In this document: piece by piece, positions 1 through 34,930 of the stretch
How positions within the stretch are numbered: position 1 is the stretch's first letter
Layout: each line of letters opens with the position of its first letter
Virus record (IMG/VR): IMGVR_UViG_3300011336_000452
Span: 1-34,930 of that record
Strand: one strand, 5' to 3'
Length of the DNA stretch: 34,930 bases
Source: a virus
Lineage: Duplodnaviria; Caudoviricetes
Position numbers and translations under genes: made by a program
The notes under the pieces: generated by a model
Database searches by the model: none
Seen by the model: the letters and a program-made list of their open reading frames with translations, nothing else
Told to the model about the DNA's origin: nothing

Positions 1-792
1 TTGAAAGGCAGCCACACCAATTTGACCTGCCTTGGCAACCGCACCAGCAAAATTTTCCATTCCACTACCTGCAGTGGCTTTTACCACAGCGTTTGTATCT
101 GCAATCTGGTCCTTTAACTCCCCTGCTCTCTGAGTCATCTCTTGGAATCTTGGATCTGATGACTCCATTTGTTGCAATGCCTGAGTAAGTTCCCTTAATT
201 GTAGCTTTAAACTCTTAGTCGCACCCTCATAATTCCCTACATTTCTTTGATGTTGACCAACAGTTGCATCAACAGCCTTTAACTTTTGATCCAATTGAGT
301 GATTGTTGCAAGTAATTCTTTGCCCTCTGTTGTGTTTTCTTGGTTGGTAACTGCCAAATCTTTGTAAGCCTTACGAGCTTTGTTCAATTCTGCACTCAAT
401 TTACTGTAGGCACTTGCCTCATTTGATGCCAACTTAGCCGCTTTCTCCTGTTCCTTTGCTACCCTTGCAAGTTCCTGAGCTTTTAGCTTTTCAAGTTTTA
501 CAAGTTCTTGATCAACTTTTATTCGTTGTTGTTCTGCTTGAGCTTGTTGTTTTGCAATTGTAGCGCTATCTTTCATCACTTGACTAGCAGCTTTCGCAGC
601 ATCTGAAAACTCTTTTAATCCCTTTGATGAATTTGTCGAACTGTTTTTAATGTCATTTTGAATAACTTTAGCGCTTTCTTTTAATTCAGATTGAACCTGT
701 TGTAGTGTTTCAATAGTATCTATTGCGCTTTTACGTATGCCTTTAAATACATCCTCTTGCTCAAATAAGTCCGATATGTTAATTTTTTTCAT
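1..792 (-). CDS. Tape measure protein, N-terminal part (runs off window start)
   Basis: Hand-translated from ATG at 792: MKKINISDLFEQEDVFKGIRKSA...QHQRNVGNYEG...AGQIGVAAFQ, open to base 1. Ala/Gln/Lys-rich helical sequence downstream of tail genes. Not in the ORF track because it is truncated. Confidence 0.85.
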   Translation of the reverse strand, partial: MKKINISDLFEQEDVFKGIRKSAIDTIETLQQVQSELKESAKVIQNDIKNSSTNSSKGLKEFSDAAKAASQVMKDSATIAKQQAQAEQQRIKVDQELVKLEKLKAQELARVAKEQEKAAKLASNEASAYSKLSAELNKARKAYKDLAVTNQENTTEGKELLATITQLDQKLKAVDATVGQHQRNVGNYEGATKSLKLQLRELTQALQQMESSDPRFQEMTQRAGELKDQIADTNAVVKATAGSGMENFAGAVAKAGQIGVAAFQ

Positions 793-1360
793 TCTTTTTT
801 ATACCGTTATAACGTTCGTATTGCTTTTGCAAATTAAAAAAATCTAGGGTTGTTATTTGCTTTGGATTAATCCACTGACCCATCCATTTGGAAATATATA
901 TTAAGCATTCTCGAATGTCAACACCTGTCCCCGCATTTTTTAGCATTAATTTCAATTTTTGTTCTTCTACTTCAATCATAGTTAATTTAAACCGATCCTG
1001 TGTAAGTACAAATTCACATTCAAGTAAAGCTTTATTTTTGATGACTTCAATCAATTTTGCGTGCATTTTATTCAATCCAAATTTAGTTAGATATGAATCA
1101 TATATCAACTCCCAGTATTGATTGTCTAGTTGAATATTTCCAGAACTTAAATCTTTTCTGCAATACTCAATTTTACCATCCATGCACTCAATCCAATTCT
1201 CTAGTGGTAACTCATCAATCCCCTTGTAGTATTTTGTTGATTTCGATAATAAGTCTTTCTTTGAGTTTTTCGGTAATTTTTTCAAGACTTTGTTCCGTAA
1301 GTCCGACAATCTCCTCACCATATTTGTCAAAAAGGTTCGTAACTTTTCCTGTAAATTCAT
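779..1360 (-). CDS. Putative tail assembly chaperone-like protein (start uncertain; ATG 1183, ATG 1321 or a TTG possible)
   Basis: Lies directly before the tape measure gene; overlaps the upstream ORF. Confidence 0.5.
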   Translation of the reverse strand: MNLQEKLRTFLTNMVRRLSDLRNKVLKKLPKNSKKDLLSKSTKYYKGIDELPLENWIECMDGKIEYCRKDLSSGNIQLDNQYWELIYDSYLTKFGLNKMHAKLIEVIKNKALLECEFVLTQDRFKLTMIEVEEQKLKLMLKNAGTGVDIRECLIYISKWMGQWINPKQITTLDFFNLQKQYERYNGIKKNEKN

Positions 1361-1694
1361 CTGTTTTGTTTGGGTTTGCGTCTATTTCAAAAAAATCTTT
1401 ACCTAGCAAAAATACCATGCTTTCGTAAAACTGCCCGGTATCTTTTAAAGTATAAGGATCTCCTTCTTGTTTTCGACCTCGTGTTATTAATTCAGTCCAA
1501 AAGGAATACGCGTTATTTCCTTCATTATCGGTAATTCTTTGACCCGTTCCATCAATACCTTTTTGCAACTGCTCATCTTGAATCAATACATCAATAATAT
1601 AGCGTTGCAATTCTTTGTCTTTGAACACTCGTAACCAAAGATATATAGGTGTAAGGTAGTTAAATCGGTTTAATAGTTTAAAAACGGCTTCCAT
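1215..1694 (-). CDS. Putative tail completion / neck-like virion protein
   Basis: 159 aa with a TLKDTGQFYES motif resembling the LxDTG motif of phage morphogenesis proteins; position in tail module. Confidence 0.55.
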   Translation of the reverse strand: MEAVFKLLNRFNYLTPIYLWLRVFKDKELQRYIIDVLIQDEQLQKGIDGTGQRITDNEGNNAYSFWTELITRGRKQEGDPYTLKDTGQFYESMVFLLGKDFFEIDANPNKTDEFTGKVTNLFDKYGEEIVGLTEQSLEKITEKLKERLIIEINKILQGD

Positions 1695-1702
1695 TTCAGA
1701 TA

Positions 1703-1710
1703 CTAAGTTA
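1703..1710 (-). promoter_or_regulatory. Possible -7 promoter variant (TAACTTAG) restarting transcription after the terminator
   Basis: One mismatch to TAnnTTTG; 8 nt upstream of ATG 1694, directly after a terminator. Confidence 0.35.
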
Positions 1711-1713
1711 CAT

Positions 1714-1756
1714 AAAAAAAAGGGGTAAAAAAAGGGGTAAGAATTATCCTACCCCT
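1714..1756 (-). terminator. Intrinsic terminator after major tail operon
   Basis: Minus strand AGGGGTAGGA-TAAT-TCTTACCCCT followed by a T run; the 3' arm plus T tract is tandemly duplicated. Confidence 0.85.
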
Positions 1757-1776
1757 CTCATTCACCCAAACAAAGG

Positions 1777-1932
1777 TTATTTCTTTTTCTTTGGATTAGC
1801 TTTTAGCCATGCAGCTTTGACAATTTCAACGTTTATATGTGGAAACATAGCTTTCACTTCGTTAAGTGTTTGACTCTCCAAATGTTCAACGGCAAAATGT
1901 ACCTTTCCAACTACAATGTAAGGCGCTTTCAT
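1777..1932 (-). CDS. Small hypothetical protein (51 aa)
   Basis: Hand-translated MKAPYIVVGKVHFAVEHLE...ANPKKKK; TAATG overlap with the major tail stop codon. Confidence 0.75.
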   Translation of the reverse strand: MKAPYIVVGKVHFAVEHLESQTLNEVKAMFPHINVEIVKAAWLKANPKKKK

Positions 1933-2828
1933 TACGCAAATATGTAAGTGAACGTACCTAAATAACCCGGTTTAGCAATTACCAGTGAAGCCCCTTCGCC
2001 GTTTGTTTGAGCGACATAACTCAATGTATAATTACCCGGTGTGTTTTCAACTGCTGTTACTGTAACCACAGATGAAGTAGTAGTATTATTTAATACAAAG
2101 TCACCTGAAACAAGCCCTTGAGCTTTGATAGGGTTTAATGCTGTACCGTAATCTAATACTGCATCAAATGTCAATGTAGTAGTAGTAACAGTATCATTTA
2201 CCACGTTGATATCAATCAATCCACTAAGTGAGTTGAAATTAATACCAGCTTCAGATGAAGTAATCATGTACATTGTTGAATCGTCAAATAAACGATCAAA
2301 GTCAAAACCAACCATGATTTTTTGAACGGTTGAATCTGTAGCAACCATCCACTTAGGGTCGAAAGACTGCTCATCAACAGGGATAGGGTATAAATATCCA
2401 CCTTGTTTAGATCCAATTAAAGCACCGTTTACATCAACGATATAAACTCCAAACTGAACACAACGACCAGCATTCAATTTACCTAACATTGTAGGCGTTG
2501 AATCGTCTCCCCAAAGTTCACCAGCAAATGATCTTTTTCCTTGACGTAAAAACGCCATACGTCCAGAGTTAGCCTCTTCAAATTGGCTATCTGCTTTTGG
2601 CATTTCTACATTCTCAAACGCAGGCAAAGGAAACCAACGTTTTGAAGCGTCACTTTCATTAATTAAGTCGCTCCATGTTGGCAAGGCAGCAGCTAAATCA
2701 ATAGCATTTAAAGTACCGTCATTTGCCATTAACGGAACCATAATTAACTTTGATGTTACCGATTGAAGAGGTACACATCCCGGGCGTCCAGTGTTGGCAA
2801 GTCCCGCATCACAATTACATCCTAACAT
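1932..2828 (-). CDS. Major tail (tube) protein
   Basis: 298 aa, beta-rich with Thr-rich Ig-like C-terminus; follows neck genes; operon ends in a strong terminator. Confidence 0.7.
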   Translation of the reverse strand: MLGCNCDAGLANTGRPGCVPLQSVTSKLIMVPLMANDGTLNAIDLAAALPTWSDLINESDASKRWFPLPAFENVEMPKADSQFEEANSGRMAFLRQGKRSFAGELWGDDSTPTMLGKLNAGRCVQFGVYIVDVNGALIGSKQGGYLYPIPVDEQSFDPKWMVATDSTVQKIMVGFDFDRLFDDSTMYMITSSEAGINFNSLSGLIDINVVNDTVTTTTLTFDAVLDYGTALNPIKAQGLVSGDFVLNNTTTSSVVTVTAVENTPGNYTLSYVAQTNGEGASLVIAKPGYLGTFTYIFA

Positions 2829-2848
2829 TTCTTTTATGTTTTAAGTGT

Positions 2849-3388
2849 TTAACAATTTATACAACACGTGCTATCAAATTTTACTTGTAAGTTGACACGT
2901 AACACATACAAGTTACTCATATTGTGAGTAGTTAATTTTTCAGTATTAAACTCGCTATAAACGTTTTCAATTCCAGTTACTACGCTATTAATTTCAAAGA
3001 TTGCTATCCATGATTTAAAAGCGTTAATGACCATGTTTCTAATTTCTTCATCAGCTCGGTGTGGCACGCTAGGCAGCAACTTTTTTAAGTCACATTGCAA
3101 AATCCAACTTAACTCTTGAGTTATTCGGTTGCCTTGTTCAAACTGTGCGTTATCGGAACTAATAAAAAAGCTAGTCGCATTGAAATAATCATTGTAGAAA
3201 CATTCCCGATATTCTCCATTTGAAGTATAAACCTCTGCGATAAAACCCGTTTGACCGTTAATCTTAGGGTTTATGTACGCTCGATGGTTATTCTCCCAAT
3301 TGGAAAAGGCTAATTTATTCTCTAAATGACTTTGTAAATCATTCACTAAAATATCTATACCTACAGGGTTTGTTTTAGCTACTATCAT
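2849..3388 (-). CDS. Putative tail terminator / neck protein
   Basis: 179 aa; sits immediately before the major tail gene. Confidence 0.5.
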   Translation of the reverse strand: MIVAKTNPVGIDILVNDLQSHLENKLAFSNWENNHRAYINPKINGQTGFIAEVYTSNGEYRECFYNDYFNATSFFISSDNAQFEQGNRITQELSWILQCDLKKLLPSVPHRADEEIRNMVINAFKSWIAIFEINSVVTGIENVYSEFNTEKLTTHNMSNLYVLRVNLQVKFDSTCCINC

Positions 3389-4476
3389 TCGACTATGTCA
3401 ACTGTGAATTGATCGGTAAAAAACGAATCTTTGAGTTTCTGAATCTCTTTTTTGAGGGTTTTAATCTCAAAATACAACGCATCTCGCAATCCCCTCATGT
3501 TTACTTGACCCTCGGCATTATTTCCATTGATTGAAAGCAATATCATGGCTACAATTTCACGACCTAACCGCTCATCTCTATTACTTCGTGTTGAAGTTGC
3601 TATTTGCATCAATAAGTAAATAGCCCATTCCAATTGAACAGCCCTTGAAAACAACGTCTTTGAAGTAACAACAAACTCGGTAAAGTCCTCAAATACGAAT
3701 ATCTGAGGATTCATTCCAACGTTGTTTGAAATTTCATATACGTTTTCAGCTGTGAAATCTGTAATTGACCAATCATTTGCGTTAAAATAGCATTGTTCAA
3801 CTTCGATCTCACTTAGGTAATTCATTTGCGCCGCATCTTCATAATCACGCTTAAACGGTTCTAATCTTTCAGACGGGTTTACTGGGTAAATCATTAAATA
3901 ATAATCACCCTTGTAATCGGAATCCGTGTTATTAATCACAAAATCCAATGTTTCAATCTGAAATTTTGACGTTAAAGTAATTGATTTGGTATGTATCGGA
4001 GTAGGTATTAAACTATTCATAACTACCACTTCGACATCAATAGAACCATTATCAAATGAGTATTCAAATTGACATTTACCAATTTTAAAAGCTACATTTT
4101 TAGTATCTGAAACCTCGATTTCATAACCGTAAACAAAGCCGTTTAAATCCGTTTCAATATTGGTTCTAGTCGAAGCCTTTGAGAATAGGTAATTTTGATC
4201 GATATAATCCGGTTGATCAAATACTTTATACATCACATTTGCGATAGCGGTTTTTTGTGTTTGTTCGAGTAACGTGTTCAATTGAGCTGTGTCAATACCC
4301 GCAAATTCTTGAGTATCTAAAAACAATTTCAATTTAAACGGTGGTACATCGTCCACATACAAACCACTTTGACTTGTTGTAATTTGAGAAACTAAAACAG
4401 GCAAAGACGGATCGAGCGGTTGGCGCAAACCAACCAGCCCGAACAAACCGTTTTGTATTTTAGTAACGTCAAACAT
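3385..4476 (-). CDS. Putative head-tail adaptor / structural protein
   Basis: 363 aa directly after the major capsid gene; tightly coupled. Confidence 0.5.
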   Translation of the reverse strand: MFDVTKIQNGLFGLVGLRQPLDPSLPVLVSQITTSQSGLYVDDVPPFKLKLFLDTQEFAGIDTAQLNTLLEQTQKTAIANVMYKVFDQPDYIDQNYLFSKASTRTNIETDLNGFVYGYEIEVSDTKNVAFKIGKCQFEYSFDNGSIDVEVVVMNSLIPTPIHTKSITLTSKFQIETLDFVINNTDSDYKGDYYLMIYPVNPSERLEPFKRDYEDAAQMNYLSEIEVEQCYFNANDWSITDFTAENVYEISNNVGMNPQIFVFEDFTEFVVTSKTLFSRAVQLEWAIYLLMQIATSTRSNRDERLGREIVAMILLSINGNNAEGQVNMRGLRDALYFEIKTLKKEIQKLKDSFFTDQFTVDIVE

Positions 4477-4477
4477 A

Positions 4478-5500
4478 CTAAACTAGTGCAAATGCAAGTA
4501 AAGGAGTTTCAGAAGCTACTGATAATGGAGCGTGTTGTAACGCTATATCCAAAGATACTTCAACCTCTGTTAAAACATCCTGAGTATAACCGTTTACAGA
4601 TGTTCCGTTCGCTCTCGCTTCATATGAGTGAACCGCGTACGATAAACCATCAACAGGGTTTAAGATAGACCCGTATGTATTTACCATTGTTTGAACGCCG
4701 TTTCTGTTTTGAATTGGAATCCATGGTAAACCACCAATCATACCGTCTTGAACCGCAACCCAAAAACCCTTCGTATAAGACAATGCCGCAGCCGCCGCCG
4801 TCAATTGTGGCGCGTGAACGAAATTAACCCCTTGGTATTGGAATGAATAGTTCGTACTATTTGAAGCACCTTGAGCAGCTCCGAAAAGGAACTTATTGAA
4901 AGCAATTGAATCACAAAAGATTGTGAACATACCACCTTGGTACTTGTTGATGTCCATAACCATGCGAGTAATTTGAATCGCGCGATTACCGTTGGTAGCA
5001 TCTGTAATTTCAAACGCATCATTTGTAGCGTTAAAAGTACCCTCAGCAGCAGCGTTGTTAACACCCGATCTGTTTGCGAATGCATACGTAGCAGCAACGC
5101 CATCCAAACCGTCTGCGAAGTTTGCAATAACGTTCAATAATTTTTCGTTTTGCTCTTCAACTGCATCAAACACAGAGTTGTCAGCTTGTTTAAGAGTGAA
5201 AGAAAATTTGTCATTGTAAGTTGTCCAACTTGGAGTTAATACACCTGAATCACCACTTGAACCAGTATGGTTATGTGAACGACCAGTTCCCAAAGCTCTG
5301 GATTGTCTTACAAAATAATTCGCCTCAACTGCTCTATCTTCACGTTTGCGAAGGATTTCATAGTCGGGTAAAAAAGATGGAGCGCTTTGAATAAACGCTT
5401 TGAAAACAGCAGGATCGCGAAAACGCTTATCCGCATTTGCAAAAGCACCGTTTAATTTTGCTTGTGCTTTTACAAGATTTGCTAATGTGTAATTAGGCAT
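4478..5500 (-). CDS. Major capsid protein
   Basis: 340 aa, Ala/Gly/Asn-rich, after portal and scaffold, with its own promoter. Confidence 0.8.
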   Translation of the reverse strand: MPNYTLANLVKAQAKLNGAFANADKRFRDPAVFKAFIQSAPSFLPDYEILRKREDRAVEANYFVRQSRALGTGRSHNHTGSSGDSGVLTPSWTTYNDKFSFTLKQADNSVFDAVEEQNEKLLNVIANFADGLDGVAATYAFANRSGVNNAAAEGTFNATNDAFEITDATNGNRAIQITRMVMDINKYQGGMFTIFCDSIAFNKFLFGAAQGASNSTNYSFQYQGVNFVHAPQLTAAAAALSYTKGFWVAVQDGMIGGLPWIPIQNRNGVQTMVNTYGSILNPVDGLSYAVHSYEARANGTSVNGYTQDVLTEVEVSLDIALQHAPLSVASETPLLAFALV

Positions 5501-5592
5501 TTCTTTTAATTTTTAGATTAAACAATAATAAAATTTCTTTGATTTGTTGCTGAACGTCAGCGAAAGGCTTTGAAGCACGGCTTCGATAAACG

Positions 5593-5623
5593 CAAAATTA
5601 AATTGAATTAATAGGCTTGTCAA
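5593..5623 (-). promoter_or_regulatory. Bacteroidota-type promoter for capsid operon
   Basis: TAATTTTG (-7) at 5593-5600 and TTG(ACA) about 20 nt upstream. Confidence 0.6.
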
Positions 5624-5708
5624 TAGTTAGTATTGAATTATTTTGTGTTTCAACTATTCGAAATTTTCAGATAGTTCAAATTATTTTTAAAAAATGAATA
5701 ATTTTTTA

Positions 5709-5737
5709 TTGTAGTTTTAAAAACTTTTGTATCTTTG
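5709..5737 (+). promoter_or_regulatory. Bacteroidota-type promoter for plus-strand island
   Basis: TTG at 5709 and TATCTTTG at 5730-5737, divergent from the capsid promoter. Confidence 0.65.
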
Positions 5738-5762
5738 TTTCATAATTATAAATGACAACCAT

Positions 5763-5945
5763 ATGAAAGAATTAAGAGAATTACAAGCGACGTTAACTAA
5801 AATCAAACTAGAAATACCTGTATTTTTTAATATTGTTCAATTTAGAGATGTTCACGGATTAGTTAAAGAACATGGTAAAAAATCAAACGGTTTTACTAAA
5901 TGGATTTTAACTGAAAAAGGAAATAAAATTTTAAATATTGGTTAA
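5763..5945 (+). CDS. Small hypothetical protein (60 aa), winged-helix-like C-terminus
   Basis: ATG 5763 after an A-rich leader and promoter; GLVKEH...WILTEKG resembles a wHTH wing; the only credible plus-strand CDS. Confidence 0.7.
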   Translation: MKELRELQATLTKIKLEIPVFFNIVQFRDVHGLVKEHGKKSNGFTKWILTEKGNKILNIG

Positions 5946-6024
5946 TAAAACTAAATGATAATACGCCGTCCTGAATTGCGCACAAAATTAGACGTATTGA
6001 CAGCTCGGAATAGACGAGCAACAT

Positions 6025-6133
6025 ACTTAGGTGGCAGAATGGTAATGCACACACACAGCAAGTCGATGTACACGACGCCCATAAACAGAGTTGTGTGGTG
6101 GTATAAATAGGGGTTCGAGTCCTCTCCTAAGTA
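6025..6133 (+). ncRNA. tRNA-like element with elongated/inserted anticodon arm
   Basis: Acceptor ACTTAGG/CCTAAGT, D arm GCA-GAATGGTAA-TGC, T arm AGGGG-TTCGAGT-CCTCT; anticodon arm enlarged; no encoded CCA. Confidence 0.65.
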
Positions 6134-6274
6134 CTGATTCGGTTCGAGTCCGATCGTTTGCTGAGGTTAGGTAAGTCGGTATTAACAGGCGGTTGGAGTC
6201 CGTCGGCAAGAAATTGTAATGCAAGAATACGAACAGCAATAAAAACGCTTAATAGTGCGAAGTACAAGCACCGA

Positions 6275-6299
6275 GCAGGGAGCGGAGCCTGCATTTTTT
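6275..6299 (+). terminator. Terminator of plus-strand island
   Basis: GCAGG-GAGCGGAG-CCTGC then ATTTTTT. Confidence 0.55.
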
Positions 6300-6307
6300 A
6301 ACCAAAT

Positions 6308-6334
6308 AAAAAACCCCTCTTTATTTGAGGGGTT
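6308..6334 (-). terminator. Terminator after scaffold gene
   Basis: AACCCCTC-7nt-GAGGGGTT followed by a T tract on the minus strand. Confidence 0.8.
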
Positions 6335-6365
6335 ATGACTTAATCTTTCTCAATTAAGCGTGGCG

Positions 6366-7163
6366 TTATACTTCTAATGTACCAGCTTTAATTCGCTCGT
6401 TCATTTCAGCATTAAATTTGTCGCTATTTGGCGCAATACCTTTGCCTTGCATTTCTTCAATGAATTTATCAATTGATTGCTTTGCGCTTCCACTTCCAGA
6501 ATCACCGCCACCAGATCCACCATTTCCTTTGTTTATGTACGTTGGATTGTCCATGAAGAATTTATCAATCGTATCTTTCGGAGTTAACGGCTCTAATGTC
6601 GTTGGATTTTTTAGAATTTCTCCGTTTTGCTTAACGACTGTTTTACCATTTTCGACTGTGAAATCATATTTGTTTTTTATGATTGTAATCATGTCATCCT
6701 TAGGTATAACAGTATTCTGTGGAATAATCGAACCTATTTCGGTTTGAATTTGCGCACCAATTTTGAACGATTGAAATTGATTTTCGACACGTTCCTTTTC
6801 GGATTGAATAGTTTGGATATTATTTCTTAACTTTTCAATGTCCGATTCCAACGCTTTTACTTTGGTGTCGGGTTGGATGTTTGCCTCTTCAAGAACTTTT
6901 TTCTTGTAAGCTTCGGTAAATGCATCCATGTTTTTACCCTCAAAAGATAGTCCGAGTTTGTCACGGTATTCTTTGATTGTAATTTCGACACCTGTTTGTT
7001 TAGCTTCAGTACGAATGTTTGTTTTAAATGTTTCCTCTTCCTCTGGGGTGCGAATAACTAATCCATTTGGTTTAGGTAGTTCGACTTGGGTTTGTTTTTC
7101 CAACGCATCTTTAAGCGTGTTGTCGTCAATTTCAATTTCTTGACCAGCGAATTTAAACTTCAT
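6366..7163 (-). CDS. Capsid scaffolding protein
   Basis: 265 aa, charged coiled coil, Gly-rich linker (GNGGSGGGDSGSG) before a short C-terminal helix; between portal and capsid. Confidence 0.75.
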   Translation of the reverse strand: MKFKFAGQEIEIDDNTLKDALEKQTQVELPKPNGLVIRTPEEEETFKTNIRTEAKQTGVEITIKEYRDKLGLSFEGKNMDAFTEAYKKKVLEEANIQPDTKVKALESDIEKLRNNIQTIQSEKERVENQFQSFKIGAQIQTEIGSIIPQNTVIPKDDMITIIKNKYDFTVENGKTVVKQNGEILKNPTTLEPLTPKDTIDKFFMDNPTYINKGNGGSGGGDSGSGSAKQSIDKFIEEMQGKGIAPNSDKFNAEMNERIKAGTLEV

Positions 7164-7199
7164 AATTTATTTGTTTGGGTGAATGTTACGATTTTTAGA

Positions 7200-7616
7200 T
7201 TAGTCTAAGTCTGGATTTTTGGCACGCCTTGGTGCGCGTGTTTGCTTAGGCTTTTCAGTTTCGGTAGTTTCTGTTTCTGTTTCTTCAACTTCTTTTACTA
7301 CCTTTTCAGCTTTTGGCTCTTTTACTGCCTTTGAAGCTCCGTTGCTAATTGCCCCTAAGATAGCTTCTGGAGTTATTTTAGCAGCTTGTTCACGCATTTC
7401 GAGAGCTTTCATGTGTTGTTCTCTCGCTTCGTGGTTTTCTTTGGTAGCTTCTTTATCAATGATATACAAACGTCCGTTTTCTTGACTGTTTGCATTGATT
7501 TCCTCAACATAACTTTCAGCTACTTTTTGCTTAGGATGTACCAATGTTTTATGCTCGGTTGTGAATTTACCGTTCATTCTTTGCAATTGATACAAGTCTG
7601 CGACTACAATTTTCAT
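7200..7616 (-). CDS. Hypothetical protein with Glu/Thr/Lys-rich disordered tail
   Basis: 138 aa ORF in the head module. Confidence 0.7.
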   Translation of the reverse strand: MKIVVADLYQLQRMNGKFTTEHKTLVHPKQKVAESYVEEINANSQENGRLYIIDKEATKENHEAREQHMKALEMREQAAKITPEAILGAISNGASKAVKEPKAEKVVKEVEETETETTETEKPKQTRAPRRAKNPDLD

Positions 7617-7641
7617 AATTTATTTGATTTTTAAGTGAATA

Positions 7642-9441
7642 CTAATTAAATGGTGGTGGCGTTGGATTTGCACCCGGTAAAACATCTCCATTTTCCACAG
7701 GTTGTAATTTGAAAATATCTCTAATTTCGTTTACTGTTAATGATTCAAGCATTTTATTTGCTACAATTGGACTTACAGTTTCAAGAATTGAAAGCAATTT
7801 TTGATCAGCTTCTGCCTTACTAGGTAAGATATTGTATTTGACAATTTCAGATTCAACAAACGAATTAAATTCGTTTTCTAATACTTCAATAGGTTTTGAA
7901 TGGTCTGAAATATCCCAAAAATCCGCAAATATAGCTTTTTTGTAAGCTTCTTTTTTACCAAAAAGCGAGTTTACTTGTTCAACTGTTTGATGAATATAAG
8001 GTTCTAAACGTGCCTTTTTAAGTTGAACGGCTTGCATGTACAAATCACTTTTATATTTGGAAATGATAAACTCATTCAATAACCTGTCTAAAATCGTAAC
8101 TGGGTCACCTTTCTCTTTGGATTCGTTGTATTTATTCAATATAACATCCGGACTTTCGATGATGTATCTACGCCCGTACGATTTGTAATAATATACTTGG
8201 TCTGTTTCAATTGGAACTACCAAACGTAATACCATTTTCGCTAGGAAATTATGTACAAATTCCACGTTTGAACTAATCTTTGAAAGCTCATTTGTTATCG
8301 GTTGTGTATCGATAAATTTACCTGTTGCCGTGTTATTTTGAGCGGCTTGTTCCATTGTTCCCCAAATGGTTGATTCTATTTTCAGCTCCATTTGTTTAAG
8401 GTCATCATTGTATTGTTTCCAAACTTCAATAGATGGATTAACATACCCGGCTACATTCGGAGTTAATACAGGATCTCCCTCACGCGGTGGCGTTACACTT
8501 ACGACGTCTGTAACATCTGACTTTTGAAGTATTCCTTTACCGTTACAAATTTTACAAGGCTCTGCGCCAGTCTTTCCAGTTCCTTGACACGGACGGCATT
8601 TTTGTTCGTACCTCCAATGAATCGGAAATCCATTTTGAAACTTATAAATAGTCAAAACAGATTTGTCACGTGCGTAATCCTTTGCAAGTTCAGCTACTTG
8701 ATCCACCATTGAAACGCGAATGTCACTACCTACAAGTGAATTATCTGAAATAACTATTCCCGGAACTTGTTTAAAAGGATGTATAAACGATTTTTCTTCA
8801 AAGAATTTAAACGAATTGCCCTCTTGAATGAAAAAGTATTCATTTTGACTATCGACAAAACGCCAAATTTTGGCAAGTGAATTGGTTTCTAATTTATATA
8901 TTTTTGGCTCAAAAATAATGTATTCAATTTCTTGACCGTCTGCATCGTAATAACGAATATCATTGATTGATTTGTACGTTGGATAACATTCTTTGATAAC
9001 GCCGTTTTCCATTTCGTATTCTAGAAAAATAACCCCGTTTGGATCGACGTCCCAAAGGTTAAAAAATGTATCTGAAAGATATTTTTCAATGGATTTTTGT
9101 CCTTTAAAATTGGTAATTATATTCTCAAATGTGGCTTTAAGATTTTCGCTTTCAATGCGTACAACCTCAGAACCCCCAACCGCTTCAAATACGTTATAAC
9201 GTTTCTTGAATACTCGGTTAAACATATCTCGAATATCCTTAGCGTATTTACGCCTAGCAACGGCACGCTTTGAACTTTCAATATGTTCAATTCGATCGAT
9301 TAATAATTCATGGAATTTTTCACCTGTTACAAGTGCCTTAAGCTCATCACTTTTAGAACGTGCCTGTAAAACCCATTGAGAGGTTGTTTGGTATTTCTTA
9401 ATCTTTTCAAGTGCCTGTTCAGGCGTGAATATTTTTACCAT
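7642..9441 (-). CDS. Portal protein with DnaJ-type zinc-finger insertion
   Basis: 599 aa immediately after TerL; contains CRPCQGTG and CKICNGKG. Confidence 0.8.
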   Translation of the reverse strand: MVKIFTPEQALEKIKKYQTTSQWVLQARSKSDELKALVTGEKFHELLIDRIEHIESSKRAVARRKYAKDIRDMFNRVFKKRYNVFEAVGGSEVVRIESENLKATFENIITNFKGQKSIEKYLSDTFFNLWDVDPNGVIFLEYEMENGVIKECYPTYKSINDIRYYDADGQEIEYIIFEPKIYKLETNSLAKIWRFVDSQNEYFFIQEGNSFKFFEEKSFIHPFKQVPGIVISDNSLVGSDIRVSMVDQVAELAKDYARDKSVLTIYKFQNGFPIHWRYEQKCRPCQGTGKTGAEPCKICNGKGILQKSDVTDVVSVTPPREGDPVLTPNVAGYVNPSIEVWKQYNDDLKQMELKIESTIWGTMEQAAQNNTATGKFIDTQPITNELSKISSNVEFVHNFLAKMVLRLVVPIETDQVYYYKSYGRRYIIESPDVILNKYNESKEKGDPVTILDRLLNEFIISKYKSDLYMQAVQLKKARLEPYIHQTVEQVNSLFGKKEAYKKAIFADFWDISDHSKPIEVLENEFNSFVESEIVKYNILPSKAEADQKLLSILETVSPIVANKMLESLTVNEIRDIFKLQPVENGDVLPGANPTPPPFN

Positions 9442-10715
9442 TGAATGTTAGATCCGTTATTATCAATTATATCCATTGCAGCATATCGAAATGAATCACA
9501 TAAATCCGACCAATCATGGTTTGGCGTTCCGCTCTTTGCATCGTGCCAACGATAATTGTTCATTGCCTTTTGCAAATTTAAACTATTAGGACATATAATC
9601 AAAGTGTAACTTTGCAAAGTTTTTATACCGTGTTTTACGCTATCTTTTCCTTTGCGGCATCTTTCGATATTAAATCCCTCTTCATATAGGTCTTTTATCA
9701 TTCTACGTTCGGCGGCATCCGCAATAATCAAATTTATATACCCTACTCGATTTGCAAGTATTGCTTTTAAAGCATCGTACGAAGTATTGTTTTTGAAGTA
9801 AATTTCTCGAATATAAATGCGTTTTGTTCCCTCATCGACTGCGACTTCGGTTAAAGCATCTGGATCGTTCGATCCAAAGTCAAGCCCAAATACGCTAGGG
9901 ATTTCCTCATTAAATTCGCCTAGTTCCCAATTGTCATAAATAACCCCCTCTTGCCTATCCAACCAACCCCCTAAAATAACGTGTTTGTAGTATTTGTAAT
10001 CTCGAATAACTGAATTTGGCTGTAATTCCTTTTCAAGTTGTGGCAAAGATTTGTAGTATTCGTACATAACACGCTTTTGCTCAAACTCTTTGAATATGTT
10101 TTCAGCAATAAATTTGCGTGGCATATCTTGGTAAGTGGTATGTATGTAAAGGATATTGTTGTGAATACCGTTAAACCCTTCGACAATACCGTATTTCTCA
10201 AAGAATTCAGTATATACCCAATGTTCTTTTGTCGTTGGATTAAGCACCAAAATAGAAACGTTTGGCACGTCAAATGATCGTATCGACTTTTTGACCTTAT
10301 CCCAGTCCTCAAAACTTGGATGCTCTTCCGCTTCTTCTAAAACAAACATCGAAAAGTCTTTTAAGGATTTCAATGAAGCGGTTTGATTACCGGAACTCGT
10401 TTTTATTCCTTTGAATACGATTTTACCTTTGTTGTGGCGCACGTTAATACGTCCTTTTGTGATCTCAAAATTACTTTCAAAGCCTAGCATTTCAATCTTT
10501 TCGTTAAACTCTGGAATGATTGAATCGTCTGCACTCGTCAAAGTGTAACGTGTGTATAAGCAACGGTGGGCATTAATCGAAGTATGGTAACAAACTGCCA
10601 AACCAACAGCAAAAGACTTTTGAGAATAACGACCTCCAGTTATTATAATTGTGTCAATTCCTTTTGGAATGTTGAATAAAGGTTGGTATTTCTCGCTTAT
10701 TTCAATGTTATTCAT
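9435..10715 (-). CDS. terL: Terminase large subunit (PBSX-like)
   Basis: Walker A GGRYSQKS, Walker B VLEEAEE, LNP motif, nuclease GLDFG and DLCDSFRY. Start moved to ATG 10715, which overlaps the TerS stop. Confidence 0.93.
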   Translation of the reverse strand: MNNIEISEKYQPLFNIPKGIDTIIITGGRYSQKSFAVGLAVCYHTSINAHRCLYTRYTLTSADDSIIPEFNEKIEMLGFESNFEITKGRINVRHNKGKIVFKGIKTSSGNQTASLKSLKDFSMFVLEEAEEHPSFEDWDKVKKSIRSFDVPNVSILVLNPTTKEHWVYTEFFEKYGIVEGFNGIHNNILYIHTTYQDMPRKFIAENIFKEFEQKRVMYEYYKSLPQLEKELQPNSVIRDYKYYKHVILGGWLDRQEGVIYDNWELGEFNEEIPSVFGLDFGSNDPDALTEVAVDEGTKRIYIREIYFKNNTSYDALKAILANRVGYINLIIADAAERRMIKDLYEEGFNIERCRKGKDSVKHGIKTLQSYTLIICPNSLNLQKAMNNYRWHDAKSGTPNHDWSDLCDSFRYAAMDIIDNNGSNIQW

Positions 10716-11214
10716 TCTTGTCTTTGGACGTGAATACGATTTGAGGCACATTGTTCACCTTTTCGCCGTCACTTGTAACATCAATCTTATCACCGTATTT
10801 TTTCGGGTGCATCTTTGCTAGCATCCATTTACGGGTATCTATTTGTAGCTTATTTCGGTGTATTACGTTGTGGTCAACTCGCTTATTTCCGTCTTTATCG
10901 ACGTAAATATCAGCTTCTTGTTTATCTGCAATCTCAATCATTTCCTCAAATATTCGATCTGCCCTTTTTTGACAAGCACGCGCGTATCTTTTGGCGTTAT
11001 ATTCCTCAGAATCAAGCCAAATATAAAAAGATTTTGTATCGAGTTTAAGCCTTTCAAGTGCCTTAAATAGACTAAGTCCCTCAAACTCAATTATTTTCAA
11101 AACGTGTTCAAAATTTTCGGGTTTATTTTTGATTTTTGAGGAGTCTTTTCGAGGTCGTTTGATGTCGGTTGTATTTCTTTTAGGTCGTTTAGGTGTATTT
11201 TCAGGTTTTTTCAT
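10708..11214 (-). CDS. terS: Terminase small subunit
   Basis: N-terminal HTH plus RKWMLAKMHPKKYGDK motif; directly upstream of TerL. Confidence 0.85.
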   Translation of the reverse strand: MKKPENTPKRPKRNTTDIKRPRKDSSKIKNKPENFEHVLKIIEFEGLSLFKALERLKLDTKSFYIWLDSEEYNAKRYARACQKRADRIFEEMIEIADKQEADIYVDKDGNKRVDHNVIHRNKLQIDTRKWMLAKMHPKKYGDKIDVTSDGEKVNNVPQIVFTSKDKNE

Positions 11215-11217
11215 GGT

Positions 11218-11424
11218 TTAAAATTTATTAAACAAACGTCTAATTAAATAACCTCGAATAAATGAGGCTATAAAAAAGACAAAAGTTATTATCAAATTTT
11301 GATTGATAGAAACTTCAATTTGCATAGCTGGGTAAATTATCAATTGAATTAAAAATGAAATAATTAATCCAATTACTACGTTAAAAAAAGATTCGATTGC
11401 ACTATTTTTTTTTGATTGTGGCAC
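11218..11424 (-). CDS. Small membrane protein (2 TM)
   Basis: 68 aa, two hydrophobic stretches, GTG start. Confidence 0.7.
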   Translation of the reverse strand: MPQSKKNSAIESFFNVVIGLIISFLIQLIIYPAMQIEVSINQNLIITFVFFIASFIRGYLIRRLFNKF

Positions 11425-11464
11425 TTATTTTTTTTTTGAAGAGTTTTTAATGTTTTTTTTTTAT

Positions 11465-11492
11465 CAAAGATAATATTTATAATTCAAATTTA
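11465..11492 (-). promoter_or_regulatory. Tandem -7 boxes upstream of packaging operon
   Basis: TAAATTTG (11485-11492) and TATCTTTG (11465-11472). Confidence 0.5.
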
Positions 11493-11517
11493 CTTTTGTA
11501 AGATTTGAGAATGAGTT

Positions 11518-11704
11518 TAGGTGACAATAAACAAGTTATCCCTCCCCTCCCAATAAAAAGGATAACTTATTTACCACCTATTTACTTCCGTTGAGTTCTC
11601 GAAGTCGTTTGAGGCTGATGTCGGGTAACAAGTTAAGAAAACCCATTTACATCATTTAAGACAAATTGCATACGCGCACCTTTTATCGGTTCTGAACTCT
11701 AACG
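11518..11704. ncRNA. Candidate structured non-coding element
   Basis: Nested stems TAGGTG/CACCTA, AAGTTATCC/GGATAACTT, CGTTGAGTTC/GAACTC-T-AACG, TGATGT/ACATCA, GGGT/ACCC; no ORF. Confidence 0.4.
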
Positions 11705-11736
11705 TATCGCCGTCCGTTGCATTTTGTTATGGGAAC

Positions 11737-11840
11737 AAAAAAACCCTACTAGTGTCAAGCCAAGTAGGGAATTTTAAGTATGAATTTGATAAGAAAATCC
11801 AAATATAATAATCTACCTTGACTTAGACAAAACAAAATTA
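11737..11840 (-). promoter_or_regulatory. Promoter + kissing-loop terminator leader (copy 1)
   Basis: TAATTTTG, 5' hairpin loop GTCAAG, terminator CCCTACT/AGTAGGG plus T run with loop CTTGAC. Confidence 0.6.
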
Positions 11841-12071
11841 CATTTATTTTTCATAGTGTCAAATGGTAGGTTTATTTTTTTATGAAATTCCACTAAAACC
11901 AAAAATAAACAGGTTAAAACCTATCTATTTCAGCTGTTTTTGTATGAATAAGTTATTTTACTTGCATTAATATTTTTAATTAATCGGTATTTCCGATTTT
12001 GTTGTTAAGTGATTGTTGTATATGCGCCATTTATGGCGGTTAGCAGCAAGTTATGGCACATTAAAACGATG

Positions 12072-12326
12072 CCATAACAGCAAATAGGCTCAATTTTTAA
12101 GATAAATCAAAATTACCTAAATTTTGCAACTCAATTAATATTTGAGTTTGTAACCATTCTACTTTTTCTACTGTCCAGTATTTTTTTAATGGAGTATAGT
12201 TTCTTCTAATCTCATTGAGTAGCAAAATTTTATCTGCTGTACTCATTTCTAAAATCTTATTCATATTTATAATTTTTATCTTTTCTTTTTGCTTAAAAAA
12301 CTAAGCCAAGTTGCAAAACGTTAGTT
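12072..12326 (+). repeat. attC-like imperfect palindrome B enclosing a gene
   Basis: CCATAAC-A-GCAAATAGGCTCAATTTTTAAG ... CTTAAAAAACTAAGCCAAGTTGC-AAAAC-GTTAGTT. Confidence 0.65.
12097..12264 (-). CDS. Small hypothetical protein (55 aa) inside attC-like loop
   Basis: Hand-translated MNKILEMSTADKILLLNEIRRNY...GNFDLS; A-rich leader; stop codon lies within the palindrome arm. Confidence 0.7.
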   Translation of the reverse strand: MNKILEMSTADKILLLNEIRRNYTPLKKYWTVEKVEWLQTQILIELQNLGNFDLS

Positions 12327-12330
12327 GCAA

Positions 12331-12537
12331 TTAAAGGCGACCAACTATTTCTTCCAAATCATCTTCTCTGTGTAATGGGCAAACTTCATAAGCGAAATCT
12401 TTAAGGTCTGAAATCGCCTTTGACTGTTCGCTTCGCTCACTAACACTAAATAAAAGCAATAACTGCTCTTGTGCTTCTACAACAGCTATTTGTCCATCAT
12501 TTAGTTTGGTACATATTTTATAAATTTTTTCTTTCAT
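12331..12537 (-). CDS. Small hypothetical protein (68 aa) reading through an attC-like arm
   Basis: Starts 3 nt inside palindrome A; QLLLLFSVS is encoded by the arm and GTTAG core. Confidence 0.7.
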   Translation of the reverse strand: MKEKIYKICTKLNDGQIAVVEAQEQLLLLFSVSERSEQSKAISDLKDFAYEVCPLHREDDLEEIVGRL

Positions 12538-12569
12538 ATCGTTACTGCTTTTATTATTTTACGTTATAA
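12438..12569 (+). repeat. attC-like imperfect palindrome A
   Basis: CACTAAC-ACTA-AATAAAAGCAATAAC ... GTTACTGCTTTTATT-ATTTTAC-GTTATAA. Confidence 0.65.
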
Positions 12570-12646
12570 TCAAGTGGCTAATTTTTACACTAGCCACTTT
12601 AAAAAAGAGCTTAATTCTGTTCAAATGGTAAGAATTAAACTACGTT

Positions 12647-12699
12647 AAAACCCCCTAACTCGTTAAAACTATCCTAGGTTTTTGGTTTACTAGGGGGTT
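12647..12699 (-). terminator. Probable terminator at end of recombination operon
   Basis: AACCCCCTA ... TAGGGGGTT long hairpin followed by TTTT on the minus strand. Confidence 0.5.
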
Positions 12700-12789
12700 G
12701 TATTGGTTTACCAGAGCCAAATATTGACCCTATAAGACAACGCTCTGAGGTGCGAGTGTTATAGGGTAGGTTTTGCCGAACCTCAGTTT

Positions 12790-13005
12790 TTAAAATATCA
12801 ATTTAATCAATCCATAAATAGCAAATACAACTACTGTTCTCACTAGGCTATTAAACACTTTCTTTTCATCGTAAATCCACTTTTGGATCGGTGAACAAGT
12901 CATCCACCAACAAAATGAAAGTATTATTCGATCAATTCCAAATAGCGCTATTGCAAATGGTAATAGCGTAAATCCTAAAATCAATTTGAGTTTATTTTTC
13001 ATCAC
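12790..13005 (-). CDS. Small membrane protein
   Basis: 71 aa with hydrophobic N- and C-terminal segments. Confidence 0.7.
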   Translation of the reverse strand: MMKNKLKLILGFTLLPFAIALFGIDRIILSFCWWMTCSPIQKWIYDEKKVFNSLVRTVVVFAIYGLIKLIF

Positions 13006-13011
13006 TTAAAT

Positions 13012-13233
13012 TTAGTTATTTTCTTGAATAATTCTAGTTATTTCAGCTTGAATTTTTCCGATAGTGTGACTTGAAAGGGCGCATTTGCCTTGAAGAAACA
13101 TATTTATTTTCATTGAATTCATGTAGTTGTATTTCCGGGCAATTGTTGGAATGGTAATGCAATACTTTTCGGTAAAGTTATTCCACTTTTCAATGATGTT
13201 TTTTTCGTATTGTGTTGGCGTGAATTCAATCAT
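13012..13233 (-). CDS. Hypothetical protein, possible HTH
   Basis: 73 aa; coupled to the upstream gene; IPTIARKY...INMFLQGK pattern is weakly HTH-like. Confidence 0.6.
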   Translation of the reverse strand: MIEFTPTQYEKNIIEKWNNFTEKYCITIPTIARKYNYMNSMKINMFLQGKCALSSHTIGKIQAEITRIIQENN

Positions 13234-13691
13234 GATAATAGTTTTTCGTTTTCTTCGTTAATTTCAACTTCTGCATTGCTATTCAACACTTCGACAATAT
13301 TTGTCTTTTTGACCTCGATTTTTTCATAGTCAACTTGAAATTTCTCAAAGTATTCAATGATTTCTTTGTTGGCATTTTCAATTGAATTAGCTTCGACAAG
13401 TAATCTGTTTGTGATTTGTTTGCGACCGCCTTCATCGTCAATCGGTGTGTATTTAATTTTAACCAAATAAAACCATTCTAAATTGTCTTTTATGATTGAA
13501 TCCTGAATGTTGTATCTATTGATTGATAGAATGATTAATTCACCTTTTACGTGCGCCCCTATTTGCTCGTAAATTACAGCTTCAACATCCGTAAAGCTAT
13601 ACGCATTGATTAGATATTCCTCTTTTATGTATTTGTAAGTGCCATCGTCTTGCTGTTTTACGTATTTTACTTTTGCTAAAAATGGATTCAT
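13230..13691 (-). CDS. DUF4494-like protein (Bacteroidota)
   Basis: KVKYVKQQDDG...EEYLINAYSFTDVEA and a duplicated second half ending KKTNIVEV. Confidence 0.7.
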   Translation of the reverse strand: MNPFLAKVKYVKQQDDGTYKYIKEEYLINAYSFTDVEAVIYEQIGAHVKGELIILSINRYNIQDSIIKDNLEWFYLVKIKYTPIDDEGGRKQITNRLLVEANSIENANKEIIEYFEKFQVDYEKIEVKKTNIVEVLNSNAEVEINEENEKLLS

Positions 13692-13882
13692 TTTGTTTTA
13701 AGTTTTTTGTTAATACTTTCTTTATTTTCAATACCGAGTGCCATTTGAATTGCACCTCTAATTATAAATGATTTCGGAGTAATTGAGTTTCCTTGTGATA
13801 ACATTACTTCAATGCTTTCGAGTAGTTGCAGTAATTCGAGATTTTGTTTTTCTAAGTTTACTATTCTTGTTGTTGTATCCAT
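13688..13882 (-). CDS. Hypothetical protein
   Basis: 64 aa, coupled (ATGA overlap). Confidence 0.65.
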   Translation of the reverse strand: MDTTTRIVNLEKQNLELLQLLESIEVMLSQGNSITPKSFIIRGAIQMALGIENKESINKKLKTK

Positions 13883-13885
13883 TTT

Positions 13886-14608
13886 CTAAAAATTTTCTAG
13901 GTTAATAATTTGTCCTTTTGTGGCAATTGTTGTAGGTATAGCAAACCTTTCAATACATTCTCGTTTAAATTTTTGCTCATCTGATGAGGTATCGGATAAG
14001 TGAATTAAAATGATGTTTTTGCATTGCGTTAAATTCAGTTTTTCAAGTGTAAGCATTGCAGTCTGAAAACTCATATGCGCTTTGTAACGACGTTTGTTTA
14101 TGTAGTCATCTGACTTTTTAGATACGATTTCCTCGCAGAAATTAGCCTCGATAATTACATGATCGAATGCCATGTTAAAATTCCATTTCAATCTGTATGT
14201 ATCTGTAATAAATAAAACGCTCCCACAGTCAGAATTATTGATAATAAATCCCATTGTTTGAGGTGAATCGTGTTCAACTTCAAATGCCGAAATCCAAAAG
14301 TCATTTACTTTGTACGTGCGTAAATGTTCAACTTCTTTGTAGCGTTGTTCTTTGCTTATTTTTAACGTGTCAAAAGTTCCTTTGGATGCAAGTACAGGTA
14401 CGCCGTTTTGCATTACTTGTTTGATTGATTTGGAATGATCTCCGTGCGCATGAGAAACAATACATGCTTTAACCTTAAACCAATCATAATTTAATGCTTT
14501 TACTATTTCTTGGTACTTGACCCCACACTCAATTAAGAGCGTGGAATCTTTCCCATTTAAGATATAGCAATTGCCAATACTTCCAGATGAAATTACTTTT
14601 AATTCCAT
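13886..14608 (-). CDS. MBL-fold metallo-hydrolase (probable exonuclease partner of RecT)
   Basis: SSGSIGN, SHAHGDH, EHD, TDT, EANF, AHMS and IHLS motifs. Confidence 0.9.
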   Translation of the reverse strand: MELKVISSGSIGNCYILNGKDSTLLIECGVKYQEIVKALNYDWFKVKACIVSHAHGDHSKSIKQVMQNGVPVLASKGTFDTLKISKEQRYKEVEHLRTYKVNDFWISAFEVEHDSPQTMGFIINNSDCGSVLFITDTYRLKWNFNMAFDHVIIEANFCEEIVSKKSDDYINKRRYKAHMSFQTAMLTLEKLNLTQCKNIILIHLSDTSSDEQKFKRECIERFAIPTTIATKGQIINLENF

Positions 14609-14611
14609 GTG

Positions 14612-15619
14612 TTAAAACTTCATTTCGGGTTGTGTTTCACTTGCTGGCGTGTTTGTTTTAACAGGCTCGCTAGCTTCAATTTCAAATACAACATCCGTTG
14701 CCGTAGTTTCGTTTACTATTTCGTGTTTAACATCTTCAGTAAATGTTGTTTCAGGCTCGTCAAATTCAGTCTTTGACGTGTCACCAAATACGCTAATAAA
14801 CTGTTCGTTAATCTTTTGCGAATCAATTGTGATGTCGTTGTATGCAGCTCGGTAAATAGTCTTGTAAACCATTTCATCGAACCAACCTTCAATTTTTTCT
14901 TTCCCAGATGCTTTACCACCTGAATAAGTAGTCTTTTCACCTCCCCAAAATTCAGCACTTGCGTATTTTGGTTTACGTTTTTCAATGTCGTGCAAAGTAA
15001 AAAATCGTAATCTGTTTTTTTCGGGATTTGAATTAAAAATATGATAATAAAAACCGCCAACAATTTGACCTCTGTTTTTCCAATCTACAATTTCAAATTC
15101 ATATTTTTCAATTAGATTATCGTAGCTTTTTTTGATAGGTTTAAATAAGTCATTTTCATAAATAACCTCTATAATTACATGGTTAGGCACTTCGGTTTCA
15201 AGTCCAAATTTTGTAGCTTTCAATCCTAATCCACGATAACCAATAATCGGTGTAATCTCGTACTTGTTGGTGTGGCCGTTTTTATACGGGATGAGGTTTA
15301 CGTGATTAGGCTGTAATGGGTCAAGGCCAACGCCTGACAATGGCACTACTTTAAGCGCTAAATCAGTCATGTTTATATTTTCCCACTTGTAAGCTAGTTG
15401 TTCTCGGTTTTGTTCAGGTGTTTTTAGCCTTTTTGTTTCAGCTAATTGTAACGATTGATCGAGTTTAATAAAGTAGTTTTGAATTAATTTCTTTTGAAAT
15501 ACGGTTAATTCAACCGTACCTGCGTTTGCTGAAAATTCTTTCAATACAGCTCCGGTAAATCGCTCACTTGCAGCCATGTTTTTAGTAGCTGGCTTTGCTA
15601 CTTGTTCATTTTTTTCCAT
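14612..15619 (-). CDS. recT: RecT-family single-strand annealing recombinase
   Basis: GLDP...LIPY...IGYRG...W...FDEMVYKTIYR motifs; acidic C-terminus. Confidence 0.85.
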   Translation of the reverse strand: MEKNEQVAKPATKNMAASERFTGAVLKEFSANAGTVELTVFQKKLIQNYFIKLDQSLQLAETKRLKTPEQNREQLAYKWENINMTDLALKVVPLSGVGLDPLQPNHVNLIPYKNGHTNKYEITPIIGYRGLGLKATKFGLETEVPNHVIIEVIYENDLFKPIKKSYDNLIEKYEFEIVDWKNRGQIVGGFYYHIFNSNPEKNRLRFFTLHDIEKRKPKYASAEFWGGEKTTYSGGKASGKEKIEGWFDEMVYKTIYRAAYNDITIDSQKINEQFISVFGDTSKTEFDEPETTFTEDVKHEIVNETTATDVVFEIEASEPVKTNTPASETQPEMKF

Positions 15620-15640
15620 AATTTGATGTTTTATTTTTTA

Positions 15641-15648
15641 CAAATATA
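15641..15648 (-). promoter_or_regulatory. -7 promoter box for recT
   Basis: TATATTTG 21 nt upstream of the ATG. Confidence 0.65.
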
Positions 15649-15669
15649 CAATAAATTCTTATTCAAAAA

Positions 15670-16047
15670 TCAATTATTTGAATTATTTTTTAGTGAGAGT
15701 TCTTGATTGTTCAAAGCGAAAACAACATTTTGCCATTCATGGACAAACTCTACTTTTGTTATGTAAGCATTTGTTTCTCTACAAGTCACATAGTAAAATT
15801 CGTAATCGGGTAGATATTTAAGTCTAAATCTGTCAAAAATAAATTCATCACCAATTTTAATTGCATCAAAATTAAATAACCATTCATCGGTTAGTGGGAT
15901 TGGTTTTAAACAAGTTCCAACATAAAAACTATTTGTATTATCGTGTATTTTTACAATGTTATTTTCTCTAATTTCAGTAATTATAACGTGTCCTTGTTTA
16001 CCGTTTAAATAATTACCAATCCTAAGTTCATTTGCTTTTAGTGTCAT
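15670..16047 (-). CDS. Hypothetical protein (ELRIGN...HxxQN family, paralog 1)
   Basis: Shares terminal motifs with 21942..22334 and 22347..22760. Confidence 0.75.
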   Translation of the reverse strand: MTLKANELRIGNYLNGKQGHVIITEIRENNIVKIHDNTNSFYVGTCLKPIPLTDEWLFNFDAIKIGDEFIFDRFRLKYLPDYEFYYVTCRETNAYITKVEFVHEWQNVVFALNNQELSLKNNSNN

Positions 16048-16232
16048 AATTCTTGTATTTCTTGTTTAACTTCTTGCCAATATTCTTTTCTTACTTGCAT
16101 AAAACCCCAATCGCTTTCAACTGCTATTAAAATCTCATCAACCGTTATTAAAGCGCATTTTTTAGCATTATCAGTTTCACCTAATTTATCAAACTTCATA
16201 GCTAACTCTATTGCTTTCTCTTTAGGACTCAT
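16044..16232 (-). CDS. Hypothetical protein
   Basis: 62 aa, ATGA-coupled on both sides. Confidence 0.75.
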   Translation of the reverse strand: MSPKEKAIELAMKFDKLGETDNAKKCALITVDEILIAVESDWGFMQVRKEYWQEVKQEIQEL

Positions 16233-16612
16233 AAATTATCAATTTTAATGTTTACATTTTCATAAAAATTACATCGAATACGTAATTTTATTAGTTCTAA
16301 TTTTTTAAGTGAGCTACATTTCATTACATCGATTGCTAAATTAAATGTTAATTCAGGTTTTTTAAATGCAATACGTATCTTATCTGTGTATTCAAAATAC
16401 AAAGCATCCTGTATTCTTTCGTAATACTCATGAACTTTTACACCGTAAATTATTGTAGAGTGTTCACGTCCAAAAATTTCACCTATTTCATTGTAATTCA
16501 ATCCGTGTTCATAAAGCAAGTTGTAAAGAAAATACCTTTGATATGTAACGGTTCTTTTTTTGCAATATGCCGTTAAATTGTTTTGCTTTATGTATTCAAT
16601 TATCTTTTCCAT
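16229..16612 (-). CDS. HTH protein, DnaA domain IV-like
   Basis: LNYNEIGEIFGREHSTIIYGVK matches the DnaA C-terminal IGxxFGRDHSTV signature. Confidence 0.75.
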   Translation of the reverse strand: MEKIIEYIKQNNLTAYCKKRTVTYQRYFLYNLLYEHGLNYNEIGEIFGREHSTIIYGVKVHEYYERIQDALYFEYTDKIRIAFKKPELTFNLAIDVMKCSSLKKLELIKLRIRCNFYENVNIKIDNL

Positions 16613-16691
16613 AGTTTCTAATTATTCCGATTGATATTGTTATTATTCCTACACTAAATAGTAGTAGCGCCATCTTTGCTTCTTCTGTCAT
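16596..16691 (-). CDS. Small membrane peptide (31 aa)
   Basis: Hand-translated MTEEAKMALLLFSVGIITISIGIIRNYGKDN; fills the gap between neighbours. Confidence 0.5.
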   Translation of the reverse strand: MTEEAKMALLLFSVGIITISIGIIRNYGKDN

Positions 16692-16692
16692 C

Positions 16693-16896
16693 TTATTCTG
16701 ATTTAAATGTTAATAACTCAATAGCTTCTTTTAATTGTGGTATTCTAATAAAAGCTAATCTTCTACTTTCTTCAAATGCTTTTTGAGTATCTTCATTCAT
16801 TATAAATCCTTTACCTTTTAACATTTGGTTTGCAGATTCAAGTGCTGTTAATTCTTGATTAAGTTTTTTCTGTAATAATTCAATAACGTATTCCAT
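16693..16896 (-). CDS. Hypothetical protein
   Basis: 67 aa, A-rich leader. Confidence 0.7.
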   Translation of the reverse strand: MEYVIELLQKKLNQELTALESANQMLKGKGFIMNEDTQKAFEESRRLAFIRIPQLKEAIELLTFKSE

Positions 16897-16917
16897 TTTA
16901 TTTGTTTTTGTTTGTTT

Positions 16918-17208
16918 CTAGTTATTCGGGAATAAAGCGGGGGCTACAAGCATCCAAAAATATTTTACTGAATAGTCATATTCTTTTGTTTCATAAAAAG
17001 AATCCTCTGATAATTCAATCAATAAAACATCCTCTTTTTCATCATATTCAAAACATAACCATCGTGTGTTTTTATTATCATTTCGGAAAATTTTAACTTG
17101 ACATCGAAATTCAGATGCTTCATCTTTGTCAATGAAATATCCCATATCGTATTCATCACACTCGGAATCCAAGTATTCTTTTAGCCTTTTTTCAAACTTT
17201 TCGTTCAT
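16918..17208 (-). CDS. Acidic hypothetical protein
   Basis: 96 aa, rich in Asp/Glu and aromatics. Confidence 0.7.
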   Translation of the reverse strand: MNEKFEKRLKEYLDSECDEYDMGYFIDKDEASEFRCQVKIFRNDNKNTRWLCFEYDEKEDVLLIELSEDSFYETKEYDYSVKYFWMLVAPALFPNN

Positions 17209-17243
17209 ATTGATTTGTGTTTTAAAAAGTTTTTTTTTTCGTG

Positions 17244-17492
17244 TTACTCTGCGTTAAAAGTTTTATCGAAGTATTCTTCTGCACTATTCCAATCAATTTT
17301 ATATCCATTCGCTAAATCTTGACCTGCGTGAAGGTTGTCTTGTGCGGTTTTAACTATATGCTCCCTAAAAATATATTGAGCAAGTATTATGGCTCTTGCT
17401 TTTGCATCAGAATATTCCGTAGATTCTTTGTAGAACTCTTTTTCTATTCTATCAAATTCTTCGGCTAACCAATTTACTACTGTCTGTTTCAT
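17244..17492 (-). CDS. Hypothetical protein
   Basis: 82 aa; similar termini to 26614..26838. Confidence 0.7.
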   Translation of the reverse strand: MKQTVVNWLAEEFDRIEKEFYKESTEYSDAKARAIILAQYIFREHIVKTAQDNLHAGQDLANGYKIDWNSAEEYFDKTFNAE

Positions 17493-17596
17493 ACCGTTAA
17501 AAGTTTAAATGCTGCGTAAATACAAGCTATTACAGTCAATCCAATAATTACCATCGATATTTGACCTACTATTTTTTCAAATTTAGATTCTTGCAT
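17489..17596 (-). CDS. Small membrane peptide (35 aa)
   Basis: Hand-translated MQESKFEKIVGQISMVIIGLTVIACIYAAFKLLTV; ATGA overlap with the next gene. Confidence 0.55.
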   Translation of the reverse strand: MQESKFEKIVGQISMVIIGLTVIACIYAAFKLLTV

Positions 17597-17599
17597 TGG

Positions 17600-19531
17600 T
17601 TATAAATTTTGAATAGTTAGTACTTCGCATTCTTTGTCTACTATCAAATTGATTATTTGAGAATTTGACCGTAACAAAGTTGTAATTGATTCTCGGTTAT
17701 CAATGAAAATAGGAGCTAAAATTTGATAGTGCAAATTCAATGCATTTACGATGTCAATACCTACATTCATTTGAAGAGCTTTATTCATTGCTGAATACGG
17801 TTTACCGTCAACAATAGCCTCACACGATGGATCTATACCGCCGTTAATTTGAACGTTAAACATTTTCCATTTAACCAACTTGAATAAACCATTAACACGT
17901 TGTTCTACAATATTCATTTTCGTTTCATTAAATTTGTCGATTTGGTTTTCGGTTTTTTGTAACTCAGCTATTTGACTTGCGACGGCTTTTTGTTCGTTTG
18001 ATAAATCTGAAATACGTTGTGAACGTCTTTCGATTTCAGTTTTCTTGTATAACTGTTGTTTAAGTAATTCCAGTACGGCTTCAATTTCTTTTTTCGATTG
18101 TAATAACTCATCGAAATTAGCCTGTTTAATTTCAGGAACTACAAACTTTTCAATTTGCTGTTTAAGCATTTGAATTTCTGCGGTTGTTTCTTGAGCGAAA
18201 AACTGATTGTCTTTATCGAATGATTGTAATTCTAGTTGCTTAGATTCAAGTTTTGTTTGAATTTCTTTGAAGTTAAATTCTTTGTATTTTGTCATTAAGG
18301 CTTCAATCTTTGCCTTATTTGCAACTCCAGTTTCATTTAGTTTTTGTAATTGATCGTGTTTCTTTTGATTGAATGACAAACGCAATTCATTTACTTTGCT
18401 TTCTGAATTATCAATTTGTCGGTTGCAAGTTGGGCAGCATACATCGGTTGGATTAAGTTCAAATTGTTGGGCTTGTAATTCCTTAAATTCCTCTCGAATA
18501 ACGTTGTTTTCAGATTCTAACTTTCCGATATTATGCGCAATCGTATCGGACTGACTGTTTAGATTTTCAAGTGTGTTTTTAAGATGCGTAATTTCGCGCT
18601 CAATATCCATTTTCTTAGAAAGAATATTGTTCTTTGTAACTTCGTTTTTAGTTCGTAATTCAGATTCTAGTTTATTACATTTCTGAATTAACTCAAAGCG
18701 TTCGTTATTAGCTGCAATTACCTTTTGTTGTTCAGTTGCATTTGCTTGTTGAATATCCACAATGGATGCATCTAATTTGGCTATTTCAGATTTCTTTTCT
18801 TCAATCTGTTTTTCGATTGATTCAAAATCTATTTGTTCGGTATCTGAATAATTAGCTTCTTTGATTCGTGTTTCAATTTCAGATAATTGATCTTTGAGTA
18901 ATTTAACTCTTTGGTTAATTACCTTTTTTTCTTCGATTAAATCCTTTTTGTTATTGATTAGTTCGATTAGTTCATTCGATGGATTGAAAGCGCCTAAAAT
19001 AGTTTCGTTAGTAATTTCACCAGCCATTACAGTTAGAACCTCTCTGCGATCATTCCATTTCATTTTTTCCATGAAATAAAGAGGGTTTGTAATTAGCTTA
19101 GAAACTTGCTCATCAATTAGCTCTTTGATAAATGCTTCGTATTCGTTTTTTTTCTTTTCAACTAGGTTAATGAAAAATGTTGTTTCGTGACCTGTAAGCT
19201 CTTCAATGTCGTTCCCACGTTTTCTAGTCCATTTCTCGGTATAAACACGTCTTAATTCAATTTCTTGACCGTCTGAAATGATAATTGCACTGACTTCATG
19301 TTCTAACTTTGGAATAAAGTTGTTATCCTTATCAAAAGTCTTAATTGGGAAATCGGTTCGATCCAATGAATCTTTACCAAACAACAACCAGTTATAAGCA
19401 TCGAAAATTGTTGTTTTACCAGCTGTGTTTTTTCCTAGAATGTTTGTTTCATTGCTAGTAAAGTCAATTTGGAATGACTTAATTCCTTTAAAGTTGCGTA
19501 ATTCTAAACGCTTTAAAAATAGATTTTTCAT
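17600..19531 (-). CDS. SbcC/Rad50-like coiled-coil ATPase
   Basis: LRNFKG, Walker A GKNTAGKTT, long coiled coil, CPTC zinc hook, C-terminal PIFIDNRES. Start set at ATG 19531 because the track's TTG lies in the promoter. Confidence 0.88.
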   Translation of the reverse strand: MKNLFLKRLELRNFKGIKSFQIDFTSNETNILGKNTAGKTTIFDAYNWLLFGKDSLDRTDFPIKTFDKDNNFIPKLEHEVSAIIISDGQEIELRRVYTEKWTRKRGNDIEELTGHETTFFINLVEKKKNEYEAFIKELIDEQVSKLITNPLYFMEKMKWNDRREVLTVMAGEITNETILGAFNPSNELIELINNKKDLIEEKKVINQRVKLLKDQLSEIETRIKEANYSDTEQIDFESIEKQIEEKKSEIAKLDASIVDIQQANATEQQKVIAANNERFELIQKCNKLESELRTKNEVTKNNILSKKMDIEREITHLKNTLENLNSQSDTIAHNIGKLESENNVIREEFKELQAQQFELNPTDVCCPTCNRQIDNSESKVNELRLSFNQKKHDQLQKLNETGVANKAKIEALMTKYKEFNFKEIQTKLESKQLELQSFDKDNQFFAQETTAEIQMLKQQIEKFVVPEIKQANFDELLQSKKEIEAVLELLKQQLYKKTEIERRSQRISDLSNEQKAVASQIAELQKTENQIDKFNETKMNIVEQRVNGLFKLVKWKMFNVQINGGIDPSCEAIVDGKPYSAMNKALQMNVGIDIVNALNLHYQILAPIFIDNRESITTLLRSNSQIINLIVDKECEVLTIQNL

Positions 19532-19552
19532 AAAATTGATGTTTTGTTTTGA

Positions 19553-19560
19553 CAAATATA
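19553..19560 (-). promoter_or_regulatory. -7 promoter box for the ATPase gene
   Basis: TATATTTG 21 nt upstream of the ATG; flanks nearly duplicate the recT promoter. Confidence 0.65.
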
Positions 19561-19606
19561 TAAATAAATTCTTGTTTAATATGCTTTTTTAGTAATTATT
19601 TTTTGT

Positions 19607-21790
19607 TTAGAATAATGTCAATGTACTATTTTTTTCTTCAATACATTCTTTATGGTTTTTTGCATTTAAAGCAAAATAGCTTTCTTTTAATTCAATTGAT
19701 ATTGATTTTCTATTCATTTTCAAAGCGCAAAAACCCTCGCTACCAATGCCGCCAAACGGACTAAATACAATTTCATTTTCATTTGAGTATAAATGAATTA
19801 TTCTTTCAATTGTATCTAACTGCAAAGGGCATATGTGTTTCTCATCATTTCCATCACGTCCGGATCTATATTGTAATGTTCTTGAATAATCAATATCATA
19901 CCAAACAGGAGATGCGTATTTTTGCCACAAATCAACAGGTAAATAATCTTTTTTTGATGGATCAATATCTTGATGAGTAATTGGTATTTCATTTTCACCT
20001 TCATTTCTAAAAAATAAAACATAATCAGGAATACCTACCCTTGTCATAGAACTATCTTTTTTAATAGTTTTATGAAGTAATCCTAATGCTTTTGTGCGTT
20101 GCATTTCAGTAACAGGATTTTTCCATATTGTGGTTCTTGAATGATAGATAAATCCATTTTCTTGAAACCAATCAATAAGCATTCCTGAAAAGTCACGTAA
20201 TCCGATATATCCCTCTTTGCCTTTTTGGATAGGTAAATCCATACAATGAATAGCACAAATTCGACCGGGTTTTAATATTCGTTTTAATTCTGGAATAAGG
20301 AATTTAAAATGTTGCTCAAATTGTTTGTAATCTGAAACATTTCCCATATCCTCTTCTTTGTCTGAATAAACATATAATTCAGCAAATGGAGGGCTAAATA
20401 CAATTAAATCTGCTGTATTATCATGTATTTTTTTGCTTTCTTGAACACAATCACCATTCAATAAATGATAGTTTTCTGTAATAATTTCTTTTTTGTTTAT
20501 CATAACTTTTGATTTATTTGATTTATAATCTGTTTCACTTGAATATTTTGCCATTTCTTGAATCATTTCAAAATGCCTTTGTTGCTTTTCTAATATTGTT
20601 TGTCTAACATTTATTTGTGATTCTGGAATTAAAATATGTACTGTAACTTTATTTTTTTGACCAAAACGATAGCAACGTCTAACCGCTTGATAAAACTGTT
20701 CAAACTTAAAATCATATGACATAAAAATCATTTGATTACAGTTTTGATAATTCATTCCAAATGAAGCAATAGAAGTCTTTGTAATTAAAGTTTTAAATTC
20801 ATTTTTTGCAAATCCATTTAAATATTTTGCTTTATATTCTGGACTATTTGAACCTTGAACATTTATTGCATTTTCTAGTTTTGATTCAATGCAATCTGTC
20901 TCATTATTTTTTAATCCCCAAATTATCCATTGATTATCATTTGAGTTTATTAATTCAATAGTTTTTTTAATTCTATTTTCAAATGATCGTTCTAAGTCTT
21001 TATGTAAGTCAGTTGCTGAAATTGCAACGTCTCCAAATAAGGTATTTGTATTGTTTTCAACTGAAATTACGTGTTCAATATATTCAATTTCTGGCAAAGC
21101 GTATCCACTATGACAAAATCCCAAAGTATTTGGATTATCGCATGCCATTGACCAAGTGCATACATATTTCCAAAATGGATCTTTAGCATGTTTTCTAAGT
21201 CTCCATTTTGAAGTTTCACCTCCGTCATGAACAAAATACATTGCTAACATTTCTAAATAGCTCATAGCGCCTAAAAATTCACTGTGTTGCCCTAGTTCCA
21301 TATGATCGTTTGGTGATGGTGTTGCTGTACATGCTAATTTGTAAGGTGTATATTTAAAACTTTCTATAATCAAATTAGATAGTTTACCATCCCTACCCTT
21401 TAAAATTGAACTTTCATCTAAAACAACTCCAGAATATTGATTTATGTTTTCAATATTTTTTAATTGATCGTAATTGGTAATATCAAAACAATCTAATGAA
21501 ATACCAAACTTTAAAGCCTCATCTTTTGTTTGTTCAACAACTGCTAATGGAGCTAAAATCAATACCTTTTTTTGAGTATGATTAAATACTAATTCACTCC
21601 ATGATAATTGCATTAAGGTTTTACCTAATCCACAATCAAAAAATAATGCAAATTTCCCTTTTTTTAATGCTGTTTTTACCGCATACTTTTGAAAGTCAAA
21701 TAGATTTTTATTAAGTTTTTCTTCATTAACTTCAAATCCACTTTCAATAAATTGTTTTTTCTTTTGATTTAAAAAATCTTTATAATCCAT
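19607..21790 (-). CDS. SF2 (SNF2-like) helicase fused to N4/N6 DNA methyltransferase
   Basis: Helicase motifs DCGLGKT, LDESS, CTATP, QAVRRCYRFGQ; then GDC, FSPPF, H-I-C-P and FSPFGGIGS (beta-class order). Start at ATG 21790. Confidence 0.88.
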   Translation of the reverse strand: MDYKDFLNQKKKQFIESGFEVNEEKLNKNLFDFQKYAVKTALKKGKFALFFDCGLGKTLMQLSWSELVFNHTQKKVLILAPLAVVEQTKDEALKFGISLDCFDITNYDQLKNIENINQYSGVVLDESSILKGRDGKLSNLIIESFKYTPYKLACTATPSPNDHMELGQHSEFLGAMSYLEMLAMYFVHDGGETSKWRLRKHAKDPFWKYVCTWSMACDNPNTLGFCHSGYALPEIEYIEHVISVENNTNTLFGDVAISATDLHKDLERSFENRIKKTIELINSNDNQWIIWGLKNNETDCIESKLENAINVQGSNSPEYKAKYLNGFAKNEFKTLITKTSIASFGMNYQNCNQMIFMSYDFKFEQFYQAVRRCYRFGQKNKVTVHILIPESQINVRQTILEKQQRHFEMIQEMAKYSSETDYKSNKSKVMINKKEIITENYHLLNGDCVQESKKIHDNTADLIVFSPPFAELYVYSDKEEDMGNVSDYKQFEQHFKFLIPELKRILKPGRICAIHCMDLPIQKGKEGYIGLRDFSGMLIDWFQENGFIYHSRTTIWKNPVTEMQRTKALGLLHKTIKKDSSMTRVGIPDYVLFFRNEGENEIPITHQDIDPSKKDYLPVDLWQKYASPVWYDIDYSRTLQYRSGRDGNDEKHICPLQLDTIERIIHLYSNENEIVFSPFGGIGSEGFCALKMNRKSISIELKESYFALNAKNHKECIEEKNSTLTLF

Positions 21791-21803
21791 ACTAAAATAA
21801 TTT

Positions 21804-21906
21804 AAAAAACAAACCCCCGTACTGATAGCCACAACCACGAGGCGTTTCAATACGAGGGTTCAAACTTAATTTCTTCATTTGTGGTTGTTATTTGAATGCA
21901 AATATA
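21804..21906 (-). promoter_or_regulatory. Promoter + kissing-loop terminator leader (copy 2)
   Basis: TATATTTG, 5' loop ACAACCAC, 14-bp terminator stem with loop GTGGTTGT, then TTTGTTTTTT. Confidence 0.7.
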
Positions 21907-21941
21907 ATAACTATTTGTTTATGTTTTACTTTTTGTGAAAT

Positions 21942-22334
21942 TTATTTTAGTTTTTTTAATTCTAATCCAGATAATTCAAACCATAAATTCTGTAATTGAT
22001 GTATGTAATCTAACCTTCTAATTTGTTGATTTCCTATATAACATTTAAATGCTTTTAATGTATCTATATCATCTGTAAATCTTATCTTAAATACGTTTCC
22101 TTCATAAAAAGAAAAATAACTTCCTTTTTCATCTTTAAATTTATACAAGCCTAAATCAAATAAACGACCTTCTGTTAATTCATAAGGGTGTAAAAAATCT
22201 AAACCATTGTACAATCTTATTTTTTCAAATACATATAAATCAATTTCAATTAATCCTTTTGGAAATAAACAATTTGAATTTTTTGAATATAAATAGTTAC
22301 CAATTTTAAGTTCATTTAATTTTAATTTTTTCAT
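21942..22334 (-). CDS. Hypothetical protein (ELKIGN...HQLQN family, paralog 2)
   Basis: 130 aa; shared terminal motifs. Confidence 0.75.
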   Translation of the reverse strand: MKKLKLNELKIGNYLYSKNSNCLFPKGLIEIDLYVFEKIRLYNGLDFLHPYELTEGRLFDLGLYKFKDEKGSYFSFYEGNVFKIRFTDDIDTLKAFKCYIGNQQIRRLDYIHQLQNLWFELSGLELKKLK

Positions 22335-22346
22335 AATTTATATAAT

Positions 22347-22760
22347 TTATTTTATTTCTAGTTCATTTCCACTTAAAACAAATACCAAATTTTGTAGAGT
22401 GTGGATGTGTAATTCATTACTCCAAAAAATACGACCCTCTTTTATTTCGTTCCAACGGTATTCATGTATTAAAATAATTTCAAATTTTGTTACCTCGCTG
22501 TGACCAGATTCTAAAATAGTAATTTCAATATGCTTTTTATTTCCGTTGTTATTTGATATTTCTTTGATGAAATATTGTTGAATAAAATGTTCACTTCGTT
22601 TATGCTGATAAGCAAATCCAAATTTCACTAACCATTCTGGATCGACTTCGATAAATTGACAATCAATCAAATGATAAAAGTCACCGTCAAATTGCTTTAT
22701 TTCATCTTTTTCAATAAACCAGTTACCTATCCTTAGTTCTTTCACGTTTTTTTCGGTCAT
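22347..22760 (-). CDS. Hypothetical protein (ELRIGN...HTLQN family, paralog 3)
   Basis: 137 aa; shared terminal motifs. Confidence 0.75.
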   Translation of the reverse strand: MTEKNVKELRIGNWFIEKDEIKQFDGDFYHLIDCQFIEVDPEWLVKFGFAYQHKRSEHFIQQYFIKEISNNNGNKKHIEITILESGHSEVTKFEIILIHEYRWNEIKEGRIFWSNELHIHTLQNLVFVLSGNELEIK

Positions 22761-23416
22761 AAATAATCAAATATTGAAGTTTGTTTTTCGTCTTTTTTTC
22801 TAATAATTCCTAGTGCTGTTTCAAGTATTGTTTTACCAGCTTCATAGTCTACTAAGTTACGAGCCATTTTAATTATTGATTGTTCGCCTTTATAATTATT
22901 AAAATTGTAATCGTGAAATTTACATAGTTTATTTAATTCATCTACCGTTGAACCACCAATATTGGCGTGCCTATTTGAAAGAATGTTAGGTAAAACAAAA
23001 TTAGACCAATATAAATGTCTTCCGCGTTTTTGTGCGGGTATCAATGGCTCATAATAAGGAATAACATTTTCAATAATATATTTACCTTTAAAAAAATTAT
23101 CTAATAACAATATCTCTTCATATAATTTCATATCAGGATAAACAGCCTTAATTTTATTTGAAATAACACCCGATATTCTTGCACGTGAATGACTTGGACA
23201 AGGAGGTGAACTCCAAATAAAATCAAACTCTTTGTAATGGTCTAACAAATATTGGTGCGCGTCTGCTACTATTACTTCGTCTTTTGGAAAACGCTCTTTG
23301 TATAAACGTGCTGCTTCATGGTCAAGTTCAACCGCAGTAATTTCTAAATTATGAGCTACTTCGTCCCACTTGTAACGATTACCACCTAAACATGCGTATA
23401 AATTTAAAATTTTCAT
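22757..23416 (-). CDS. Compact C5-cytosine DNA methyltransferase
   Basis: Motif I LNLYACLGG, motif IV SSPPCPSHS, motif VI ENV, motif VIII RGRH. Confidence 0.85.
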   Translation of the reverse strand: MKILNLYACLGGNRYKWDEVAHNLEITAVELDHEAARLYKERFPKDEVIVADAHQYLLDHYKEFDFIWSSPPCPSHSRARISGVISNKIKAVYPDMKLYEEILLLDNFFKGKYIIENVIPYYEPLIPAQKRGRHLYWSNFVLPNILSNRHANIGGSTVDELNKLCKFHDYNFNNYKGEQSIIKMARNLVDYEAGKTILETALGIIRKKDEKQTSIFDYL

Positions 23417-24261
23417 ATCTCACAATTTAATACATTTTTCAAATCCAAATTCTCATGTTTCAGCTTTTCAAAAACTTCATTTACGCAAATGAAATAACAT
23501 TCCTCTTGAACTGAATTTACGGTGCGTTGTGTTTCGTTCATGTGTTCATGTATTGCATTAAAAATTTTGTTCTTATTCGCTTCAAAAATTCCATTATTCG
23601 ACTTAAATTGAATACCTAAGTCAATATTTTTAATGGCTTGTTTATGAATTACTTGTTTTTGCTCCAAATCAAAATCAATTATTCGGTGAAATTCCACTAA
23701 ATTTTGATAAATCAATTTAATTGGTGTGTATCCAGTTTCTATTTTACCATTTTCAATGTAGTTTTTAAACATCGGAACTATTACATTACTCTCAAAATCC
23801 TTTCTAATTCGTACCTTTTCAATTTCGCTAGGCTCTTCAGGTTGTGGTAATGCGTTTATTTGCTTTGCTAGTTCCGCATTTATCTTTAACCGATGTTGTT
23901 CACTATATGCTTTCATTATTCGACCGAAATATTCAGGTGAAAAAGATCCGTAATGCTTACAATCTGTATTTAATTCACCTTTGGCAGCCATTGTAAAGGC
24001 GTATTTCATTTCTGCAAGTGAATAATTTAGGTAATTTTCTCGAATAAATGCTATTAACAAATCCATGTGATGGCTTCCCGGTACATTTTCTTTTGGTAAA
24101 CCTACCATAAAAATTGCATATGTAATTATTTCAGCTAATTGATTGTCAGTTGAAATTTTTACTTTCAATGGATGCAATATTGAATCTTTAACTGTTTTTG
24201 TATCTATTAGCGAGGTTGAATAATGCGTCCATGTACTGATCTGACTTACTTCCTGTTTCAT
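23413..24261 (-). CDS. Replication-associated protein (helicase loader/adaptor-like by position)
   Basis: 282 aa overlapping the end of the initiator gene; start uncertain. Confidence 0.5.
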   Translation of the reverse strand: MKQEVSQISTWTHYSTSLIDTKTVKDSILHPLKVKISTDNQLAEIITYAIFMVGLPKENVPGSHHMDLLIAFIRENYLNYSLAEMKYAFTMAAKGELNTDCKHYGSFSPEYFGRIMKAYSEQHRLKINAELAKQINALPQPEEPSEIEKVRIRKDFESNVIVPMFKNYIENGKIETGYTPIKLIYQNLVEFHRIIDFDLEQKQVIHKQAIKNIDLGIQFKSNNGIFEANKNKIFNAIHEHMNETQRTVNSVQEECYFICVNEVFEKLKHENLDLKNVLNCEI

Positions 24262-24964
24262 TATTTTTTGTTTTATTGATTACTATTTCGTCTTCCCAAT
24301 GTTGACCGTTTAGCCACGTCAAAGGATTTTTTCTAAACTGAATATCTGGAGTTGACTTTTTGTATTCAGTCGCTTTGTCGATTATCAAATCGTAAAGTTC
24401 GGGTTTTATTTTTTTGAACTTTTCAAATGATTTTGATTTGCCATATTTTTTATCGTAAGCATCCCAAAAAAGATTAAAATAAAATTCATAATCGACAGTA
24501 TTATATTCTTTACATTCTTTTAATTCTTTTTCTTCTTTTAATTCTTTACATTCTTGTTTGTTTCCGTCTGCTTTATTATTTGGTTTACTATCTGATTTAC
24601 TATCTGCTTTACTATTTGTTTTACTATCTGCTTTATCATCCTTTTGATATTCTTTGTAATTAACTATTGATATTAAAGTAGTTACGTTCGTTTTTTGCCT
24701 TACTATTTGATTATCATTTTCAAGAAATTTTACAAACCTTTCGACCTTTCCTCTTGACCACTTCCAACGCTTCGCTAAACTATCCAAATCGTATCCAATT
24801 TGACCTCTTTTAACTTCAACTTTTACACCTCTTTTAAAGAAAAAACTATCTGCATGATTAGCTAAAAGTAACATATCAATCCAAGCTAAAGACCGATTAA
24901 AAGGCTCTGAAAAATACAAAGGATTTTCCATTATCTTTCTGTAAATTTTAATCCATCCACTCAT
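24188..24964 (-). CDS. Replication initiator (lambda O / DnaD-like)
   Basis: MSGWIKIYRK...LLLANH...RGQ...LAKRWKWS N-domain; repeat linker; C-domain FWDAY...NPLTWLNGQHWEDE. Confidence 0.88.
   Translation of the reverse strand: MSGWIKIYRKIMENPLYFSEPFNRSLAWIDMLLLANHADSFFFKRGVKVEVKRGQIGYDLDSLAKRWKWSRGKVERFVKFLENDNQIVRQKTNVTTLISIVNYKEYQKDDKADSKTNSKADSKSDSKPNNKADGNKQECKELKEEKELKECKEYNTVDYEFYFNLFWDAYDKKYGKSKSFEKFKKIKPELYDLIIDKATEYKKSTPDIQFRKNPLTWLNGQHWEDEIVINKTKNNETGSKSDQYMDALFNLANRYKNS
24506..24643. repeat. Probable replication origin: 12-bp iterons plus 9-bp AT-rich repeats
   Basis: Six tandem TTTACTATCTGC-like units (24572-24643) next to six TTCTTTwnn-like units (24506-24559), inside the initiator gene. 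Confidence 0.7.
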
Positions 24965-25010
24965 TTAATTAAATTTGATAAAAACGGAAATTTCCATTTT
25001 TATAGTAAAC

Positions 25011-25113
25011 AAAAAAAACCTCCTAAATCCTGTGCGTCTCACTTCACATTCATTAAGAGGTTTAGTAACATCTTTCAGTTCTATTGTGTGAGACGGAACT
25101 GTATACAAAAATA
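25011..25113 (-). promoter_or_regulatory. Promoter + kissing-loop terminator leader (copy 3)
   Basis: TATTTTTG, hairpin CAGTTC/GAACTG with loop CGTCTCAC, terminator with loop GTGAGACG and T8. Confidence 0.7.
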
Positions 25114-25124
25114 CAAATTATTTT

Positions 25125-25271
25125 CTAATCAAACTCATTGTTATTATAAAATTCCTTAGAAATTTTGTTTCTTAATTTCACTAATCTACGTTTTTGCATC
25201 CAATAAAACCGATTAATAGTCCGAGCTAAATTATGCCTTTGTATTCGTGTTAAATTTCGCTTTACTCTCAT
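25125..25271 (-). CDS. Small Arg/Lys-rich protein (48 aa)
   Basis: Hand-translated MRVKRNLTRIQRHNLARTINRFYWMQKRRLVKLRNK...; ATGA overlap with the upstream gene. Confidence 0.6.
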   Translation of the reverse strand: MRVKRNLTRIQRHNLARTINRFYWMQKRRLVKLRNKISKEFYNNNEFD

Positions 25272-25534
25272 AGTGATTTTAAAAAATTGTATTTCTTTAA
25301 CCTACCTACTTTGTTTTTGAAATGGTTAAACTCGTATAACTTACCGTCATGGTTACTTACTTTCAACTTTAAATGCTGTAAATTTCCAGTTATTTGATGC
25401 CAGTACATACCGGGAACATGTTTAATTTTAATTGCACCGTCTTCGATCAAAATTAATGAGTAAGAAAGCCCCGTAAATTCATTTGAAATAACCACCATAA
25501 ACGGAACGTTTCTTAAAATTAATTCTTTAATCAT
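25268..25534 (-). CDS. Hypothetical protein
   Basis: 88 aa, coupled. Confidence 0.7.
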   Translation of the reverse strand: MIKELILRNVPFMVVISNEFTGLSYSLILIEDGAIKIKHVPGMYWHQITGNLQHLKLKVSNHDGKLYEFNHFKNKVGRLKKYNFLKSL

Positions 25535-25748
25535 TCATGTATTTTGATTTTTGCCTCAAATAATCCCCTACGGTGGCTTTATTATTGCAACACGTTACAA
25601 AGTTACTATTTTTATTTTTAGATGAACAGTAGCCACCAAAACAAGTGCATTCGTGAAAATTTAAACGTTCGCACAACATAGGTCTTTTTTTCCACTTGTA
25701 ATTAGCATTTAGCAATATATCTAGTTGTTCTGAAATTGTTGCATCCAT
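25527..25748 (-). CDS. Small Cys-rich hypothetical protein
   Basis: 73 aa with six Cys. Confidence 0.6.
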   Translation of the reverse strand: MDATISEQLDILLNANYKWKKRPMLCERLNFHECTCFGGYCSSKNKNSNFVTCCNNKATVGDYLRQKSKYMND

Positions 25749-25750
25749 AA

Positions 25751-26332
25751 TTATAAATCTTTTTGTACGTAATAATTCTTATAATACTCACTTACTTTCA
25801 ATGCTAGTTCCTTGGCGTTTTCAAGTTTATATTTCAAAAAGAAATCGTATAATTCAAATTGGTTTTTACTTTCAAGTAATGAATAATCAATTTGTACATA
25901 ATTAGTTTCAATATCCATAAATGATCGTTTACCATGATGAATTAGTCTAAAATTAAAATTATCTATTTGAAAGCAAAATGTATGCAACCTTGACTTAACT
26001 ATAACCGCTCTCATTCGATCAATGTAAATCGAATTTTCACCGTATAAATGCAAGTCATTGTAAACAACCTTTAAACTTCGATAGGATATTGAATGATTGC
26101 GTTGGAATATTTCAGCTGTTTCAAGTAAATTTTTACCCGATAACAACGCCCAAAAAACACCGATATGTCGCCACTCTTTAATTGATTGATGCCTATTATC
26201 TTTGCGTAATTGTTCAATTGTATATGGACACGCTTTGAAGAAATCGTACAAATTGAACTCCTTACAGTCTAAAATATTGTAGCTCTTTTGTACAATTTTT
26301 TTGTACTTAGAATCTGGAAATACTTTTGTCAT
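25751..26332 (-). CDS. Hypothetical protein with DnaA domain IV-like HTH
   Basis: R...WRH...LLETAEIFQRNHS pattern. Confidence 0.6.
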   Translation of the reverse strand: MTKVFPDSKYKKIVQKSYNILDCKEFNLYDFFKACPYTIEQLRKDNRHQSIKEWRHIGVFWALLSGKNLLETAEIFQRNHSISYRSLKVVYNDLHLYGENSIYIDRMRAVIVKSRLHTFCFQIDNFNFRLIHHGKRSFMDIETNYVQIDYSLLESKNQFELYDFFLKYKLENAKELALKVSEYYKNYYVQKDL

Positions 26333-26415
26333 AACTTAATTAAATACGTGTGTGTAAATGATTGCATCCATTGCTAGTTTTCGCATTACTAGTTTTTTAT
26401 TGATGTTTTGTGTTT

Positions 26416-26610
26416 TCATAATCCAGCTTGTTTTTTGTAGTGTTCAAATTTCTTTAGTGCTATTTCAGCTTGTTTTAAAAAGTAGTGAGGTTTTTTGCCG
26501 CGACAATTTAACAAGGCTTGACGTTTCATTTCGCGCCAGTGACATAGTCTGGCAAATGCAAGTACTAGAAGCGAATTAATACGCTTAGATTTTTTAATCG
26601 ATTCTTTCAT
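26416..26610 (-). CDS. Basic hypothetical protein
   Basis: 64 aa in tightly packed early cluster. Confidence 0.6.
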   Translation of the reverse strand: MKESIKKSKRINSLLVLAFARLCHWREMKRQALLNCRGKKPHYFLKQAEIALKKFEHYKKQAGL

Positions 26611-26613
26611 GGT

Positions 26614-26838
26614 TTATTTTTTAAAAGTTTTATCAAAGTAATTTAATGCCGTTTCATTTTGATCTGCGTAATCGATAGCAAATCCACACGTTATTTCGCG
26701 CTCGTATTCCATTAATTTAATAGCATGGTTTTTAATTATCAATGCCGTTGCATCAATTTTTTTAGTGTGTTTTTTATGCTTTTCTAAATGCAAATCAATC
26801 TTTTTAATAAGCATTTGTAACGCTGTTTTTTGCTCCAT
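26614..26838 (-). CDS. Hypothetical protein
   Basis: 74 aa; TAATG coupling. Confidence 0.7.
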   Translation of the reverse strand: MEQKTALQMLIKKIDLHLEKHKKHTKKIDATALIIKNHAIKLMEYEREITCGFAIDYADQNETALNYFDKTFKK

Positions 26839-27095
26839 TATTTACGCTTTTTGAATATAAGTATTGTCTTTTGATTTTCTCGAAATCCAAGTGCATGAAT
26901 AAACTTTTCCTTTGTATTTGCGTTTTCGCTTTCATGGATTAATTCGATACAATCAAAATGGTGAATTGTTAAGGTGTGTAATTTGTCGCACCGTTCGCCT
27001 TGTAAATACCCGTGCAAGTCGTAATCTGTTAAATTAACGGTATTGCGTATTGATTCAGGAAATCGTAATACAACGGTTCTAAATTGATTTTCCAT
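26838..27095 (-). CDS. Hypothetical protein
   Basis: 85 aa. Confidence 0.7.
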   Translation of the reverse strand: MENQFRTVVLRFPESIRNTVNLTDYDLHGYLQGERCDKLHTLTIHHFDCIELIHESENANTKEKFIHALGFRENQKTILIFKKRK

Positions 27096-27100
27096 AACGT

Positions 27101-27292
27101 TTAAAGAATTGGATCATTAATCACAGTCAAATAGTCTTCATATAACTTTTGATTAAATGAACCCCCCTTATCTTCAGGGCAAATCTTTGTTTTCCATTTG
27201 CGACTAATATAAGTCAAGTTTGGTTTGTTTGGAAAATACGTGTTAATTACTTGAATTAAGGTGTTTTTTTTAGATGTTTTTTGTGTGTTCAT
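27101..27292 (-). CDS. Hypothetical protein
   Basis: 63 aa with A-rich leader. Confidence 0.7.
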   Translation of the reverse strand: MNTQKTSKKNTLIQVINTYFPNKPNLTYISRKWKTKICPEDKGGSFNQKLYEDYLTVINDPIL

Positions 27293-27340
27293 GGTTGTTA
27301 TTTTTTATTGTGCGTTACCAAGTCGCACCCCTTGTTTTTT

Positions 27341-27547
27341 TTATATATTACAAATTGAATATTTTGTTTCAACCCACTCTGAATCGTCTTCAACTTCTTT
27401 AATACAAGTAAATAATGAAGCTTCCATTCTTGTGTAAAAGTCAAACCATTTTTTCATGTATTCAATAGCTTTATTTTTTGACGTGAAATATAAGTCTTCC
27501 GTTTTAATTCCGTATCCTTCTGCGTGTACTCTGTATTGTGTTTTCAT
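27341..27547 (-). CDS. Hypothetical protein, first gene of early operon
   Basis: 68 aa directly after a promoter. Confidence 0.7.
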   Translation of the reverse strand: MKTQYRVHAEGYGIKTEDLYFTSKNKAIEYMKKWFDFYTRMEASLFTCIKEVEDDSEWVETKYSICNI

Positions 27548-27571
27548 AACTTTGTGTTTTTAATTATAAAC

Positions 27572-27604
27572 CAAAGTTAACATTTTATTTTTAATTAACA
27601 ACAA
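27572..27604 (-). promoter_or_regulatory. Early promoter
   Basis: TAACTTTG at 27572-27579, TTG about 22 nt upstream, very AT-rich upstream tract. Confidence 0.65.
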
Positions 27605-27645
27605 TTTATTATTTATTTTTTAATATTTTTTTTTGTTTGGATACT

Positions 27646-27679
27646 AAAAAACCCCCTAATCTCATTTGAAAAGGGGGTC
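27646..27679 (-). terminator. Terminator after lysis module
   Basis: GACCCCCT...AGGGGGTTTTTT on the minus strand. Confidence 0.8.
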
Positions 27680-27725
27680 AAAACATCAATCGTTCAATGC
27701 AAGAACTAAGGAAAGAGGCTCAAAT

Positions 27726-28004
27726 TTACCTAGAAAATTTCTTTAAAACAAATCTTACTATTCTTTTGGCAATCACTTTCCAAAGTGCGCCTTGGGCATC
27801 GACTTTCACCTCGATGCCGTCGGGCGTTTTTTTAATATCAACATCAATATTTTTTGAATCCAATTTGAATTCTTTATTTACTTCGTCTTTTAATACGTGA
27901 ATATCTACGTTCTTTGTGTCAACATCCAGTTTGATATTCGTGCCGTCTTTTTCTAAATTTACGTCAACATTATCAGTATCTATTTTTATTTTTTTCTTTG
28001 CCAT
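27726..28004 (-). CDS. Repeat protein with cationic amphipathic C-terminal helix (possible lysis accessory)
   Basis: Three 20-aa D(T/S)xN(V/I)D repeats then ALWKVIAKRIVRFVLKKFSR; follows the endolysin. Confidence 0.6.
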   Translation of the reverse strand: MAKKKIKIDTDNVDVNLEKDGTNIKLDVDTKNVDIHVLKDEVNKEFKLDSKNIDVDIKKTPDGIEVKVDAQGALWKVIAKRIVRFVLKKFSR

Positions 28005-28010
28005 AATTAT

Positions 28011-28385
28011 TTATTTTGCCCAACGTGCTTTTGTAAGTCTGCAATCATAGTGCGTCCACGTGCTATACGTTCCTAAACCGCCCTCTTTCATTTTACCCGC
28101 TGCAATCAATTTTTCGATAATAGCAGCAACTTGTTTAGGTGTGTAACCTTCAATCTTGAAGTCAGCTGCTTGACCGGTAATATGTCTTGACTTAGTAACA
28201 CCGCCTATTTTAGCGTTATGTTCTGCAGGTCTATAACCGCTTGTGATCTTAATTGGTTTCTTTACATAATCACGTAATACTTGAAGGTTTTTTGCAAGTT
28301 CTATTAAGTTGCTTAATACGTTGGCTGGCACTGTAAAATTGTGCTTATTAAACTCGTTTAAACTAAAGTTGGATGTTAGCTTCAT
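28011..28385 (-). CDS. Endolysin, peptidase M15A family
   Basis: NFSLNEF, ITSGYR, HN..IGG..SRH..GQAAD and THYD Zn-binding motifs. Confidence 0.9.
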   Translation of the reverse strand: MKLTSNFSLNEFNKHNFTVPANVLSNLIELAKNLQVLRDYVKKPIKITSGYRPAEHNAKIGGVTKSRHITGQAADFKIEGYTPKQVAAIIEKLIAAGKMKEGGLGTYSTWTHYDCRLTKARWAK

Positions 28386-28388
28386 ATC

Positions 28389-28640
28389 TTATTTTTTCGC
28401 TAATTTACGACTTTTATTATCAATTACTGCAACAGTATCACTTTTTTGAGTAGGTAAAAGCGGCTGTCTCTCCTCAATAGGTTTTCTATTATAATACTCA
28501 TTTTTATCTAAGCAATTATAAAGACGGTCTTTAACATCCTGAACTTCGAAATGCGTGTACGCAAGCCATAATGCAAGGACTCCAACAGCTCCCTGCTTTT
28601 TAATTATTTCTATGAATTGAGTGATAGGTAACATTTTCAT
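28389..28640 (-). CDS. Putative holin / membrane lysis protein
   Basis: Single hydrophobic segment GAVGVLALWLAY; immediately upstream of the endolysin. Confidence 0.5.
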   Translation of the reverse strand: MKMLPITQFIEIIKKQGAVGVLALWLAYTHFEVQDVKDRLYNCLDKNEYYNRKPIEERQPLLPTQKSDTVAVIDNKSRKLAKK

Positions 28641-28978
28641 TCTTTAATAATATCTATTATAATAAAATTAGATAGAGCACTATTTGATCCAGCGTTATTT
28701 GTTGCTGTTACTGTGCATGTTATACTTGCCGCTGAATCTGCAAGTACAATTTCATAAGTTGAATTTGTTTGGTTTCGAATTGGATTTCCATTTCTATTCC
28801 ATTGATAAGAATAAGTAATAGGAGCTGTACCTATCCAAGTTCCCGTAGTGGAAGATAATAAACTATTCAATGTAGTATTACCTGTTATTACAGGAGTAAC
28901 AGTATTTACGGGAACAGATCCAGATTCAGTATTTAAAACTAATAATGGACTTATTCCAATTCCAATTCCAAACGCCAT
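28637..28978 (-). CDS. Ig-like domain virion protein
   Basis: PVNTVTPVITG...GTW...YSYQW...ITCTVTATN Ig-like pattern. Confidence 0.75.
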   Translation of the reverse strand: MAFGIGIGISPLLVLNTESGSVPVNTVTPVITGNTTLNSLLSSTTGTWIGTAPITYSYQWNRNGNPIRNQTNSTYEIVLADSAASITCTVTATNNAGSNSALSNFIIIDIIKE

Positions 28979-29238
28979 TACAAAACTATTTCAATTGATC
29001 CACTTGTTAATTTGACTCCAGAAAAACGCGTCCCCGAAGTTGGGCGAATAATTGCACCGGCTTTTACGGCTGTGGCTGGCGTTGTAATATAAGTTGACTT
29101 TACATCAACTCCTGCAACTTTAATACTAGTAAAAACAGTATCTTGTAATACTAAAATGGCGTCAAATCCTTGAGTTACTTCGGTTGTATCATTTATTATT
29201 TTAGTGCCATTCAAGGCATGTAATACGCTATTCCACAT
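28978..29238 (-). CDS. Small beta-rich putative virion protein
   Basis: 86 aa; follows a TAAATTTG box at 29257-29264. Confidence 0.6.
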   Translation of the reverse strand: MWNSVLHALNGTKIINDTTEVTQGFDAILVLQDTVFTSIKVAGVDVKSTYITTPATAVKAGAIIRPTSGTRFSGVKLTSGSIEIVL

Positions 29239-29283
29239 GGTAATTTAATTTAGTTTCAAATTTAGTTTTTAATAATTCAATTG

Positions 29284-30420
29284 TCAATAGTAAGTGCGCT
29301 TGTTCTTAAATTTATCTGCAACTGTACACTTCAATGATGCCTTGCGAGAAAAATCATAATATGTTAATTCAGGGCTTTGACTCACTATCACTGGTAAATC
29401 ATTGATACAATAGTCATGGTTATGAGCATTGTAATCTGAGATGTATAAGTTGTTCTCACTCAATAGATACAAATCAACAAGCGGCTTAGTAACACACTTC
29501 AAAGATGGATCAACAAGGATTTCATACTCATTCAAGTTTTCTCGAATGACTCTCTTCATTTCTCTATTATTGTAAATGATATTATCTATCTCAGTGTTTG
29601 GTTGTCTGTTGCCTATGAATCCATTGAATCTGTATGTACTTTCAACTCCTGAGCCTGTGAAATTAATCTGCTCAATCTCATGGTATCCATCAAAGTTAGC
29701 TCTCAATCTGGCTGTTGCAATTGCATTCTGTATTGTGAATGGCAATAGTCTATATTTACCCCATGTAATGATGCCTGTAATACCAGAAATATTGTATTTA
29801 ATTTCCAGTTCATAACATCCAATTCCATCTGAATTGAGTACATCAATCCACTCTACTGTGGTATAATAAGCATTTGGCTCATTAGGGAATGCCACTACAT
29901 TTGGAGTGTAAGTTGTTAACACACCATATTTATAAAGGTTGAATGTAACAGTATCTGCAGGATCACTTAACTTCATCCATGCACTGGTTTTATCTGTTTC
30001 CCAGCTGTTTGATGTGGACTTAGCCAATACCAACTCCTCACAGCAACAATCATTAATTCCTCTATTTTGATTTAAACAAATTTGAGGTAGCTTAATAGAC
30101 TTATATTCAAAATACATTCTATCCTCATTCTTTGCACATTCACACTCGGTTGTGTTTGTTCTCACAGCAAAGGAAAGCCATTTAGTGTCATCACCTAATG
30201 GGCAGGGGGTTTCATTCTTTAAACTATCAATGTAAGTACCTCCTCCAATCTCATCTGTTATAAACCACGTCGATGAGCCATCACACCACACATAATAAGT
30301 TGATCCAAAGTAAGTAAACTCAAATGTATTGTATCCATTATGAGTGCCAGATGCATCAACATCAAAGGTTAATGTTGGATAAGTACCGGATTGAAACGAA
30401 ATATTAATGCAATCACACAT
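29284..30420 (-). CDS. Putative tail protein
   Basis: 378 aa, Cys-containing N-domain; distal tail module. Confidence 0.6.
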   Translation of the reverse strand: MCDCINISFQSGTYPTLTFDVDASGTHNGYNTFEFTYFGSTYYVWCDGSSTWFITDEIGGGTYIDSLKNETPCPLGDDTKWLSFAVRTNTTECECAKNEDRMYFEYKSIKLPQICLNQNRGINDCCCEELVLAKSTSNSWETDKTSAWMKLSDPADTVTFNLYKYGVLTTYTPNVVAFPNEPNAYYTTVEWIDVLNSDGIGCYELEIKYNISGITGIITWGKYRLLPFTIQNAIATARLRANFDGYHEIEQINFTGSGVESTYRFNGFIGNRQPNTEIDNIIYNNREMKRVIRENLNEYEILVDPSLKCVTKPLVDLYLLSENNLYISDYNAHNHDYCINDLPVIVSQSPELTYYDFSRKASLKCTVADKFKNKRTYY

Positions 30421-32599
30421 AACAGCCTTTTATTTTAGAAGTAAATTTAACACCATTGGATAGGTTAACATTGTTTGGATTAAAGTAACACTCAATCAAT
30501 GCAACCTGTGGAGATGGGAATGATAAGTCAGCGTATAATCCAGAAATCGGAGTCAATGGATTATTCAAGTTATTGTCATAAGGCACAACAGTTGAACATA
30601 TCCAACGAGGTGCCGCCTCTGTTGGCTCAACTGTAATCATGCCCCAAACATTTGATTGATCCCAGATATCTGCTGTATTGATTGTGTGATACGCACTAAC
30701 CTTATGCAACTCACCTTCGACAACTACAGTAACAATTTGAGATGTACTCACAACCTCAAGTGTCATTGTTTGATCTATTGCAGGATCTGAATCATAATCT
30801 TTGATAACAATATTCTCACTGTAAATATAGTCAAGTCCATTGATATCAACAGTAACTCTGAGCTGTAACTTCCAATCTGTTTCAGTTCCGTATGGCATCC
30901 AGTTACGTGTTTGCTTGTTTGGATAAAAGAAAGCATTTGCATTTGGTTGTGCTATCCAATACTGCCAACTGTAAAAGAATGGCAAGTAAACTCTTATTCC
31001 ATAGTCAGTAACAGTGTCAATGTACGCATCTCTCTCTATCTGAGCTGTGAGCTTTGCAGATGTTGTTGGAAGAGTTGTGATAACACTTTGTGATTGATTG
31101 ATAGGATAGTAACCTCCGACCTTTGGAACTGCTGTGAAATCAAAATAAGAGCTATTCAATAAGAACTCCTCATTAGTCACTGCATTAACTGACCATATCT
31201 CTGCCTTAGTGTACTTAATATCTGCATCAATAGGAACTAAGAACTTGCCAATGAAAGCAATATCATCCTCAACATTACCCTCAAATCCTAACTTAGTCAC
31301 ATTATCATTTGCATAGTTTTGTGAGTGATCAACAAATCTATGAACAACCATATCCAACACTCCGGGAGCAGGGGGTTGCTCACTTAGTTGGTCTGCAAAT
31401 AGCAACAAGTTTACTGTTCCATACTTAGCCCAAATGTAAAATAATCTATCTCCAATACTTCGTGCATCCATGAAAGTTATAAATGCAGCGTTTGGAGTGA
31501 ACTCCCAGTCCCATGTGGTCACTGTTCCAACAGTTACAGGATTACTAAATTCAAGAGTGTATCCTGCTCCACTTGGATTAAGTGGAGATGTCAATGTTAT
31601 AGGAACTAAACCTGTTTGAGTTTCAGCAAACATGCTTAATTCACTCTGGTCAACTGTTTGATTTTTATAATAGTTGTCATCAAGTGGCATATATCCTGCA
31701 CCAAATCCAAAGGATGTACTTGCAGAATCAATTGAGATAGTTCCTGTTTGAATTGTGTTGAACTCAAGTACTGAAATTCCACTTAGAAGAGTAGCATTTG
31801 CAACACCTAAATTAAATGGCTCATCAAACCATCCCGTATCTGCACTCTCACTTATTACAAAAGTTGTGTTATTGTTTGGATTGCCATAAGTACGCTGCCA
31901 AACTGTGCCGAAATAAGTCCTAAGACACCCTCCAAAATCAAATGAAGTAGGCAACATTGCACCGCCTTGAATGAACTCCACCTCTAAATCATAAGTCCTT
32001 GTTTTATTTGGATAGGTTGTCTGGTCAGTGATGGTTGCATTTACAGCGTATTGACCTGACTTTATTCCAACCTGCGTACCTGTCACAACTTGACCATTGG
32101 TTGTGCCTGTGAGGTTGAATAGTATCTTGTTTACTGAGCCATCTAATAAACTGTTTGGACTCAGTGATCCTGTTTGTGGTAAAAGATTGAAATTAAGTTC
32201 TAATCCATTCCTTTTTGAGCCACCTTTTTGCTTTGCTATGATGTAAACATATTGAGTTGAACTCTTCCAAGTCAATGAAGCGTTAACAATCATTAATGTG
32301 GATGTTACACTAACTATTGTAACGGTATTTGTATGGTGAACCGTACCATTTGCATTGTAAATTATGATTTCAACGTTGTCTCCTGCCTGAAATCCTTCTG
32401 TTAAAAAGTTAGCACCCGACAAAGTTACTTGATTAAGACCTGCAAAATAGTTTAATAATACACTTGGACTCTCTGTAATGGCTATATTTTCAGTAATTGT
32501 ACATGTAAATGTATGCTTATCACCTGCATTTGCCTGATAATAATTCAAATTACTACCAAACATATCACGATATACCGGATTACTTATTAAAATTGGCAT
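30413..32599 (-). CDS. Putative tail / baseplate protein
   Basis: 728 aa beta-rich; distal tail module. Confidence 0.65.
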   Translation of the reverse strand: MPILISNPVYRDMFGSNLNYYQANAGDKHTFTCTITENIAITESPSVLLNYFAGLNQVTLSGANFLTEGFQAGDNVEIIIYNANGTVHHTNTVTIVSVTSTLMIVNASLTWKSSTQYVYIIAKQKGGSKRNGLELNFNLLPQTGSLSPNSLLDGSVNKILFNLTGTTNGQVVTGTQVGIKSGQYAVNATITDQTTYPNKTRTYDLEVEFIQGGAMLPTSFDFGGCLRTYFGTVWQRTYGNPNNNTTFVISESADTGWFDEPFNLGVANATLLSGISVLEFNTIQTGTISIDSASTSFGFGAGYMPLDDNYYKNQTVDQSELSMFAETQTGLVPITLTSPLNPSGAGYTLEFSNPVTVGTVTTWDWEFTPNAAFITFMDARSIGDRLFYIWAKYGTVNLLLFADQLSEQPPAPGVLDMVVHRFVDHSQNYANDNVTKLGFEGNVEDDIAFIGKFLVPIDADIKYTKAEIWSVNAVTNEEFLLNSSYFDFTAVPKVGGYYPINQSQSVITTLPTTSAKLTAQIERDAYIDTVTDYGIRVYLPFFYSWQYWIAQPNANAFFYPNKQTRNWMPYGTETDWKLQLRVTVDINGLDYIYSENIVIKDYDSDPAIDQTMTLEVVSTSQIVTVVVEGELHKVSAYHTINTADIWDQSNVWGMITVEPTEAAPRWICSTVVPYDNNLNNPLTPISGLYADLSFPSPQVALIECYFNPNNVNLSNGVKFTSKIKGCYV

Positions 32600-32801
32600 A
32601 TTTATTCATTAAATTGTTAACTTCAATCATATCTTTTGAATTTTGAGCCGCCTCCAAATCCTTTAATAGCTCATGAGCTTGTTGTGGATTATCTTTTTCC
32701 ACCTCTTTTATTGCTGAATGCGCCATTCCTAATACCACTTTCAAAGAATCTGAAAGACTTTTAGCTGTTGATTTTAATTTATTTAATTCTTCGGTTGTCA
32801 T
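32580..32801 (-). CDS. Small helical hypothetical protein
   Basis: 73 aa, coupled. Confidence 0.65.
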   Translation of the reverse strand: MTTEELNKLKSTAKSLSDSLKVVLGMAHSAIKEVEKDNPQQAHELLKDLEAAQNSKDMIEVNNLMNKYANFNK

Positions 32802-34537
32802 TAGTTAATTATTTTTAATGTAACTTTTCCATTAGCCCAATCAAGCGGCTCTTTATAGGTAATTGTAGCTAAACTTTTTTCATCAATCCATTCTATTTTA
32901 AGCACTTCGCACCATTTATTATTTGTAAAAATGTAGTTACTGTTTTGCAAAGATACAAACTGTGATTGTCTAAGTCTAATCCTAGCCTCTTCGTGAATAA
33001 TAAAATCGTTATTTGCTATAAAATTAATATAGTGAAAATTATTCCATAATGCAGTCGCGCTATAAATAGCATCGTAGTTTGAAGTATCTAAATTTACTTT
33101 ATTGCCGCTACCTGTACTTTTAACATATAAACTTTTTGTAACTCCAAAATATTCATTACTAACTTTCATTGCATTTTTACGGTCTAAAATCTGTGCATAT
33201 AGATTAGTTCCATGACCTCCGAACGCTTGATTGATTGCTTCGGTTGTAGCATCGTATAGTAATACAAATGGAACTGCTAAAGTTTCAAGTAACGTTAATT
33301 TATTCTTTGGAGCTCCTAATGCAAAATTAATTCTAACCTCATTCAATCCTTTGATTGTTACCAAATCTGCATTTGTAGTAGGTACGTTATTCTCTGTTGA
33401 ATATTCCGCTTGGTTTCTACCAAACATTACGCCGTCAATAGTATGAGTATCGGTGTAATCAAGTGAATATGTTATGTAATATCTCTTCCAAACTTCCTCC
33501 GTATTATAAGTAAACTGCTCATCGCGTTCAGGTTGTATATTTAATGCGGGATCTATTTGTAATGATGTTTGTTGTTGTAACCAATCTCTACGTTCTAATC
33601 GTACTGTTTTATTTGCAGCGTCAATAAATAACTTAGCATTGAATTGCTTTAATACCTCATCTAACCAAGCTCCAAAAGTGGGGGTTGTATCGGACGCTGA
33701 ACAAACAGGTTTGTTATAACTGTCTGCTAAATCATTTGAAGTTTTGTCGAAAAAACTATCATTATTCTTATCCAATGGCACGGGAAGAGTTAACCATCCC
33801 GGCTGTGATTGAAATATACTTGAAGGTAAGGCGGTATATCCTAAGTACGAACATCCTTTGTTAAAAATTTCCGAATACAAACAACCTTTAAAATACTTTT
33901 TTCGAGGGAATAAGATAGGAAATAACCTTGCCATTAATGAAGCCATTGCAGCTAGAAGACTTGCAAAATAAATTAGTTTTATTGCAAATTTTGCAGCTCC
34001 AGAAATTGGATTTGCAATCAAATCAACTGTTGCCTCTGCCAATTCTTTATAAGCTTGAATAATTTGCAACGTCAACATGAATAACGCTATACTCATATTT
34101 AAGGCATCCATTGCAGCTGTATTGGTTACGACATAGTAACCTACATTTTTATAGTTGAAATATGCTGCTCCTTTGTCTTTGTACATTAAATCAAATGAAG
34201 TACCGCGAGCCTTCTCCCAAAATGTATCTGATCCGTTTCTACGCTTTAATTTAACCTCAATCTCATGCTGTCTTATAATAGGTTTTGCAGCTGAATCCGA
34301 TAAATCAATGTAATATTCAAGTGAAATATTACCTTTCATTTCAACGGTGTAAGGAATGCCTATAAACAAACCATTGTTTTGTATCCAGTTTTTAATATAT
34401 TGATTTGCCTCGCGTGGTAAAATAACAGAATCAACATTCAAACTCAATACATCTGGATTACCTGTGAAATCACTAACCACTCCAATTGAATCCCTGTTGC
34501 GTGGACTTACCTCAATGCCATTTAATAAATGTCTCAT
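32801..34537 (-). CDS. Putative tail tip / hub protein with hydrophobic segments
   Basis: 578 aa immediately after the tape measure end. Confidence 0.6.
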   Translation of the reverse strand: MRHLLNGIEVSPRNRDSIGVVSDFTGNPDVLSLNVDSVILPREANQYIKNWIQNNGLFIGIPYTVEMKGNISLEYYIDLSDSAAKPIIRQHEIEVKLKRRNGSDTFWEKARGTSFDLMYKDKGAAYFNYKNVGYYVVTNTAAMDALNMSIALFMLTLQIIQAYKELAEATVDLIANPISGAAKFAIKLIYFASLLAAMASLMARLFPILFPRKKYFKGCLYSEIFNKGCSYLGYTALPSSIFQSQPGWLTLPVPLDKNNDSFFDKTSNDLADSYNKPVCSASDTTPTFGAWLDEVLKQFNAKLFIDAANKTVRLERRDWLQQQTSLQIDPALNIQPERDEQFTYNTEEVWKRYYITYSLDYTDTHTIDGVMFGRNQAEYSTENNVPTTNADLVTIKGLNEVRINFALGAPKNKLTLLETLAVPFVLLYDATTEAINQAFGGHGTNLYAQILDRKNAMKVSNEYFGVTKSLYVKSTGSGNKVNLDTSNYDAIYSATALWNNFHYINFIANNDFIIHEEARIRLRQSQFVSLQNSNYIFTNNKWCEVLKIEWIDEKSLATITYKEPLDWANGKVTLKIIN

Positions 34538-34929
34538 GATCTAACTTTGAATCTGTTGTATATTGTCGTATTACCTTTTCGAGTGGACTGTACTATCTCC
34601 ATTGCTGACTGTGTTATTTCACCAAGCTCAATGTTTGTTTCGGGTTTTTGTTTGATTACTTCAGTGAGATTATCTAATTTATTGACTAATACCGCTAAAT
34701 CCAACGAACTATGCGCTACGTCTTTACCTAGTAATTTACCGTTTTGATATTGCATAGCAAGGTTTGTGAGTTGTTCATTTGTTAAGCTGCCTATTTGATC
34801 ATTTAATGACTTAGGAATTACTCTCTCGTGTGGGTGTAATACAGCGTGAAACCCTCCTTTACCGTCAACTCCTCCACCTTTACCGGTGTCCTCTGTACCT
34901 TCATAGAACATAGGTAAGGTACTTATAAA
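34534..34929 (-). CDS. Tape measure protein, C-terminal part (runs off window end)
   Basis: Frame open to the edge: FISTLPMFYEGTEDTG...AVLHPHERVIP, typical of TMP C-termini. Confidence 0.8.
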   Translation of the reverse strand, partial: FISTLPMFYEGTEDTGKGGGVDGKGGFHAVLHPHERVIPKSLNDQIGSLTNEQLTNLAMQYQNGKLLGKDVAHSSLDLAVLVNKLDNLTEVIKQKPETNIELGEITQSAMEIVQSTRKGNTTIYNRFKVRS

Positions 34930-34930
34930 C

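Follow-up and report, generated by a model that had tools for sequence, protein, structure and literature searches.

Does a tRNA frame with a remodelled anticodon arm encode a tRNA, the remains of one, or an RNA of another kind? The question was raised by positions 6025-6133 of a 34.9-kb virus record (IMGVR_UViG_3300011336_000452), the whole of which, 34,930 nucleotides, is referred to here as the window. The initial annotation, made from the letters of the DNA, had proposed a tRNA mimic (a decoy or a processed scaffold presenting an antisense loop) or else a decaying tRNA. The present analysis identified the element as a conserved, structured, non-decoding RNA gene.

The element at 6025-6133 and its cassette

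Read from its sequence, the gene lies on the plus strand and is predicted to yield a mature RNA of ~110 nt extending from N1 to A73. All structural features noted initially (the acceptor stem, U8, the D-loop GG, the T loop, A73 without CCA, the extended stem, and the sub-hairpin) were present. They are listed here with the other features of the surrounding cassette.

5730..5737, plus strand: candidate Bacteroidota-type -7 promoter element, weak, judged by its position in the sequence
5763..5945, plus strand: 60-aa ORF at the head of the cassette (5727-5945 from TTG in the ORF list), no PHROG match
6003..6019, plus strand: hairpin ahead of the frame, its loop of the GGAATAGAC type; the module recurs ahead of other frames
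6025..6133, plus strand: tRNA-frame RNA gene, with U at -1 at 6024 and C74 at 6134 (Rfam tRNA model RF00005, 40.3 bits; family covariance model R1, 103.8 bits)
6025..6031, plus strand: acceptor stem 5' strand, pairing with 6126-6132 at 7/7 pairs, all seven with double changes in the family
6032..6049, plus strand: U8 (6032), G9, leucine-type D arm (3-bp stem, A14 A15, G18 G19 at 6041-6042), and A26, from the sequence and the family tally
6050..6051, plus strand: extra CA, private to the window copy in alignments A1 (62 rows) and A2 (64 rows)
6052..6097, plus strand: insert whose 8-bp stem (6052-6059/6090-6097) replaces the anticodon stem, closes a junction, and encloses 30 nt (6060-6089); 97.3% paired, 7/8 pairs with double changes
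6062..6076, plus strand: predicted kissing hairpin, with a 4-bp stem (6062-6065/6073-6076; 100% paired in 64) and a 7-nt loop ATGTACA (6066-6072) containing the self-complementary hexamer TGTACA (6067-6072); the loop shows self-covariation
6077..6089, plus strand: second, A-rich loop (CCATAAA, 6079-6085), which may form a GNRA-like mini-hairpin or else pair with 6098-6101 as the 5' side of a 4-bp pseudoknot
6098..6108, plus strand: 11-nt variable region GTGGTATAAAT, G44 to U48, near-invariant (61/64 family members)
6109..6125, plus strand: T arm, with stem 6109-6113/6121-6125 and loop TTCGAGT (6114-6120), read from the sequence; 99.7% paired in the family
6126..6134, plus strand: acceptor stem 3' strand, discriminator A73 (6133), and C74 (6134); no CCA is encoded, A73 being followed by CTG
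6275..6300, plus strand: intrinsic-terminator-like hairpin and T run at the end of the cassette (2 sites found vs 0.4 expected)

The Rfam tRNA model matched 6025-6133 exactly (E 2.5e-5) and left a 50-nt middle unmodelled, and R1, of whose training set the window sequence is a part, matched 6024-6134. Besides tRNA, the Rfam scan of the window returned no family at gathering score. ARAGORN, proposed initially as a check, called no tRNA at 6025-6133, and the tRNA-Ser(cga) that it placed across the element at 6081-6162 is a mis-call. The early remark that the insert is too short for a group I intron agreed with its 30 nt and with the lack of any intron family in the Rfam scans. Folded by itself, the sequence was no more stable than its shuffles (z -0.19), so that the case beyond chance depends on relatives.

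In the 36 of 83 window ORFs that were scanned, terminase, portal, scaffold, and virion genes were found on the minus strand. The plus-strand cassette, comprising the 60-aa ORF, several hairpins, the tRNA frame, and the terminator-like site, lies between the scaffold gene (6366-7163) and a capsid-type gene (4478-5500) and is antisense to the head genes. The candidate at 5730-5737 rests on the -7 promoter consensus of Bacteroidota. Upstream of family members this element showed no strand enrichment (20 vs 21 of 51), for which reason the candidate is considered weak and a promoter element was dropped as a family feature. The GGAATAGAC-type motif occurred within 60 nt upstream in 7/63 family members and 12/189 other frames. 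Seven small-share sequencing runs were identified. Contigs assembled from four of them and aligned to 5400-6500 left 6066-6213 uncovered, and one contig, probably derived from DNA, spanned 5786-6043; assembled contigs can reveal neither transcription nor ends and were counted neither way for expression.

Further structures were observed downstream. A T-arm-like hairpin (6138-6154) lies in the interval 6135-6215, and ~6157-6209 possibly forms a minimal tRNA-like unit, in which a T-like hairpin would follow on a stem of 6-7 bp; competing folds exist here and the z-scores are weak. No homologue of the 6135-6215 structures was found among the fetched loci. A second cassette hairpin (6255-6271) has GTAC in a 9-nt loop, which could kiss the loop at 6067-6072 at five positions. 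An exact copy of 6243-6300 stands between different flanks in an unrelated contig, so that the stretch looks like a mobile module.

The element is an accessory insertion: of nine related phages that share this order of scaffold and capsid genes, none (0/9) carries it. These phages were identified through the capsid protein; all had a scaffold homologue upstream, and the scaffold-capsid gap was 172-333 nt in 7/9. Two of the nine (L583 and L585) carried other small inserts between the two genes, which marks the site as an insertion hot spot. No match was obtained with the scaffold protein as a query for relatives or with the RecT-like protein against isolated phages, and the capsid protein was just 28-31% identical to two phage isolates. 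A host in the Bacteroidota is likely, if on the weak basis of the terminase: Dyadobacter (55% identical) was the sole organism named among the 120 terminase matches listed.

Conservation of the family and its self-complementary loop

On phage and metagenome contigs, 64 distinct sequences, that of the window included, shared the leucine-tRNA-type frame and the same insert. The family was assembled from pattern scans and one GenBank match, and chance pattern matches without a paired frame were left out of the rows. Over the loci searched, the covariance model separated members (at least 89 bits) from other frames (at most 71 bits). No cultured representative was found among 50,697 phage records, where the only match was MW202828.1 from an uncultured spring phage. 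A scan of GTDB gave seven matches, one of which had the family insert and was on a MAG contig with phage-like neighbours. The neighbours of family members varied and included replication, packaging, or tRNA genes, with members often found within tRNA clusters. No conserved protein neighbour was identified, the largest shared protein cluster occurring in 6/63 loci (31 of 83 neighbour representatives scanned against PHROGs).

Several individual loci carried additional structures. In MW202828.1 (L001), an unannotated acceptor-plus-T-arm unit with a short hairpin (632-700) directly follows the family member, and in L237 a phage tmRNA gene (720-1068) lies on the same strand as the member, at most 450 nt away. 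An extra D-loop hairpin was observed in the frames of L048/L295, L340, L292, L010:1182-1320, and L378:1253-1398, three of which also carry the family insert. L152:1485-1600 (minus strand) contains a divergent tRNA frame with a GTAC-loop hairpin followed by CCATAAA; it falls below the model threshold and is possibly a distant relative.

Covariation was observed in all five helices, with double changes in 20 of the 27 modelled pairs (acceptor stem 7/7, extended stem 7/8, sub-hairpin 3/4). In the model-made alignment, 99.0% of 1728 cells were paired, compared with 90.0% after shuffling and 31-44% in slid controls, although such an alignment is biased towards the structure used for its fit. L048 and L340, which have D-loop inserts, were omitted from A1 and kept in A2. 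The letters from U8 to A26 formed part of the search patterns, and the conservation of 6032-6049 is accordingly not independent. Landmarks outside every pattern were also retained: C74 in 64/64, A73 in 63/64, the paired acceptor stem, and U at -1, the base that RNase P prefers, in 55/64. CCA was encoded in 0/64. Among the 50 members found by insert-blind patterns, the 11-nt variable region was identical in 48, while CCATAAA was present in just 25. The members form a closely related set, with a mean column identity of 82%.

The conserved and covarying insert supports the initial proposal of a tRNA mimic or processed scaffold, and it is not the random, unconserved insertion into ordinary tRNAs that would have spoken for the contrary. 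A decaying tRNA pseudogene might be suspected from the window copy, in which 2 nt are duplicated as in no other member and whose R1 score is among the lowest of the family. In this same copy, however, none of the 27 modelled pairs is broken, and several of those in the acceptor stem and sub-hairpin are double changes; the insert is conserved in 64 sequences. Decay is refuted at the family level by the covariation, and for the window copy it is highly improbable.

A Tyr-like anticodon, GTA, had been noted initially in the sub-hairpin loop. Of the 60 loops with seven bases, just 18 had this triplet and none (0/60) had the Y-U-NNN-R form, and across the family 7 different triplets stand at the anticodon-like position; this is not a Tyr decoy loop. 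Two further readings, an intron-containing tRNA and a functional tRNA that decodes through the sub-hairpin, would be compatible with the complete frame and with the position of some members among true tRNA genes. However, removal of a single stretch with the outer five stem pairs left intact (one stem register) gave a Y-U-NNN-R loop in 0/64, and the absence of canonical sub-hairpin loops and the changing triplet weigh equally against such a tRNA, so that both versions have hardly any probability.

What the family does preserve in this loop, and what the initial annotation had overlooked, is complementarity to itself. The last six loop bases were self-complementary at the inner four positions in 64/64 and at all six in 52/64, three of the 64 loops having been re-parsed by hand for these counts. 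There were 18 different hexamers, and their inner tetramers were of nine kinds, comprising six Watson-Crick palindromes and three with G-U; A-C occurred in none. When the columns of the hexamers were shuffled, a mean of 4.2/18 were self-complementary and 18 was never reached (0/20000), and in a register shifted by one only 5/17 were self-complementary. In the unedited model-made alignment the inner loop pairs were kept in 62/63 and 62/64 and the outer pair in 49/64, with a self-covariation score of 0.945 versus 0.234 shuffled. The loop sequence was absent from every search pattern, and the loops of L292 and L482, two members outside the training set, conformed as well. On a tree built without the loop, the palindrome class changed ~15 times (minimum 4), a count from a poorly resolved topology with few well-supported branches. 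The loop is under selection for self-pairing.

Adjacent loop bases are unable to pair within one strand, and a kissing-loop homodimer is therefore predicted. In Kretsch et al. 2025 (PMC12286853), the same kind of adjacent-base loop covariation in OLE and GOLLD matched symmetric kissing bridges in cryo-EM. From the palindromic covariation, a symmetric kissing-loop dimer is a probable form of the RNA. Some of the dimers may be marginal, as only four of the six loop bases pair in 12/64 members and several hexamers are predicted to form weak duplexes (-4 to -5 kcal/mol). Predicted cross-pairing among the 18 variants spans 0 to 6 bases. An inner G-U pair in 15/64 loops and mismatched ends in 12 break the six-base DNA palindrome while keeping the RNA pairing; this possibly reflects restriction-site avoidance, which is speculation.

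Six-base palindromes are also typical DNA sites. The palindrome might instead be a feature of the DNA or a protein-binding feature, such as an operator, a methylation or nuclease site, or a loop for a dimeric protein, with the RNA as a monomeric protein-binding carrier, and the dimer for its part is a prediction. However, the palindrome changes freely in sequence (9 tetramers) with self-complementarity alone kept, it sits exactly within a covarying hairpin loop, and the three non-Watson-Crick tetramers, just three cases, are all G-U on the RNA strand and never A-C. A DNA or protein site is thus considered improbable.

The self-complementarity also bears on the antisense proposal, in which loops on the frame, as in C4 RNA, would pair with phage or host mRNA. 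Single-stranded loops carried by a tRNA-like scaffold are consistent with such a role. A guide loop, however, would follow its target rather than its own complement, and the preserved self-complementarity disfavours this reading. There was no Rfam match to C4, the antisense RNA of P1/P7, or to YrlA, both named initially as models to search. No target was found within the 34.9-kb contig, possibly incomplete, in which the longest match to 6060-6089 elsewhere on either strand was 9 nt. An antisense function is accordingly quite unlikely.

The rest of the insert is less uniform. The second loop carries tetraloops such as ATAA, GAAA, GTAA, and GCAA-like sequences in most members and is best read as a short hairpin, which in a subgroup is lengthened to 3 bp; its mini-stem was just 60% paired. 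Its first four bases and the start of the variable region were pair-compatible in 95% of cells, but this 4-bp match had no compensatory change (487/500 shuffles scored as high), and in L181 and L231 one side of it was lost. The second loop may be either a GNRA-like mini-hairpin or a 4-bp pseudoknot with the variable region. A relic anticodon (CAU, GUA, or GAA) in this loop was rejected: read in register, the four bases are ATAA/GTAA/GAAA/GCAA, and CAU falls in another register.

These observations bear on the main rival to a decoy, a purely structural multimer, in which the kissing loop and a second intermolecular contact would build rings, cages, or filaments as in GOLLD and ROOL, and the frame would serve only stability and processing. 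The second contact would be made by the A-rich GNRA-like loop itself, or by this loop paired to the variable region of a further copy. We regard this rival as possible at a low probability. The tetraloops, the near-invariant variable region, and the 95% compatible match favour it, as does the frequent position of members in tRNA clusters, a setting shared with GOLLD and ROOL according to PMC12286853. Against it stand the lack of compensation in the 4-bp match, the one-sided losses, and the poorly paired mini-stem; a single symmetric contact yields dimers only.

The tRNA frame, its other inserts, and known RNAs

The same acceptor, D, and T arms were found around many inserts, another point that the initial annotation had overlooked. 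After exclusion of 33/253 frames with a divergent acceptor stem, 220 frames fell into 125 clusters, with ~120 non-family inserts. The family is the largest insert cluster because it was searched for; in an insert-blind sample, 6/127 loci carried its insert. From the 5' 15-mer of the frame, ~1800 stored viral stretches were estimated to contain it. Palindromic loops were not enriched in the other inserts (44/119 vs 36.4 +/- 4.5 shuffled), so dimerisation is not the general purpose of the frame, and the palindrome as a design common to all inserts was set aside.

Seven frames, interleaved with true tRNAs, were found on a single contig. Leucine-type frames that are nearly identical, yet all differ in their inserts, stand in arrays of 3-7 amid true tRNA genes in L214 (IMGVR_UViG_3300042485_002236), L344, L368, L373, L463-L465, L480-L481, and L500. 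When four sequencing runs were compared with L214, contigs of one metatranscriptome library contained both halves of the frame with other inserts between them, and none covered the family insert; these contigs, too, were counted neither way for expression. L513 has a frame that lacks its middle, its D arm running directly into the end of the T arm; recombination between these two arms, which are similar in sequence, would be expected to leave such a product.

Compared with the canonical tRNA of RF00005, the element has the 7-bp acceptor stem, U8, the D-loop GG, and a T arm with a 7-nt loop. In place of the 5-bp anticodon stem and 7-nt loop with U33 and purine 37, it has the 8-bp stem and junction. 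With bacterial tRNA-Leu it shares A73, U8-A14, A15-U48, G18 G19, and the T loop, and its D arm has the sequence of leucine tRNAs at the same loci. It differs from tRNA-Leu in lacking an anticodon loop, in the junction-closed 8-bp stem, in a D loop shorter by one base, and in A1-U72.

Bacterial LeuRS (PMC2377443, PMC9976931) needs A73 and the D/T tertiary core rather than the anticodon arm. A leucine frame would thus tolerate inserts, which may explain its choice. The LeuRS identity elements A73, U8-A14, A15-U48, G18-U55, and G19-C56 were present (A73 63/64, U48 63/64, U8/A14 A15 64/64), in a tally whose D and T letters were partly imposed by the search patterns. The identity set also contains A20a and a long variable arm in the proper orientation. 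Relative to leucine tRNAs, the D loop lacked one base in 58/64, which makes leucylation by LeuRS uncertain, and the 11-nt variable region has a stem of at most 2 bp.

Among annotated phage RNAs, the closest comparison was with T5 RNA1 (NC_005859.1 30501-30644) and RNA2 (32959-33083), recorded as 'tRNA-like stable RNA with unknown functions'. RNA1 likewise has a leucine-type D arm, a T arm, and a long folded insert at the anticodon-arm site, and lies in a tRNA cluster. The T5 inserts are different, and R1 matched neither RNA, only a tRNA at 30.3 bits in the locus. The skipping-rope RNA and tLRNA-1 to -3 are similar in having a ~7-bp acceptor helix joined directly to a 5-bp/7-nt T stem-loop, no anticodon, a variable lower half, and a likely protein-binding role. 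They differ in their rewired elbow, where the family has a canonical D arm, and no Rfam match to them was found. The words 'dimer', 'kissing', 'palindrom', and 'phage' do not occur in the main text of the skipping-rope paper. YrlA and Y RNA have a further point of difference, as no Ro60 was identified among the 36/83 window ORFs or 31/83 neighbour representatives scanned with PHROGs. The tmRNA pair G3-U70 was found in 0/64 members.

The tip of the element was compared with multimeric RNAs. The family hairpin resembles the retroviral dimer-initiation hairpin (HIV-1 DIS), a six-base palindromic loop on a short stem. HIV-1 DIS and phi29 pRNA are named as natural multimers in PMC12286853; the family differs from both as a stand-alone small RNA without a fixed tie to genome packaging. 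A packaging-RNA role was rejected, as the gene context is not fixed and is here antisense to the head genes. OLE bridge B3 and GOLLD bridge B8 have in common with the family a palindrome-switching loop recognised through adjacent-base covariation, and tRNA islands are often found close to GOLLD and ROOL, which are carried by phages (PMC12286853). OLE and GOLLD are several hundred nt long with five or more inter-chain contacts, whereas the family RNA has 110 nt and one evident contact. There was no Rfam match to GOLLD, ROOL, or OLE, and their size and multi-domain fold are absent. In summary of these likenesses, the upper half is like a tRNA mimic, and the tip is predicted to act like the palindromic bridge of OLE. 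No description of the family was found in the open-access literature, a search likely to have missed older T5 papers.

Proposed action and meaning for phage biology

The RNA would be transcribed within the plus-strand cassette, and host tRNA-processing enzymes would trim its 5' and 3' ends and add CCA. Maturation of both ends and CCA addition by host enzymes belong to general tRNA biology, and the landmarks make it very probable that the L-shaped frame would be matured like a tRNA. Two copies would then pair through the loop into a dimer of two-fold symmetry, from which both acceptor ends and both elbows would face outward. Such a two-headed tRNA look-alike could capture, with double avidity, host proteins that bind or attack the ends and elbows of tRNAs and thereby act as a decoy. 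The decoy role itself is a guess of fairly low probability, well below that of the steps before it, and the genes next to family members give no pointer to a partner. Taken as a whole, an account of a non-decoding leucine-frame RNA that is matured by the host, dimerises through its loop, and most likely serves as a tRNA-like decoy is the one towards which we lean, by a modest measure.

A bolder proposal would make this the smallest natural self-assembling RNA yet, in which the palindromic kiss and the A-rich contact build rings or cages and the fast-changing palindrome is a self/non-self barcode separating the RNAs of co-infecting phages. It would then be one module in a library of more than 100 inserts swapped into one host-processed frame. 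We consider this rather unlikely. Natural RNA-only multimers with evolutionary support are described as rare and large in PMC12286853. The family offers a multimer candidate of 110 nt that is easily transcribed, with the 18 natural loop variants as built-in controls.

For phage biology, the predicted dimer would give one insert its first concrete testable property within a large, uncatalogued class of tRNA-frame RNAs, to which the long-unexplained RNA1 of T5 also appears to belong. ARAGORN overlooks genes of this class, or they are recorded as weak tRNAs. Should the decoy role prove true, the family would represent a new RNA-based counter-defence; either way, the engineered tRNA scaffold has in it a natural counterpart.

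What the first reader, a model, noticed from the sequence alone, without database searches (positions are those of the whole stretch)
11737..25113. Recurrent promoter-proximal 'kissing-loop terminator' leaders with unrelated sequences
Seen on the minus strand three times: a TAnnTTTG box, a hairpin starting 2-4 nt later, and an intrinsic terminator 25-45 nt further on whose loop is exactly complementary to the first loop. At 25011-25113 (before the replication initiator) the pair is CGTCTCAC/GTGAGACG. At 21804-21906 (before helicase-MTase) it is ACAACCAC/GTGGTTGT. At 11737-11840 it is GTCAAG/CTTGAC. The sequences differ completely while the pairing is kept, which acts as natural covariation. 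Inference: a family of about 100-nt attenuators or small RNAs gating replication and modification genes, possibly switched by an antisense RNA or protein and giving each operon its own 'address'. I do not recognise it as a named family.
Basis: partly seen in the sequence, partly recalled or inferred. Interest (0 to 1): 0.8.

Follow-up and report, generated by a model that had tools for sequence, protein, structure and literature searches.

The report
Self-pairing terminator leaders in Bacteroidota phages
Three gene clusters of this phage begin with a predicted ~90-base leader RNA in which a short word near the start is exactly complementary to the tip of a predicted transcription-stop hairpin; related phages keep that match with dozens of different words, and the pairing likely lets transcription pass the stop until the leader's own stopped copies would block it, an untested RNA-only way to limit DNA-replication and packaging genes.

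Summary
The three elements are real. My descriptor finds exactly these three in the window (0.15 per shuffle). Each has relatives with compensatory changes. In a loop-blind search of the locus-1 scaffold, 60 of 60 promoter-plus-terminator hits pair 8/8, using 11 words. The class heads the replication operon in 6 of 6 cultured phages picked by protein.

Corrections: locus 2 has no stable 5' hairpin. Its word sits on the start of a 28-codon uORF that reads through the terminator. In 9 of 16 members of that subfamily a third copy covers the next start codon and covaries with the word. Locus 3 precedes packaging genes. In about 30 phages the two loop modules of locus 1 are swapped.

Likely mechanism (untested): cis pairing blocks terminator closure (ON), as in guanidine-IV but without a ligand. 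Terminated leaders would pre-empt it in trans (OFF), as P4 CI RNA does. No Rfam match and nothing found in ten literature searches, but the Fremin 2023 alignments could not be searched. This scan noted the class before on other DNA.

The parts
25106..25113 (-). Locus 1 predicted Bacteroidota -7 promoter box (TAnnTTTG)
   Evidence: consensus from PMC7366714 passage
25076..25101 (-). Locus 1 5' hairpin P1 with the 8-nt word a1 (25088-25095) in its loop
   Evidence: fold; 5 of 5 P1 pairs show two-sided changes in 45 aligned members
25019..25060 (-). Locus 1 terminator-like hairpin P2: outer stem, conserved GAA/GGA internal loop (25049-25051, 25028-25030), 4-bp inner stem, 10-nt apical loop with complement a' (25035-25042)
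25011..25018 (-). Locus 1 U tract (8 T)
24965..24997 (-). 10-codon mini-ORF starting 21 nt after the terminator base, with its stop directly before the initiator ATG; possibly the remnant of a small first gene
   Evidence: read from the sequence; relatives L001/L002 carry a short gene here
24188..24964 (-). DnaD-like / replication initiation protein downstream of locus 1
   Evidence: PHROGs 2514 E 5e-27, 270 E 1e-15
21899..21906 (-). Locus 2 predicted -7 promoter box
21881..21888 (-). Locus 2 word a1, single-stranded, 2 nt before the uORF AUG
21792..21878 (-). 28-codon upstream ORF that runs through the terminator and stops 1 nt before the helicase-MTase ATG
   Evidence: 14 of 16 subfamily members have such an AUG and all 14 read through, in three frames
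21811..21861 (-). Locus 2 terminator-like hairpin with complement a' (21831-21838); T run 21804-21813
19607..21790 (-). SNF2-type helicase / N6-N4 methyltransferase fusion downstream of locus 2
   Evidence: Pfam and PHROGs; 83% identical to Flavobacterium columnare phage proteins
11833..11863 (-). Locus 3 predicted promoter: TTTG (11860-11863), 19 nt, -7 box (11833-11840)
11811..11828 (-). Locus 3 5' hairpin with word a1 (11817-11822)
   Evidence: stem change in relatives L297/L497
11784..11804 (-). Locus 3 middle hairpin in the linker
   Evidence: fold; also predicted in L297, L362, L354, L053, L315
11737..11769 (-). Locus 3 short terminator-like hairpin with complement a' (11754-11759) and U tract (11737-11743)
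   Evidence: three different codes in 4 of 4 relatives
10708..11424 (-). 68-aa ORF (11218-11424) and terminase small subunit (10708-11214), head of the packaging operon downstream of locus 3
   Evidence: relatives have a terminase-small-subunit-like ORF 311-323 nt after the terminator

Best explanation
These are predicted 5' leader RNAs of Bacteroidota phages in which a 6-9-base word near the start is exactly complementary to the tip of a predicted intrinsic terminator; the two likely pair during transcription and likely keep the terminator from closing (read-through), and released terminated leaders would occupy the word of new transcripts and so switch the operon off. Shown: the pairing covaries in all three scaffolds, its spacing is constrained, the loop modules can be swapped, and the locus-2 subfamily has a uORF and a covarying third copy. 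Inferred: that the RNAs are made, that pairing means ON (about 0.6), and that the OFF signal is the leader's own terminated product acting in trans (about 0.35). In the locus-2 subfamily the same a' loop would also block the uORF start and the downstream start codon, so both outputs point the same way.
For: COVARIATION. Loop-blind scaffold search: 120 matches, 77 unique. 60 of 60 with box plus U tract pair 8/8 Watson-Crick using 11 words; 0 of the other 17 do. Locus 2: ACAACCAC vs ACGACCAA; 15 of 15 promoter-bearing unique metagenome hits match 8/8 with the loop unconstrained, 0 of 14 others. Locus 3: 4 of 4 hits compensate, three codes. Leaders found through the initiator protein alone carry other words. 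All 4 helices covary in a MAFFT alignment, 22 of 25 pairs two-sided; the kissing helix there was partly selected. GEOMETRY. Word-to-word gap 41-50 nt in 86% of 66 non-redundant elements (38 words) versus 17% of 71 shuffled hits. Median linker 15 nt against a P2 arm of 17. ORDER AND ENERGY. For locus 1 the a1:a' helix is the predicted optimum at 72-84 nt and the terminator wins only from 88 nt; core terminator -11.8 versus duplex -11.7 kcal/mol. PRECEDENT. In guanidine-IV the kissing loop hinders the full terminator stem and hardly forms in the terminator-length RNA (PMC11611296 passages). MODULARITY. 30 promoter-bearing elements carry the locus-1 loops in swapped order with their flanks, including cultured phages tooticki6-1, lillamy9-1 and elemoA; FCV-1 has the same swapped geometry with another word. 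POLARITY AND TRANS CLUE. A third copy lies at the downstream start in 9 of 16 locus-2-type members (background 13 of 1685 ORFs) and changes with the word in L003 and L529. These members have weaker U tracts (mean 4.7 versus 6.0 T of 8). This is the seqA / CI / seqC layout of P4 (PMC4825925 passage). POSITION. Head of the replication operon in 6 of 6 cultured phage records picked by protein, 5 independent; also before NUMOD4-HNH nucleases, helicases and terminase.
Against: No transcript, termination or reporter data. None of the window's three elements has the third copy, so the trans clue comes from relatives of locus 2 only. A terminated leader holds both word and complement and could pair with itself or with another copy; P4 CI needs processing, for which there is no evidence here. 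The kissing helix is not more variable than the other stems (3 of 8 pairs show no two-sided change), so there is no sign of diversifying selection. Paralog differences are weak evidence (5 of 5 pairs; about 0.3 by chance word frequencies). At locus 2 the terminator (-27.6) far outweighs the duplex (-10.4), so a ribosome on the uORF may matter more than the pairing, and pairing there could repress the uORF (opposite polarity). At locus 3 the duplex is weak (-5.6), and two more TAnnTTTG boxes (11492, 11472) lie between it and the late genes. The 83%-identical helicase-MTase of FCV-1 has no such leader directly upstream. Folding energies ignore pseudoknot geometry.
Confidence: 0.45

Rival explanations
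1. Purely cis rheostat: the pairing competes kinetically with terminator closure and sets a fixed or condition-dependent read-through fraction (pausing, NusA/NusG, ribosome coupling, a protein or small ligand), with no role for the released RNA.
For: Tight spacing and matched energies. Word variation is comparable to other stems. The locus-1 word occurs only inside the element in 14 of the 16 genomes selected for it, so no other phage targets. Guanidine-IV works in cis. A conserved GAA/GGA loop could be a binding site.
Against: It does not explain the covarying third copy on the downstream start codon. A ligand pocket is unlikely with 38 different words, several unrelated scaffolds and swapped loops.
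Confidence: 0.3
2. Pairing belongs to the OFF or product state: it compacts and stabilises the terminated ~90-nt RNA, or blocks uORF initiation so the terminator forms. Read-through comes from a phage antiterminator (Q/N-like) or a ribosome.
For: In the locus-2 subfamily a1 overlaps the uORF start and the terminator is strong (median -20.7 versus -15.3 kcal/mol). Locus 3 sits where lambdoid pR'/tR' sits, before packaging genes (analogy recalled).
Against: With a1:a' paired the third copy is free, which makes pairing ON for the downstream gene. No antiterminator family was detected among the window ORFs scanned, though small unannotated ORFs remain.
Confidence: 0.15
3. pT181-type attenuator controlled by a counter-transcribed antisense RNA.
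For: A terminator lies upstream of a replication initiator; a + strand TAnnTTTG at 24970 points into locus 1.
Against: Opposite-strand boxes are not enriched: 9 of 66 within 140 nt versus 9 of 66 in control windows. A full antisense RNA needs no internal complementarity.
Confidence: 0.05
4. DNA-level feature: inverted repeats bound by a protein, or a single-stranded DNA structure at an origin.
For: Perfect Watson-Crick inverted repeats next to replication initiators.
Against: G-U pairs are frequent in the terminator stem on the coding strand. Position is fixed after a promoter box and before a U tract. The uORF and third copy are translation features. It also occurs before nucleases and terminase.
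Confidence: 0.05

Closest known systems
Guanidine-IV riboswitch (GGAM-1/mepA) and Gd4v variant (PMC7736828, PMC11611296, PMC9788692)
   Same: Two hairpins joined by a loop-loop pseudoknot; the 3' hairpin is an intrinsic terminator; similar size; the kiss is reported to hinder full terminator formation.
   Different: [quoted passage not shown] Here the pairing letters vary freely, the loops can be swapped, and phage replication, nuclease and packaging genes lie downstream. No Rfam match.
Phage P4 CI RNA (seqA/seqC) and P1/P7 c4 antisense RNA (RF01695; c4-a1b1)
   Same: An antisense segment inside the leader with a complementary site upstream and, in the locus-2 subfamily, one downstream on the next start codon; premature termination of replication genes (P4, PMC4825925 passage).
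   Different: Different phylum, no Rfam match, much shorter, one short word, the antisense segment is the tip of the terminator itself. No processed free RNA shown. Most scaffolds and all three window copies lack the downstream site. c4 details are recalled; only the reference listing was seen.
Gifsy-1 IsrK (PMC4825925)
   Same: A short terminated isoform of a phage leader acts in trans on the read-through isoform.
   Different: IsrK activates translation of the long isoform; here repression is inferred. No sequence or structure match tested beyond Rfam.
pT181/pIP501 antisense transcription attenuators (recalled)
   Same: A conditional terminator in the leader of a replication initiator.
   Different: These need a counter-transcribed RNA; no enrichment of antisense promoters here.

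Membership tests
Guanidine-IV / Gd4v riboswitch | Two hairpins joined by a loop-loop pseudoknot, the 3' one a terminator | tested here: met
   Loci 1 and 3 and relatives; not met at locus 2, which has no stable 5' hairpin
Guanidine-IV / Gd4v riboswitch | [quoted passage not shown] | tested here: not met
   11 words in one scaffold, 38 among 66 elements, loops swapped in 30
Guanidine-IV / Gd4v riboswitch | Downstream sugE/mepA-type transporter genes | tested here: not met
   45 downstream proteins scanned: DUF6291, NUMOD4/HNH, helicase, GP3_package, ParB or no family; no transporter
Guanidine-IV / Gd4v riboswitch | Ligand-dependent read-through | not testable with these tools
   needs in-line probing or termination assays
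P4 CI / P1 c4 antisense immunity RNAs | Complementary targets both upstream and downstream of the antisense segment | tested here: inconclusive
   Met in 9 of 16 locus-2-type members and 14 of 15 promoter-bearing metagenome hits (many close relatives), absent in the window's three and in other scaffolds
P4 CI / P1 c4 antisense immunity RNAs | Match to the Rfam C4 models | tested here: not met
   No hit at E<=1 in the window or 15 related loci, none at E<=5 in the tooticki6-1 region
P4 CI / P1 c4 antisense immunity RNAs | Free antisense RNA processed from the leader that acts in trans | not testable with these tools
   needs transcript mapping and trans assays
pT181-type attenuators | Counter-transcribed antisense RNA from an opposite-strand promoter | tested here: not met
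   9 of 66 versus 9 of 66 control; promoter consensus scan only
pT181-type attenuators | Terminator in the leader of the replication initiator | tested here: met
   locus 1 and 6 of 6 cultured records; terminators are predicted
Fremin 2023 viral candidate structured RNAs (PMC10690425) | Sequence match to one of the 8,495 IMG/VR candidate alignments | not testable with these tools
   The two zip files gave no text and three other files were too large. Candidates upstream of NUMOD4/HNH genes exist, e.g. DNAVirus_1203, 96 nt, not called a terminator

The most novel reading that the evidence does not exclude
Bacteroidota phages regulate replication, nuclease and packaging operons with protein-free, sequence-addressed RNA feedback switches built from two interchangeable kissing-loop modules. 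Each operon's terminated leader represses only transcripts with its own word, giving timed shut-off, copy control and word-specific superinfection immunity from 90 bases of RNA.
Probability: 0.3. Interest if true: 0.88.

Novelty: new variant of a known kind. Interest (0 to 1): 0.7.

Why it matters
Almost nothing is known about how phages of Bacteroidota time their gene expression. This element heads the replication operon in every cultured phage record checked here (6 of 6), so it can be tested directly in laboratory phage-host pairs. It would be a natural, ligand-free version of the guanidine-IV kiss-versus-terminator switch. It would also link that switch to P4/P1 immunity RNAs within one family. 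Dozens of natural orthogonal words would be a ready parts list for RNA control in Bacteroidota.

Tried and rejected
Rfam: only a tRNA and a sub-threshold Trp_leader hit in the window; a DUF805b hit next to, not on, one relative.
blastn of leaders against cultured phages: only short chance-level matches or none.
The generic terminator scanner missed all three elements because its loop limit is 3-8 nt.
Sequencing runs: no RNA holder was listed; read laying was not used.
The locus-1 covariance model R1 hits only locus 1 in the window, so loci 2 and 3 are separate sequence families. It found nothing in 151 sampled genomes of a Bacteroidetes MAG's phylum (27 candidates scored each). The scaffold pattern gave 2 real hits among 15 in genome contigs, both on short MAG contigs with non-Bacteroidota labels.
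Antisense promoter enrichment: none.
A U-turn (YUNR, recalled motif) is not kept across the words.
A conserved leader peptide was rejected because the uORFs use three frames.
The first locus-3 search gave 1 real hit of 4.
Rows dropped before counts: 24 of 145 descriptor hits by position and AT filters, then reduction to 68 at 85% identity and removal of 2 likely chance hits; L081 as a chance hit from the locus-2 set of 17. That filter also dropped window locus 3.
Thirty contigs were not searched for paralogs, so the paralog count may be low.
Full report
Setting. The window is a 34.9-kb phage contig (its own record). Nearly all genes lie on the minus strand: replication and recombination genes, terminase, portal and tail. 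Its helicase-methyltransferase is 83% identical to proteins of Flavobacterium columnare phages, so the host is likely a flavobacterium (inference). No integrase or repressor family was hit among the ORFs scanned (35 in Pfam, 44 in PHROGs, 10 in NCBIfam).

Observation. A descriptor written for this finds exactly these three among 75 TAnnTTTG boxes, against 0.15 per shuffle in 150 shuffles; this test is post hoc. Locus 1 folds into a 6-bp 5' hairpin and a long terminator-like hairpin. Locus 3 folds into a 5-bp hairpin, a middle hairpin and a 7-bp terminator. Locus 2 has no stable 5' hairpin. Rfam has no match to any of them.

Locus 1 family. A word-anchored search gave 55 viral stretches, most with the same scaffold and many different downstream genes. 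A search that fixed only the scaffold returned 120 matches, 77 unique. Sixty had a full promoter box and a U tract, neither required by the pattern beyond TTTG, and all 60 paired 8 of 8 using 11 different words; none of the other 17 did. Five leaders reached through the N-terminal part of the initiator protein alone all show a pair, each with other letters. In a 45-sequence MAFFT alignment, 95% of cells pair and 22 of 25 pairs show two-sided changes. The terminator stem has many G-U pairs on the coding strand, and a GAA/GGA internal loop is conserved. The kissing helix in that alignment was partly selected for, so the loop-blind count is the fair test.

Swapped modules. Tooticki6-1, lillamy9-1 and elemoA carry the same words in reverse order: the purine-purine-GTGAGA(C/T)G 10-nt loop is on the 5' hairpin, and the C(G/A)TCTCAC loop with its A-rich tail is on the terminator. 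FCV-1 shows this geometry with another word. A targeted search gave 61 unique matches; 30 had the promoter box and matching words, 26 of them with a T run by my rule. This is a permutation, not an inversion. The unpaired flanks travel with each word, which argues for a real loop-loop structure (inference).

Locus 2 family. The word covaries (ACAACCAC, ACGACCAA, and CTCTCACAA in phi13:2). In a loop-blind metagenome search, 15 of 15 unique promoter-bearing hits matched 8 of 8 and 0 of 14 others did. Fourteen of 16 members have an AUG directly after the word. All 14 uORFs read through the terminator, in three different frames, whereas only 23 of 174 frames are open in other scaffolds. The window's uORF (21878-21792) stops 1 nt before the helicase-MTase ATG. 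Nine of 16 members repeat the word at the downstream start codon, against 13 of 1685 background ORFs. The copy changes with the word in L003 and L529, and these members have weaker U tracts. A triad scan found 17 unique triads in 2.6 Mb, all in this family, and none in three shuffles of 1.33 Mb. The window copy and its closest relative L072 lack the third copy and have good U tracts.

Locus 3 family. With the middle of the word left free, 4 of 4 viral hits compensate, giving three codes, and all lie 311-323 nt before a terminase-small-subunit-like ORF. In the window the next ORF starts 312 nt downstream, followed by terS.

Breadth. In 37 viral genomes chosen for carrying one element, the descriptor gave 57 hits against 6.6 per shuffle. 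By my reading, 34 were the selected element, 14 were further convincing elements with other words, and 9 looked like chance. Six of six cultured phage records picked by a DUF6291-type replication protein (11b, Harreka_1, tooticki6-1, lillamy9-1, phi13:2, elemoA; two share one leader) have an element at the head of that operon. Across 66 non-redundant elements with 38 words, the word-to-word gap is 41-50 nt in 86%, against 17% of shuffled hits. No genome showed two elements with one word. Five independent same-scaffold pairs (G001, G035, G200, the G215 group, G261) all differ, but that has about a 0.3 chance. Two carriers are proviruses. The locus-1 model found nothing in 151 sampled bacterial genomes.

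Mechanism. Shown: conserved, covarying pairing with fixed spacing behind a predicted promoter. Inferred step 1: the complement emerges about 25 nt before the terminator's GC base. For locus 1 the a1:a' helix is the predicted optimum until 84 nt and matches the terminator core in energy. A 15-nt linker would have to span roughly 30 stacked pairs, so kiss and full stem likely exclude each other. This is what is reported for guanidine-IV, where the kiss hinders the stem and hardly forms in terminator-length RNA (PMC11611296 passages; proposed in PMC7736828). Inferred step 2: polarity is ON, because pairing at a1 also frees the third copy on the start codon. Inferred step 3, the least secure: with no conserved ligand pocket and no antisense promoter, the simplest OFF signal is the terminated leader, whose a' loop would be free to bind a1 (and the third copy) of new transcripts. 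That is the logic of P4 CI acting on seqA and seqC (PMC4825925 passage). Against it: self-pairing of the released RNA, no evidence of processing, no excess variability of the words, the very strong terminator at locus 2, the weak duplex and extra promoter boxes at locus 3, and no expression data. A purely cis rheostat is the main rival.

Known or new. It is not a member of guanidine-IV, C4 or pT181-type systems by the features tested; it works like a blend of the first two. Ten searches of the held library listed no paper describing it; most subscription papers are not held. What I read: PMC7736828 abstract, part 1 of section 12 and passages; PMC11611296, PMC9788692, PMC4825925, PMC7366714 and PMC2864571 passages only; PMC10690425 passages and term searches in its spreadsheets. 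Its alignment archives could not be read, so the motif may sit unnamed among its 8,495 candidates. Details of P1 c4, pT181, lambda pR' and YUNR are recalled. Earlier notes of this scan describe the same class on other DNA and supplied the guanidine-IV lead; one describes a three-copy version.

Verdict. A real, widespread, uncatalogued class of phage leader RNAs; a new variant of a known kind; interest 0.7. The most novel open reading, addressed RNA-only feedback and immunity, has probability about 0.3.

Noticed in passing
window 11500-11736 (-), especially hairpin 11519-11579: Conserved non-coding block after locus 3 with a long, near-perfect hairpin. A similar block follows the related element in G018 (L354 from 7846). 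Could be a packaging or origin site or another RNA.
   Followed up: partly
window 24965-24997 (-): 10-codon mini-ORF inside an 11-bp hairpin between terminator 1 and the initiator; its stop abuts the initiator ATG.
   Followed up: partly
window 24970-24977 (+): Opposite-strand TAnnTTTG pointing into locus 1; not enriched in relatives.
   Followed up: yes
window 6081-6162 (+) (ARAGORN); Rfam 6025-6133: tRNA-Ser(CGA) on the strand opposite all phage genes, between scaffold and capsid genes; the two tools give different ends.
   Followed up: no
window 11856-11869 and 11751-11768 (-): The -33 region of the locus 3 promoter resembles the terminator sequence (shared TTGACACTA), possibly an old duplication.
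   Followed up: no
L062 1306-1338 (+): Rfam DUF805b (above gathering score) directly downstream of a locus-1-type leader; a tandem cis element.
   Followed up: no
L004 and L005, upstream of the initiator: Variant with a 12-bp pairing, an AUG next to the 5' segment and an extra helix enclosing the terminator.
   Followed up: no
L316, L362, L384, L386, L388, L399: NUMOD4-HNH endonuclease genes often carry their own promoter plus leader, suggesting the leader travels with mobile nuclease cassettes.
   Followed up: partly
window 15670-16047, 21942-22334, 22347-22760 (-): Three paralogous small ORFs of phrog_10066.
   Followed up: no
L496-L499, about 310 nt between the locus-3-type terminator and terS: A second, highly conserved non-coding spacer type, different from the window's.
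   Followed up: no
L302 (G045), L311/L396 (G044): Locus-1-type leaders on short contigs in MAGs labelled Bifidobacterium and Fonsibacter; probably misbinned phage DNA.
   Followed up: no
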